Source: Podarcis gaigeae
Lineage: Eukaryota
DNA: 64,000 bases
NCBI GenBank assembly: GCA_964106915.2
Contig: OZ066919.1
Strand: one strand, 5' to 3'
Made by a program: the position numbers and the translations under genes
In this document: one piece after another, positions 1 to 64,000 of the stretch
How positions within the stretch are numbered: position 1 is the first letter of the stretch
Layout of the letters: every line of letters begins with the position of its first letter
Notes under the pieces: generated by a model
Seen by the model: only the letters and a program-made list of their open reading frames with translations
Told to the model about the DNA's origin: nothing
The model's database searches: none

Positions 1-2872
1 AAATACATTCGACGGCACCATGTCCAATCTTTTTGAGCTTTCCTGACTTCCCATGTGGCTTCAGTCTCCCACTTGGGGTGCTGTCAAAAAGATCGATTTC
101 CCTCTCTGAGTTCCTCACACAATGCACTGGATTCCTGCAGTTGCTCAGTATCCATGTATTTTACCCGTTAGCCTTTAGAATAACAACATGTGCAATAGGT
201 TTCTTTTGCCTTATCTGGCCAGGAAGTCCCTTTGCAGAGAATTACTCTTGGCAGGAATCATTTTGGCTGGCTTGCTGTGCTGGCTTGCACTGATGAGATC
301 ATTTGAGTTTGCCTCTGCGCTTCGTTGATGTCCCAGCAATGGCTTTGTCCAACAGGGGAAGGCACCATCTTCCTGCCGCACCATCTGTATTTGCACAAAC
401 ATGTTTATTTGCAAAGCACCAGGTCAGAGATACCAAAACCCACTGAACAAAACCGGAAAGTAACTGTGTGTGTGTTTCTTTTCAGGCAGAATGGCTAAAT
501 AAACATCTTCAAATGCTAACATTTTAACGGAATGATAGGCTTACAGATGAAGGAGCTGTGACAAAATAGCTTATGGCTGCTTCCATGTCCAGTTCACACT
601 AATATTTCTCCGTGCCAGGCTTTGACAACCTGGTGTCCTCAAGATGTTGCAGGACCAAAGCTCCCATCAACCCCGACTATGGCTATGATGCCTGGGCTGA
701 TGGGAGTTGTGGTCCAACAAATATGGAGGGCATCAACTTAGCCATGGCGGGCTAGCTGCTCACATGTAGGGGCACCTGATGATGTCAACTGGCTTTTAGT
801 TCTTCAGCTTCTATCTTGCACAATTACCATTCTATTGTGCTGTGAATATCCCTTTCCCCGGTCTTATCTTAAAGTATTTTTTTGCATGTGTCCCTTAAGC
901 TGGCTTTATATTTTAAAATCTAATCAGCTATCCTTGGTAGCTCTTGGTTCCCATGCTCCTTACTTGTAGTTTTTTGTTTTTGCCTCGGCAGCTATTTTCT
1001 CATTAGTCTCTGATAACTTCATGAACCCATTCTTTCAGTCAATAATTGTCTAGTTTTACCCTCATTGAAAAGATTTCCTTTCCATTACTGAGGTTAAATA
1101 AAAACAAGGAAATTAAATTAGATACAAAACTTTGTTGAAATAACATGAAGGTTGTGACACACAAGCCAGGAAATCCAAAGATAAGGCTCAACAAGCTGCC
1201 ATCCACTTAGGAACGAAGAAGCACAGTAGTAGGTCTCTCTATTTTTTCCTCTTAGATAAAGCACAACACAGATCCTATTTGGCTCAATTGTAGGGGGCAC
1301 TGTGTCCTTTTGCTGGAGAGTCCTGGAACTAATAGGATGGCAGCCTTATCATAGGGTTGCCCAGGCAGGTACAATATGTGACCCATGAGAATAACAAAAT
1401 AACAAGACTGTACAATGGCGAGGGGGATAACATTAGGCCAATTTTTTATTGACAGCAGCAGGCAGGGCGAGGGTTGGCATTCCTATCAGGCAGATACCCC
1501 AATCTTGGGAGTGCCAAGTTCAATCCTCCCCTTAGGCCCCTTTTGTGGGGGCCCTATACCATATTGATCTTGCCCAGTGCCATTTCTGTCCTCATACAAA
1601 CAACATTCTCCGCCTAACAAAGGAAGGTCATAATTTCACTGAGGGAAATGCAAATAAAACTCTAACCAAGTGCCAATCAGGTTGAGAGAGAAAAATTAAT
1701 TTCTGGTCCTGTCAACCAGTGACCCAGAATTGCTCAGTGAAGGCTCTAAACCAAGGGTGGGCAGGTGGGAAGTTCTCAAGAGAAAATGGCCCTGAGCTCC
1801 AGGGATAGCAGCCTTATTTATGCTTCCCCTTCCCCTTTGCAAGGGCTTATTGGACAGCTTTTTCCCACTAGTCTATCGCACAGTGAGGATAGTGGGCAAA
1901 ACCTTGCCCAGTATTTTGCTGTGATCTACAGGACACAATGCCACCATGCCCAGGTGTCCTGTGCTTTTTGGGCATGGAACGGGGCATGTAGAATACAGGT
2001 AGCAAAGAACAGGTCTAAAGGTATGCTAGAATATTTCTACCTGTAGTGAAGAGGCCCTTAGAAGTAGGACTGAGGCAGCAGGTGAGGGAGGCTGCTCTTT
2101 CAAAATCCCTCACACAATTTATGGGCTGTGAAATGGGACGGGGGACGGGGGGCACAGGATTTTGCCAGCTACTCTTGTGGGAAAAGTGGAGGTTAAATTT
2201 TCCTTAGAAAATTATCTTCTGAGAATTTCCAACTCACTTAATGTTGAACGGAACTCTGTTGTTAGTGTGGATGATACTAAATGATATTAAATGATATTTA
2301 AAGCTGGATCCACAGCTGTCCCCTAAATTAACAGATTGTGGAAAAAATAGAGAATCCATTTTGCTGGATATTCTTCAGCAAAGGACTAAACATTCACAAC
2401 AGTTCACAGAGAGCTCAAAAAAGAAAAGGAAAAGTTTTGAATATTATTATTTTCTGAGATTGAGAAACTTCACCTTCTCCCTTATTATTCCTATAGATGA
2501 TCTGGAATTGGGTATGGTTTCTTAACAAGGAAATAGAGATTAGGTTTTCTGGATCGATTGTCAAAAGCATTCATTCTCTGGAGAATCAAAGAAGGAATTT
2601 CAGCAAGAGTTACTTGTGGGCAAGCTACACTTACTGAAAGTTCTAAGCTGCTCTGAAAATTGAAAAATTCCCATTCTGTTTTTCACCTGATCCTTTCCTC
2701 CCATTTGGGAAACAAGGACATGTTACAATTACTGTATTACTTCTTCCTGAGGTCAATCTTAGAGGGGGAAAGCTCATCTGGATCCTTTGATGGCTGGGAA
2801 GTAGTAAACAAGACTAGTCACACACCTTCTAAAGAGATTATTGAATGGGATTAACACCACACAGGTCTGAGG

Positions 2873-2995
2873 TAAGGTTACCAGATTTTTTTCAATGAAT
2901 CCAGGGACACTTTTCAACTCCAGTGGATTCTGTATGGGGACTGATTTGTAAATCCGGGGACTGTCCCCAGGAAATAGGGACATCTGGTAACCATG
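2873..2995. mobile_element. hAT-type MITE
   Basis: TIR ggttaccagat/atctggtaacc; perfect 8-bp TSD gtctgagg (2865-2872 / 2996-3003). Confidence 0.85.
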
Positions 2996-4783
2996 GTCTG
3001 AGGAGAGCAGAGGTATAAACTCCATAGAGGTTATGCCATCCCACTGACAAAAACATAACTTTATAGCTTAAGATCTTCAGGTTCTTAGTTCAATTCTTTT
3101 TTAAAAAGGGTGGTGCAGTTTTAAGTTACCATCGGTGCTATCCTAAAGAATGAAATGATGCTTATCTACACTGTAGTCCTTAAGGAAAGGCCGTTTGCTG
3201 GCTAATCCAAAAGGTGGCAAACTTATTCTGTTTCTGATTCTCACTCTTTGTTCCTCAGGGCTTTTCTCAGGAAATGCCTCCATTAGAAACAGAGGTTATC
3301 TATGCAACCTGACCTTTAAATGCAGGTGATTAAAGATGAAGACCACCTGAAAGAAATTGCTACACTAAAGGCAATGGCCCTTTTCCTTGAAAACAAAAAA
3401 CAAATCTTTCCCATTATTGCACCTGTCACTCAGAAAGGCTGTGGTTTAGAAGCCTCTTGCACTGCATGTTATCCTGCATCTGACTGATGGTGGTAACTCA
3501 GTTTGCCTTAGGCTTTTAGGGACTCATCCATCTGGAAAGAAATGCTATAGACTTTGTAGAAACTCATCCAGGCAGGAAGAAACACCCATTCCTTTCCTTA
3601 CTGAATGACAACAAGCCTGTAATTTGTGTTTTCCAAGCAAGCATTCCATTGGGCTGTTCTGCCCCCAAATCTGATAGATGACATCCTGTGTGTGTTTTCC
3701 CACAGGACACAATCTAGCCCCCTCTTGCTGCCACCCATTTACCTTTATGCTTTTAAAATAGTGAGTATTCTTTGGAAAAAAGTCTTGGAATCGTATATTA
3801 AATGATATTTTATAGAAAGACTAGCAGGATGCAGGAAAAGGCTTTGCTGCTCTGATTCAGGGATTGTGTCTATCTCTGGGTCACATCACAGATTCATTTG
3901 CAAATCTTTTTACAGTTTTAGATTTTAATGCTATGTTTTACTGGTTGTTGTGACCCACCTTTGAGTTCTTGAATCCTAATAAATACTTGAAATAAAAGAA
4001 ATGGCTTAAAACATCTGTTTGGCAATTGTATCATTTGGGGCATTTTAGAACAAGTGTCTTGTTCCTAAGACACATGTCAACCTTTTTTACTTGGGTTCTA
4101 AAAACAGATGGATTTTTTTGCTTGATTAGAGCTACAGTTTATTTCTCAGCAATGGGTCCTCCAGGAGATGGTATAACCAAGTTGGTCCAGATGTAACAAT
4201 AGTGCAAAATCTTTCTTGCACACTTTTTTTTTAATTAAGGAACAAGCCGTATGTGAAGTTTCATGTGAATTTTACTGGGCAACTGATTCACTTGCACTAT
4301 CTGAAACTGCTTACAGTCAAGCAACACATTAATCTCCCCCTCAGTAGCCACATGTTTCCCTCCCACACTGAAAGAGTTTCTGTTCCCCCCATTTTTAAGA
4401 GAATCATTCCTCCCTCTAGAAGAGGGGCCTTTAAGATTTCTCATTGCACTGAAGTTTGATTACTTAGTCATATCTTTGGAGATATCATTAGAATGAGCTC
4501 AAGTGGAAAGTTTTCATCATGCAACAGCTTGAGACTGCCCAGCTGAATGCAACCAGGCGTTATCAAGGAGCTGGGACCAGTTACAAATCTGCCCTTGTTT
4601 CCATGAGCCTGCAGCTGTGCACAGACTGTTCGGCAGGTTGAGCTACTGTTGGACTCTCCTCCCTGGAGTTAGAAAGTCCACCAATGGGTTTGGGTTGCCC
4701 AGTCATCTCCTCCTCTGGTTGCAGTCCAGATCTGATGGAAATCAGTGACAAGGTTCCTTGCAATCAAAGTACAACCAGACTAC

Positions 4784-5086
4784 GGTGCTGTGGTCTAAAC
4801 CACTGAGCCTCTTGGGCTTGCTGATTAGAAGGTCTGCGGTTCAAATCCCTGTGACCGAGTGAGCTCCCGTTGCTCTGTCCCAGCTCCTCCCATCTAGCAG
4901 TATGAAAGCACACCACTGCAAGTAGATGACTAGATACCACTGTGGCGGGAAGGTAAACGGCGTTTCCGTGCGCTCTGACTTCCATCACTGTGTTCCATTG
5001 CACCAGAAGTGGTTTAGTTCTGCTGGCCGCATGAGCTGGAAAACTGTCTGTGGACAAACACTGGCTCCCTCAGCTTGAAAGCCGAG
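4784..5086 (+). mobile_element. Sauria SINE, diverged, lacking the tail
   Basis: Colinear with the 33705 copy (gtgagctcccgttgctc, ggcgggaaggt, ccagaagtgg). Confidence 0.85.
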
Positions 5087-7804
5087 GTCATCCAGGCAAC
5101 TGTGGAACATTTTCTGATGACTTGTGACTTATTTTGTTGTGATGCCATTCTAGTTCTGTGGAATCAAAGTCAGAAGCAAACTAACAGGACATCTGCTCTT
5201 CAGTCCCTCTGTATAGTACGTGCACACAAAATGAACGCCAGTTACCATACTGTTAATGCTGATACATAATTATGCTGGTAAATTTCATGTATACTTCAAG
5301 AGACTAAGATCCAAAGAGGCCTATACACATGAGAAAAGCCTTCCATATGCTTATGGTTTTCCCTTGACTTATTGCTGGTGGCAGACCCCTGCATCTTTGG
5401 GAATGGCAGCTTGGAAAGTCTTCCTAACCAAAAGCCAGCTTTAGGGGACGGGGAGGTGATAGGAAGGTTATATGTGAAGAGTACTTAGCATACCTTCAGA
5501 TTCTGGTTTTAGGCTATACAATTGATTTTTTCAAACTAAATTGCATTTCTGCTTGAAAATAAAAACGTTTTGTCATCAAAACCTAAACACAGCCACACTG
5601 TAAATCAAAGTTTGAGTTTTTAAATAAGAATTTTGAATAATAAAAGGAATGTGAATTCATTCAGTTTCAAATCTGAATGCTACTTTCCTCCTTAAGTTCT
5701 GGCTTTGACATTGTTGCTGTGGCTGGTTAGTTTGTATTAATTGTGATTTCTCGATTTAAATGAATTTTAAGCTCTAGCAAATCAAAGAGTGGATTTTGAA
5801 TCCCAGTTTCCTCAAATTGTTTTGTATGTCCAAATAAATTATCCATAATTTTTCTATTTTCTATATATGTTAGAGTGGGGTGGATTAAAGGTAGCTTGGG
5901 ATCCACTGAGATATATTGGGGTGATTTGCAGTAGTTTGGCAAGGGTTTCAGATTCCCAGTGGTTTAACAACAGCAACAGCAAAAAGACTCTTCCGCTGAC
6001 CTTAAATTAGACTGCTATAATGAAAAAAGTTTGTGTCAATTTTTTTTTGCAAAGGACTGTAAGCTTGGTTCTGAGGCAGAAACAAATTCCTGGTTTGAAC
6101 ATGTCTTCCAAAGCACCTTATTCTTGAATTTTGTCTATGTCTTTCCTCCCCTCTGCCTCTACCACCAATATTTTACACTTGGCTCCAGTTGGTGGACTTC
6201 AAGATCCAATAAAAAACAAGGGAAAGCCCACAAATCTGAAGCTTGCCTACTGCTATGCTATGGACATATTATTCCTAATGCTTAACATTCTCTTATAAAT
6301 TTCCATCCTCAGTTATTACATTGTAACCACGTGATATAATTCGGAACTGTCCTTCTGGAAACATTTAGCTTATTCTTACTTTTGCCTTCTGATGGCATTT
6401 TTGATTATCAAGTACATAATGGGAAGAAGTCTAGCGAAGTTGTGAATGAAGAGGTCAAAATAAGCAACACTTCCAAGGAAAAATGAGTCTTGTTCCCTGC
6501 GTCACTGGAAAGATAAAAAAGATCAATGTATGAATCATGCAGAAACAGTTCCAGGCTACAAGTGCCAAATATTAATGAATCGGCTCCCCTATAACGTTCA
6601 TATTGCAAGGCGGCGTCCAAATACGCTATTTAAGTATTAGTGCAGCGCCTTAGGTCTCAGAACTCTGAACTCTCTAGCATTTGGCTTTTATTATTTAATC
6701 AAAATTGCTGTGGTAGAAAAAGGGTTTTTGGGGAAATATACTGTTGATCTAGAAAACATGATAAACATGTACGAAGCCCAGAAATGAATATCATTTACTT
6801 GTTAAAGCAACATTTACAAATTCCTTGTATGCTCTCCATTTTCTTCTTTCCATTTTTGTTTTGTTCTCCAACTTTGCCAGCATATTGCAAACATGTTTCT
6901 GCCTCCACGGAAAAGACACCATTTTGATCAAGGCTTTGGCATTTCTCACAAGCCTGAAGCGATGGTTCAGCTTGCAAACAACCAAGAACATTATCTTCAA
7001 AGACAGACCAAGCACTCCCACACAGAACAAACTTTGTTGTTGCATCCAGTCCCTAAACCAATGGCTGCAAGCAGTGTTTGGGACTGGTCATAAGGTTGAC
7101 AGCAGTACAAAGATGGTTTTCCGCAAGCTCTTGGTGTATTCAGCTTTTCAGTGGAACATCAACATATTTGGACCTGTTTTTAGGGTCTAGATGTGGCTGA
7201 GCTTCAAGTATCAGTCCAAGAACCAATAGTTTAGATTGACTTATACAAGTGTGGGGGGCCTTAGCTAGGTCCTGTGGTTTTAACTCTCTGCTTAGGCAAT
7301 TCGTTCTTTACGGCCATGGCCCAAATAAATGGCAGCACATTTAAATCCCATTGATTTCAACTGGAGAGGTTAGCATGGCGTTCACTTTCTTCCACTGAAA
7401 TCAATGGGCTTAGCTTCTTTCAAATTTCGTATGTGACTTTTTTGTTATCTGATTTCATTGTTTTGTTGTGCTGTTTTGTTGTTGCTTTATTATGTTGCTA
7501 TGAACTAGTTACTACTTCCTGTGATGGTTGATTCTGAGATGAATTTGTGGTTTGTTTGTTGTTAACCACTTGGAGCATAGTTCTTTTTGTGTATAAGTGA
7601 CAATGAGGAATGAATGAATGATGTGGTTTATGTGTGATTGTGTGTCTGTGGTAAGGGTGTGTGTTGTCCAGCCCTGCCCATTTTTGAGCCTGGCTCTATC
7701 CAGTTTTGAAATGTAGCCCCCATCAGCTTTTCATCATGGTAATGTGACCCTTGACCCCCACAAAGGTTGGTAAAAGAGTCTCGATGAAGGAATACATTGG
7801 CTCC

Positions 7805-7963
7805 CATAGGTGCCAACTCCCTGGGGCCCTGGGTTCCTGAGCACCCACAAAATTCCCTATGAAAGGGCTGGGCACCCACAAATTTTTGTGCCAAGGCAAT
7901 GCACGCTGCATGGTACTCATGGCTCTAGGCACCCACAGTTGTGGGGCCAAGCTGGCGCTCCTG
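7805..7963. mobile_element. hAT-type MITE
   Basis: TIR cataggtgccaac/gctggcgctcctg; perfect 8-bp TSD ttggctcc; three internal gcacccaca repeats. Confidence 0.85.
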
Positions 7964-8530
7964 TTGGCTCCTACAGTGTTTTGTTGTTGCCCTTATAATG
8001 TTGCACTGATGTGAGCAGGCCCAGTCTATTTGTAGAAATCCTTACTTGTTTGCCTGGTCCTGTGCAGAATCTGTAGTAAATCAATATGCATTCAATGTGC
8101 GTAGTGTCTAAACGTAATGCCATTGTATTTCATATTAGTATTTTCCTCTACACATTTTCTAGTAAAAAGGGGGGAAATGTTAGTATTGTACCAGAAACAT
8201 CAAATTGTGTGGCTAAAGTTTATTTTGCAAATGCAAAGAACCATTCAGCATATTTGTTTCCCTTGCATGAATTCTGGAATTTGCTTTTCCATGGAATGCA
8301 GGATTTACATCCCAGCCAGAAGGAACGGAGTGCTGATGGACAATGTGGTGGTAGTGGTGACACAACAGAGGTAGGGAGTGGTACTTTGGGGGCAAAGGTT
8401 GCTACAATCTGAGATTTAGTAAAAACAAACAACTCATCACATGTTATAAAACTGTTCTGCCATTTCAGGATATGGATGGAAGAAAATCACATGGTTATTT
8501 TTATGGGAGGCACCAGAAGTGGGTTTGGGG

Positions 8531-8666
8531 CAGAAATAGGCAAACTCGGCCCTCCAGATGTTTTGGGACTACAACTCCCATGATCCCTAGCTAACAGGAC
8601 CAGTGGTCAGGGATGATGGGAGTTGTAGTCCCAAAACATCTGGAGGGCTGAGTTTGCCTATGCCAG
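8531..8666. mobile_element. Palindromic hAT-type MITE
   Basis: Almost fully self-complementary; TSD gtttgggg/gtctgggg. Degenerate relatives at ~616-748, 22345-22469, 34248-34375, 48631-48760 and 59560-59680. Confidence 0.85.
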
Positions 8667-10266
8667 GTCTGGGGGATAAGGAACCTTTCATACAAGCAGA
8701 GTTCCCCTCAGCCTCCAATTTATCATGCAAGACAAAACTCACACATACAGAAATGAACTTCACCCCCTCTATACTCTCCCAATATTTTTGCCTGGTGACA
8801 TCACCAAATAGACTTCCGTTTAAAAATAAAGCAAAACTTAGAACTAGATGTTTGGGAGAAGAGTTTAGTGGTCTGACATTATAGTTTTCTGTATGCAGTG
8901 TGAAGATAAATGTGTTTCCATGTATTTGTTGCATGGATAGCATGCAATCATGCAACCTACATCCATCATTCAGTCAGTGCAACTGACATTTGGTACTTAA
9001 AAATGTTGTGTTTTGTCTGTAGTTTCTAGCATGGCACCCCCTCCCCATATGGATCCTTGAAGTTAATAGATTGTTTCCCACCTAATCCAGTAAGTGTGAA
9101 TTTAATCTGAAATGGGGGGGGGGCACCTCTATTTGGGGGTGGAGATGTGTTTCCCTCCCTCTAAGCCTGTTTTGACAAGTTTTGTCTGAAATGTTTTCTT
9201 TTTTTTAATCATTCTGAAAATGGCAGGAAAAGTTAGGTACTTAAAGCTTATTTTTAAACAGCATTTCAAAGTGAAGAAAGAGGCATGTAATTAATGTCTT
9301 TTTGCTGTTTTCTCTTGCACTTTAAAACATCTGGACATTAGTGTTGACAGACAGAGTCCTTAATCTTTTTCACTGTGTGCTCCAAGCCATATTTTTCTTC
9401 TCTGCTTTAGTGGCACCTGAGAAAAAAAAATCCAAAATACAGTCTACAGTGGTTGAAAAGGAACTGGTCCAGTGACTTTACTGCTAGAGCAACAGAAGAA
9501 CAGCAGCCATGGATGCCTGAGAATCAACACTCTTATGGCCCACCTACATCCATCTTGGCAGCTGGCAGTGGGTGAAAAAACAACTCCATCTGTGTACCAC
9601 TCGAGTAATTAGTCTATGCAGGTGAAATGTGGAAGGGATTACAGAGGTGCAGTCAGTAAATTAGGAATGAAACAAGTGTAACTCTAAAAGCCTACCTTTG
9701 AATTTACTTAAATAAATTATGACGGCAGATATTCAATTTCATATGTCTGGAGTAAAACGTCCCTCGTTTTCATGGCTGCTTTTGCTGCCAGAATCAGCCA
9801 TTTGGCTCTTTACGTTTGTGATTCCCATTTCAGCTAAGAGTGAGAGTCATACTGTGGACAATCTTCATGCGGTAATGTAGATCTTCTATTAACTCCTATG
9901 TATCAGATATTTCACTGAGGTGGGGCAATTTGTACCCTTCACATAACTGGAGACAGCTGTAGCTTCTGTTATCATATCTGAAATGCAGAATCAGTTGGTC
10001 CCTGGGAGTTTGACAGAACCCCCACTTTTCAATAAAATAAGACCGAAGCTTTTATGTGAGACAACTTTTTTGAAAGTATAGGTACACTGTGAATGAGGCA
10101 ATATCCAGTGGCCTCACAAAAAAAACAGTTGAACATCATGGAATCATAAAGAGGCATTTTCAGTAGCTGCCCACATGTAGAAAACTATTCTCCATGAGAT
10201 TCCCTGGGAACACATTTGAGAAACACCAGAGGATCTTTACATTTGGGACAAACATTTAGTAGCTAA

Positions 10267-10355
10267 GGCTGCAATCCTAATTATGTCTACTCAGATGTAA
10301 GTTCCACCGAACTCAGTGGGCTTACTCTCAGGTCAATGGGTTTAGGATTGCAGCC
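10267..10355. mobile_element. Small MITE, possibly PIF/Harbinger-like
   Basis: TIR ggctgcaatccta/taggattgcagcc; flanks taa/tac. Confidence 0.6.
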
Positions 10356-10438
10356 TACAATGGTGTGTGTTGGGAATGGGAACTCCTTGTAAATCAAATA
10401 GGGTGGTTGTTGTTCTTATTATTTTGCTAATCACATTG

Positions 10439-10819
10439 CAGACCCTCCAGCTGTCTCTGTTTTCCAAGGACAGTCCCGGTTCTTCAGAAGCCTTACTGGT
10501 TTCTGCTTTGATCCTGGAATGTCCTGCTTTTCCTTAGGACATCCCTATTTTCATTGGCGAAATGTTGGAACATATGGAGTTATGCGACACCCGAGCCAAG
10601 GACATAAGTAATTATACAAGCTTTAGAAGACATCTGAAGGCAGTCCTGTATAGGGAAGTAGTTTAATGTTTTATTATGTTTTTAAATATGTTGGAAGCTG
10701 CCCAGAGTGACTGGGGCAACGCAGTCAGATGGGTGGGGTATGAATGATAAAATCACTATTATTGTTGTTATGAAATAGGACATCCCTATTTTTTCATCAG
10801 AGAAATGTTGGAGGGTATG
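10439..10819. mobile_element. Composite hAT-like MITE
   Basis: TIR cagaccctcca/tggagggtatg; the right end is duplicated internally (~10538-10576); contains a LINE-tail-like segment. Confidence 0.65.
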
Positions 10820-12153
10820 ATGTTGATATCCAGATGGAGCCTCCAGGCAGGGCAGGGTATAATACCAAATAAATACATTCCGTCATAAACACACAATACT
10901 GGTCACATGGTAGCCATGGGGAAATAATTTGAAATCCCGTGACCCGCTGGTTCCTATGCACAGCCTGCAGCTTTTGGCACAGCACTGCAAATAATGTTTC
11001 TAGACTCCGTTTGCCAGTGACATGCCCATGACCGGCCGAGGGCTATGATGTGGGAGTTGCAAGAGTTTCCTGGAGGAACCATGTACAGATGTAGTGTTGG
11101 GGACAGGCCCAAAACTAGAGTGTGTGCCTTTAATCCCCGTTATCTGATGGCAGATTAACTGATCTAACCCAGTTTACACAGAAGACTGTATTAAAGAGAG
11201 ACATTTAAATCCTAGCTGCTCCACTTTGAGACTCATGTTTACTTAATCATGGTTATTTAAAACACTTCAAATTAGACCTTTGGCAACAGCAGTACAGTCT
11301 CAAATTGCAGCCCTGGTCTGATGCAGCTGTTTAGTCAGACGAGGTTTAGCTAGAGCTAACTATCTCAATAGATAGCATTAAAACATGCACGCAAAAAAAC
11401 TTTGTTGCTTTTTTTGGTGGTAGGGGGAGAGGAGAATTTTTCTAAAATTGGGTCACCCTGGATGTGCAAAACATCCCATTCAGTGGAGGAGAATGCATTC
11501 TTCTCTCTATCCCAAATCCCTATCCCAAACACCTGTACAAGATCAATATTCATCTGCATAGATATGTTTTGACTCATCCAATTGGCTCACATTGTTCCAA
11601 TTACATGGTTGTTGTAGAGCCAGGTTAGAATTTTTTTTGCCAAGAAGAAAAGGAAAGCCATTGATATTTTGTGGTTTCAGGACAGACTCTACACATTGAA
11701 AAGCCAGAACATTGTTTAAAAACAACCCTGTACATTAAACAGTTTTGAAACTAAAATATCTGAATTCTTTAAGGTTTAAAATATGAAACAGAAAATATGC
11801 TGCTGTCCACCTTTGGAATAAAAATGCTGAAAAGTAGTAAATTCAACTAGTTAAATCCATTCTACTTATATGTGACTTTTTTGTTCAGCAGCTTTATGCT
11901 AATAGGATGTTCGGGCCAATCCCCATGATTGACCCTGATTCTCCAGTAAAGAAGACTGCACTTTCTTGTAGCTTAAGAGCAAAATAACTGTCTTAAAAGT
12001 GCACTGGTCCTTTGAAAACAGCCTCATAGCTCGGCAGAGCTTCCTAGACTAAGCATGTGCTCTTGCAACATCTCAGAAAGCCTTGCTTGGATGGGCACCT
12101 TCATTAGGCGCCAGGCAAAAACATTGCTCTTCTTCCAGGCCTTTAGCTATTTA

Positions 12154-12192
12154 ACATACATACATACATACATACATACATACATACACACA
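12154..12192. repeat. (ACAT)n microsatellite
   Basis: Direct reading; a second tract lies at 12591-12629. Confidence 0.95.
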
Positions 12193-12590
12193 TGTTGTTG
12201 TTGTTTAGTTGTTTAGTCGTGTCCGACTCTTTGTGACCCATGGACCAGAGCACACCAGACACTGCTGTCTTCCACTGCCTCCTGCAGTTTTGGTCAAACT
12301 CATGCTGGTAGCTTCAAGAACACTATCCAAGCATCTTGTCCTCTGTCGTCCCCTTCTCCTTGTGGCCTCCATCTTTCCCAACATCAGGGTCTTTTACAGG
12401 GAGTCTTCTCTTCTCATGAGGTGGCCAAAGTATTGGAGTCTCAGCTTCAGGATCTGTCCTTCCAGTGAGCACTCAGGGCTGATTTCCTTAAGAATGGATA
12501 GGTTTGATCTTCTTGCAGTCCATGGAACTCACAATAGTCTCCTCTAGCACCATAATTCAAAAGCATCAATTCTTCGGCGATCAGCCTTCT
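12193..12590 (-). mobile_element. BovB 3' fragment
   Basis: Same 3' sequence and (TTG)n tail as the long copy; flanked on both sides by (ACAT)n. Confidence 0.93.
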
Positions 12591-13479
12591 ACATACATAC
12601 ATACATACATACATACATACATACATACAATTTTTGACCTTTTAAACTCTGTGTGTTTTGGGGGAGTGTACTGTACTGTTTTTGTTTGTTAGTATGTTAT
12701 GTGTTGTGTTAGTATGTTTTGTGTTTTTATATTGTAAACTGCCCTGTGATCCTCAAATGAAGGGCAGTATAGAAATTTAATAAATAAAATAAAATAAAAT
12801 AAGCTTGCAAATAAATAAAAGACAGAAAGAAACAGGACTCTTCTGTTTTGAAAATGAATAGTCAGCATGCTAAGTCTCTCAGTCTGCCTGATTTTAGAAG
12901 TCTCGTAGTGCTAATGATGGGAAATGCCCCCAAATAAATTACAGCTCTTTGGACTCTGCTTAAACTTTCTTATCAGTGACACACTGACTCATTGAAATAA
13001 TGCAGACACAGTGTCCGTTCTCAGCTGAAGTCAGAGTGCCCCTGACCTGTTTCAGTTCTGGCTTTCTGTATTACTTAGCTGAAAGATTTCTTGTATTCTT
13101 AGAGAGAGCTAGGATGGAAAGGAGAGGCATAGCGTTGGAAACCTGATTATCCATAAATGGACATTTCCCCGCATCCCTAATCATGAAGTCATTCGAGGAC
13201 ATTACTTCAGCTCCTTCCAGCTTGAGTTAGTCTGTGTGCAAATACTTGCATAAAGTGGAACAAAGCAAATGATAACATTGCCATTTCTCTCTCTGTTGGC
13301 ACCATGAAAAAAGTTAAAATTACTCAGAAGTAATGTGATAGTTGCAGTCTACAGATCAGTTACACCATAGCTTTTCAGTAGAGTTGCTCAGTGGGTGACT
13401 TGAGAGTAAGCAGTTTTATATTGGAGTAAATGGTATACTCCTCTTTCCTTGCCCTGCATGCACAAATTTGGGAAGTGCT

Positions 13480-13899
13480 AGCTATGGTTTTCCCAGTAGT
13501 GATGTATGGAAGTGAGAGCTGGACCATAAAGAAGGCTGATCGCCGAAGACTTGATGCTTCTGTATTATGGTGCTGGAGGAGACTCTTGAGAGTCCCATGG
13601 ACTGCAAGAAGATCAAACCTATCCATTCTGAAGGAAATCAGCCCTGAGTGCTCACTGGAAGGACAGATCCTGAAGCTGAGGGTCCAATACTTTGGCCACC
13701 TCATGAGAAGAGAAGACTCCCTGGAAAAGACCCTGATGTTGGGAAAGATGGAGGGCACAAGGAGAAGGGGACGACAGAGGACGAGATGGTTGGATAGTGT
13801 TCTTGAAGCTACAAACATGAGTCTGACCAAACTCCGGAAGGCAGTGGAAGCCAGGAGTGCCTGGAGTGCTCTGGTCCATGGGGTCACAAAGAGTCGGAC
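13480..13899 (+). mobile_element. BovB 3' fragment, tail missing
   Basis: ORF 13430-13918 contains AMVFPVVMYGSESW...HGVTKSRT, matching the BovB C-terminus. Confidence 0.93.
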
Positions 13900-14586
13900 C
13901 TTGTGTTCAGCTTTATAAACCCCCAACATCAAGCTATAAAACATAGTATGGCATCTACAGTTGGGTCGCCTGTTTTTAAGCAGTAACTCTGTAAAATGAC
14001 TCATGGATTTATTTCATAAAACTTACACACCGCGTGGTTGTAAAGAAAAACCTCAAAGCAGTTTACTCAAACTGTGATGTATATGGGTGTGCATCTGTGA
14101 AATCTACAGTGCTAGGGGAGGGCTGGGGCCTGTATATTTGATACCTGCATGCTATTCCCCCTTTCGCAACAAATAGCAGCTTTGAGATGATACAGACTTG
14201 CAAAATAATATGGGGCAGGGGAATTTAACTCCTCTGCAAGCAGCATGGTCTGATTACACCCCTGTAGCTTCTTTTAAAAAACAACATGGGAGACCAATCA
14301 CAGTTCTCCTGCCTTCTTATCTAGTATCTTAAATAAATACAGAACATTATGAATGCAGATTAAGAAGGATGATGCTCTGGAGCCGCTCCCATTCATTTCA
14401 ATGGAGTGTAGTGGAGAACTCCTCAGAGGTTTATGCCCTAGATGCATATACTGTATAAATGTTGCTCCAAAATCAACACTGGAACTCCGACATTTCCTAA
14501 ATGTGTAGGCACAGGGATTCTTATTCAGATTTTATTTTTATTTTTTTAAAAAACTTAGTTATTGAGACTTGTTCAAAGCTATACAA

Positions 14587-15107
14587 AAATACATCAAGAC
14601 AAAAGCACACCAAGAACTCAGGCCAATATAACTTTCAATAGTGGGAGTGGTCCCTACTCACAATTCCATAGTCAACAGAAACAAAAACTAATCCATTCAG
14701 AAGTATGTATTATAATAAAGATTACAAACTCAAATAGAGATTACAGACTCTAACAGAGATTTCAAACTCAAAGAGATATGTATAAAACAATAATTCGTTA
14801 CAAAGATTTTCTCCTTTTCACTCGACAATAATGTTGATCCTCATAATTTATCAGCTTGTAGATAGAGACTCAGTTTCAGTCATTGAGCAGAAGTCAGTTA
14901 TGGATTGGAAACCAGAACAGGGCCCTGTTTTGATGTATTCACCTTCATCAGCTGGAAGTATCAAATATCACATGAAAATACATTTAAATTCTAAATTATC
15001 ATAAATTATAAAACAGTATTATATACCAATTGTGAGTAGGGACCACTCCCACTATTGAAACTTATATCGGCCTGAGTTCTTGGTGTGCTTTTGTCTTGGT
15101 ATATTTA
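14587..15107 (-). mobile_element. Penelope-like element remnant with inverted termini
   Basis: 79-bp inverted repeats (14587-14665 / 15028-15106, 4 mismatches), a 14-bp direct repeat atacaaaaatacat (14581-14594 / 15108-15121) and an internal hammerhead motif. Confidence 0.7.
14912..14955 (-). ncRNA. Minimal type-I hammerhead ribozyme motif with G12 mutated to A
   Basis: Minus strand reads ccag CTGATGA a ggtg aata catc aAAA cagggccctg TT ctgg. Confidence 0.7.
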
Positions 15108-15379
15108 ATACAAAAATACATACCCATTACAAGATCAGATTCGAGTCGGATGTACAGGTGCATCCAAATGATGTGTGATCACTGATGCACGGGCCCTTTT
15201 GGACTGGAGAAGGGAAGAACGGGGGCAGCAGGGGGTGGGGCATGCTTATGCATGCTCTGTTGATGCGCGCAGGGAGCAAGAACGGAGCCCCCACACAAAA
15301 TGGTCGTCTCCTGTATTCAATTTTCAATTGGTCTGAACTCACATAACCAAACATTGACCTATGTCCCCATTTCTATATA

Positions 15380-15636
15380 CAGTGGTACGTCTGGTTGCGA
15401 ACGGGATTCATTCCGGAGGCCCGTTCTCAACCTGAAAGGAACGCAACCCGCATCTGCACGTCTGGAGGTCACAATTTGCTGCTTCTGCGCATGTGTGTAA
15501 CATCATTTTGTGCCTCTTTTGTGCGCATGCGCAAGCGTTGAAACCTGGAAGTAACCCTTTCCGGTACTTCCGGGTCACCATGGGACGCAACGTGAAAATA
15601 CTCAACCTGAAGCAAACGTAACGTGAGGTATGGCTG
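15380..15636. mobile_element. Tc1/mariner (Tigger/pogo-like) MITE
   Basis: TA|cagtggtac...gaggtatggctg|TA; same family as 47655-47915. Confidence 0.8.
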
Positions 15637-16779
15637 TATGTCACACAGCGACAAATTACGGAACGGTGTTCAATTTGGTGTTTCATTTTACTCACTGAGT
15701 TAGCTAGCAGCCAACCAAGCAGGCTTCTCAGCAGAACAGACTAAGTAGGTTGTTGCCAACCTGCTTTAGAAAATGTTCATAAATGCATGTTGCCCTAACA
15801 TGCTCCCAGTTAAAACTGGTGTTCTTGAAGGTTCACACATGGGGCAGTTGTCATTCATGACCTTAAGGAGTCTGTGAAAATGACCTGCTTGGTATATTTG
15901 TGAAATGTTTGTTGCTCTCCTTCTGCTTGGTCTCCATGATGTTTATGAGGGAGATATGGTCGATTGTTCTTTTTGTTTACAAAGTTATTCCTGTTTGGAC
16001 CTTTTTTCATTTTGAAAAAGCATTTTACCTAGTTTGATCTTTGCATATTTATTATTGTGCTTTATAAGCCTGTAAAGTGTCTGGTTGTCAAGGAACTCCT
16101 TAAAATCCCTGTGAAGGACAATGAAATAAAATTTGCAGGGTGGGACTTGTGAGAAAGAACAGCTGTGCACTTTGAATTGTCTCTCTTCCAGGCTCTTTTT
16201 ATGAACAAAAGCATCCATTAAAGAGCCATAACAAATGTAAGTCCAATGCTTTATTCATCCATGGCACTCAGTGGGACTTATTTCTGAGTAAATCTACTTA
16301 TTTGCACTAGATTCATGCATCTGTGAATATCTTCATTCTGTTCAGCAAGCTTCAGTTTGATTTAAGGATGCAGTGGGTCTAATACAACATTGTGTGTCCC
16401 TTCTAGAATGAAATGGCTGTGTTACTGGCAACCTGCTGGCCAAAGCCAGCTTGACTTTGAGCTCCAGAGAAATGGAGAAGCTCTCAAGTCCTATAAAGTC
16501 AGGTCAGCTTTGTGTCCTTCCGCAGCTCTTTTGCAGTCTTCTAGTTCTAGGATTCCCTGTTCTTTACCAGGATAATTTAGTAGAATTGGAATTTTGGAAT
16601 TGCTGACAGAGTGGCATAATAAACTTAATAGATTATGACACCTTGCAAACTGGTGGGGGTGGGGCCTAATAACCATACAGCCGTAACCCTGAGGCAAAGA
16701 AAAAGAGTTAAGAGCAGGAAATTTTGAGCAGAAAAATAGCCAGTGAATAAAGGCTTAACCAACCATTGCTAAGGCTGCT

Positions 16780-16826
16780 AGAAAGACAGAAAGACAGAAA
16801 GACAGAAAGACAGAAAGACAGAAAGA
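16780..16826. repeat. (AGAAAGAC)n octamer repeat
   Basis: Five full units plus a partial unit. Confidence 0.95.
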
Positions 16827-17974
16827 AAGGGCTTAATGATTAATTAGTCCCAGTGGAAGTTAAATCAGCAGTCATACAATATCCTTTGGGACCAACTCAT
16901 CAAGTTATTATGATTCACTTAAGGTCTTTAGTGTGTCTCTGGTGTGACTTTATAAAAGCAGCTTTCTCCTCAGCAGCACAAGTCCATTTGTGCTACCAAA
17001 CCATCTTTTCTGGCCTGTCAAAATGCTAGTTTGTCCTGGAGGGGGACAAGAAACAGGTCCTTGAAATGACTTCATTGGCACTCAGCTTTGACACGGCTAC
17101 TGCTACGCTACTGTGTCACAGCTATCTGCCACGGCAGCGGCTTATGGTGAATTCCCTCACATCCTGTTGACTTTTACACTTTGGAGTTCAAGGCGGGGGG
17201 GGGGGGGATGGCAGGACTCAGGTTAATGAGAGGTGGAATTGGCACAAACGCTGCCCAGTGGCTTCATGCTTATGAAATTTTGACTCAAATTACGTCAGGA
17301 GCTGTAAACCAGCAAGTGGCATGGCCTAAGCTGCTGCGATCACTGTTGAATACATAGGAGAGGTGGCAGGAGGGGGCAGAAGTAGCCCTTACAATATTTA
17401 TTTAGAAAGTGCATCTTGTTTTCATTTGTAGGCAAGCGAATTACGAAGATTCATGTGGTATTTGTAAATGGAAAAAGCAACACCGCCCTTGTTATGAATA
17501 AAACTTATGAAACGTTTAAAGGAAAACAGCTTTTTTTTTTTAGCCGAGCCTCGTGGTTTAACCGCATGAAATGTGTCCACTCGCATGGACATTTGCCTTT
17601 GAATTGCTAATATTCCCATAGAACAAATGGCATGTATGGTCCAACTCACTTGAAATAAATTCAGGGCTTCGCATGTGGAAGGACCCAAGTTCAATCCCTG
17701 ACATATCAAAGCAGGACTATGAAAAAACCATGCCTAACACCAAAGCTGTTTGCTGGGTTCGTTAGTGCATGTGTGTTTGGGAAGCAGGATCAGGAACGGC
17801 CTCTTGAGCATATTTTTCAGGAAATAGGGCATGAGAACAGCAGGAGTTTTAGGAAAGAGCAGGTGGGGGAACACTTGTGTGAATCAATGTGTCTCGAGAA
17901 TAGCAAAAGAACAGCATACAGTGCTACAGAATACTTCTATACCAACAGCATACTTAACAGAGGGGCAAATGGGA

Positions 17975-18370
17975 ACCTGGGAAGGTAGGGCATCAAGAAG
18001 AAGGAAAATGATCCTAAACCTATGCTGCCTTGCAGCATATCTTTTGGAGAAGAAAAGGCTAAGGAGCAAACCCTACACACATCCAGAGTGGAGACCCTAA
18101 GATGGTTGGAAGGTGCCTTGTACGCCTCCTTCTGGCAACTCCTGCAGACAACTTGGTGTCAAATGTATTGCTCTGCTTTCCTGTGGACCACATCAGCAAG
18201 GGTGGGGTGGGGTGGGGGGTTGGTGATCCTGCCTTCTGGGCAGCTCAGGTCCTCCACACAGACTGCCCAGGCTTGTGCCCTGAGGAGGTCACCTTGGTGC
18301 CCCAACACAGTGGTTTGACTTCACCCAGGAGGCATACTTCATTGTCTCTCAAGACAGATGGATGCCAACA
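17975..18370 (+). mobile_element. 5'-truncated second copy of the non-autonomous RTE-type element
   Basis: Colinear homology with ~26245-26620 (e.g. ggtgccttgtacg, ccttctggcaactcctgcag, ggaccacatcagcaag, gatggatgccaaca). Confidence 0.8.
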
Positions 18371-19523
18371 GGCTTGCACTGTTTACCAAGCCTAACGAAA
18401 CCTGGTCGGACTACAGGGTACTTTACAATCACCTGCTTCTGCAGTCCTAGGCAGGCATCAAAACAGGGCAGGTATTGAGTCTTTGTTGGTCTTGATTGTT
18501 GATTCAGCTTGGTAGGTCACAAGTAGTGAAGACTTTTCCAGTATCTGAAAAATCTTGTCACAGTGTTAACTTAAGTCAATGCACCTCCTTAGAGCATTGA
18601 GGAGAATATGAGAATTCATGAGGTCCTTTGCCCAGTATCTGTCTTTGCCCATGATATTAGTTTGATAAATGTTTGTGTGTGAGAGAAAATTCATACACGA
18701 AAAAAGCCTTTGCCTTTATCCTGGTTTCCACGACTTATGACATGCTTATCTTGACTGTATTCAAAATTCACCTTGCCAAGCCTAGATATCATGATTTGGA
18801 AATGATGCATTTTGTCCTGGCAGCATCTTGGGTCTAGCATTTCATTCTGATAAACATCAGAGATAAACATCAGAGAAATATAGCTAAGGGAAATAAGAAG
18901 AGCTGATTATAACTCAGTATGAAGTTTTGTGTGACAAGTTCCATTCATTGTGAGAACTCTTTGTTTCTTGCAAATGAGCTCTTTTGAATGCTGCTCTCCT
19001 GCAGAGTGCAATGTGCGTATCATCCATCAAAGCAAGAGTCAACGAAGGAAATGAGGACAGTTGATAACATGTTTCTTATGATAATGCCATTTTTCCATGA
19101 TTACCAAAGGCCAAAACTTATATATTCGAGGGAAAATGTTATGTTTTGAAAAACATTCAGAACTTCCCACACAATTTAGAGCTGAACTATTACAGAGAGC
19201 TGGGGGCATGGGAAGGTGTCTCCAGGACTAAAGTCACACAGGCAAAAGAAAGAAAGAAAAAAGGATTATGGGATGTTTTGTGTAGGAACTTTCCAGAGCA
19301 GAAAACAAACCAAGAGGATTATTTCCAGTACCAAGTACACACACATTGTCATCTTTCTTTTCTCTTCCCCAAACATATTATTGAACAAAGAACTAGTGTG
19401 ACATTAGAAATTCCCATATTTTCCAATGGCAGCTCAGCAACATACCTATACCCATGTATTGTTGGTTGTGTAATGGACTGCCTGTCATGGATTTTGGAAG
19501 CATTAAACTATCCTAGTATATTG

Positions 19524-20127
19524 CAATTCTGGGCTGCATCAATAGGAGTATAGCATCTAGATCAAGGGAAGTAATAGTGCCACTGTATTCTGCTCTGGTC
19601 AGACCTCACCTGGAGTACTGTGTCCAGTTCTGGGCACCACAGTTCAAGAAGGACACTGGCAAACTGGAACGTGTCCAGAGGAGGGCAACCAAAATGGTCA
19701 AAGACCTGGAAACGATGCCTTACGAGGAACGGCTAAGGGAGCTGGGCATGTTTAGTCTGGAGAAGAAGAGGTTAAGGGGTGATATGATAGCCATGTTCAA
19801 ATTTATAAAAGGATGTCACATAGAGGAGGGAGAAAGGTTGTTTTCTGCTGCTCCAGAGAAGCAGACACGGAGCAATGGATCCAAACTACAAGAAAGAAGA
19901 TTCCACCTAAACATTAGGAAGAACTTCCTGAGAGTAAGAGCTGTTCGACAGTGGAATTTCCTGCCAAGGAGTGTGGTGGAGTCTCCTTCTTTGGAGGTCT
20001 TTAAGCAGAGGCTTGACAACCATATGTCAGGAGTGCTCTGATGGTGTTTCCTGCTTGGCAGGGGGTTGGACTCGATGGCCCTTGTGGTCTCTTCCAACTC
20101 TATGATTCTATGATTCTATGGTTCTAT
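19524..20127 (+). mobile_element. CR1 LINE 3' end, young
   Basis: Open 154-aa ORF2 C-terminus ([19 protein letters not shown]...), (attctatg)n tail and a 7-bp TSD tatattg (19517-19523 / 20125-20131). Confidence 0.95.
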
Positions 20128-20203
20128 ATTGGCTAGACATAGTATCAGGCTAGAGCATTATGGGAAATTAAAATGGCAGACTTGCATTCCCACAATTCCT
20201 TGG

Positions 20204-20461
20204 TGAAATATACTCAGAGTCGAGAGTGGATTTCATGCTCTTTATTCAGCACATAGTGGTGAGGAGAAATGGAAGTTCCCCCAGAATGTCTGCCTTAAAT
20301 ACATTATTTACACAATGGGCCCCACATGATTGGCTAATTCTGGGATTCACCTGTAGGCCAATCAGGTTGTGGATTCACTTCCACCTGGAGCTGGATTGGG
20401 TGGCTCCTGTGGACCAATCAGACTGCTGCATTTTGGATCCTATTCAACTCAGTACTTAACA
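20204..20461 (-). mobile_element. Solo LTR
   Basis: TG...CA ends with a short terminal inverted repeat, several CCAAT boxes, AATAAA on the minus strand and a 5-bp TSD cttgg/cctgg. Confidence 0.7.
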
Positions 20462-21557
20462 CCTGGGATGATGCTACCAGTGGATCCTGAGATCTACGGA
20501 TGTAGGACAGTATACAAATTTAATAAATAATGATAATAATCTTTCCTAGATGCTGGAACCTGGGTGTTGATGTTGGTCCTGGTCCTACCATTATAGGGTC
20601 TGGAAGCAACGAATGGGAATCCAAGATCCCAGTTCCTTTATAGTGTTAAAATTTCTAAAGTCAGCTTTCAATGTTAGCAGCTGAAGTCAAGCGTTAAATC
20701 TGTGCCATAGCATGTGCAGTGTGTTTCTGCAAAGCTGGCAAAAAGTAGAAAGAGTAAAGCCAGTTCAGAACACAGTTCACGGACAGAAATAATTAGGCAG
20801 GCTCACAGCCAAAGGAGCATGCTCAGCGAGCAGGAGGACGAAGCAAGCCCAGAGTTAAATGGGAGCAGCTTTGCACATCCACAAAGAAGCTCTGAAGGAG
20901 AATGTACAAGAGCGTATTCTCGTCTTTCCTTTTTTTGTGTAATGTGTGAAACAGCAACCTAGGCAGATTCCTAACTCATGGGATGGAGGGTAGGAAGAGA
21001 TGCATTTTTGTTTTGTTTTGAATTAAAATGTAAAAGCATCTGCAGCTCAGTTCATAAGAATTCTCCAAATGGAGAACAATTTCAGGCAGTGTAAAAACAA
21101 TTAAACAGCAATAAACAAAACATAACAACAACAATGCCTTCTTCAACTAGCAGGAGGAGCAACACACAGCTCAGGCAAACTATCATTGTGCTCCTCATGA
21201 AATGCTTGCCTGAATGAAGACAAGAAAGCAAGGGACACCAAGAACTCAAAATGCTCTTTTAGCTGTTGTTATTTTATTATTATTTATTAATTTATATGCC
21301 ACTTAATGCCACAATAGGGTTCCAAGTGGTTTACATGTATAAAAACTGGGGTTTTGCACCAGACCCCATTGGGGCACAAACTAGGTCCTGTAAGCACCCA
21401 GGGTTCCAGATCCTGTGGAAGTCTATGAGTGCAGAGGCCTGTATGTGTAAGTTTCCCCAGCTCAATTCATGCTCAATGTGTGGACCAAGGAATCTTCACA
21501 ACCATAGTTTTGGACCAGTGATGTGATCCCACTGGCCCTTTTGATGGGTTAATGGTC

Positions 21558-21807
21558 CAGGGGTCAGGAAACTTTTTCAGCAGGAGGGCGGTCCACTGTC
21601 CCTCAGACCTTGTGGGTGGCCGGACTATATTTTGAAGAAAAAAATGAACGAATTCCTATGCCCCACAAATAACCCAGAGATGCATTTTAAATAAAAGGGC
21701 ACATTCTACTCATGTAAAAACACGCTGATTCCTGGACCATCCGCAGGCCGGATTGAGAAGGCAATTGGGCCGGATCCGGACCCTGGGCCTTAGTTTGCCT
21801 ACCCATG
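21558..21807. mobile_element. hAT/Charlie-like MITE
   Basis: TIR caggggtcaggaaact/agtttgcctacccatg and ggccgga subterminal repeats; no clean TSD. Confidence 0.7.
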
Positions 21808-23746
21808 GGTTAACCCCTTCATTTGATTAACACTTGAAGAGAGCTTGTATCTTTCAATTTATTCCCTCTCATTCCTGACATCTGGAAGTCATTCAAGGAT
21901 GACACCACAACACCTGGTTCAGAAGGAAAGCAGAGGTAGAACTGGACGCCAGTAGCTTACTAACGGCAGCCCAAAATTCTGGATGACTTTTCACAGGTAT
22001 TCTATGTGAATGTGAAGTGAAAAACTGTGAGAGAGAAAATATATACCCACAAGAAAGCAGCCTCATTCCCTGCACCTCTTCTTGGAATTGACCATTTCTA
22101 TTCCAAAGGATACCACGGCTAATGACATTGAAAGCCACCGAGAAGTCCAGGAGAACTCACAACATCACATAACCCTGTCTTTCCTACAGATGGACAGATG
22201 GTTATCATTAAGGGCAACCAAGGCAGTTTCAGGCAGAAGACAGATTTAAATGGACCTAGATAATTAACATTCATCTGAAGATTTATAGCCCACTTTTCAG
22301 GCCACACTGTCCTCACAAGGTGGATTGCATAAAGCAGGGCAGTCAATTTGGCACCATCCAGATGTTCTTGGCTACGACTCCTACTATCCCTGATCTTTAG
22401 ACCTACTAACTAGTGCTGGCAGGAGCTATTGTCCAACAACAACTGGAGGGCACAACGTTGGCAACCCTGAAATAAAGCTTTAAGCTCATAAAAACAAAAA
22501 TTCCAAAGAAACCATTAATTTCAAACCACCAGGAGCTATTTTTTTTCAAGCACAGCATATTGATTAATCAAACACAGACAGGAATAATAACGTATTGAGT
22601 TTTCTTAAAAACAACAAGAGAGCAAGCCATATGTATTTCCCTGCAGAATTCCAAAGGTATGGGGGTCACCACTAAGAAGGTCCTGCTTTTGATATGCCCA
22701 CTCTTACCGGTGGACTGACAAACAGGAACTCAGAAGTTGATCTCAATACTCAGAATTTATGAGCCTGCTTGTCATACAAGATGATGTGGAGCTGCTCAAT
22801 CAACTTGTAAAAGAGGGGGGAATGGAAAAGGTTTTGTAATTCCTCAAGTAAAGGGCACAATGGTTAAAGAACTGCTGCCCCAGCTTGGGTAGCTCAATGC
22901 AATGTTTGAAAGCCTTCTTTTAAGAAGAATAGATTGAAAGATGAATTCAAAATTTTTCACCCTGAAATGTTTCCTGACATCATAAGGGCTCTGAAAAGGA
23001 AATTTCAAGTGAGGATATATGGCTCAGATATTCCACTCTGCTTGGACAGAATAATGAAACACTTTTTGTTGTGATTTATGAGCATGGAAAATTGACTCCA
23101 GACTTTCTGAAAGCCTTGAAACTACTCTAATCTAGCCCAAAGCTGTCAGCTTGGTTATGTCTCCCTGAATAAGATGATAAAAACACTCAGATCTGATATG
23201 TGCGGACTCAGCCTAGGCAGAGTTAGGCAGGCTTAAGCCCACTGAAAACAGTGGGTTTAGGGGTGCCTAACTGAATAGGATTGCAAGCCTCCATACTATA
23301 TTTACTCATCTGGATCCAGTGGAATCATATCTCCATGTAACAGTCAATAAGTAATATTGTCTTCTGGATAAGTGTGCATATTTGTACTGCAATAGAAAGA
23401 AAGCAAGATTGTGCTATTGGCTTATGGGGAGACTCAGGTGGAGTGGGAAACAGACACAGGTGGGCAAACAGGAGGGGAGGGTATCCCTCTCCTAAGCCCC
23501 TTTTCTAGTGGGCAACTTGCAGTAGCAGTCCTTCACTTACCATTGCTTGTTACTTGTGGTAATATTGGCCCAAGACACACAACTAAATTCCAGAAAGCAC
23601 TTGCAACAACAGTGGATGTGCTAACTATGAGAAGAAGACATTTTATGACTTGACCAAATCTTTCCATTTAATTACCGGGGGGAAATGAGAAGTTCTTAGA
23701 GCAAAAACAGTGCCTTGAGGGAGTTTGCCCGGATACCATACTACGT

Positions 23747-23910
23747 AAGAACTCAAGAAGAGCACCACTGAGTCAGACCAAAGGTCAGTTGAGTCCAACA
23801 TCCTGTTTTACAAAATGGCCAGTCAGATGCCTTTTGGGAATCTGACCCCACAAGCAGGCCATGAGGGAAACAGCCCCCTCTTGCTATTGCTCCCTAGCTT
23901 ACTGCCACTG
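23747..23910 (-). mobile_element. Old CR1-like 3' end of a second family
   Basis: tcagaccaaaggtc...gtccaacatcctgttt; related copies at ~42240-42425 (-), ~48990-49170 (+) and ~57805-57977 (+). Confidence 0.55.
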
Positions 23911-24055
23911 AAGGGATGAGTTCAAAACTGGGCTGGTATTGTTGAGCTTGTAATTATCTGTATAGAATCTGCTGCACTTACAAAGGCTACAAATAATGTG
24001 CGCCTTTATTGTAAGCTGAGCCCATTCTCACCACCTTGTTTTTCCTCTGCTTCAG

Positions 24056-24106
24056 ATTGAAAACTGAGCTGGAGAAGAACTGGGCAGTAATGGCTGTGAG
24101 GGAAAG
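24056..24106 (+). other. Candidate 51-nt exon of an unidentified host gene
   Basis: Branch-like ctcac, a strong pyrimidine tract ending ttcag, donor AAG|gtaggc and a single open frame LKTELEKNWAVMAVRE. Confidence 0.35.
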
Positions 24107-24409
24107 GTAGGCCTATCTCGCCACCTTATTCCATGTTTTAAATGGTCCTACAACTGTGTTCCTAGCAGCTAGAATGCCTCTCTTTATCTCCCCTCCTTCC
24201 CCAGCACCCAGTTAAACTTCATTCTGAGGGAAGGGAAAGAGAAGAGGAGGAACAGAAAGAGAGGTCACCGGAGGCATTGCATCTCCAATGATGCCTTGTG
24301 CGAGTGATTTATAGCAGAACCCCAAGTGCCATGTAAGGAGTGGGAGGAAGAGAAAAATGGAGGGGTACAGAGGGTAGTGAGCAGACTTTCTCCTTAGTGT
24401 TATGTTGTT

Positions 24410-24720
24410 GTTAATTACATTTCTATACTGCCCATCATCTGAGGATCACAGGGTAGTATAAAAACACAAAAATACATAACATAGTAACAAACAAAAACAA
24501 TTACCCCCAGTTAAAAGGCCATACACAGTGTTTAATTGGCCAAAGGCTTGAGAGAAGAGGAATGTTTTTGCCTGGCACCTAAATATATGTAATAAAGGTG
24601 CCAGGTGAGCCTCGCTGGGGAGAGCATTTCACAAGTGGGGAGCCACCACAGAAAAGGTCTGTTCTTGTGTTGCCACCTCCGGACCTCTCATGGAGGAGGC
24701 ACATGAAGAAGGGCCTCAGA
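24410..24720 (-). mobile_element. L2-like LINE 3' end
   Basis: Reverse complement matches the 12093-12802 flanks; a similar tail is at 57085-57180 (+). Confidence 0.65.
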
Positions 24721-25419
24721 TAAGCTGCTGCTTTTTAATAATAATAATAAATGCTCTGGGAGTATACTCCATCTAGGTGTATAATGTCAACTTTTATTGT
24801 TTCACTATTGCTTTGAACATGTTCTGGCTCAAGAAGGACTCATAAGTTGGTATTTAGTTATACCAGAACCATGGGAATGTTAATGTACACAGATCTACTT
24901 GCCTCATTGGGATGTTGTGAGGATTAGTGAAAACCTGCTTCATAAATGTTAAGTAATATTGCTTTAATAGTTACAAGAATAATGCTGGTTCAAATTTATT
25001 AGTTGGAAGGGCTTTTTTTCATTTGGTAGGAAATGGGTTTTGGGAAATGAAAAATGAAACACTATGTAAATGAGAAACATTATGGTGATGATGATGTTTT
25101 AAAATCTGGTTTTAATAGTGGGTACTGTAATTGTCAAAAACGTCTGCTTTCCCCCCTACTCCCACAAATCCATATGAGGCTCCATAAAAAAAGGCTGATT
25201 AAATTACCCTTGCCATTTATTTTGTTCCTCACCAAAGTTTCATCCAATATGTTTGCATTTGAGCTAGTGTGGTCCAGAATATAATGTTGGAATTATACCA
25301 GGGAGGGTTCAGTCTTAGCTCATTTATGGACTCCATGGATTTATTCTGAACACACAAGCTCTCTCATGTGTATATGCAGTGCTAGTCTTTGCTTGTGCTT
25401 TTCATAATTTTCTTTTATT

Positions 25420-25470
25420 TAAATCACAGAATTGTACAGTTGGAAGGGACTGTAGGGTCATCTAGTCCAT
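25420..25470 (-). mobile_element. CR1-type 3' tail stub
   Basis: agaattgtacagttggaagggac...ggtcatctagtcca is the reverse complement of a CR1 tail. Confidence 0.6.
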
Positions 25471-25606
25471 CAAATCTTCCTACATAGGCCACACCCATTT
25501 GTTTTCCAAAAGGAGTCATATGGGGGGGTCAAGACAAGGGATGTTAAGCCTCACCCAACCATTTTCTCCACTCAAAAGGCCTACTTTGTGAAGCTGCTTT
25601 GTGGTA

Positions 25607-25660
<54 letters not shown>
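25607..25660. repeat. (ATT)18 microsatellite
   Basis: Direct reading. Confidence 0.97.
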
Positions 25661-25937
25661 TGAACAAATAGCATCTTGGAGATAGGGTAAGGAATTTTTG
25701 GTAGCAAAACTGAAGAAAGAAGAGGGCTGTTGAGAAATGGCATTTCTACCCAAAATCAGCAGAAATGAGACTCAAACAAGCAAAAAAACATTTTTGTGCA
25801 TGAATTTATCAAACCTAATTCTGTTTCATTTAGAGAATCCCTTGTAAAAGAGAGTAGAAGGGTGCTTGCCTGAGGGCATTGGCTAATTACTTACTGTGAA
25901 AGCTGGCAGCTGTTTTTAAACTGATTGCCAACACAAT

Positions 25938-26119
25938 AGGGTGCATGGGATATTAGGGGAGCGATAGTACAACTGGTGGGGCTCAAAATATGCTCCTTTG
26001 TCCACCTTTGGTCCTCACTCTGCGCTCAGCTCTCACCTGTGGCTCCTAGAAGCTGTCAGCATGCGACAGCAGCCACACCCTTAGAGCGGCTTCAACTGGC
26101 AGGCTAAACCAGGTCAGGG
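25938..26119 (+). ncRNA. Putative degenerate HDV-like ribozyme at the element 5' end
   Basis: P1 agggtgc/acaccct, P2 ctctcacctgt/accaggtcaggg, P3 ggc/gcc, L3 starting tcc, J4/2 gctaa. The P1.1 GG is absent. Confidence 0.5.
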
Positions 26120-26621
26120 TAGCCGATGGGTCTCAAACCCTTAGTGAGACAGGCTTTGAGGGATTGATCAGACAAGACCAATAATGGGAGCAACTGTCAA
26201 GAAGGCATCTGAAGAGAGAAGTGGGGGGCAGAAGGGACTCATCATCCTGGGAAGGTAGAAGGAAATCTGGGGTCTTAAACCTCTGCTGCCTTGCAGGATA
26301 TCTTCAGGAGAAGAAAAAGCTGAGGAGTAAATCCTATACAAATCTGGAGTGGAGTCCCGAAAATGATTGGATGGTGCCTTGTACGTCTCCTTCTGGCAAC
26401 TCCTGCAGCCAATCTGGTGCCAAACGTATTGCTTTCCTTTCATTTGGACCACATCAGCAAGGCCTAGAGGGGGGACTTGTCATCTGGGCAGCCCAGGACC
26501 TCCATACACACCGCCCAGGCTTGCACCCTGGGGAAGTCACTTCGGTGCAGCTAGTGGAGTGGTTTGACTTCACCCCTGGAGGCACACTCCATTCTCTCCC
26601 GAGATAGATGGATGCCAACAA
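25939..26621 (+). mobile_element. Non-autonomous RTE-type retroelement (5'UTR plus 3' end), apparently full length
   Basis: RTE-5'UTR-like motifs (aaacctctgctgccttgc, ggagtaaatcct, ggagtggagtccc), a 3' stem-loop followed by CAA, a degenerate 20-bp TSD (25922-25941 / 26622-26641) and a second copy at 17975-18370. Confidence 0.7.
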
Positions 26622-29600
26622 TGATTGTCCATGCAATAGGGAAGGCAGGTGCCCCCCCCCAATCCAGGACTAACAGACACAAGTGACTGGTTATTCTGAA
26701 CATCACATTTGTTTTTACGTCCCATTTGATTCCATTTGTTTCTTTTGAATAAATAGGGGTTGTGTTGCAGATCTCGGATCCAGCAATATTTGTGCCTAAC
26801 CCCAGGGGATAAACTGAAGAAAATCCAGCATATTCCTCCAGAGTTATTAGCCATGATTCCTAGGATAGCTGCCTACTTCAGGAGATGCTTCCAGATGGTG
26901 GGCTTAATATTGCAAAACAAGTCATTTGGAATTGCAAATGGGATATTGGCATCAGGTTTTTTAAAGTCATATTTTCCATGGAAAAGGAAAATCTGGATTA
27001 AATTGCATGCGTGTTTGTGTGCCTATGGGGGGGGGGATATGCACCAATATTGTGATAATGATGACATGAGAGCACAGCCACCCAAAAGTGTGTCTTTTGG
27101 ACTCTGTGATCTCATGCAGGTCACATGACTTGCGCAGAGCCATGGATGGGAAGATGGGCATCCCGGTTCTGGGACTCAACTTGTTGGAGGGTATGTGGGT
27201 GGTGTGTGGAGAGCCACTGTGGGTAGATGGTGGAATGAGGAAGACTTAGATTTAAATACCCAGGTTCATTGGGTAGCTTGGGGAAGTCTTAATCATTCAA
27301 TCAGATATACCTGACTGGGTTGTTATGAAGATAAAATGAGATAATCCTGGGTAGGTTGTCTGTAGTTACCTGGTATTAAGCTCAGTAGGCCTCAGACGGG
27401 GAGTACTGAATCAGGTGATAATCAGAAAGCCAGCTCCATACAGCTTTTTGATGTAATACTCCCAAGCTCTGTAGTGTTCCTTCAGTCTTGGTCAGGAATG
27501 GCACCAGTGCAGGTATCCTCCAGGTGGCCCCCTCAGCAGTGGTGGCAGAGACCTCACTAAATGGACCTCTTGGTGGTGGTGCACCCTTTTCCTTACCTTG
27601 GTGGGGGTTGGCAGGCACAGCAAAACAACAACAGCTCCTGGTCTAGAGTGCTGCTGCTGGCACATGACATTTTAATTTCTCCAAAATTCCTTTGTGGCCT
27701 TGATTTGGCATTGCCTTGGAGCTGTGTCCTCTGGGATTAGCTTCAAGATACATGGTACGCTGTTTGAAGGGCTCATACCATTAACAGCTGCCTGCCAGTG
27801 CCTGACATCAGTGTGAAATGGCCAATTTCTTCCTATCCCTCTTTAGCAACAGATTGATTTCTGGCTTCTGCCTGCCTGCCACCCATCAAACACCTGTTTG
27901 CCCCCGTGTCCTTGCCTTGCCAGGTTTTGGTGTTGAAAGCATGGCACTTGGAAGAAGATTGAGGGGCGGGGGAGCATGTTAAAAATGTCTATTACTTCAA
28001 TTCCCCAAGGCCAGATGTGCTGGTAGCATTAGCCTACGTTCATCGCCTTGCATGACCACATCAGACAGAGAGGACACAGATGGACCGACAAAAGTCATAA
28101 AGAAAGGAAGCTATGTTTTCTCCTAACTTTGTCCAATTTCTGGTTTAACACAAATGGGCAACTGTAGCCGTGGATGACTGAAGTATACAGAAACATTAAT
28201 TTCGAAAGGGACAAGTAAAGACTGAAATAGCTCAGAAAGGGAGGAAGATGCAGTATATGGCCTTTTGGACATATAGATATCTCTGTGCTTTGGGAAGGAG
28301 ACCTGCTTCTATTCATTTATTTGCTTAACACTTCTAGGAGTGGATGGCCATGTTTTGAAAGTCTTCTCCCATCCTGCAAGTGTTGAAATGTTGTTAGTAA
28401 CAGATTGCTCACCGAATCTCACCGATTCCACATTCCTGAATGGGACCATATAACTTAACCTCGTGTACCGCTTGACTAGTGACTTCCTGTTAAAGTGACA
28501 CATGGGGTTCCATTTACACGGGAGATGCATTCAGATGGAACCGTTTCAGGGTGGGCCAAGAAGGAGTGCAAACGCATTATGTGCTGATTGATTGTGCTAG
28601 GTGGACTATAATTATGATTTACGCTCACATTCTTTTTTTTTCTTCCTTAAAAGGAAATCCCAGTTGCCAAATATGTTAATGGTGTATGTAATGGTGTGTT
28701 AACGGACACCATTACGACGCTGAACAAAATTAAACCTTTTGCCAAGACAAACCTTTTCAATAGTACATTTTATGGATCAGCAGACTTTGCAAATGCCTCA
28801 GAAAGTGGAACCATAGTGTGAGAAACAGGCCCTGGAAACAGCTAGCAGTTGCCTAACCACAAGCCAAACATACCTGTTAGTAATTAACTCTACATGGATG
28901 TTAATTTTATCATCTCATAAGTGCTATGCATAATTGCATAATTGTGATATTGTATAATATTTAATTACAGCTTGGGTTGTGATTTAGAAAACACATTTCT
29001 GGACCAGTTAATTTCGTGCCAAGGCACTCATGAAGACATGTATGAATACAAATGGCCATGGATTTCAGAACCAACATGAATATTAGAAAATATGCTGTTT
29101 AATAGGAAGAAGCCAAAAATGGAGAGTTTGAAGGAATGTTTGAAAGTTTTGTTTGATATTAATTATTTGTACAGCTTGCTGATTGGGCACAACTGGTTAA
29201 TTTGATAATGGCACCACTAGATTTTTGTAAGCAGTATGGTGGGAATTTTTGGTTAAAACAAAAGGCTTGTAGCTAATAAGTATGAAAAGGTTTTCTGGTA
29301 TTTTTGAGAGAATAACTAGGGGCCAGGATTCAGAAAGACATGAGAAGTGGAGTGCACTGTATCTTCAAAGACTATACTGAAGTGAACCTGGGGCAGAGAG
29401 AAAATGTAAAAGAGCTTAGAGGAAATGGTGTGAGACCCTAGAAAACTGAAATGAAATAAAAGTTAGCAAATTCCTAACAATTTGGTTAGACTGGATGTGT
29501 GTTTAGGTTGTTGGAAGACAGGTTGGCTGCATACATCTTCTAGGGCCAATATTCACTGTCTTCAGACAACATTTGATGTTTCTTGAGGAGCACTCATATA

Positions 29601-31763
29601 TTTGTTTATTACCGGTATATAATATGTAGAAGTAACCACAACAAATGCTCTTCGAGCACAATGCTCTAATGCAGTCTTGAATATATCCAGAGGTGGGTCT
29701 TTGAAGCTTGCTCCCTTCCCCATAGTATACTCTGAAATGGTGTCCACTGTGGAACAAAGTGCTTCCTATAGGCAGCACAGTCCCCATACCTTGTCTTGTT
29801 TTAGTTCCTTTCCCTACCAGGCAGTTCCTTCACTTCTCCTTAGTCCCCAACCCTCTCTGTTTCCTACTCTTCTCCAGCCCATTGTGCCTAACTGGACGAC
29901 ATTCAGTGACGTAATTTCTTGATGGCTCCTCTGTCTCATCCCTTTAGTTAACTTAGTCCAGTTAATGTTACGATAGGAAGCTCTATCTGTCTTGTTGCCA
30001 CGGAGTCTACAAGAAAGCAATGTTTCCCTTGCATAATGTGACTCCCATCTGCCCAACAAGTGAAAGATCAGTGAGCAGACCTTTGGAGCATTCAAGTGGC
30101 ACATCCTATTCCTAAATACTGATTATTTGCTGCCTTGGTTCTGGTCCTCAAGCTACATGCCCAGTCTCTAGCTCTAGTGCTTTTAACATTAACTTAAATA
30201 TATTTGTAGTACTAATGGTGATGTAGTTATTGTATGTAAGTATAATAAGTTTATGATTAAGCAGGAATTACTGAAAACTCTTCTTGATATTGGGTCCTTT
30301 TACAGATGGCTTTTTAACTACCTCTTGAAGTGAATGATTGATCGCATATGCGGCACACTTTTCTTCTTAAGGCTGCAAGCAGCAGACCCGAGGACCAGGA
30401 TTTTTTTTTTTATACCTGCCATTTTATGCATCACAGCAAACCTTCTAAATGTCATCATAACCAACAGTTTTAATGACCTGGTTGCCATGAACATGTATCT
30501 GCCTCAAGCAAGGGGGGGGGGAGATAACTGCCCATAGGGAGGCAGAAAATGAAAGAAGATACCAAAATGAAAAACTTTTTCACACCTACATATGTTCCCA
30601 TCATATATACACATGCTTGGAAAGATGATTGAAAATGGGAGAACATACTGGAAATATCTTCTTGTCCCTTTTATCACAACAAACAAGCAATCAAACATTT
30701 GCTCCTTCCTGTATGCTTACTCTCTGCTTCTTTCTCCCTTTATGAGCTGGTAACTAAAAATATTTGTGGATTTGGGTGAACAATATGTATGTTGTTGCCT
30801 CCTGATTTATGGCATGGCCTATGGACTCATAACTGAACAAAGTCCTTGACAAATTATTGAGCCAGTGAATATTTTCCCTGGGCTTGAGAGCATGTTGGGT
30901 GGCTAAGAAGTCTTTGAGTCCTTCAGGTTCAAGCCTGTTCCTGGCCACCCCTTGACATCCTCCACCCCCAACACTCTCCTTTTTGGTCCTTTGGGCCATG
31001 GATGTGTTGGTGGCTATAAGGAAGTATTTGACACTGGATCTGTCTCCCTGATGTTTAGGCTCTCTTGCTCTCTGTTAGAAAGGGAGATATGAAGTATCCT
31101 CTGGTCCTCAACTACATTAGCTACAATCTGAGTCCAAACATAATCTGGGGAAAGCATCAATAAATAGGAGCCAGGAGGTCGCCAATTAAGGTGGTCCTGA
31201 AGAGGCCAAGGCAAGGAGTCTGGTTCAGAGAAGGGAGCTGAATGACATGCATTGCTTCTGGCAACTGGCAAAAGCCAGCTGATAGCCCAGAGTATGCAGC
31301 ATATGTCTTTTACTATTGAGGGGCTGTTAATACTCACACCTTTAGTCCTTTAGTCAAGAGACATGCAGTGTCATTGGGCTCTCAGACATGCACTCTGGAC
31401 TTGGACCTTCTGGTGCTCATGCTCTTGAGGGCAGGAGGATGACATGACCTCTGTCAGAGGTGGGTCAGGAATCTGCCCAAAGGGTCCTTCCAGGGCATCC
31501 TCTGGAGGTAGGTCAGTGGGGTATACCAGGGGCTTTAGTGCTGGTGTCTGGGGGACACTCAGTATGCCTGGGACATTCATCATCAGAAGGGTTAGGACAT
31601 CTCTCTCTCCTCTCTCTCACACACCAGCAACAATCCTGCAAGGAAATATGTGTGTATATTGCAATTGCATGGGTAAAGTCAATCACATGGGTCTTTCAAA
31701 TTATGTTGTCAGCACCCTCCTGTGTGGTGAGGTGGTGCTTCATAGGGAAAGGCCCACATGATC

Positions 31764-31871
31764 CATGAGACTCTTGATATCAGGATTGTGAGTTCAAGCC
31801 TCATGTTGGGCAAAAGATTCCTGAATTGCAGGGGGTTTGATGAGCCTTGTGGTCCCTTCCAACTCTATGAT
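31764..31871 (+). mobile_element. Partial tRNA-Lys/CR1-tail SINE
   Basis: Homologous to the 43121 copy; ends ggtcccttccaactctatgat. Confidence 0.7.
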
Positions 31872-31899
31872 AATCTGTGAGCACCTGATCAGTTAATTT

Positions 31900-32153
31900 G
31901 AGAGCCAGTGTGGTGTAGTGGTTAAGAGTGGTAGTCTTGTAATCTGGGGAACCGGGTTCGCGTCTCCGCTCCTCCACATGCAGCTGCTGGTTGACCTTGG
32001 GCTAGTCACACTTCTTTGAAGTCTCTCAGCCCCACTCACCTCACAGAGTGTTTGTTGTGGGGGAGGAAGGGAAAGGAGAATGTTAGCCGCTTTGAGACTC
32101 CTGAAGGGGAGTGAAAGGCAGGATATCAAATCCAAACTCTTCTTCTTTTTCTT
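31900..32153 (+). mobile_element. tRNA-derived CORE-type SINE (Squam3-like)
   Basis: A box tggtgtagtgg, B-box-like gggttcgcgtc, CORE-like gaccttgggctagtcac and a (CTT)n tail. Confidence 0.8.
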
Positions 32154-32463
32154 TACCAAGGCTTCCCTGCAGCAGTGTGGGTTCACACCAAGAGCAGGAA
32201 CTCCCGTGTGACTGGTCCTGTGTATCCATGGAACAAGCAACTTTAGCTTGTTTGGGGTCTAATGCTATTGGAATGGAAAGTGTGTATCCTGAATTCCAAC
32301 ACTAAGGGGAATGCCAAACACTTTCTCCACTGTAATGGGAGTTGATCCAGAGAAACATTCCACGAAAGAATGTGCTTCCCCCCCCCCCCCAGGTAAGAAG
32401 TGAATATGCTATTTCTCTCCCGCCCCATTTGGTTGCTTCAATTTATGTTTTTGTTTTACAACG

Positions 32464-32466
<3 letters not shown>

Positions 32467-32504
<38 letters not shown>
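32467..32504. repeat. (AT)n microsatellite
   Basis: Direct reading. Confidence 0.97.
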
Positions 32505-32507
<3 letters not shown>

Positions 32508-33704
32508 GTTTGTCCAGTTATCCAGATGTGTGTATGTTATGTTACCTTCTTTTAAAAGTACTTGATTTGGAGCCAAAAGGAAAAAGGAAGGGTTAGGAAT
32601 GTGAAACTTAGTTTCTCATAACTTTGTAGAAGGCAGATGTTTCTTTTCTGCTTCCAGCTTTCATTTTCTTTGCATGAAGAAGTTCTTTAAAACTAAATAA
32701 ATATCCCTTTGAGAAGAGCACGACTTGTGTTTTTCTTTGCATTAACTGTTTTGTGGCTGGCAGGCTTTGATGCACGACTTTATGCTTATTCCATCGGAAA
32801 AGTCTCCCCAAGCCCTTTGCACAAACGGCATTCGGTGCTGTTTGTACAAACAGGCCACTGGGATAAAAAGAGAGAGACCTCAACAGCATCAAAATCTCAT
32901 TGAGACGTTGGATAAGTGCATTGCACACCCCTCCCCTTTATGCTGCAGAATAATGTAAATATGCCCTGCAAATCATTTTCCTTGTAATTAAGATTCTTGA
33001 ACAAACTCTCCCAGCTGCAAATCAAAACAAGACTTATTTAAATTTTCTAAAGATAACAGCGGGTACAGTTTTACCCACTGGTGACAGATGATACTAGATT
33101 TTGCACTGTGGCATGCTTAAAACAAATACACCCAGTCTGTGTCTGCATGCTTTGTCTCTTCAAGGAAAACTATCTTCTTTCACAGCCTGGATAGAGACCC
33201 TCAAACTCCTAAATGGTAACACAGGGCTTCCGCTCACTACGCAAACAGACCTTCCCAGTGGAGCTGTACTTAGGTGATCCTCTCTGCTGAAGTGTGGCAG
33301 CGCTGAATTTAGGGTAGCACAGGTGATTCCTTTGCACAGGGTGCTGAGTTGAGGGGCAGAGATTGAGAAGATCCATAATTGAGAAGATCCTTTTTGGGGA
33401 GCCAAATTTTGGCCTCGCACAGGGCGCCATATTATGAAAGATTACCAAAGTCTGGCCCTAAGTCTGGAATCCCACAGTGGGCCAAGAAGTGGCTGGCTTT
33501 TTCTTTCTAAGGGCCACATTTACCCTTTACCAACCTTCCAGAGGCCACACCCCAGTGGTAGGTGTGGCCACTCCATACTGTCTCATGTGCATACACAGAT
33601 CACCTGATGCATACACAGAGTTACTGCCCACGCTTGCTCAACAAATGTTTGATCTGGTGACTCTGAAGTGGGGGGATTTGCATTGGGCTATGCGGTGGGC
33701 TTAA

Positions 33705-34061
33705 GGACGTGGGTGGCGCTGTGGGTTAAACCACAGAGCCTAAGACTTGCCGATCAGAAGGTCAGAGGTTCGAATCCCCACGACGCGGTGAGCTCCCGTT
33801 GCTCGGTCCCTGCTCCTGCCAACCTAGCAGTTCGAAAGCACGTCAAAGTGCAAGTAGATAAATAGGTACCGCTCTGGCGGGAAGGTTAACCACATTTTTG
33901 TGCGCTGCTCTGGTTCGCCAGAAGTGGCTTAGTCATGCTGGCCACATGACCCAGAAGCTGTACGCCGGCTCCCTCGGCCAATAAAGCGAGATGAGCGCCG
34001 CAACCGCAGAGTTGGTCATGACTAGACCTAATGGTCAGGGGTCCCTTTACCTTTACCTTTT
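33705..34061 (+). mobile_element. Sauria SINE, full length
   Basis: tRNA-like head with A box (tggcgctgtggg) and B box (ggttcgaatcc), (ACCTTT)n tail and a perfect 16-bp TSD tatgcggtgggcttaa (33689-33704 / 34062-34077). Confidence 0.93.
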
Positions 34062-34623
34062 TATGCGGTGGGCTTAAACCTTTCTGCCCACCTCAATGTT
34101 ACATTTCCTTTTTTGCTGTATATATATTTTTGTTGCCACTCCTAAATGTGATTGATTTTTGGTGGGGAGAGGACAAACATTTGCTTGGAGGGCATCATTA
34201 GGTCCCTGAAATGTGGGTTAGCTATTCCTGGCCTGGATCCTCCACGGCAGGGGTGGGGTGCCTTTGGTACTCCTGATTTAGCTCCCTTCATCCCAACCAT
34301 TGATGACGCTTGCTGGGACTGATGGGAGTTGTAGTTCAACAATGTCTGGAGGGCCACCGTTTCCTCACCTCTACTCTGCAAACAATAACAATCCCAACAA
34401 GAATGCAGGTTTGTTCTAAGCATTAAAATAGCTCCTGTTGTAATAAAATTATCTTGTCATACAATGGATGTGGGAGGGACTTTGGGGAGGGTGGGTGGTT
34501 TGCTTGAGAATCCATATTGAAAAGCAGGCTAGAAATATTTCAGTGATTTAATTAATCACTTCTATTGATAAAATTGGGAGTGGGAGTATGCTAGGATCCA
34601 GATTGAATGGATTTGAAGGATAA

Positions 34624-35024
34624 AGGTATGGGGATAAATTTAGTTCCATTTGCATTTTAATGCAAACCTACCTAATTTGTACTTCCCACAACAGTATTCA
34701 AACTGATGCAGACATCCTTTAGAATTGGCACTTCTCTGAATTTTGCAATGCAGTTCTCCAACCCAAAAATGTGTGTAAGAATGCATATATTGATGGAAAT
34801 GGTTTAAAACTACATTACCTTATGGGGAAATGCTTGGCAATATGTGAGTTTTAGGTAACATTGCATACAAATGTGTTTATTACGAGAAAGACACTAAAAT
34901 TCTCTTGAATTTTCACAAGGACTTTGCAAATTTGCAAATGGTTGTGGAAATGTGGTGAACTGAAGTTACAACTGGAAAAATGAGAAACCTAGAGAAATTG
35001 AAATGGACAAGTTTGTCCACCCTT
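34624..35024. repeat. Unclassified ~400-bp dispersed repeat, putative non-autonomous DNA element
   Basis: Core cacttctctgaattttgcaatgcagttctc recurs exactly within ~57230-57800, and a diverged version within ~50105-50600. Confidence 0.6.
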
Positions 35025-36154
35025 ATAATGATATCCACAGCCTATTTTCCTTTAAAAAATAGAAATAGAAATCTGAGCTTAATTCCATGAAACAAGGACA
35101 CAACTCAAGGGCCACTGGACCAGAGGTTGTACGCTGTGTCCTGATGTATTCTGTGTAGATGCGTGGTGGTGGGAGGAACTAGGGCTCCATTAGTTTGCCT
35201 ATTTCAGACATATTGTTTTATAAACCAGAGAGATAAAGCCCACCCTGTTTTCTGGGAAAGAGTTTAGAAAGGAATAAACAAACCAGTGGGTATGTTCTTC
35301 CAGAGTGGAAGATCTGATTTGCAATTAACCTTGTCCTGTAGTGCCTTCAAATAGTGGGAATTTGTGGACGTGCCAGCTGTTGATGGGACAGAAGATAATC
35401 AAAAAGGAAACAGAGCTATGGATGTTTCAGACCATGTATGGAGCTTGGGAACAAGAAAGCCTAAAGGAAAAGGAGGCAAAGGTGGTAGAGAAGAATACGT
35501 GTGGTTTTCCATGTTTGAGGGGAGTACTCTCCAAAAATTATCATAGGATTTCTCAAATTATTCTTTTTTAAAAAATAAGCTCAGCCCTTTATCTCCTTCA
35601 GGCTGAACCACAATATTGTTTAAGATCCCACCCTAATGAAACTGACCAGCAACTTGCAATGTCAGTTAATCTTTAGGTACAGCCTGAAGAGGATAAAGAG
35701 AAAGTCTACTGAGTTTCCATTGGTACTAAATTATACTGCGTATCTGAGGCCATTTTTAAGCAGAGGTGTCACCATACAGCTCTTTTAAGCCTCTTTGGTT
35801 TCTGCGGGAGAGTCAAGCACATGCATAATCCTCCCATGAAATCAGCGGGGATTAGAGACACTTAACTTTGGCTAGAAGGGTGGTATTCCGTTCCACCCTT
35901 AACAGAAACAACCCATCATGTAATCATATTAACACAGAGCATTCACTACACTGTCATTCCCCTAAGGACCTTATGAATATATCTTGCGCAGTAACTGTTA
36001 GAAATGTTAAGCATGCTATAGAGTTCCAGGGAACTACGCAAGGTGTTAAGAGACTGAGCTATAAACCAGAAAGCCCCTTGTTCACTTTTCACCCTACCCA
36101 TAAACTCAGCAGGAGGCTTTCAGCAAGTTCGTATAAACCCCCCCTCCCCAGTAC

Positions 36155-38900
36155 TTGTTGTTGTTGTTGTTGTTTAGTCGTTTAGTCGTGTCCGACTCTT
36201 CGTGACCCCATGGACCAGAGAACGCCAGGCACCTCTGTCCTCCACTGCCTCCCGCAGTTTGCTCAAACTCATGCTGGTAACCTCGAAAACACTATCCAAC
36301 CATCTCGTCCTCTGCCGTCCCCTTCTCCTTGTGCCCTCCATCTTTCCCAACATCAGGGTCTTCTCCAGGGAGTCTTCTCTTCTCATGAGGTGGCCAAAGT
36401 ACTGGAGCCTCAGCTTCACAATCTGTCCTTCCAGTGAGCACTCAGGGTTGATTTCCTTCAGTATGGAGAGGTTTGATCTTCTTGCAGTCCATGGGACTCT
36501 CAAGAGTCTCCTCCAGCACCATAATTCAAAAGCATCAATTCTTCGGCGATCAGCCTTCTTTATGGTCCAGCTCTCACTTCCATACATCACTACTGGGAAA
36601 ACCATAGCTTTAACTATACGAACCTTTGTTGGCAAGGTGATGTCTCTACTTCTCAAGATGCTGTCTAGGCCTGTCATTGCCCTTCTCCCAAGAAGCAGGC
36701 GTCTTTTAATTTCGTGGCTGCTGTCACCATCTGCAGTGATCATTGAGCCCAAGAAAGTAAAATCTCTCACTACCTCCATTTCTTCCCCTTCTATTTGCCA
36801 GGAGGTGATGGGACCAGTGGCCATGATCTTCGTTTTTTTGATGTTGAGCTTCAGACCATATTTTGCGCTCTCCTCTTTCACCCTCATTAAAAGGTTCTTT
36901 AATTCCTCCTCACTTTCTGCCATCAAGGTTGTGTCATCTGCATATCTGAGGTTGTTGATATTTCTTCCGGCAATCTTAATTCCGGCTAGGGATTCATCCA
37001 GCCCAGCCTTTCGCATGATGAATTCTGCATATAAGTTAAATAAGCAGGGAGACAAAATACAGCCTTGTCGTACTCCTTTCCCAATTTTGAACCAATCAGT
37101 TGTTCCATATCCAGTTCTAACTGTAGCTTCTTGTCCCACATAGAGATTTCTCAGGAGACAGATGAGGTGATCTGGCACTCCCATTTCTTTAAGAACTTGC
37201 CATAGTTTGCCGTGGTCGACACAGTCAAAAGCTTTTGCATAGTCAATGAAGCAGAAGTAGATGTCTTTCTGGAACTCTCTAGCTTTCTCCATAATCCAGC
37301 GCATGTTTGCAATTTGGTCTCTGGTTCCTCTGCCTCTTCTAAATCCAGCTTGCACTTCTGGGAGTTCTCGGTCCACATACTGCTTGAGCCTTCCTTGTAG
37401 AATTTGAAGCATAACCTTGCTAGCGTGTGAAATGAGTGCAATTGTGCGGTAGTTGGAGCATTCTTTGGCACTGCCCTTCTTTGGGATTGGGATGTAGACT
37501 GATCTTCTCCAATCCTCTGGCCACTGCTGAGTTTTCCAAACTTGCTGGCATATTGAGTGTAGCACCTTAACAGCATCATCTTTTAAAATTTTAAATAGTT
37601 CAGCTGGAATGCCATCACTTCCACTGGCCTTGTTATTTGCAGTGCTTTCTAAGGCCCATTTGACTTCACTTTCCAGGATGTCTGGCTCAAGGTCAGCAAC
37701 CACACTACCTGGGGTATACGAGACATCCATTTCTTTCTGGTATAATTCCTCTGTGTATTCTTGCCACCTCTTCTTGATGTCTTCTGCTTCTGTTAGGTCC
37801 TTTCCACTTTTGTCCTTTATTGTGGAAATCTTTGTACGAAATGTTCCTTTCATATCTCCAATTTTCTTGAACAGATCTCTGGTTCTTCCCATTCTATTGC
37901 TTTCCTCTATTTCTTTGCATTGCTCGTTTAAGAAGGTCTTCTTGTCTCTCCTTGCTATTCTTTGGAAATCTGCATTCAATTTCCTGTATCTTTCACCATC
38001 TCCCTCGCATTTTGCTTGCCTTCTCTCCCCCGCTATTTGTAAGGCCTCATTGGACAGCCACTTTGCTTTCTTGCATTTCCTTTTCATTGGGATGGTTTTC
38101 GTTGCTGCCTCCTGTATAATGTTACGAGCCTCCATCCATAGTTCTTCAGGCATTCTGTCCACCAAATCTAAATCCTTAAACCTGTTCCTCACTTCCACTG
38201 TGTATTCATAAGGGATTTGACTTAGATTGTATCTTACCGGCCCAGTGGTTTTTCCTACTTTCTTCAGTTTAAGCTTGAATTTTGCTATAAGAAGCTGATG
38301 ATCTGAGCCACAGTCAGCTCCAGGTCTTGTTTTTGCTGACTGTATAGAGCTTCTCCATCTTTGGCTGCAGAGAATATAATCAATCTGATTTCGATGCTGC
38401 CCATCTGGTGATGTCCATGTGTAGAGTCGTCTCTTGTGTTGTTGGAAAAGCGTGTTTGTGATGACCAGCTTGTTCTCTTGACAGAACTCTATTAGCCTTT
38501 GCCCTGCTTCGTTTTGATCTCCAAGGCCAAACTTGCCAGTTGTTCCTTTTATCTCTTGACTCCCTACTTTAGCATTCCAATCCCCTATAATGAGAAGAAC
38601 ATCCTTCTTTGGTGTCACTTCTATAAGGTCTTGTAAGTCTTCATAGAATTGGTCAATTTCAGTTTCTTCAGCACAAGTAGTTGGTGCATAAACTTGGATT
38701 ACTGTGATGTTAAAAGGTCTGCCTTGGATTCGTATCGAGATCATTCTATCATTTTTGAGATTGCATCCCAGTACAGCTTTCGCCACTCTTTTGTTGACTA
38801 TGAGGGCCACTCCATTTCTTTTATGGGTTTCTTGCCCACAGTAGTAGATATGATGGTCATCCGAACTGAATTCACCCATTCCCGTCCATTTTAGTTCACT
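36155..38900 (-). mobile_element. BovB LINE, ~2.75 kb, 5'-truncated, young
   Basis: Intact ORF plus (CAA)n tail, seen as (TTG)n at 36155-36173. No TSD visible. Confidence 0.95.
36174..38879 (-). CDS. BovB (RTE clade) LINE ORF: APE endonuclease plus reverse transcriptase, N-terminally truncated
   Basis: 901-aa uninterrupted ORF with EN motifs VYAPT, GDWNAKVG, NQIDYIL, GSDH and RT motifs FIDYAKAFD, GVRQGCILSP, LRYADD. The frame stays open upstream to 38900 (SELKWTG), where homology stops. Confidence 0.95.
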   Translation of the reverse strand: MGEFSSDDHHIYYCGQETHKRNGVALIVNKRVAKAVLGCNLKNDRMISIRIQGRPFNITVIQVYAPTTCAEETEIDQFYEDLQDLIEVTPKKDVLLIIGDWNAKVGSQEIKGTTGKFGLGDQNEAGQRLIEFCQENKLVITNTLFQQHKRRLYTWTSPDGQHRNQIDYILCSQRWRSSIQSAKTRPGADCGSDHQLLIAKFKLKLKKVGKTTGPVRYNLSQIPYEYTVEVRNRFKDLDLVDRMPEELWMEARNIIQEAATKTIPMKRKCKKAKWLSNEALQIAGERRQAKCEGDGERYRKLNADFQRIARRDKKTFLNEQCKEIEESNRMGRTRDLFKKIGDMKGTFRTKISTIKDKSGKDLTEAEDIKKRWQEYTEELYQKEMDVSYTPGSVVADLEPDILESEVKWALESTANNKASGSDGIPAELFKILKDDAVKVLHSICQQVWKTQQWPEDWRRSVYIPIPKKGSAKECSNYRTIALISHASKVMLQILQGRLKQYVDRELPEVQAGFRRGRGTRDQIANMRWIMEKAREFQKDIYFCFIDYAKAFDCVDHGKLWQVLKEMGVPDHLICLLRNLYVGQEATVRTGYGTTDWFKIGKGVRQGCILSPCLFNLYAEFIMRKAGLDESLAGIKIAGRNINNLRYADDTTLMAESEEELKNLLMRVKEESAKYGLKLNIKKTKIMATGPITSWQIEGEEMEVVRDFTFLGSMITADGDSSHEIKRRLLLGRRAMTGLDSILRSRDITLPTKVRIVKAMVFPVVMYGSESWTIKKADRRRIDAFELWCWRRLLRVPWTARRSNLSILKEINPECSLEGQIVKLRLQYFGHLMRREDSLEKTLMLGKMEGTRRRGRQRTRWLDSVFEVTSMSLSKLREAVEDRGAWRSLVHGVTKSRTRLND

Positions 38901-39227
38901 CCTTTATTTATTTTTTGTTATTGAAATCCTCATTAGTTTCATTATCTGTTCACAACCATCATATGTGATCCTTTACATCCCTCTTGGTTTTTGTTCTCAT
39001 TCTGCCCCCTACAATTATTTTTGGCCTTTGTCTGTAGTGCTAGTGGCAGCAAAACTATGGCTCTCTTGGGTTCTCCCAACCCCACAACATGTCCCAGAGG
39101 TTGAATTGTTCTGGGAACTGTGGGTTCAAAATGGTAGCTGCCACAAAAATGGTGCTCTTTCCCCAGTGGCTGCCCTATTTCTCCCAGAATGCCTTGTAAT
39201 GACCACAACACTGGGGCATGCTGGGAG

Positions 39228-39266
39228 ACAAACAAACAAACAAACAAACAAACAAACAAACAAACA
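39228..39266. repeat. (ACAA)n microsatellite
   Basis: Direct reading. Confidence 0.97.
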
Positions 39267-39384
39267 GGACTGTTCATTCATTGTGGAATGAATGCATACA
39301 CCTGCCCCTGTCTGCAATTTAAGGACACTGTTCCTTCTTACAGGGTTATTGTAATGATTGTTATGTTAATATATGTGCTTTGAT

Positions 39385-39758
39385 TTTTGAATTATGGTGC
39401 TGGAGGAGACTCTTGAGAGTCCCATGGACTGCAAGAAGATCAAACCTCTCCATACTGAAGGAAATCAACCCTGAGTGCTCACTGGAAGGACAGATTGTGA
39501 AGCTGAGGCTCCAGTACTTTGGCCACCTCATGAGAAGAGAAGACTCCCTGGAGAAGACCCTGATGTTGGGAAAGATGGAGGGCACAAGGAGAAGGGGGCG
39601 ACAAAGGACGAGATGGTTAGATAGTGTTTTCGAGGTTACCAGCATGAGTTTGACCAAACTGCGGGAGGCAGTGGAGGACAGAGGTGCCTGGCGTTCTCTG
39701 GTCCATGGGGTCACGAAGAGTCGGACACGACTAAACGACTAAACAACAACAACAACAA
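39385..39758 (+). mobile_element. BovB 3' fragment, same subfamily as the 36155-38900 copy
   Basis: Encodes FELWCWRR...TRLND, has a (CAA)n tail and a perfect 12-bp TSD atgtgctttgat (39373-39384 / 39759-39770). Confidence 0.95.
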
Positions 39759-42438
39759 ATGTGCTTTGATAACTCCTAAACAGCCATATGCATATTACTG
39801 CCTTTGAAACATGGGGTGTTATAAATTTCAGGCCTTCATATTTATGAAAGGATCTTCACCAGTGGGAAGTTGAAACTGCCTGGGTATCCCATGCTACCAA
39901 GTCTAGTTGTGCATGTGGCAAATTAAAGGCAGGGAGGTCTCACTAGAAGATCTGTGAAAGACTTTAATGCAGAGAAAGTTAATACAATCTAAAGTGTTAA
40001 AAGGGTCTTGAAAGATTTGCGGCATCATAGAACGGTGATTGTCCTGAAATTTAAGGGGAATGTTTAACATGCTTATGGAAAAATAAAACTATTTATTAAC
40101 CTGCCTTGACAGGTTTCTTTTTTTCTGGTAAAATTCTTGCTAGTTTATTCTCCAAGAATGGAGTATTATTTTCGGTTGAGGAAAGACTATACCCTGTCTA
40201 TAATCTGCTTTATGGTGTCCATCCATTCTGGGGCAGTTATTCTCTTTGAATCATTGTGTGCACCTAAAAATTCTATGAAGCTTCAACATGTTTCTTGGGT
40301 TCCCCTGCAAAGAAATTTTCTATACTCAGAAGTTTATTTTAAATAGGAAAAATATTATATGAAATAAATCATATGGAAGTATTTATCAGCACTCACTTCT
40401 TTAACTTTTCCAGTGTCTGGTTTCAAAACCCATTTCCAAATGACTGAAGTTCATACATGGTCTTTAAAAAAAAAAGTTTCAGAAGAAAATGTTTTAGGAA
40501 AATTACCTCAGGGTTTATTGTGTACTTATTCTGGGTTAAATAATAATAATAATGCAACATAGGAAAATGAGTTTATTAAGAACAGAAGGAAAATGGCAAA
40601 GAAGCAGGGAAGATTTTTGACAGAAAAAAAGGTCTGGTTTGTCATAGAACAATTACTCCAAAATAGTAGGTTGGGAGGCCCACCCCCTTCTTTGGCTTAC
40701 AGGAGTCTCTAGGGGAGGGTGACATTAGCAAGGGAAATAACCTTGCCAGTCACTTGACCCAAGTGATTGCTTCCCCAAAAAGTCACTAGAGTGGCACAGG
40801 AATGCAGCTGATGTGGAAAAAGGCCCCAAACCTTACTGATGATACGGGTTTATGTAGACCTAACACTGCAGATGAGTTCTGCCATACACCTGTACCCACA
40901 CCAGAGTTCTAAGTGCGAGGAGATTCTGTTTCTCTTTTTTATTATTATTTAATATAGAGGCATGCTCAAACATGAAATCCCACACCTCTCGTTTATGATT
41001 ATCCCACACCAATGCCAACTAGTTTGTGAACCTTTACGGCAGTTTCGTTAACAAATGATGCCATTTTTCATCTCTTCATTTATAAAGTTCCTTATAAATG
41101 CTGCACCAGCATAAAGACACCGTATTCAGACTGCTTCACAGAAGCAGGTTTTCCCAAAGAGAAGTTACTTATGTGTGAGAAATGGTGGTTTTGCACATGC
41201 AGTTTGTCATGTGTGATGGATGCACATGTGCTTTTTGTGTGTGTTGTGATTCGGTTCCATAGGATGAGGAGCCACGAGAAAACTGCCATGTGTATGTGTG
41301 CCTAAATTGATGGGATATATGCTTTCCCTTCCATCACATGCAGTGGATTACCTGCAGGTTTCATACACAGAAGAAGCATTCCTGTATCACTGAATCTCAT
41401 ATGAAACAGTCCAAGACAGGGCAGCCCCCTATCCAGAACACAAAAAGGGAATGTCTTCTCTTCCCAAATGCTTCTTCTGTTTGCAAATGAGATTATCCCG
41501 AGGAAAGCATCTGTGTGTTTTCTTTTAACTGAGTCAGCAGAAATAGTGACAGTTGGCAACCTCAGCTGGGAACAGTAAGACATCTTGTGCAACATACTTT
41601 ATTCTCCACAGGTTGCTGAGAGGTACCGTAACATAGCATTACCGATAAAACTGCGTTTTCCCCCTCCCCCTCTCTCTAAAGGGTTATAAAATAACTCTGC
41701 AAATGCCCCGCTCTCCACCTCATCACAGATGTCCTGGCAAGCTCTGCAGTCCAGTCCCTCTTCTCAGCATTTCAGTGATTTGCCCCAAGTGAAATTATGG
41801 CTTCAAATGTCAGAAAGGAGTTGGTAGTTTATAGACGAAAGCTATTGTAAACATGTGCAAGATATTTCTGTGGATGATGCAGAACCAAATTCTGGCTTAA
41901 CTGCTACGGATTGGGGAAAAAAATCTGGATAAGATCTGCAGTTGATTTAAATTTAAGGTTGCCAGGTTGCAGACCAGAAACCTGCACTGTTTTTATTTAT
42001 TTTTATTTTTTACACTCTTCAGGGCAGCAAGGGCCACCAACTTTTGGCCCCTAGCCAATTTCTTTTCTGCCCTTATTGCCCATTTCTTCCTCCTCCCATA
42101 CCCAGCTGCTGTGTGTGCCACAACTGCCCTTGACTTAATTATAGGGGAGGTCAGATAGCAGGGAAGAAATAGGAATGGTTGGGAGAATCAACAACTGCCT
42201 CACCTCCTACTGCATTAAATGTGCAGCACCATCACAAACCCAAGAAAAGCCTTGTTGGATCAAGCCAAAGACTCCTTTAGTTTAGCATCCTGTTCTCACA
42301 GCGGCCAACCAGATACCCATGGGAATCTGGGAAGCCAAACAGCATTCCCCTCGCTTGTGATTTCCATTAGCTGATATTCAGAGTCATACTACTTTGCCAG
42401 TGAAAGTTCTATAGGACACAGCCATCAGGAAGCAAGAT

Positions 42439-42929
42439 GTTGTTGTTGTTGTTTAGTCGTTTAGTCGTGTCTGACTCTTCGTGACCCCATGGACCAGAGC
42501 ACGCCAGGCACTCCTGTCTTCCACTGCCTCTCGCAGTTTGGTCAGACTCATATTGGTAGATTTGAGAACACTGTCCAACCATCTCATCCTCTGCCGTCCC
42601 CTTCTCCTTGTGCCCTCCATCTTTCCCAACATCAGGGTCTTTTCTAGGGAGTCTTCTCTTCTCATGAGGTGGCCAAAGTATTGGAGCCTCAGCTTCAGGA
42701 TCTGTCCTTCCAGTGAGCACTCAGGGCTGATTTCCTTAAGAATGGATCAGTTTGATCTTCTTTCAAGAGTCTCCTCCAGCACCATAATTCAAAAGCATCA
42801 ATTCTTTGGCGGTCAGCCTTCTTTATGGTCCAGCTCTCACTTCCATACATCACTACTGGGAAAACCATAGTTTTAACTATACGGACCTTTGTTGGCAAGG
42901 TGATGTCTCTGCTTTTTAAGATGCTGTCT
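42439..42929 (-). mobile_element. BovB 3' fragment with 16-bp internal deletion
   Basis: (TTG)n tail; 13-bp TSD caggaagcaagat (42426-42438 / 42946-42958). Confidence 0.93.
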
Positions 42930-43120
42930 CCTTGGACAAAGACAACAGGAAGCAAGATATGAACTTAATTATCTCTTTTAAACAGGAGCAAAACAGCAGT
43001 AGCTCTGCCCTGATAGAAAAAAGTTCTGTGATGTCCAGCATCTGAACTATCTAATGTCACCATCTACACAAACATGCATTGCAATCTAGAATTGCTAGAT
43101 GTAAGTGCTAGCACTGAAGT

Positions 43121-43265
43121 GACCTGGGATAGCTCAACTGGTAGAGCACAAAATCTCAGGGTTTTGAGTTCGAGCCCCAGGTTGGGCAAAATATTATTGC
43201 ATTACAGGGATTGGACTAGACTAGATGACCCTCGTGGTTCCTTCTGACTCAACCATTCTATGATG
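43121..43265 (+). mobile_element. tRNA-Lys-derived SINE with CR1-type 3' tail (Squam2-like)
   Basis: Head gatagctcaactggtagagca...gagttcgagccccaggttgggc followed by ggactagatgaccc...attctatgat. Confidence 0.75.
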
Positions 43266-43559
43266 TTAGAGTTCCACTCTTCTTTACGCCATAATCATCA
43301 CATTTAAAAACCTTGTTCTTTGTAAAACTGTCAATGGCTTTCTCCATGCATAGTGAAAGCTCAACAACTGTAGAGACAATGGAGGGTTCAGCCCTTCATG
43401 AGTCAAGCTTCCTGCAGAATCCATAACTTCATGTGCTAACCCTGGATACTCATGGGATGGGTCCTTCTCCCTCCCTCCCTGAACCAGGGCTCCTCCAAAC
43501 TTCACCCCTCTGTCATAGTTCCAAATTCCACAGCGAGAGAATATCTGTCCTGAAGCCCA

Positions 43560-43793
43560 AGGTATTAGATCCATTGAGATAAAGTTACAAGAAGATAGAT
43601 TTCAGCTGAACTTTAGAACACTCAGCAACAGAACCAATTACCAATTACTCAGAGGTGTGGTGGAGCCCTCACTGAAGATGTTCTAGCTGAGGCTGGTCAG
43701 CCATCAGCTGGATGTTATAGCTCTGGATTTCCTGCATTAAGCAGGGAGTTGAAATGGGTGCTTACAAGCACCCTTCCAACTCTATGGTTCTAT
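43560..43793 (+). mobile_element. Old CR1 3' fragment
   Basis: Degenerate match to the 3' end of the 19524 copy; ends cccttccaactctatggttctat. Confidence 0.7.
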
Positions 43794-45699
43794 ATTTTCC
43801 ACGGAGAGCTCTTGTACTATCCCAGCATTGAGGACCACAGAGGACATTCATGCCTCCCCAGACCCAGAAGTATGGGGGGGGGGAGAGAAAGAACATGGTC
43901 TGAAGTGGTTCAAAACTGGAGGACATCTTTATTTGTTACGTAGGCTATATTTGTGAGAGATTTTCTGTTGTCTACTTGTTTTGCTCTTACATTTGCTGCA
44001 ACCAAATGTCAAGGTGTACGTGCTCTTATTGTATCGTTGCTTGTTTTTCCTTGATAACAAGGAAATAACAAGAACAGGTGGAGGACTTCTCTTATGAGTA
44101 TACTTGGGGGCACTGTACTGTGATGTGAGCAATTTAGGTCATTGAATGAGCATTTAGATGCACAAAATCATCAAAACTAGCACAGTTGCCTAGTACTTCG
44201 TGAGAATGACCCTTGTATTGTTAGAAAATGTTAGTACATCCTAGCCACTTTACCATCTAGATGAATATGGGTTAAAGTACTTAGAAACACAGACTGAATA
44301 CCAAGCAGCACACACAAAATATTAGATATAGATCCCTCCACTCTCTCTTTTTCTAGTTTTCCATAATTCCACTGAGTACAGTCTCTGTAACATCAGTTTT
44401 GAATTGCTGCTGCTTCCCCCCTTCTGCATATTTGTCTGCAGCAGCTGTCAGATGGTTAAAATGCCAGTATTACAAGCTGCAATAAATATGTCCTTTCAAA
44501 ACCCTTTGCGATGGTTGTACCCATTGGGAGTTTATGTAACGCACTGAGCGGTTAACAAAATATGCATAAAGAACATTTGCTTCCTGGAGATTTCAGCATT
44601 GTGTGGCAGCTCAGGGATGACTCATGGGTTGTGCATGAGTGTTTGTTTCTTTACACACACACACTTTGTAGTAAAAGCCGTACAAGGCATTCCGTGATTT
44701 TTTTATTATTATTAAAAAAAGTGTCCCAACAGCTATCACTCGGTGGCATCTGTGCAAAATACTAAACTTTAATTCTTGGGGGCATTTTCTCACAGCAGCA
44801 AGAGTGTCATGAAATTCAGGGCAGGAGCCCCAAAACAGAGTTGCTCACATGTGAGGGTTGAAGAGAACAGTTTTGCCTGCGAGTTCTGTGCCCCAAACCA
44901 GCCATGGACTGTGTGAAGCCTGCAGACCCACATTGCCAGCAAAGCAGATGGTTATTTAGACATTTATTATTGTGGTCTTCTGCAGTTTTAACACATCATT
45001 TATGCAAGGCCTGGCGTTACTGCCGGACATACTGTCAAAACAAGGGTACTTTTTAAAACACACATATTTTTCTCCAGACACAAGCAGTGCAAGATCCAGG
45101 GCTGTGACTAGTAGGCGGAAGGATTGCTGGGTGCCCCTTATTAGATCATTTCCCTGCTTCACACAAACATTGAGCAGAGATAATGCTTATTCTTTCAACT
45201 GCAGCATATTCCTTTTTTCAGTCATTTCTGATTTGGCAGCCGTAGACATGATGACATTTCAGAGCTGAATCTTGAGCTTCCTGGAGGCATCATTCATCAG
45301 CCCCCATCTGAGAAGCCAGCTATATGTTGCTGCAGAACAGGCCACCTGGAAATGGTTTGCCCAAGAAAATAGATAATGGACACTAGGCGGGCTCTGGGAT
45401 GGAGACGGAATGCCCTCTCTACATCCTCTGAGATTAAACTTTGGACCTCTTGGAAGCTTGAAGGTTCCCAAACCTTCTCTGAGTTACTAACAACAGCTGT
45501 ATCTGCTATGACTGTTTTAGCAAACTATTCAGCAAAACCTTTGGGTGCTTTACCCTCTGTGGCCCTTTCAGATCTGCATACTATACACAAGTCTTCCATG
45601 CTAGGCTTCTCCACTTTAGGAGAATGCTGGGCAGGCTGGAGGCATGGTCCGTACTACCAAAGGTAGTCCACCAGTACGCATAGTCTGTACAACCAACTT

Positions 45700-46146
45700 C
45701 TGTCTTCGGGGCCCAATAAGCTTAGGGTACAACTCAAGATAGAGGGAACCCCGTGCACTATGGAGTTGGATACCGGCTCATCCTACTCCATAATATCTGC
45801 TAAGACTCTGAAAGAGCTTTGCCCTAACAGCGGTCCTCCTCTCCGCCCGCCCCCCGTAGTGCTGTGGGACTTCCAGAGAAAAAGAATCCTGCTACAGGGG
45901 ATGGGCACCTTCAAGGTCCAGTTTAAGAAGTACACCAAGAATTTGAACCTCATTATAACTGAAGGCACATTCACTAGCCTTCTAGGCCTAGCATGATTCG
46001 GGTCGTTAGGCTTAGGTATTTCAGGGCTTAATCAGATTTCCCCAGGGGCAGATTTTGAATCGATTTGCCAGGAGTTTCCATCAGTCTTCGATGGAACCCT
46101 GGGCCTGTACAATGGACCCCCGATTTCCCTACTGCTCAACCCGTAG
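45700..46146 (+). pseudogene. Ty3/Gypsy pol fragment (aspartic protease)
   Basis: LRVQLKIEGTPCTMELDTGSSYSIIS...SLLGLA*FGSLGL...EFPSVFDGTLGLYNGPPISL; DTG catalytic motif with one in-frame TGA. Confidence 0.85.
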
Positions 46147-47654
46147 GTAAGGTGTATCCCTTTGGCTTAAGTTGCACTGCTGTCTTCTGTCTCAGAGGCA
46201 TCCATCACAGATGCCTCAGTACAACCAGGTTCCCCTGCTCCATCTAAGTAAAACACTGCTGTTGAAGTGGGCTGGGTCCTTGTAACTGGTGAGGCTCCTT
46301 TCAGTAAAATTGGAGCTTGCCACTGAGAAAGAACTGCTCCTCCTAGACAGGGCTTAGTCTAAGGGTGCCTGTAGCTGAAGCAATATCAGAGCCCAGCACA
46401 AGGCCTTGACTCACCTAAGATGAGGTCAGCACTTGTATCATAAGTATGCCTCAACCTGTTGGCTGCTTGGAAACATGTGCCTGACTACTTAGGGCTTTGG
46501 TCTAATCCTGCAGGTCTTTTCTTTTGTTCTTAATAGTACAAGATGAAGACATACAAACTGGTACTCAGAAGGAAATAAAAAAATTAAATAGAACTGAATA
46601 TTTGTTATCCTTGCATTAAATGGCATGACATTTTAGATACAATTGTTATCTTTTTTTTAATTTTCAAGCCTGGCTTAGACTCCAGAATTTGGATTACAGG
46701 TTTGAGCAATTTGATCTCAACCTCTTCCACCATCCCCTTGCCAATTTGTCATTCGTACATCCAAGATAATTCTCCCCTTCACCAGCAATTAGTGAAGATA
46801 AATGTGCTTTCTGAAATGACAGGAAGTTAAGTATAGCTCTCCAGCATTTGCTCAAAAGTACGGAAAGTCTTCGTCTCTGAACAGTCTGGGACCTCCTTCA
46901 ACTTAATGCTGCATATTAACAAAAAAAGAGTGGATGATATTGGAGTTCTTCCCATCCAAACTATGTTTTGTGAAGGTGAAAAAAGAGGTCCACAGTATTG
47001 CTCCCAAATCAGCTGGGTCAGCTGTAGTTTGACCATTCATCACTTTTGTAGAATTATCATTTCATTACTTGCCCTTTACCCTAAGGCCGCAATTTAAAAT
47101 GCAACATTCAAAATAGTTTAAAGGAACCTCTAGTCACAAGAATAGGGTGGGTTCTTTAGCAGTGTCTCACATTCATCTTTGGATATATGCCTCTTCAAGT
47201 TCTGCCAAATGTTCCCTGTTGTTTGCTTCTTGCATCAACCTAAGTTATTTTTCTAGTTAACTTATGTGTGCAAAAAGCTACCTTCCACCGTATTATTATT
47301 CGTGAAGTTATCCAACATAGAACTGAATTGTTCAATTAATGTTTTAGCAGATGTGTGTGTCTTTTCTATCACATTCCAACTCTTCCTGATGGTGACCTGA
47401 ATCTGGGTCTTCATTCCAGTCAGAGCCTCTGGCCAGACTCAGGTTTTGAAAGTGTGTTGGTCTCCACCAGAGGCGCCATGTTGCTCCCAAGATTGAGGGG
47501 GTGTGGCATGTGTGGCAGGTGTGCAGTGTCATATGCGGTGTGTGTTGTCCAGAGGAGCCAGCCACTGAAGCTGCATTGTGTGTGATGTCACACATACGCA
47601 CCACACACCAGGCCACCTCAACATTGAGGGGGCCTGGTCTGCTTCCAACAAATA

Positions 47655-47915
47655 CAGTGGACGCTCGGGTTGTGAACGTGATCCTTGTGGGGTGCACGTT
47701 TGCAACTTGCAGCATTCACAACCTGCAGTGGTGCATCTGTGCACTGTGTGGGTTGTGATTCGGCACTTCTGCGCATATGCAAACATGATTTAGCGCTTCT
47801 GTGCATGCGAGACCGCCAAAACCCGTAAGTAACCCGTTCCGGTACTTCCGGGTTTCGGCGGGTGCGTAACCCAAAAAAATGCAACCTGAAACAGTTGTAA
47901 CCTGAGGTATGACTG
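47655..47915. mobile_element. Tc1/mariner (Tigger/pogo-like) MITE
   Basis: TA flanks; shares the core aagtaaccc.ttccggtacttccgggt with the 15380 copy. Confidence 0.8.
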
Positions 47916-48548
47916 TATTGAGGGGTCCGAAGACAACTCCTTCCCCTAGAGTTGGTGTGCCTGGTCTCATCCATTGGTACCTGTACACACAGCATTTCTG
48001 GAAGACAAGAGTCTCTACATTTGTTTAATCCTCAATTTGCTTCTGAGGAAGCAAAGCAAATGGAGGTGGAACTTCCTTAGAACTGCTGAGTCGCTTTTAC
48101 AAAATATTTATTTATTTAAGAGGGGGGAAGCTCTTAGTGTCCAAAGAAATTGTTTCTACTGTTTGCACTTCTGAAGCGAACTTCCATCTCCGGTGACTGA
48201 CTCAATAGGAAGAGGCTGCACACGTGTGTGTTTTGATATAGGGGAATATAAATAATAAACACTTGCTTATTTTTACCTCTTTGTTGATTCACAGTATTGC
48301 CAATGTAAACTTGGACGGTAAAAGTATCGTGTTCAAATGAAGCAACTATAAATCTAGGTTGGACACATCCTGCCCTAAATATAGCACCATGCCCAGTAAG
48401 TGAATGTTCTTCAGAATCAAGAGCACCAGTGAATTATTAACAGAACCCACACAGTGCTTAAAGAACTAACAGATATGGGGAGGGGGGAAGAAACAAGACC
48501 ATGCTTTTTAAAGAAACTATGATCCATGATCCATATTACGGTAAGTTA

Positions 48549-48628
48549 ATACCTTTATTATGCTAACCAAAGTATCACAAAATAGTGTGGGAGCTTTTGA
48601 GTTCTCCAGAAGTATTCATCAGGCTAGA
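48549..48628 (-). mobile_element. Penelope-like pLTR 3' stub with degenerate hammerhead core
   Basis: Minus strand reads cCTGATGAatacttctggagaactcaAAAgct...ttggttagcataataaaggtat. Confidence 0.55.
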
Positions 48629-50026
48629 TCGGAGGTGGGTGATGTGATGCTCTCCAGATGTTGGGAACTACAACTCAAATCAGCCTAGGCACAATGGCCA
48701 ATGGTCAAGGTGGAAGGGAGTTGTAGCCCAAAACAACTGGAAGGAACTACACTGGCTACCTTTGGGCTAGCTAGATGATGAACAGAGCATTTTGGGTGAG
48801 ATGCGGGAACTTTGGGAGCTGAAGCTGAAGACATGGGGCCTGCATTTCCATGGTGCATATCAGTGGCTGATTCTCCATTTTGAAAACCCATGAACTGCCA
48901 CCCAAATCTCCCATGTGACAGCCATTTCCTGCACTTCTGGAGACGGGGAATCGATCATTGTTATAGTTCCCAGCAGGCTTTCATGCCAACGGCTACTAGA
49001 CACGATGGCTGTGTTCTATCTCCACTTCCAGAGGCATTATGTCTCTGAATACCAACTGCTTGGAATTGCAGAGGGGCAGAGTGCTGTTGTGCTCACATCC
49101 TGCTTGCAGGCTTCCCAGAGGCACCTGCTCAGCCACTGGCCTGATCCAGCAGGCCCATATGATGTCCTTGTGATGCTTGCACAGCATCGCAAGGGCCTCG
49201 TTTGAATATCTGCTACCTCCTCCCATTGAACTCAGTAGGACTTTCTAAGTAAACACGCCTCAGATTGCACTGCTCATGCGATGCATATGCCACTCTTCTT
49301 CCAAGGAACTCCAAGTAGTTTATACATGATTTACAGGTGGTCTTCCATTCAGCTATCGTCTGGGATTAGACCTCTGTTTCAGGAGCGGAACAGTATTATG
49401 CGCCTTCACACCATTCCCTGGGCCGGAGTACTTGATACTGCTTGTCCTTTTTTATTTTTTAAAAAAGCTTATTTCCTTCAAGACTTATTCTGAAGTGGAA
49501 TGAAAAAGGGCCCCAGACTATGACTTCATAAAGTGGAAATGATTTCCCCTTCAGTCACTCCAACACTTGAAAGTAGTAGATTAATGAGTAAAATAGGCAT
49601 GTAATGTATAAAGCAGTTAATATGCACAATCAAAGCAGAAATCCCAAACCACACACCTATGTGGAAGTAGATCACATTTAATTAATAATAACCTGTGGTA
49701 CTGTTAAGCAATTTTAGACTCTGGATTTAATGATCTTGTCCGTCCATCCCCTGTTTAGATGGTAATGGGTATCACTTTACATACTTCAAACTGCAGTGAG
49801 CCAGCTTTGAGGTGTTGAGGGTCTTCTTGGGGTGCTTTACTTCTCCCTCAAAGTCTTGCCCCAACACCACCAGTGGATGTGCCATGTCAGATGCTGGTTT
49901 CCCCATGAGGCTAATTCTACAATATCAGAACATAATTGTCATAGGTATTGCAGATATCATATATAACACTGGCAGTGTGTTTGGGCTTCACCTTCTGTGG
50001 GATCAAGGCCATGTAACCTTGTCTAC

Positions 50027-50030
<4 letters not shown>

Positions 50031-50095
<65 letters not shown>
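50031..50095. repeat. Compound (AC)n(AG)n microsatellite
   Basis: Direct reading. Confidence 0.97.
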
Positions 50096-50100
<5 letters not shown>

Positions 50101-50384
50101 TTTAAAGGCAAATCTGTCTCATTTCCATTTCCTGAAAAAACATGCAAAGCTAAACACAGCTCTCCTTCAAGATTCATACTTTTGTGATGCAGTTCTCCCC
50201 CAAATAACACATACAGAAATGCAATGCACTCGGAGGCAGTGTGCATAAATTCACATGCGGGTGAAAATCATGGGCAAAAAAACACACCAGGTTAGAGGAA
50301 ATTGCTTGTAAAAATATGTATATTGGGCAAACATGCGTATAAAATGTGTATATTAGGAGAAATGCAGGTGGATTTGGGTTAGAA

Positions 50385-50520
50385 CAGGCTTCCTCAACAT
50401 TGGCCCTCCAGATGTTTATGGCCTACAACTCCCATGATCCCTAGCTAGCAGGACCAGTGGTCAGGGATGCTGGGAATTGTAGTCTCAAAACATCTGGAGG
50501 GCTGAGGTTGAGGAAGCCTG
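50385..50520. mobile_element. Palindromic hAT-type MITE
   Basis: TIR caggcttcctcaac/gttgaggaagcctg; perfect 8-bp TSD ggttagaa. Confidence 0.9.
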
Positions 50521-53500
50521 GGTTAGAAAAACCACAAATGGGTGTAGAAGTGTGGGGAGTTGAACTTCAGATCGGACAAATGAGAAATGGAGAGGAACTA
50601 AGTGGATTCTAACCTGGGGTTTTAGGCAAGAGGCTAGAAGTGACAATGCAGGTTCAGTCTGGTAGCTGAATTCATGCACCAGACAAAACCTTAAAAGTTT
50701 GAGTGAGAAGCCTGAGAACATGCCAGCACCCTTGTGTCCAGACTAGGTGTGTCAGCCACAAGGGGTATCAACTCTCTCTTGCCGTCAGTATCTGCAGCTT
50801 CCTTGTATTGTTTGTCAAATATTGCAAGTATCTCCCCTTCCCCTCGCCACTAAAAATAGCTGTTTGTTTGCAATTCACTTTGCATTCCCATTTCCTTTCC
50901 AGGTCCTCTTGGGAGGTTCCCAGTTTACCCTACACAGGAAAAGACCTAGAAAAAGCTATTGCTAGATCTTTCCCCTTTTAGATATATATATTTCAAAACT
51001 ATTTTGTCCCTATTTAATAGATTAGAGCAAATAACCTTTTGGCCTACTCATCCTATGAAGCTAATTGAAAAATGCATTGTGCCCTTCCGTTGCTGGGACT
51101 TCTTGGCAAGATAACACCCCAAATATCCTGAAGAAGTAAATCCAAAAATGTGATTCTTGCACCACCCCTTCTTGGCAGCTGTCACCCACCCATGGGAATT
51201 ATGTTTTAAAGCACTTTTCTGGTGCTCACTCCTGGTGCATGCTTGTGGCACACTTTGATCTATGCAGCTTAATCTAAAGAGAGTGATAACTTGGGTGACC
51301 CATGGCAAGGGACAAAGTGTGATCATTCAAAACATGCTGGTGCAGGAGGGGAGGATAAGCCATAAAGCTCAAGGCCCAGCAACGTGTGACACCAAGTAGT
51401 GTCATTAGTAACCATGGTACATTTGTGTGGTGAAATTAAATAAACCATTTTGATAAGGGGAGGGGGGTTTTTAGGGCTCAGGAGGATGGACTTAACTACT
51501 CAGTGACAGAGCTTTCTTTGGCTGGTGCTGACTGACATTCCCCTTGCCAGATGTCAGATGTCCTATACAGTCTCACCCTAAGGAAAACAGTGACAATGCT
51601 GCCAGAAGGAGTTGTGGTATTGATGCTTCTAAACATTACCTTGGAAGGTTCAGCCTGAATGTCTCATTGAACTCCCCGTCCTCAATGCCTCTGGTTCTAG
51701 CTTCCTTTATGCCCTTCCCATATGCAGAGCAGACCTTGGTCTCTCAAATTTCAGCAGTGCCCTGTGTAAGCAGCGCCCCTAACTCTCGCCTTCCATTCCG
51801 CTCAATGCAGTACATCAAAGTTGCAATGCCCTGCGATGTCCCGTGCAATGGAACTGGTTGTGCTGCCCTAAATCTGCCTCTGCCATATGAATTGGACTGA
51901 AAAGTCAATATTCAAAGTTTTTGGCTCAGCTTCACTCAGAAGCAGCTTGCTGGGAAGAGCAAAGCCACTTTGCTAACTTTCTGGCAGGGTGGTCACTGCT
52001 GTTGACTGGGAGGCAGAGGGATGAGGTGACAGGGAGGTTGGTGCACCTGCAGGAACAGCAGATTGGTTCTGCTGGTGTGTTTGCACCATGCTGACTTTGC
52101 TTCTTCCACTCCTCATGAGCAACCACCCACCTGCCATGGAGCTGCCAAAGTAGCTCTGCCCCACTTGGCAAGCCACTTCTATCATTACTTCTAACACGCT
52201 TTAAAAACTACAGACCATATTCTGCATAAGCTTTCAAAGATGGGAATCTGAGAAAACAAACAAGGAGTCCTCCTAGTAACAGAGAGGCACAAAATGGCTG
52301 CCGCTGCTCAGGTCCAGCTCTGAGAACAGGAATTCAAAGAGTTTATGGCCCTGTAGTAGTAACAGCACCAGGCACCCGCCACTCCGCAAGAAGAGTGTTA
52401 CTATTGCTAATGGGATGAATCTTAGGGAATGGAAAATGAAGCTGAGGGATTAAAAGAATCTGCTGATGTGAAGAGGAACCAGACTGTGGAGAAGTCTCTA
52501 CAGGGAGTTATGGAGGTTCTGTTCCATAGACCATTTAACACCAGGATTTAGCAATCCAAGTTAAATCACCATGAAAGAAGAAGCTGATCTCATATCTTTT
52601 TATCTTTAATTTCTATGCTGTGTTTATGTTAGGTAACCCTTAAAGCAACCTATAGTTTGCCTGTTCCAGAGAGTGAAGTTTGGTTTTCAAGATTTTAAAA
52701 CTAGGTTTTTTGTGAGTCTTTGTTTTAAAGTATTTTCTTTAGCAGAAAGCAACGAGTCAGTTGTTCAATCATTCTTACATCCCTTCCCTTCCTCCCACAG
52801 GAGCCCATATTATAATTGGTTGGGAGCCGCCCAGAGTGGCTGGGGAAATAAATTTATTATTATTAATAATAATTATAACAACAAGCAGAAACTACAAATA
52901 TTGCAAAACTAATTAAAATGACAACAAGATCTGTCACAGCAGCAGGTAAAAACAAACAGCGCGGATGATAAAACAGTCAACAACAACAAATTCCTACATT
53001 TAAGCAATTTCTACCACTTTTTGTTTTGAATCACAGTAATTTTATTTACACATCATATACAGTATATAGCCCTGATAATATACATGGCACATGTCTGAGA
53101 TCTTTTTAAATATACAACTATATTTGTTTCAGATTCCAGGTAATTGTCATCACCACTTTTTTATATATAAATAAGAAATTTTCTAGTCCTCATTGTCATG
53201 AAGATAAATCTTGAAATCATGCAATGTTTCAAAAAGATTCCAGGGTTCTGGATCATCCACATGCATGCCCACATGTACAAGCAGCCTCTACTGCCCCGTC
53301 TGGAATGCCTTATTTTCTGAATTCCCTTCCTGACAAGCTGCAAATTGGCATCGATCAGTGGGGAAATATATTGTGGAAAGCCAGTGAATTATAGTGATCA
53401 GGATTTCAATCAGAGAGGCTTAGGCCTGAATCCCTGTTGAGCTATGACTCTCCTCGAGTGACTGTAGTTAGGGATGTGTGCATGTGAATCAATCTGCACC

Positions 53501-55590
53501 AACCCATAACTGTGACCGTCTGCTTACTGACCTACAGTAGCTTCTGAGGCGATTTAAAGTTGTGGAGTCAGCACAGGGGCATAGGACTGAATCCTTCCCT
53601 CTCTGCCTGATATGGCCCCAACCTAAATCACTCTTCTCTCATGGCTGCTCCCTGAAGCAGAAAATTGCACTGGGAGTTCCATCCATGGAGCTCCAAACTG
53701 AGGTGTGGAATTCCTTGACAAGTCAGTAGGTGGTAGCAGAGAACAATAAAAGGGTCTTCTAAGTTGCCAAGGAAGCCAAGGCACCCATTTTTAGGGGGCC
53801 AGGTCCCCTCAAAGATCAGAGGGCCACACACACAACATCAGGATGTTGCATCAGGGCCCCTCAGTTGTCTGGAGAAGCTGGCGCTTCTGCCTAAGGATGA
53901 GGTGCCTGAGGGTCAAACTAGCTAAGAGAGGGAAGAGATCCCTAGCCACATCTCTGTTTCCTCACTCAAAGTGTAAAAGTAGCTGGAGGGCAGACAGGGA
54001 ATCGGGGTTTCGGCATGTTTTCCAGGTGTGGCAATCGTGTTAGGAAAATGGCAGACATGGAAGGGGACTGCAGCTCAAATGGTCTCCAGTTGCCCAACCA
54101 GTTCTCTTATGTGTAGTCAAAATTGGAGCAACCTTAGACAACAGAATTTGGGAGGTGGGGGTTGTTGGCCACTGGCCAAGAGTGTAATTTCTTCAGTTCT
54201 GTATCCCCTCCCCTTATAAAATCATTATTATTTTTAAATAGTTACATCCTTCCTTTGGGGGGGGGGGGCGTGCACTAGTCCTCAGCTATGTGGGCATAGA
54301 AATCTTCCTTCTTTGTTCATGTGGCTTGCCTCTCACTCTCAAGAGAAATTCTTTTCTTTTTAAGTGTTTCTAAAAGCAAGGAGTTCTTTTCTTTTCTTTT
54401 CTTTACCTTCTCTGTTACTAAATGTGTTTTCATTGTTAAGCGTATTTAACCTGAAAGGGCTCATTGATGGCCATGTCAGGAAGCTAAATCACCAAGTCCT
54501 TAATTGCTTTTAGATCTTTGGCTTGGAATTCACTTTGCAGAAACCCACAATCTGAGGCATATGGACCTGCTCCGTAGCCTCCCATCCACCACCCCTAGCC
54601 AAATGGCTGAGCAAAACTTACATTCCAAGATGAGAGATTGCAAACCTGGTGCCTGGTTCTAGGCAACAAGACTTGCACCCCTTTATTCAGGCTCCTGTTG
54701 CTCTCCACTCCTGTTCCACCTTCCTCGACCATCTTTCCGCAATATATGCACAAAGCCATATAGGATCTCAGTTTCCACTCACAGGAACTGGGCCAGTCCT
54801 ACGTGTAGACAGAGTGCAGTGCTGACTTCAGGTGGCAGATTTGGGTGTCACGATTAATGATTTAGTTTGCCTTTGGCAGCAAAATGTATTGGACTGGCCC
54901 TCTCCATTGGAGGAGCATTTGGGTAGCACTCATGTCTCAAAACAGCTTGAGCACCTTGTAATAACCCCGTGTCTGTCCATGTGTCCCCCCCCGCCCCGTG
55001 CTTCCAACAGTGGTGGGGTTTTAGTTTTGTTTTTTGGCTTAATTTACTGTACTCACTGAGGTAAGCCAAGCGATGCAGACACTTATAGAAACACACTCTT
55101 GCTGTGTCAATATTCAGTACAAAGCAACCAGATCTCTTTCTTCCACCAGCCTTGGGGGGTCCTGGAGGAATTAAGAGGAAAAGGGTCTAAGCAGCAGCAG
55201 CAGGGGAAGTTATTTGGTTTTCTCCCCATTTTAATCCATCCAGTGTTCCTCTGTTGTTCACTTTGCTTATTCAGCAGGGCTGTTGGGTTCATGAACGACC
55301 CACAGATGTCAGTCAGGCCTTCAGCAGCATATTCTGAGGGGAAATCATATTACTTAAGCAAGAGCGGTTATGAGGGCAAAATGAAAGGCGGGAGGTCAAA
55401 GGAACACCCTTAAGAAATAATGTGAAATGTAAAGTGTCTGTGTGGTATATCTACAAGATTTTTTTTTATCCCCCCCCCCCCAATGCGAAGAAGCTAAGGC
55501 TGCAAGCTTCTGTTAGTGTGAAACGTTTTCAAATTGATTGTGAAAAAGGGTCATCAAGATAGGAATTATGAGAGCCTAATTATTATATTA

Positions 55591-55854
55591 GACAGATCCT
55601 GAAGCTGAGGCTCCAATACTTTGGCCACCTCATGAGAAGAGAAGACTCCCTGGAAAAGACCCTGATGTTGGGAAAGATGGAGGGCACAAGGAGAAGGGGA
55701 CGACAGAGGACGAGATGGTTGGACAGTGTTCTTGAAGCTACCAGCATGAGTTTGACCAAACTGCGGGAGGCAGTGGAAGACAGGAGTGCCTGGCGTGCTC
55801 TGGTCCATGGGGTCACGAAGAGTCGGACACGACTAAATGACTAAACAACAACAA
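55591..55854 (+). mobile_element. BovB 3' fragment
   Basis: Encodes MRREDSLEKTLMLG...RLND with a (CAA)n tail; short imperfect TSD ending in atatta. Confidence 0.93.
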
Positions 55855-55870
55855 TTAAATATTACATGTA

Positions 55871-56120
55871 CAGTTGTACCTTGGATCCTGAACGCTTTGC
55901 AACTGAAACGTTTTGGCTGCTGAAAGCCACAAACCCGGAAATGAGTGTTCTGGTTTGCGAACATTCTTTGGAACCCAAACGTCCAACAGGGCTTCCGCGG
56001 CTTCCGATTGGTTGCAGGAGCTTCCTATAGCCCATCAGAAGCCATGCTTTGGTTTCGAAGCATTTTGGAAGTTGAGTGGACTTCCAGAACAGATTCTGAT
56101 CGACTTCCAAGGTACGACTA
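55871..56120. mobile_element. Tc1/mariner (Tigger-like) MITE
   Basis: TIR cagttgtaccttgga/tccaaggtacgacta with TA on both sides. Confidence 0.8.
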
Positions 56121-57449
56121 TACCTGTATATGATGCACGTAACTAAACTAAGCATTTGGTATATGAGATGATAAACTGAGGGGATGGAGTTAGAGGAATG
56201 AAATGGCTGGCAGATAAACATCCCATTTACTACTCCTCTAGTTTAACTTGCCCCTTCCCAAAGTTGTCCACCCTTCTTCCACCCTGCTTTAAAAAGTAGT
56301 TTTGATCACCTACAAGATTGTCAAGATTGTACAAGATTGGCTATTCACAGCCTAACTGTTCAACTAATTTTTGAAGTATCTTAACTATACAGAGAGAAAG
56401 TATAGAGACTATCCTACTAAGGTGAACAGGTAAAAAGGATAATATTGATATATATATATATTCTTAATTTGGTCAGGTTCATTTATTTTCCATTTCGTGG
56501 TCTGAAATCACAATGCTGATTTGCCTTTCCACACAACCCTGCTCTCCCCACCTTTGTTTGTGTGCTACCAGTGCTGCTTCTCAAAGCTTACATGTGAGAA
56601 AATCTTCCCAAAAGCTGTTCTTTGAAAGCAGTCAAAGAGCTTATCAGGCTTTCAAACAAAACAAGCTGTACTTCCCTGGCCCTTGGTGGAAGAACCAGAC
56701 ATGTCACAGGCCGAGAAAGGGTCAAAACATTACCTTTTCTTTCAAACAACATTGCCTCGATCCTGTTGTGCTCAGTGTTTTCATTTATCCCTCATGAAGC
56801 CAAAATACATTCCAGATGCGCTTTGCAAGATCTCCCACAAGGTCACAGCCAAGCTGAGGTGCTCACAGTGACCTCTCCTGACCTTAAGGTGCGCTGGAGG
56901 AGGGAGGGCCTGTTCCCTGCTGCCTCAGTTGAGCTGGAACTGTCATTATGGATAAAATCTAACTCCTTTTGCCAAAAGCTCCCCCCCGCATGCCCCTTCT
57001 CTATAGGTCTCTCTGCTGCAATTTGGCTCAAATCTTATTGAGCTTGTAGAAAGCAGCCTAATGGGAGGGGGAGATATTTGTTTTTGTTTTTTAAATTATG
57101 GTGTATTTTGTATTTTTCTGTTGTGAACCACCCTGGGATCTTCGGATGAAGGGCCATATACAAATTTAATAAATAATAATATTAATGCACCAATGGCATT
57201 TATCCCTATCAAAGTTGGTAACCAAACAGAAGGGATATTTTCATTGAAGGAAAACGGGGATAAGGGAGATATTGAACAAAGTTTTTGTGGGTGAATTGTG
57301 ATGACTGTCAAGCATGCACTTCTCTGAATTTTGCAATGCAGTTCTCTAGCCAAATACAAAACCACATACACTGGGGCAAAATGTGATTACAAATGCATTT
57401 ATTAGTGAAAATTAGATAACAAAAATGCATTGCATTAGGGAAATTATAA

Positions 57450-57621
57450 CTTCCCATTGGTGGAGGCTCCAGAGCTGCTCTGTAGCCGGCCAGGTGAGCT
57501 CTGGGCTGTTGGCAAGGCCTCTGTTCGTATCTAGAGGAAAGTTCATAAGTCAAAGCACCTACTGAAGGTCTTAACTGGAATCGTACGTAAGTAGAGCCGT
57601 ACATAAGTCGAGGTTCCACTG
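57450..57621. mobile_element. One-ended Tigger-like fragment nested in an older repeat
   Basis: Right TIR cgaggttccactg|TA; the left TIR was not found. Confidence 0.55.
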
Positions 57622-57999
57622 TACTGGGCAAAATTGCATTCAAAAATGTGTATATCAGGAGAAATTTGCACTTAAATGCTGATGAATTTTAAGAGTGAGT
57701 TTTTTAAAGGAAAGAACAACAACAACAACAAAAAGCAAATTGATGTGGATATCTTAGACTGGAAAAATGAGAAAAATCTGACATGGCCAGATTAGCTAAG
57801 ATCCACCGTCGGATGCAGTATGTCTTTGAACACCAGTTGCTGGGAGTCACAAGTGGGGAGTGTGTTGTTGTGGTTTGTGGGCTTCCCATGGGCTTCTGCT
57901 TTGCTATTGTGAGAACAAGTCGTTGGACTAGATGGGCCCTTGGGCTGATCCAAAAGGACATTTTCCTGATGTCTTCGGTTTAGGATTGCATTGTGAAGG

Positions 58000-58190
58000 T
58001 GCTGAACAGGTATCTGGAGGCAGTGATAGACTGGAGAGTGGCCAATAAGTTGAGGGTGAATCCTGATAAGCTGGAATTGCTGTGGGTGGTGGTTCCCAGG
58101 TCAGGGAATTAGGTGCACACTGTTTTGATAGGAGTTGCACTCCACCCGATAGATGGAGGCTTGTAGTTTGGAAGTACTTCTGGATTCCGA
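58000..58190 (+). pseudogene. L2 ORF2 post-RT fragment
   Basis: Translates as VLNRYLEAVIDWRVANKLRVNPDKLELLW, typical of the L2/CR1 W..N.L.LNP.K motif; frameshifted afterwards. Confidence 0.7.
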
Positions 58191-58355
58191 ATGGATTCTA
58201 GTTACGCTTTATGTAAACAACCTAGTGAACCTTTCTGACTGGGTGTTGTAGAGATATTGTAAACAAATAAAAAAAGAACATTTTTTTTAAAAAAAGAATA
58301 TGCAAATCAAAATTTGTGAGTTCAGAAAACTTAAGCATTAACCTAAGACTGTATT

Positions 58356-58446
58356 CATAGCTGTCAACGTTTTCCCTTTTTTAAAGGGAAATTCCCTTAT
58401 TCCAAGTAGGATTCCTCGCAAGAAAAGAGAAAAGTTGACAGCTATG
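58356..58446. mobile_element. Small MITE
   Basis: Perfect 13-bp TIR catagctgtcaac/gttgacagctatg. Confidence 0.75.
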
Positions 58447-61182
58447 CTTTAATTCCTTTGCGGGTAGTGTGATAATACCAGAATCTCTTCTCACCATGAA
58501 ACATGCTGTGCAATCTTCATGCAATCTGTAGTTTGAATTCATTATGTGTAATCTGAAGTTGATGCTAAAAAAGAAAGAAAATAATGGAAAGTGATCCATT
58601 ATTCCCTTTATGTGTCTGATGCTTCTGTTGAAAAATAAAGTCAGAGGAGGGAGCATCTTTTGATTCCTCGTTCCATGGACAGTCATCTTCTTCCCTCTAA
58701 TATCATGCAAGCGATAAAGAGAGTGTGCAACACTCTAAGCAAGTGTATTAAGATATGTCAATCAACAAAGGACACAGCTGCTGAGCCAGGCAAGATGGGA
58801 CAGCAAGTTAAAAGCTTCATCAAGGAACATTTATTTTGCAACATTGACCTTTGGAGCACCATCTCCGAGGACCTGGAGGAAATTAAATTCTCACAAAGTA
58901 ATGGAGAAGGAACCTCATAGTGGCTGGTTTGTAACCTCTCACCTTCCCTTCTGAATTTTAAGTGAAGATCAGAAAACAATTTCGCAAAATTAATGTTGAC
59001 CTCTTTTATGGGAGAGTTTGAAAAGGTCAAAGAAAGGGGTGCGTGGTGATCACAGCCAACCAATGGAACATGTGACCTTGGTGTTGTAGATCAAGACTTG
59101 GACATAGGACTGGCCTTAGGTGAAATGTTAACATGGAGACCTCTTTGTATACTTTCCCCAGGTCAGAAAGACTGGAGCTGGGATGAGAGTCGTTGCTTTG
59201 GCAGTGAAGCATCTCAGACTATGTAGGAGCTAGTGTCTCCACCCCTTCCTGGCTCTCAGTGGGGCCCTGACCTGAACAGGTGTTTCCATGGTCCTCCACT
59301 ACTCGCATGACACTTCAGCAGCAGCTTGAAAGTTCCTGTGTGTCTGGCCATCTCCTCTGCTTCTCTGGCCCTGGATGAGATAAAGTGGGATGGGATGTTG
59401 GCCAGGCACACCCTGTCCTGGGAATTAGCATTGCAGAGATATTCTGGAGGGTCCTGCTCCCATTGCTCCTCATCCAAGAAGACCTCAGGTTCAAGGTCTG
59501 GGCAGGGTTGAAACTCTGGAGTCCCCTGGATCCTACAGCCTCTCAAAAAATTATACCTATACCATGTGGTGGCCTTCATATATTTTGGAGTATAACTCTC
59601 ATCATCCTTATCCATTGCCTATACTGAATGGTGCTGATGGGAGTTGTCTGAAACATCTGGAAGGAACCAGGCAGTAGCAGACAGCATGTTGGAGCTGTGC
59701 TGCTCAACCGGCCTCCCTCTGGTTGAGTTGCTACTGCACACCAGGACAGAGGGGCTGTGACGGTGCAAATGTGTCAGTGGATTGGCTCTGCTGGCATGTT
59801 TGCACCATACTGACTTTGCCACCATCTTGCGCCTGCCCCTCTCTGTATGCAGCAGGAACTCAACTGGGAGGAGGCCAGATATGTAGCACAGCCCCATGAT
59901 GCTGCTGGCATCAAAATGTGAAAGCCCGACTGAGATCAACAGTATTTGGAGGGTTGCTGTCTGTCTCGCTCACACACTTTTCTCAGTTGTAGAAAACAGA
60001 CTTTGCTTGAGTAAATTGGCTCACCATTTCCTTCCTGAAAGTCGTAATGAAGCCTAGATCCCCAGTCCTCCTAGCCCCAACCTTGCCTGGTGATCAGGGA
60101 GTTGTGTTGTGTGTCTTTATAAAAATGAATAACCCCAGAAAAATTACAGAGCTCTTTGCACCTTGCAATGCATTTCCTTCTGCATGCTCATCTGCGTATT
60201 CTCACCCTGATTTTCAACGAGTCCTTCGTCTTATGTCAGATGAGTGAACTTTCCTCTATTCCAGACTCCTTTCCTTCTGCTCTTGCCTTGGCATGTTCTG
60301 TTACATCATAAAAAACAACTATATTGGTTTTTGAAGGTATTCCAAACAAAAAGTCTCTCCAGAGATGCTTTTAACAAACGTCTGCTGCCCTAGCAGCCAG
60401 CTGCACACACTCTAGGGGTGCAGGCTAGTTCTTGGAATAGTTTTGTGGTTTATTGGAAATGATGGAACCATATACATTAAAGATAGAAAAAGCCCATTAG
60501 GTCATCTTACCTCGTTCCCTGCCTGTTCAGCATTGCTCCCTGCAGTGTGTTCTTGCAGCCAAGTTTTAAGTGACCCAAGCATTCGGATGCCACAGGATCC
60601 GAGGAGCGAAACATTGTTGTGATTCTGCAAAGAGTTTAAAGCTGCTCCTCAGCCACGGTGGAAGAATAACACATGGAAAGGAAAAGCCCTCCAGCTAATC
60701 GCTGTTCCTGCATCAAGTATTAAAACATGTGGAAGCCATTAGACTTTAACCTTTCACTGGAAACACACTAACCTGTGCCCTATAAAGTCCTAATTAATGG
60801 GCCCTTTTGAAAACAACATCTCAGACCAGTATCTAGGAATGGTTTACACATGTTTTTATGGACAGGAGAACATTGACCACAAGAAGGATCAGACACAGTT
60901 AAATTGGGCTCAGGACATCCCAGGCAACATCTCTGCTTCCTGGAGCCACGTTGGGAAGGAATAAAATGGGGATCTTCTCTTGTTCACATAGACAAAACAG
61001 TTCTGGCTGGAGTAGAAGTTTGAAATAGGGTTGTGCACGCTTCCTCGTTCTGCTTGAGGCCTGATCTGGCCTGGTCTGACTAAATTAGGAACTTTGCACA
61101 GCCCTAATTATTTGATGAGGTTTTCAAAACCTTATCAAACCCAGGTGGGTTTATAAAACAAGTAAAACTGTTTCTCCCCCCC

Positions 61183-61845
61183 TTTTTTCTTTTTTTAAAA
61201 AAATATTTTTATTAAACAATTTCTACAAAACAAATTATCAATCCAAATAACCAATTACATTATTTCCCCCCTCCCCATCCCTCCCTCTCCCTCCCACCCG
61301 AGACTTCACTCACCTCCCTTCTCTGATTTGTTTGCGCTTATTATTCTCTGCATGTTAAAAATTGTATATATCATTACCTTATCTGTCATATATTCTATTA
61401 ATAAATTTGTGGAAGTTTTATTCAAAACCTGCCAAGGAGTCCAAGTCGTTTTGTTGTTTTTTAAAATAGTTTGTAAAAAGTTCCCAATCTTCTTTGAAGT
61501 AATGATTGTCCTTCTCACGTAGTTTATGTGTCAATTTGGCCAATAGCTCATCAATTTTTCTTGCCACTGTTCTTTCATTGGGATTTCCTCATTCTTCCAT
61601 CCTTGTGCTAACAAGACTCTTGCCGCTGTTGTACCATACGTAATTTTTTTTTTGTTTTTCTTGGCAGGTCTTGTCCCACAATCCCTAACAAAAATGCTTA
61701 TGGTTTTTTTTTTTACAAATGCCATTTTAAACATTTTTTTTTCAATTCATTATATATCATTTCCCAATTGTTTTTAACTTCTCTACATTCCCACCACATA
61801 TGATAAAAAGTACTTTCTTTTTCTTTACATTTCAACATATATTTG
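61183..61845 (-). mobile_element. L1-clade LINE 3' end
   Basis: Minus-strand remnants FYHMWWEC and YGTTAARVLLAQGWKNEEIP, then a 3'UTR and an A-rich tail (T-rich on + at ~61183-61212). Confidence 0.75.
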
Positions 61846-62193
61846 ACTCAGTTAAGTAAAACTGTTTCAAATGGAACTGAATTGTATAAAGTCAGCACAA
61901 TAGGTGGGTCCAATCAAACAAGGTACCTTAATTTTCAAAGACCATGTTAAAGAGGTGTAACTTCAGCATATGGAAAAGGCTGTAGAGTGAAGATGCTTTG
62001 ACACATCTCCATTATACCCTTATCAGAAATCATTGCCATCACAGATGGAGGCATGGAGGCAAAAGATGGGCAAGGTGTTTTTGAGGTGAAAAATCCTAAC
62101 CTTTCCCACTTTTCACATTAGATAGGAAGCACAAGCAACGCCCCTCCCCTTTGCTGCTTTCTCTCTGTTTGCGTGGCAAGTCCCCTCCCTCCA

Positions 62194-62695
62194 TGTGAAA
62201 TAAAGACACGGACACTTTAATTAAGGTTAATGGGTGTAAAAAGGCCACAACTTTATTGATTAAAGAATTGAAGGTATTGGCCTTAGGCATTGGCTCCTAT
62301 CGACTACCCGGCATGGTGACCGGGAAGGGTTGCACACAAGCCGTGGGGGTCCTGTTGAAGTACGCCAACTAGGATCCCACGGGTGTCACCGCTCGGGGGC
62401 GTGCCGGAGGCCCTACCTTCCAGGTTGCGGACAAGGCCATGCCCCCGGAGTCCTCTAACGGACTACCCCTTCCATTGGGGGAAGGTGATGGCAGTTCTCA
62501 GCTGGTGAAGGGGGGGCAAAGAGGGAGATCCCGGGGCGTGCCTGGCCTTAAGTATGAATTGGCCACACCTCCTCGGCCCGCAGATTGGCGGGCCGATTTG
62601 AAGGCCCGCCCCGGGAATTCCCTGGGTCTCGCGGGGGCAAAGGGGCCAGCCCCCACAAGGGTGGGAGGGGTTTTTGCCCGCAACCCCCTCGCCTC
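62194..62695 (-). mobile_element. CpG-rich LTR-like terminal repeat, unclassified
   Basis: Minus-strand order GC box, two CCAAT, TATA-like, AATAAA, terminal CA; abrupt CpG enrichment; no clean TSD. Confidence 0.55.
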
Positions 62696-64000
62696 TGGAT
62701 CTTGGAAATGGCATTGTACCTCCTGTCATCTTGCTCATGCAGTGCAGTCCATAACATTCAAAACCAGCAAACAAACTTCCCACTGAAATCAACTGGGATA
62801 TAATAAGCTTTGGTTTTGGCAGCCTTTTGTTATTGCTGCCTGCTTTTAACACCCAGGACATTCGGCATCCTCTCTTATAGCCAAACATCATTCTAATTAG
62901 TCATTTTTATAATGTAGGTGATTGTAATTTCTAGTTAAGGATCTGCCAGAGTTTCTGTTATAGAGTCCTCTCTTGCAAGGGTAATTAAGTGGGCTATTAA
63001 AATGCTCTCTGGGGCATAAGTTGTAAAAAGTGCACTGTATTGTAAAACTACGCCATAAAACGAAAAAAATGTTTTTCTTTTGTTCTCCTATGTTGTATTT
63101 AAAGAATGCTATACAGGGGGCCATATAACCAGTGTTGCATTAAGCATCTCTATGCAGGAGTTGAAATAAAGTGATCTCAGATAATCAGAAGAATGTGCTA
63201 ACAGGCAAACAATTTCCAGGATACTGAACAGCATCAGAGCATGTGGATAGCAGTGAGCCCCAAACTAGCTACAAATCAGAGCAAAATTCCATATACACTG
63301 TACAGACATTTACTGTAACATGTGTATGGTAGGTAACCATCTGCAAAGCAGCCTTTAAGTCTCATCAACAAGGTAATGTGCTGCATCCCTAGCAGCACCC
63401 CTAGAAACCAGCAAAATTGAGCGAAGTTGCAGAAAAGCAGTGACCAAAAAGGAGGCAAAAGAACCTTAGAGCATTTCCTATAGAATCCTAGAACGAGATT
63501 CTTCCTGCTATAAGGTCTCACGCAACAGCTTGGCGTCCTCTAAGCCAGGATTGCTGCACCTCAGCTTCCCTCCCTGTGGGCCACACTGGTTGCGCCAAGA
63601 AGAGTTACAGCCCAGCAACCATTGTAGGTTCACCGTCCTTTCTCTAAATGGTAAGAAAAAGCTCTGGATTAGGCAACTGAAGTCACAATTATCAATACTT
63701 CTTACAGATGGTATATTTTCAGCTGGGTGCCACCAAGGCCCATAAAAGAGTAAGGGCCCATCTAGACTACGATTTCTAGTATTTCATATCTATTATCATG
63801 AGTTCAAAAAGTTGTTTCCCCCCACCCCACTTCCCCTGGGAAAACCCACTGTTTACTGTTAAATCAGAACAAATGTTAATTCACAGAAAACCTGGATAAA
63901 AAATTGTCTCTCTTCTGAACTGGTCCTAAAATAGCTCCTGACTGGGATTTTGTGTGCTTTCCTAGGAGCTGTGTTTGGGGCAGTCTGCATCCACCTCCTT

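What the first reader, a model, noticed from the sequence alone, without database searches (positions are those of the whole stretch)
14581..15121. Penelope-like insertion: hammerhead ribozyme between 79-bp inverted termini and a perfect 14-bp direct repeat
Seen: inverted arms 14587-14665 and 15028-15106 (75/79 identical) and the direct repeat atacaaaaatacat on both sides, overlapping the left arm by 8 nt. On the minus strand (14955-14912) lie stem I ccag/ctgg, CUGAUGA, stem II ggtg/catc, (G>A)AAA, the perfect palindrome cagggccctg as stem III, and a GUU cleavage triplet. The core defect at 14931 is a CpG-type transition. Established: Penelope-like elements carry minimal type-I hammerheads with palindromic stem III (acting as dimers) in their pLTRs and often insert with an inverted partial 3' copy so both 3' ends face outward. 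Inference: a non-coding PLE- or retrozyme-like family. It would be mistaken for a fold-back DNA transposon.
Basis: partly seen in the sequence, partly recalled or inferred. Interest (0 to 1): 0.75.

Follow-up and report, generated by a model that had tools for sequence, protein, structure and literature searches.

The report
Penelope-like retroelement relic with intron-split ribozyme
This is a short, probably dead copy of a Penelope-like jumping gene whose family carries a self-cutting RNA (hammerhead) with a small intron ending right at its catalytic core, and related genomes hold family copies both with and without that intron.

Summary
The described features are real: arms 75/79, a 14-bp direct repeat and a type I hammerhead on the minus strand. 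Contigs of four sequencing runs from four organisms show a high-copy family. Most copies read G12 and a GUC triplet, so this copy has two decay changes, not one. The family-matching element is 14595-15110. The true arms are 71 bp, the right copy runs 12 nt into a roughly 35-nt optional tail, and the 14-bp repeat is target DNA. Intron-bearing and precisely intronless copies both occur in these runs (three labelled 'DNA?', one unlabelled), which points to an RNA intermediate, and splicing swaps the 5' strand of helix I. Hammerhead, tail, inverted truncated copy, target duplication and pLTR intron are all described for Penelope-like elements. Drosophila virilis Penelope has a similar intron next to its hammerhead. 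No RT/GIY-YIG partner, tandem array or empty site was found. Verdict: a decayed Penelope-like insertion of a known layout, with a modest new twist.

The parts
14581..14594 (+). Left copy of the 14-bp direct repeat (probable target-site duplication); not family sequence
   Evidence: family loose ends and contig ends place the element edge at 14595
14595..15032 (-). Main body: 5'-truncated pLTR-type sequence (intron remnant, hammerhead, about 317 nt of non-coding 3' part), ending at a common tail-less family terminus
   Evidence: depth, loose ends before 14595 in 5 (X10) and 6 (X13) contigs with unlike flanks; 6-14 stops per frame in 14951-14595
14595..14665 (-). 3'-terminal 71 nt of the main body = left arm; one private change (14632)
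14713..14779 (+). Three imperfect copies at 19-bp spacing inside the family sequence
   Evidence: D1; region covered by family contigs
14912..14955 (-). Type I hammerhead: 4-bp helix I, CUGAUGA, extra A after A9, 4-bp helix II with G10.1-C11.1, (G>A)AAA, palindromic helix III, cleavage triplet
   Evidence: family letters
14931..14931 (-). G12>A, CpG-type transition; other copies mostly G
   Evidence: 14, 18, 24 and 21 contigs carry plus-strand C
14916..14916 (-). C17>U; other copies read GUC
   Evidence: 14, 18, 38 and 22 contigs, 99-100% of depth
14917..14928 (.). 12-nt perfect palindrome (A15.1 to U16.1): weak hairpin as monomer (-1.8 kcal/mol), strong self-duplex as dimer (-24.3)
14952..15032 (-). 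Last 81 nt of a roughly 90-nt GT-AG intron (20% GC); acceptor CAG at 14954-14952 directly before C3; branch-point-like word with its A 22 nt upstream; the donor (AG|GTAAGG) and first 9 nt are absent from this copy
   Evidence: loose ends behind 15032 (3 contigs shown) and behind 14953 (17 contigs shown)
15028..15032 (.). Inversion junction: 5-nt microhomology in this copy (3 nt if the majority family letter at 14664 is read), inside a short palindrome of the intron
15028..15110 (+). Inverted, 5'-truncated second copy: 71-nt arm plus the first 12 nt (15099-15110) of the roughly 35-nt family tail; one private change (15068)
   Evidence: 14, 19, 19 and 14 contigs continue behind 15110 with one shared sequence of about 23 nt
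15108..15121 (+). Right copy of the direct repeat; its first 3 nt are shared with the tail, so the duplication is 11-14 bp

Best explanation
A decayed, 5'-truncated insertion of a high-copy Penelope-like (PLE) retroelement family, made through an RNA intermediate. SHOWN in sequence: the family has a type I hammerhead with an intact core, an optional tail of about 35 nt, several different 3' termini, more coverage at the 3' end than further 5', and a GT-AG intron directly upstream of the catalytic core that is present in some copies and precisely absent in others. This copy came from an intron-retaining template and has G12>A and C17>U. INFERRED: a PLE RT/GIY-YIG protein, encoded by longer copies or supplied in trans, nicked both strands of an AT-rich target 11-14 nt apart. 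One nick primed cDNA at the tail-less start (14595) and ran 438 nt into the intron. The other primed inside the tail and ran about 83 nt. The two cDNAs joined through a 3-5 nt microhomology, giving outward-facing 3' ends and the duplication. In the family RNA the ribozyme most likely cleaves as a dimer through the palindromic helix III. Helix I forms from intron CCAG (4 bp) before splicing or from the exon end (7 bp, two G-U pairs) after splicing, so both RNAs keep a foldable ribozyme. This copy is most likely catalytically dead, because G12 is the general base (recalled, not tested).
For:: 335, 433, 539 and 426 contigs laid (this count includes a repeat in the right flank). Depth at 14600-14636 is 7384 against 14 in the flank in X2; the tool warns that depth is no copy number, and 31-48 contigs per run carry the 14632 variant. 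G12 and GUC are the majority letters. Behind 15110, 14-19 contigs per run share one continuation. Loose ends behind 15032 and behind 14953 end in the same exon sequence, which defines AG|GT...AG|CUGAUGA. Locus-specific contigs stop exactly 30 nt inside 14595 (X2, X4) and 15110 (X2, X10, X13), as expected at repeat edges in a 31-mer graph. Both arms share three non-majority letters (14628, 14660, 14664 and their partners), which fits a common template. Literature: inverted 5'-truncated copy and 30-40 bp tail (PMC8557442); inverted pLTR, 8-10 bp TSD, 31-bp optional tail and junction palindromes (PMC3846280); extra base after A9, G10.1-C11.1, palindromic helix III and an intron ending at helix I in D. 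virilis (PMC4209133); both strands nicked and extended, two RT starts bounding the tail (PMC11167929).
Against: No RT or GIY-YIG ORF is linked. A motif scan of the window gave one chance hit broken by a stop. A 45-residue read-through of the 3' part found nothing (2 candidates, none at E<=10; 0 hits). Only about 25-30 nt upstream of the intron were visible. In the Anolis and Adineta PLEs the tail lies inside the ORF start, whereas here all three frames downstream of the ribozyme keep 7-13 stops even with 27 listed majority letters (38 of 78 variant rows were not shown). No empty site was seen, so the TSD is inferred. The junction contigs have 30 letters on the element side, one short of the tool's 31-letter bridging rule. 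The monomer hammerhead fold is not favoured in silico (probability 0.005 and 0.0002). Run types are guesses ('DNA?' for three, '?' for X10). Only 24 of 441 loose-end rows were shown.
Confidence: 0.85

Rival explanations
1. The family is a wholly non-autonomous, retrozyme-like or SINE-like derivative of a PLE pLTR, mobilised in trans and possibly through circular RNA. This is compatible with most of the best explanation and differs on whether ORF-bearing copies exist.
For: No ORF in the 438 nt seen; no protein relatives; retrozyme monomers related to pLTRs are described in vertebrates (bioRxiv 10.64898/2026.07.22.740005).
Against: No recurrent head-to-tail joint among the 15 of 20 joints shown (one 'goes back 76' joint in one X10 contig). 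The consensus after the tail differs from run to run, which fits dispersed copies. Intron, tail and inverted copy are pLTR traits.
Confidence: 0.3
2. The intronless form is not a spliced product: it is ancestral and a sub-lineage gained the 90-nt intron, or a DNA-level deletion joined two AG dinucleotides.
For: No RNA was examined. The exon end differs by one letter between intronless and intron-bearing contigs in X2, so subfamilies exist. No tree was built.
Against: The missing piece starts with GTAAGG after AG and ends in CAG, is AT-rich and has a branch-point-like word. A 75-bp intron at the same place is spliced in D. virilis Penelope RNA (PMC2377424). In X13 the intronless exon end matches the intron-bearing form over the 13 letters compared.
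Confidence: 0.15
3. A MITE or fold-back DNA transposon with 79-bp terminal inverted repeats.
For: Long inverted arms, a direct repeat, non-coding interior, high copy number.
Against: Family ends vary (14595, 14601, 15107, tail end). The right arm replaces intron sequence that other copies continue past 15032. Precisely intronless copies exist. The hammerhead bins have 5-8 times the depth of the neighbouring bin 14859-14895 in X2.
Confidence: 0.02

Closest known systems
Penelope of Drosophila virilis (pLTR with 75-bp intron and hammerhead variant)
   Same: Short spliceosomal intron in the pLTR ending at hammerhead helix I, so spliced and unspliced RNAs differ; palindromic helix III; inverted terminal copies; 34-bp repeat (PMC4209133; PMC2377424).
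   Different: In Fig. S3 text the intron ends 4 nt before C3 and the 2-bp helix I is common to both forms. Here the acceptor abuts C3 and helix I is 4 bp or 7 bp depending on form. The palindrome is 10 nt against 2. Intronless copies are seen here in DNA-type runs, whereas the passages read describe the D. virilis intronless form as spliced RNA or a predicted form.
Pen2a_Av and relatives, Adineta vaga
   Same: Inverted shorter pLTR at the 5' end, 8-10 bp TSD, optional 31-bp tail, palindromes at the inversion junction (PMC3846280).
   Different: There the pLTR and tail include the first 12-22 codons of an ORF; here no ORF is seen and the TSD is 11-14 bp.
PAc (Poseidon of Anolis carolinensis)
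   Same: pLTR hammerhead, two RT start sites bounding a tail in an AC-rich stem-loop, AT-rich target (PMC11167929). Here a 9-nt tail word is complementary to the arm at 15074.
   Different: The PAc ORF starts in the ribozyme and RT starts 111-118 nt into the ORF. Here the ATG in CUGAUGA meets a stop at codon 17 and the start site is about 317 nt past the ribozyme. No intron is described in the parts read. Sequences could not be compared (the .gbk supplement was unreadable).
Non-LTR retrozymes of vertebrates
   Same: Short, non-coding, type I hammerhead, related to pLTRs; monomers occur.
   Different: Defined by tandem repeats with a ribozyme in each unit; none seen here. Tail, intron and inverted copy are not part of their description in the parts read.

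Membership tests
Penelope-like elements (EN+) | ORF with telomerase-like RT and GIY-YIG endonuclease | tested here: inconclusive
   None in this copy or window, expected for a truncated copy; no eukaryote genome was searchable; protein searches blank (57, 62).
Penelope-like elements (EN+) | Type I hammerhead in pLTR with extra base after A9, G10.1-C11.1 and palindromic 15.2-16.2 region | tested here: met
   features from PMC4209133
Penelope-like elements (EN+) | Optional 30-40 bp tail at the 3' end | tested here: met
   12 nt plus about 23 nt shared; tail-less ends at 14595 and 14601
Penelope-like elements (EN+) | Inverted 5'-truncated copy adjoining the 5' end | tested here: met
   15028-15110, junction microhomology
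Penelope-like elements (EN+) | Spliceosomal intron in the pLTR retained in genomic copies | tested here: met
   GT-AG intron defined by intron-bearing and intronless contigs; splicing in RNA not tested
Penelope-like elements (EN+) | Target-site duplication proven by an empty site | tested here: inconclusive
   Repeat is non-family and beyond chance; no empty allele in 4 of 4 runs laid
Penelope-like elements (EN+) | Clade placement (Poseidon, Neptune, other) by RT phylogeny | not testable with these tools
   no RT sequence obtained
Non-LTR retrozymes | Tandem repeats with a hammerhead in each unit | tested here: inconclusive
   Single unit in the window; no recurrent head-to-tail joint shown, but contigs break at repeats
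Non-LTR retrozymes | Expression as circular RNA | not tested
   no RNA run was laid
MITE / fold-back DNA transposon | Fixed termini with terminal inverted repeats in all copies | tested here: not met
   variable ends; other copies continue past 15032 into intron and exon instead of the arm
Active hammerhead ribozyme (this copy) | Intact core CUGANGA...GAAA...UH | tested here: not met
   G12>A at 14931; cleavage itself not testable here

The most novel reading that the evidence does not exclude
A vertebrate Penelope-like family in which the 3' splice site coincides with the edge of the hammerhead core, so that splicing exchanges helix I and tunes or switches self-cleavage. Both spliced and unspliced sense RNAs are routinely retrotransposed, which makes the genome a natural record of which RNA form is mobilised and whether cleavage competes with splicing.
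Probability: 0.3. Interest if true: 0.7.

Novelty: new variant of a known kind. Interest (0 to 1): 0.42.

Why it matters
The locus itself is an ordinary decayed insertion. The family bears on two questions that the papers read call open: what PLE hammerheads do, and why PLEs keep introns (PMC8557442 section 15). An antisense template was proposed to explain intron retention (PMC3846280). Precisely intronless genomic copies need a spliced sense RNA at least once, in line with the sense templates used in vitro for PAc. Two natural ribozyme forms that differ only in the 5' strand of helix I can be compared directly. In practice it also shows how such elements can be mislabelled as fold-back DNA transposons, and gives corrected boundaries.

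Tried and rejected
No whole genome was held, so genome searches were impossible. Rfam: 6 weak matches, no hammerhead. Window self-BLAST: no second copy. Exact-pattern scans: 0 in metagenome contigs twice, 0 in prokaryote genomes, 1 in viral contigs, rejected as chance because the rest of the core is absent. Idea that the last 45 codons are a PLE ORF start: X read-through found no relatives; weak evidence given the short query. Idea that the 14-bp repeat is part of the element's tail: rejected, the family continues differently. I laid 4 of the 20 holders. The left flank is mostly uncovered in X10 and X13, which proves nothing. Earlier scan findings: nothing in 3 look-ups. Literature searches for a vertebrate PLE pLTR intron or genomic intronless copies found only the Drosophila, rotifer and Chlamydomonas cases. 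Subscription papers (Arkhipova 2003, 2006), Repbase and Dfam were not searchable, and the bioRxiv supplements and the PAc .gbk file could not be read, so this is not proof of absence.

Full report
Observation. The arms match at 75 of 79 positions. The 14-nt direct repeat is longer than any of 3000 random position pairs gave (maximum 9). The minus strand carries a complete type I hammerhead layout with one core mismatch. My descriptor found only this site in the window and 0 in 100 simulated windows, but it was written after seeing the hit. Rfam gave no hammerhead match, and the strand does not fold into the hammerhead on its own. There is no second copy in the window and no whole genome was held.

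Family evidence. Twenty of 24 listed runs hold part of the region. I laid 4 of them, from organisms A, B, E and F, at 80% likeness; three are labelled 'DNA?' and X10 '?', and each holds 1.2-1.6 billion letters of contigs. 335, 433, 539 and 426 contigs were laid, including some on a repeat in the right flank. Depth over the element is tens to hundreds of times the flank depth and highest at the two arms; the tool warns that depth is no copy number. At 14931 other copies carry the letter that gives G12 in 77, 95, 88 and 99% of depth (14, 18, 24 and 21 contigs). At 14916 they give GUC in 99-100%. So the family core is intact and this copy has two changes, of which G12>A is a CpG transition. That G12 is essential is recalled knowledge. 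Only 40 of 78 variant rows and 24 of 441 loose-end rows were shown.

Boundaries. Loose ends with unlike flanks occur before 14595 and 14601 and behind 15107. Behind 15110, 14-19 contigs per run share about 23 further letters, after which the consensus differs from run to run. Locus-specific contigs stop at 14624 (X2, X4) and 15081 (X2, X10, X13), exactly 30 nt inside 14595 and 15110. The element is therefore 14595-15110. The true arms are 71 nt (69 identical), and the right copy carries 12 nt of an optional tail of about 35 nt, matching the 30-40 bp PLE tail (PMC8557442 passages; PMC3846280 passages). The 14-mer is not family sequence and behaves as an 11-14 bp target duplication. Each arm has one private change and both share three non-majority letters. 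No empty site appeared. The left junction is in A and B and the right junction in A, E and F, whose contigs differ from the window at 12 of 249 and 14 of 250 letters. These contigs have 30 letters on the element side, one short of the tool's bridging rule, so sharing is likely rather than proven.

The missed intron. Three shown contigs (2 in X2, 1 in X10) continue past 15032 into a sequence that reads, on the minus strand, exon end AG then GTAAGG. Seventeen shown contigs (2, 5, 7 and 3) join the same exon end directly to CUGAUGA. The piece between is about 90 nt, AT-rich (20% GC over the 81 nt present), ends in CAG at 14954-14952 and has a branch-point-like word 22 nt upstream. Depth over the intron bin is about 0.4-0.5 of the hammerhead bin in all four runs, so both forms look common. 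This copy is intron-retaining and broke 9 nt into the intron, at a 3-5 nt microhomology inside a short palindrome. Before splicing helix I is CCAG/CUGG (duplex -4.1 kcal/mol). After splicing it is 7 bp with two G-U pairs (-2.9). Helix III is weak as a hairpin (-1.8) and strong as an intermolecular duplex (-24.3), which fits dimer action. Its 10-nt palindrome is longer than the roughly 8 nt maximum I could read in the garbled text of the 56-row Fig. S3 of PMC4209133.

Mechanism. Shown: the anatomy, the variable ends, the two forms and the decay. Inferred: a PLE RT/endonuclease nicked both strands, primed two cDNAs at the tail-less start and inside the tail, and joined them by microhomology. PAc nicks and extends both strands and starts at two sites bounding the tail (PMC11167929). 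Self-priming at junction palindromes is the published alternative (PMC3846280 Discussion). Confidence in a PLE-type RNA-mediated origin is 0.85. Whether ORF-bearing copies exist is open. All frames 3' of the ribozyme keep stops with the listed majority letters. No PLE ORF motif stands in the window; its one long ORF is an AP-endonuclease/RT LINE. A 45-residue read-through found no relatives. Intron gain in a sub-lineage, or a single ancient loss, is not excluded.

Comparison and novelty. Hammerhead traits, tail, inverted copy, TSD and pLTR intron are all published for PLEs. The nearest case is D. virilis Penelope, where the intron ends at helix I (PMC4209133) and is spliced in RNA (PMC2377424 passages). 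What differs here is the acceptor directly at C3, the exchange of helix I, the longer palindrome, and intronless copies in DNA-type runs of a host that looks vertebrate. The host is judged from recalled likeness of its LINEs to BovB and CR1 and from genome size; it was not tested. Eight literature searches showed no such vertebrate case, but subscription papers, Repbase and Dfam were out of reach, and the family may already be in those libraries without this annotation.

Papers seen. PMC4209133: text parts 1-2 of 4 and supplement parts 1-2 of 3. PMC11167929: parts 1-2 of 4; supplement 2 had no text and the .gbk file was unreadable. bioRxiv 10.64898/2026.07.22.740005: parts 1-3 of 5, supplements closed. 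PMC8557442: passages and section 15. PMC3846280: passages and Discussion. PMC2377424, PMC7229834, PMC7761336 and PMC6515669: passages only.

Verdict. New variant of a known kind; interest 0.42.

Noticed in passing
window 48570-48630, minus strand: A second, more decayed hammerhead-like string (CTGATGA plus A, imperfect helix II, AAAA for GAAA) followed by AATAAA; it fails my relaxed descriptor. Possibly a 3' fragment of another Penelope-like family.
   Followed up: partly
window 36174-38903, minus strand: 909-aa open frame with RVT_1 and Exo_endo_phos domains, RTE/BovB-like by recall; several 88-98% identical 3' fragments elsewhere, including an inverted pair at 12193-12590 and 13480-13899.
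   Followed up: partly
window 14500-14594 and 15111-15330: The target reads on the minus strand like the A-rich 3' end of an older element, and 15155-15330 is a moderate-copy repeat in all four runs. The insertion may sit in another element's tail.
   Followed up: no
window 14887-14888: Some family contigs carry a 7-nt insertion here, and coverage dips over 14822-14895, suggesting subfamilies that differ between ribozyme and 3' end.
   Followed up: no
window 8541-8656 and 50402-50510: A palindromic repeat of about 110 bp in two copies 93% alike, with weaker copies at 48649-48744 and 637-731; MITE-like.
   Followed up: no
window 19517-20041, plus strand: 174-aa open frame resembling the C-terminus of a CR1 LINE ORF2 (recalled; no Pfam hit).
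   Followed up: no

What the first reader, a model, noticed from the sequence alone, without database searches (positions are those of the whole stretch)
25938..26119. HDV-like ribozyme fold with an extra hairpin in L3, sitting exactly at the 5' end of a non-coding retroelement
Seen: the segments occur in HDV double-pseudoknot order. P1a agggtgc (25938-25944), a long J1/2, P2a ctctcacctgt (26030-26040), P3a ggc, L3 tcctagaa, P3b gcc (26072-26074), P1b acaccct (26075-26081), an imperfect P4 (cggct/ggcag), J4/2 gctaa with the putative catalytic C at 26104, and P2b accaggtcaggg (26108-26119). P1a starts at the left TSD boundary, where self-cleavage would define the element's 5' end. Unusually, a 6-bp hairpin gctgtc/gacagc (26052-26070) is inserted at the 3' side of L3. 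Established: RTE, R2 and related non-LTR retrotransposons use HDV-like ribozymes to process their 5' ends, with insertions usually in J1/2 or P4. Inference: this is a structural variant used by a ribozyme-headed non-autonomous family. This copy lacks the P1.1 GG and is probably dead, and an alternative tgtggct/agccaca stem competes with the fold.
Basis: partly seen in the sequence, partly recalled or inferred. Interest (0 to 1): 0.85.

Follow-up and report, generated by a model that had tools for sequence, protein, structure and literature searches.

The report
Decayed HDV-like ribozyme heading RTE derivative
This stretch is a worn-out copy of a self-cutting RNA of the hepatitis-delta type that sits at the front of a small protein-less jumping element in a lizard genome. 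Related copies from other animals still carry the textbook version, so the kind of thing is already known, but this lizard version has an unusual extra hairpin.

Summary
On its own the fold is no better than chance. Relatives change the verdict.

The element (25942-26621, with a 20-nt target-site duplication) is an ORF2-deleted derivative of an RTE-clade LINE: 5'UTR, ORF1 remnant and 3' stem-loop with a CAA tail.

Two divergent relatives carry a canonical HDV-like core at the same place, upstream of ORF1. One is a crab contig (L123). The other is a full-length autonomous element (L132).
- Both have a 3-bp P3, a 7-nt L3 (UCCAAGC or UCCUCGC) and GG right after P1b.
- Both have a C in J4/2 (GCUAA or GCAGAA), and paired changes keep P2, P3 and P4.
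- In L132, P1a is nucleotides 1-7 of the element and pairs perfectly.

A second copy (L131) shares that hairpin and keeps the GG.

The window copy has lost P1.1 and has mismatches in P1, P2 and P4, so it is very probably dead. Whether the hairpin version ever cleaved is untested. I could not collect genome-wide copies.

The parts
25922..25941 (+). Left copy of the target-site duplication (tgattgccaacacaataggg)
   Evidence: 16 of 20 identical to 26622-26641 (family D5). The right copy starts immediately after the 3' end shared with other copies.
25938..25944 (+). P1a (agggtgc); predicted cleavage site just 5' of 25938
   Evidence: 6 of 7 Watson-Crick pairs with 26075-26081. It is the only such heptamer inside the element's 5' region; one identical heptamer lies outside at 25859. 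It overlaps the TSD by 4 nt.
25945..26029 (+). Long J1/2 (85 nt)
   Evidence: J1/2 is also long in the relatives: 49 nt in L123 and about 168 nt in L132. R2 ribozymes have J1/2 of 216-498 nt (PMC3774820). tggtcctca at 26009-17 is shared with L123 9827-35.
26030..26040 (+). P2a
   Evidence: Pairs with 26108-26119, with one C-C mismatch (26034/26115). Aligned to P2 of L123 by model R2; pair table.
26041..26043 (+). P3a (ggc)
   Evidence: Pairs with gcc 26072-74. Same as L123 (GGC/GCC). L132 has GCC/GGC, with the middle pair flipped.
26044..26051 (+). L3, 5' part (tcctagaa). It keeps U, CC and the G at position 6 of the HDV L3 pattern.
   Evidence: Compare L123 TCCAAGC and L132 TCCTCGC. Identical tcctagaa in L131.
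26052..26071 (+). Inserted hairpin in L3 (gctgtc agcatgc gacagc, then a)
   Evidence: Model R2 places a 22-nt insertion after UCCUAG relative to L123. Absent in L123 and L132, present in L131 (acggtc agcatgt gacaga).
26072..26074 (+). P3b (gcc)
26075..26081 (+). P1b (acaccct), directly after P3b
   Evidence: Homologous to L123 ACACCCC and L131 ACATCCT.
26082..26086 (+). J1/4. The P1.1 partner is lost: ta where the relatives have GG.
   Evidence: L123 GG 9879-80, L131 GGG, L132 GG 202-203.
26087..26102 (+). Short P4 (cggc / gcag) with loop ttcaactg; g-a mismatch
   Evidence: L123 has ctgc/gcgg, 4 pairs. L132 has a longer P4, 207-226.
26103..26107 (+). J4/2 gctaa with the candidate catalytic C at 26104
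   Evidence: GCTAA is identical in L123, CTAA in L131, GCAGAA in L132. HDV genomic has GCGAA (my knowledge). A similar ggcgaCTAAACC is seen by eye in L125 and L126.
26108..26119 (+). P2b
26120..26220 (+). Rest of the 5'UTR
   Evidence: Colinear with L131 169-300.
26221..26579 (+). Degenerate ORF1 remnant. Nucleotide homology to ORF1 runs to about 26546. The deletion junction with the 3'-end piece lies between about 26547 and 26579. The open frame itself runs on to 26607.
   Evidence: phmmer found 22 hits down to E=5e-18. The homologs lie directly upstream of EN+RT ORF2 in L129, L130 and L132. Nucleotide homology 26258-26546 to L129 ORF1.
26580..26621 (+). 3' end of the LINE: terminal stem-loop 26581-26616 and tail aacaa
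   Evidence: 83% identical to L125 14483-14524, the 3' end of a full-length element. The stem-loop is conserved in the second window copy. L123 ends with (CAA)4.
26622..26641 (+). Right copy of the target-site duplication
17961..18371 (+). Second, 5'-truncated copy of the same family (no ribozyme region)
   Evidence: 79-83% identical to 26222-26621. The sequence upstream is no more similar to the window 5' part than shuffled sequence is.

Best explanation
25938-26119 is a decayed copy of a genuine HDV-like self-cleaving ribozyme. The ribozyme forms the 5' end of a 680-bp, ORF2-deleted derivative of an RTE-clade LINE, made of a 5'UTR, an ORF1 remnant and the 3' stem-loop with a CAA tail.

**Inferred mechanism in working members.** The element is transcribed as part of a longer host transcript. 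P1a, the first 7 nt of the element, pairs with the 7 nt that directly follow P3/L3. The double pseudoknot forms across a long J1/2, and the C of J4/2 catalyses cleavage just 5' of P1a. That defines the 5' end of the RNA that the RTE machinery copies into new sites.

**This copy.** It carries a 22-nt hairpin insertion in L3 that it shares with a related copy. It has also lost the P1.1 GG and has mismatches in P1, P2 and P4. A stronger local hairpin competes with the fold. It is therefore very probably inactive.

**Shown:** the homology, the canonical cores in relatives, and the position at element 5' ends. **Inferred:** catalysis and its role in 5' processing.
For: (1) **Family.** The ORF 26221-26607 has 22 homologs. 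In L129, L130 and L132 these sit directly upstream of an EN+RT ORF2 of 1042-1046 aa. L132 ORF2 is 29% identical to the window's BovB ORF2 over 957 aa, E=4e-121. The last 42 nt match the 3' end of a full-length element.

(2) **Canonical cores in relatives.**
- L123 9848-9916: P2 of 9 bp, GGC-TCCAAGC-GCC, ACACCCC, GG, a 4-bp P4, GCTAA.
- L132 176-238: P2 of 6 bp, GCC-TCCTCGC-GGC, GACACAC, GG, a 7-bp P4, GCAGAA. The MFE of this core equals that nested structure.
- A strict core descriptor hits exactly these sites and gives 0 hits in 20 shuffled 64-kb windows. It also returned five weaker hits in real sequence, with AT-rich P3 and P2 of 6-7 bp.

(3) **The window is homologous to the L123 core.** BLAST gives 82% over 50 nt. 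Model R2 gives 40.8 bits, E=4e-9, and model R3 gives 26.5 bits, E=2e-5.

(4) **Changes on both sides keep pairing between L123 and L132:** 3 pairs in P2, 1 in P3 and 1 in P4.

(5) **P1a at the element's 5' end.**
- L132 nt 1-7, GTGTGTC, pairs 7 of 7. The contig runs from there to the 3' tail, and a second assembly starts at the same base.
- In L123 it is 9 nt inside the start defined by a 9-nt perfect TSD.
- In the window it overlaps the TSD by 4 nt.

(6) **Established knowledge.** HDV-like ribozymes process the 5' ends of RTE, R2, Baggins and L1Tc elements (PMC6765202; PMC3774820, citing Ruminski 2011). In R2, J1/2 can be hundreds of nt and P4 can be absent (PMC3774820).
Against: - Rfam's HDV-clan models hit none of these sequences, not even L132.
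- The single-sequence models recognise each other only weakly: L132 scores 11.6 bits, E=0.7, although it is the top hit.
- Only three sequences carry a complete core, and only two carry the hairpin, so covariation counts are small. The alignment used was also fitted to the structure.
- P1a in L123 is 9 nt inside the TSD-defined start, not at it.
- Other family members lack a recognisable core (L129/L130, L125, L126).
- No cleavage was measured.
- Genome-wide copies could not be gathered.
Confidence: 0.8

Rival explanations
1. The hairpin-bearing form was itself an active ribozyme in the master element of the lizard subfamily. This is the reader's 'structural variant': an HDV-like fold with an extra helix emerging from the 3' side of L3. 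It defined the 5' end of the RNAs that gave rise to this copy.
For: - The insertion is shared by two copies that are about 29% diverged (window and L131). It was therefore in their common master, and that master kept spreading.
- L131 keeps the GG, and both copies keep tcctag (U, CC and the G at position 6).
- The window copy, made from a hairpin-bearing RNA, starts at P1a within 4 nt.
- The insert sits at the 3' end of L3, where length already varies: 7 nt in L123 and L132, and 8 nt, U20-U27, in HDV (PMC1874588).
- From memory only: U27 is dispensable in HDV.
Against: - I know of no HDV-like ribozyme with a helix in L3. In R2 elements the P1.1/P3/L3 block is highly conserved (PMC3774820).
- The hairpin shows no compensatory change between the two copies. 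L131 has 2 of 6 pairs broken.
- In the window the hairpin stacks on an alternative stem that destroys P3 and P1 (-18.0 against -10.5 kcal/mol).
- A 5' end at P1a is also expected for any full-length copy, however that end is made.
Confidence: 0.35
2. The ribozyme is real in the wider RTE family, but the 22-nt insertion inactivated it, or was neutral after it was already inactive, in the lizard subfamily. That subfamily then spread with 5' ends set by something else, such as a transcription start or read-through processing.
For: - The L3/P1.1 region is the active site, and an insertion there is the simplest way to lose activity.
- Other lineages of the family have clearly lost the core and still produced near-identical young copies. 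L129 and L130 are 99.85% identical, start at a TATA-like site and keep only tcctggc...gcagaa remnants.
- There is no covariation in the hairpin.
Against: - The flanking active-site letters (tcctag, GG in L131, CTAA) are still kept in copies about 29% diverged.
- The window copy begins at P1a and not at some other site.
Confidence: 0.45
3. The HDV-like appearance is a chance resemblance. The conserved 5'UTR block serves another role (promoter, translation start, protein binding) or none.
For: - The window fold alone is at chance level.
- There are no Rfam hits anywhere.
- Sequences are few.
Against: - Two divergent relatives, L123 and L132, have little primary-sequence similarity in the core: no BLAST match there and only a weak model match. 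Yet both meet a strict descriptor (3-bp P3, 7-nt L3 starting UCC, GG after a 7-nt P1b, C.AA before P2b, P2 of at least 6 bp). That descriptor gave 0 hits in 1.28 Mb of shuffled sequence.
- Both hits lie in the 5'UTR upstream of ORF1.
- L132 adds a perfect 7-bp P1 at nucleotide 1.
Confidence: 0.08

Closest known systems
HDV-like ribozymes at the 5' ends of RTE-clade non-LTR retrotransposons (Ruminski et al. 2011, as cited in PMC3774820 and PMC6765202; the drz-Agam-2 type is from my knowledge)
   Same: - Same element clade: an EN+RT ORF2 colinear with BovB.
- Same position, at the first nucleotides of the element and upstream of the ORFs.
- Same fold order, a 3-bp P3, a 7-nt L3 starting UCC, P1.1 formed by GG, and a C in J4/2.
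- Same presumed role of freeing the element's 5' end from a co-transcript.
   Different: - This lineage is found in lizards, a crab contig, a sea urchin and marine metagenomes, and is not matched by the Rfam models.
- J1/2 is long (49-168 nt).
- The lizard subfamily has a 22-nt hairpin inside L3.
- The window element has lost ORF2.
R2 element HDV-like ribozymes (PMC3774820)
   Same: - Long J1/2: 216-498 nt in silkmoths, with P1 and P1' up to more than 700 nt apart.
- Weak or absent P4, and few conserved letters outside L3, P3, P1.1 and the catalytic C.
- Variable 5' junctions explained by microhomology when cleavage is at the element end.
   Different: R2 is specific to the 28S rDNA site and often uses 28S sequence for P1. 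This element is dispersed, and its P1a is element sequence. No L3 insertion is described for R2.
Genomic HDV ribozyme
   Same: - L132's P3 and L3 (GCC UCCUCGC GGC) are letter for letter those of the genomic HDV ribozyme, minus U27. The HDV sequence is from my knowledge; the L3 range U20-U27 is given in PMC1874588.
- GG follows P1b.
- J4/2 is G-C-N-A-A.
   Different: - The first P1 pair is G-C or A-U here, not the G-U wobble.
- J1/2 is far longer and P4 is short.
- The window copy lacks P1.1 and has the L3 hairpin.
ORF-less or internally deleted LINE derivatives mobilised in trans through a shared 3' end (RTE/BovB-dependent non-autonomous elements)
   Same: It keeps the 3' stem-loop and microsatellite tail that RTE-type reverse transcriptases recognise. 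It has no ORF2 and has a TSD.
   Different: It has no Pol III head. It keeps the parent LINE's 5'UTR with the ribozyme and most of ORF1.

Membership tests
HDV-like self-cleaving ribozyme | Segment order P1-J1/2-P2-P3-L3-P3'-P1'-J1/4-P4-J4/2-P2' (nested double pseudoknot) | tested here: met
   Window. L123 and L132. In the window alone this order is at chance level.
HDV-like self-cleaving ribozyme | P1 of about 7 bp whose 3' strand directly follows P3' | tested here: met
   Window 6 of 7, L123 6 of 7, L132 7 of 7.
HDV-like self-cleaving ribozyme | 3-bp P3 closing an L3 of about 7-8 nt | tested here: not met
   Window: P3 is 3 bp but L3 is 28 nt, with a 22-nt insert. Met in the relatives L123 and L132, which have 7 nt.
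HDV-like self-cleaving ribozyme | P1.1: two pairs between L3 (CC) and the two bases after P1' (GG) | tested here: not met
   The window has TA at 26082-83. Met in L123, L131 and L132.
HDV-like self-cleaving ribozyme | Conserved C in J4/2, just before P2' | tested here: met
   C26104 lies in GCTAA. That motif is identical in L123, is CTAA in L131 and is GCAGAA in L132.
HDV-like self-cleaving ribozyme | Match to curated covariance models (Rfam HDV clan) | tested here: not met
   No hit for the window, L123 or L132, even at E<=10. The models appear blind to a long J1/2.
HDV-like self-cleaving ribozyme | Mg2+-dependent self-cleavage 5' of P1, abolished by mutating the J4/2 C | not testable with these tools
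   Needs an in vitro transcription and cleavage assay.
RTE-clade non-LTR retrotransposon (non-autonomous derivative) | Parent with an APE-type endonuclease plus reverse transcriptase ORF2 related to RTE/BovB | tested here: met
   Relatives L129, L130 and L132 have Exo_endo_phos plus RVT_1. L132 ORF2 is 29% identical to BovB ORF2 over 957 aa. The window element itself has no ORF2.
RTE-clade non-LTR retrotransposon (non-autonomous derivative) | 3' end shared with the parent LINE, with a short microsatellite tail | tested here: met
   26580-26621 is 83% identical to the L125 3' end. Tails are caa in the window, (CAA)4 in L123 and (TGA)2 in L132. The terminal stem-loop is conserved.
RTE-clade non-LTR retrotransposon (non-autonomous derivative) | Target-site duplication flanking the insertion | tested here: met
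   20 nt, 16 of 20 identical. L123 has a 9-nt perfect repeat.
RTE-clade non-LTR retrotransposon (non-autonomous derivative) | Placement in the RTE clade by an RT phylogeny | not tested
   Only a pairwise comparison with BovB was made. No tree was built.

The most novel reading that the evidence does not exclude
The lizard subfamily carries a working HDV-like ribozyme with an additional helix growing out of the 3' side of L3, at the edge of the active site. To my knowledge no natural HDV-like ribozyme has a helix there. This variant would have defined the 5' ends of an ORF2-less RTE derivative that spread in squamates. The same ORF2-deleted element, without the hairpin, is present in a crab genome, which would imply cross-phylum transfer of a ribozyme-headed non-autonomous element.
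Probability: 0.3. Interest if true: 0.7.

Novelty: new member of a known kind. Interest (0 to 1): 0.5.

Why it matters
- **Known mechanism, new case.** HDV-like ribozymes are the known way many promoter-less non-LTR elements free their 5' ends. This adds an RTE lineage, present in lizards, a crab, a sea urchin and marine metagenomes, that Rfam's models miss completely because J1/2 is long. Such ribozymes are probably under-counted in vertebrate genomes.
- **Survival in a stripped-down element.** The ribozyme travels with an ORF2-deleted, protein-less derivative.
- **A natural test of the active site.** The shared hairpin inside L3 is a natural experiment on how much the active-site loop tolerates. 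If the hairpin form cleaves, it widens the known structural range of the fold and would change how search descriptors are written.

Tried and rejected
- **Sequencing runs.** No reads could be laid, so there is no genome-wide copy collection or 5'-end pile-up.
- **Rfam.** Gathering and E<=10 scans of the window, L123 and L132 gave no HDV-clan hit. The only hit was a chance NiCo riboswitch match, 18 bits against a cut-off of 64.5.
- **Initial view, now rejected.** I first took the fold for pure chance, because of z=0.02, the descriptor counts equal to shuffles, and no second copy of the 5' 280 nt in the window. The relatives overturned this.
- **Protein word search.** The search for homologous proteins with the element ORF found nothing.
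- **DNA scans of collections.** One metagenome scan was blank. The second metagenome scan and the genome-collection scan gave only chance matches of about 20 nt. The viral scan was blank.
- **Zootoca loci.** The two loci reached through BovB proteins (43 kb) hold no copy.
- **Missing DNA.** Two look-ups returned no DNA because the sample file was too large.
- **Cross-recognition of models.** Model R1 (from L132) finds only itself. R3 finds no further cores in L122, L124, L125, L126 or L129.
- **Alternative compact fold.** A fold using the hairpin as P3 (P3 gtc/gac, L3 agcatgc) was rejected. It has no UCC, no GG and no J4/2, and it is not kept in L131.
- **MAFFT.** It could not align L132 with the others, so the pair table uses the model-fitted alignment.

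Full report
**What is in the sequence**

- P1a agggtgc 25938-44 pairs with 26076-81 through six Watson-Crick pairs. c25944/a26075 is a mismatch.
- P2a 26030-40 pairs with P2b 26108-19, with one C-C mismatch.
- P3 is ggc/gcc (26041-43 and 26072-74).
- L3 starts tcctagaa. It is followed by the hairpin gctgtc-agcatgc-gacagc (26052-70).
- P1b follows P3b directly.
- After P1b comes ta, not gg.
- P4 is cggc/gcag with a g-a mismatch.
- J4/2 is gctaa, with C26104.

The competing stem is real and stronger. The local hairpin 26038-26077 folds at -18.0 kcal/mol, against -10.5 for P3 plus the L3 hairpin.

**Taken alone, the fold is at chance level**

- The MFE z-score is 0.02.
- Rfam gives no HDV-clan hit at the gathering score or at E<=10.
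- Requiring TCC at the start of L3 and C.AA before P2b still gives 16 hits, against 11-34 in shuffles.
- A canonical-type descriptor finds nothing starting in 25900-26000.
- The 5' 280 nt have no second copy in the window.

At that point I rated the finding as a probable chance pattern.

**What the element is**

The host is a lacertid lizard. A BovB ORF2 at 36174-38879 (-) is 95% identical to Podarcis muralis proteins.

A second copy in the window, 17961-18371, shares only 26222-26621, at 79-83% identity. Both copies end at ...gatggatgccaaca. Immediately after that end in copy 1 lies a 20-nt stretch, 26622-41, that repeats 25922-41 at 16 of 20 positions. The insertion is therefore 25942-26621. 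The first four bases of P1a (aggg) are present in both repeat copies, as microhomology or as target sequence.

The 128-codon frame 26221-26607 had no word-index hits. An exhaustive phmmer search found 22 short homologs, down to E=5e-18. They come from Podarcis lilfordi, the crab Petrolisthes cinctipes, the sea urchin Diadema setosum, and ENA and Logan contigs.

Fetching their DNA showed that this frame is ORF1 of an RTE-type LINE:
- In L129 and L130 (3,982 bp, two copies 99.85% identical) and in L132, it lies directly upstream of an EN+RT ORF2 of 1042-1046 aa.
- L132 ORF2 is colinear with BovB ORF2 at 29% identity, E=4e-121.
- The window's last 42 nt match the 3' end of a full-length element (L125, 83%).
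- They form a terminal stem-loop that is conserved in copy 2.

The element is thus 5'UTR, ORF1 remnant and 3' end, with ORF2 deleted. This refines the companion note s1-698131.

**The relatives carry a textbook core**

The crab-contig copy, L123, matches window 26072-26119 at 82%. It reads P2a(9848-56)-tt-GGC-TCCAAGC-GCC-ACACCCC-GG-taca-ctgc-ttcaactg-gcgg-GCTAA-ac-P2b(9908-16). That is a 3-bp P3, a 7-nt L3 with no hairpin, GG to pair with the CC of L3, and a 9-bp P2.

The full-length element L132 has little primary-sequence similarity to L123 in this region but the same architecture:
- P2 176-181 with 233-238.
- GCC-TCCTCGC-GGC. From my knowledge this is the genomic HDV P3 and L3, minus U27.
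- GACACAC, then GG.
- A 7-bp P4 at 207-226.
- GCAGAA as J4/2.

Its MFE is exactly this nested structure.

P1a of L132, GTGTGTC, is nucleotides 1-7 of the contig and pairs 7 of 7 with P1b. The contig runs from there to the 3' tail ...gatgccaatgatga, and a second assembly starts at the same base. Position 1 is therefore very probably the end of the element.

A strict core descriptor requires all of the following:
- a Watson-Crick P3;
- an L3 of 6-8 nt starting T[CT]C;
- P1.1 pairing;
- C.AA before P2b;
- a P2 of at least 6 bp.

It hits exactly these two sites and gives nothing in 20 shuffled 64-kb windows. It also returned five weaker hits in real sequence, with AT-rich P3 and P2 of 6-7 bp.

**Link back to the window**

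- A covariance model built from the L123 core alone finds window 26029-26120 at 40.8 bits, E=4e-9.
- A model built from L123 plus L132 gives 26.5 bits, E=2e-5. The next best hit in 90 kb scores 15 bits.
- With filters off, the L123 model's top hit in 74 kb is the L132 core, in register, though at only 11.6 bits.
- In the fitted alignment, L123 and L132 differ on both sides while keeping the pair at three P2 pairs, one P3 pair and one P4 pair.
- In that alignment the window breaks one P2 pair (C-C) and one P4 pair (G-A).

P1a lies near the TSD-defined 5' end in both TSD-bounded copies. In the window it starts 4 nt before that end. In L123 it starts 9 nt inside it. It is the only heptamer with at least 6 of 7 pairs in L123's 5' region.

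**The hairpin**

L131, a Logan contig, is 71% identical to the window over 26037-26620 and has the same ORF2-deleted layout. It is truncated at P2a/P3a. It has tcctagaa-acggtc-agcatgt-gacaga-g-gcc-acatcct-GGG.

The L3 hairpin was therefore present in the common master of these two copies, and the GG was ancestral. L123 and L132 lack the hairpin, so it is a derived insertion.

Between the two hairpin copies there is no compensatory change, and 2 of 6 pairs are broken in L131. Its function remains open.

The insert sits at the 3' end of L3, where length already varies: 7 nt in L123 and L132, and U20-U27 in HDV (PMC1874588). From memory, U27 is dispensable in HDV. I could not confirm that in the library.

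**Comparison with what is known**

- HDV-like ribozymes at the 5' ends of RTE, R2, R4, Baggins and L1Tc elements are established (PMC6765202; PMC3774820, citing Ruminski 2011).
- In R2, P1 and P1' can be 23 to more than 700 nt apart. J1/2 is 216-498 nt in silkmoths. P4 can be absent. 5' junctions vary through microhomology when cleavage is at the element end (PMC3774820).
- Long J1/2, weak P4 and a fuzzy junction here are therefore ordinary for this class.
- An L3 insertion is not described in the sources I read.
- Library searches for HDV-like ribozymes together with BovB or Anolis found nothing relevant.

**Limits**

- Only three complete cores and two hairpin copies support the argument.
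- Rfam misses all of them, even L132. That is a blind spot of those models, not evidence against the ribozyme.
- Other members lack a recognisable core or keep only remnants of it (L129/L130, L125, L126).
- No catalysis was measured.

**Verdict**

This is a dead copy of a real HDV-like ribozyme that heads an ORF2-deleted RTE derivative. It is a new member of a known kind. The shared L3 hairpin is the one feature that could make it a new structural variant if it proves active.

Noticed in passing
L123:9783-10315; L125:~10000-14531; L126-L128; L129:9862-13843; L132:1-4132: The same RTE-clade family occurs at 66-78% nucleotide identity in a lacertid, a Petrolisthes cinctipes (crab) contig, Diadema setosum (sea urchin), Tara metagenome scaffolds and other contigs. 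The crab contig shares nothing else with the window, so it is not lizard contamination. The ORF2-deleted form has the same deletion junction in the window, L131 and L123. The patchy spread resembles horizontal transfer, as with BovB.
   Followed up: partly
L132:1-300; L123:9700-10000: Rfam 15 finds no HDV-clan match even for L132's textbook core (L3 UCCUCGC, GG, GCAGAA). A long J1/2 (49-168 nt) seems to hide retrotransposon HDV-like ribozymes from the curated models.
   Followed up: yes
L129:9862-10000 and L130:4906-5044: Two 99.85% identical full-length copies start at a TATA-like tataaaa. That site corresponds to the inside of J1/2 in L132. They keep only tcctggc...gcagaa remnants of the core, so the ribozyme has apparently been lost in an active lineage.
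   Followed up: partly
window 36174-38879 (-), tail near 36150; 39420-39760: A BovB LINE with a 901-aa EN+RT ORF, 95% identical to Podarcis muralis proteins, ending in cgactaaa(caa)n. An inverted fragment of a BovB 3' end lies about 500 nt beyond its 5' side.
   Followed up: partly
window 25859-25865: An identical AGGGTGC heptamer lies 79 nt upstream of P1a, outside the element. It could equally pair with P1b. I take it to be chance.
   Followed up: no
The Rfam gathering scan of the whole window reported no hammerhead.
   Followed up: no
L122:10299-10355: A mascRNA/menRNA match (74 bits, E=2e-13) in the Podarcis lilfordi locus. The gene model called there is probably a MALAT1/NEAT1-type lncRNA region that happens to contain a repeat copy.
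   Followed up: no
window 25608-25660: An (ATT)n microsatellite of about 17 units lies 280 nt upstream of the element.
   Followed up: no
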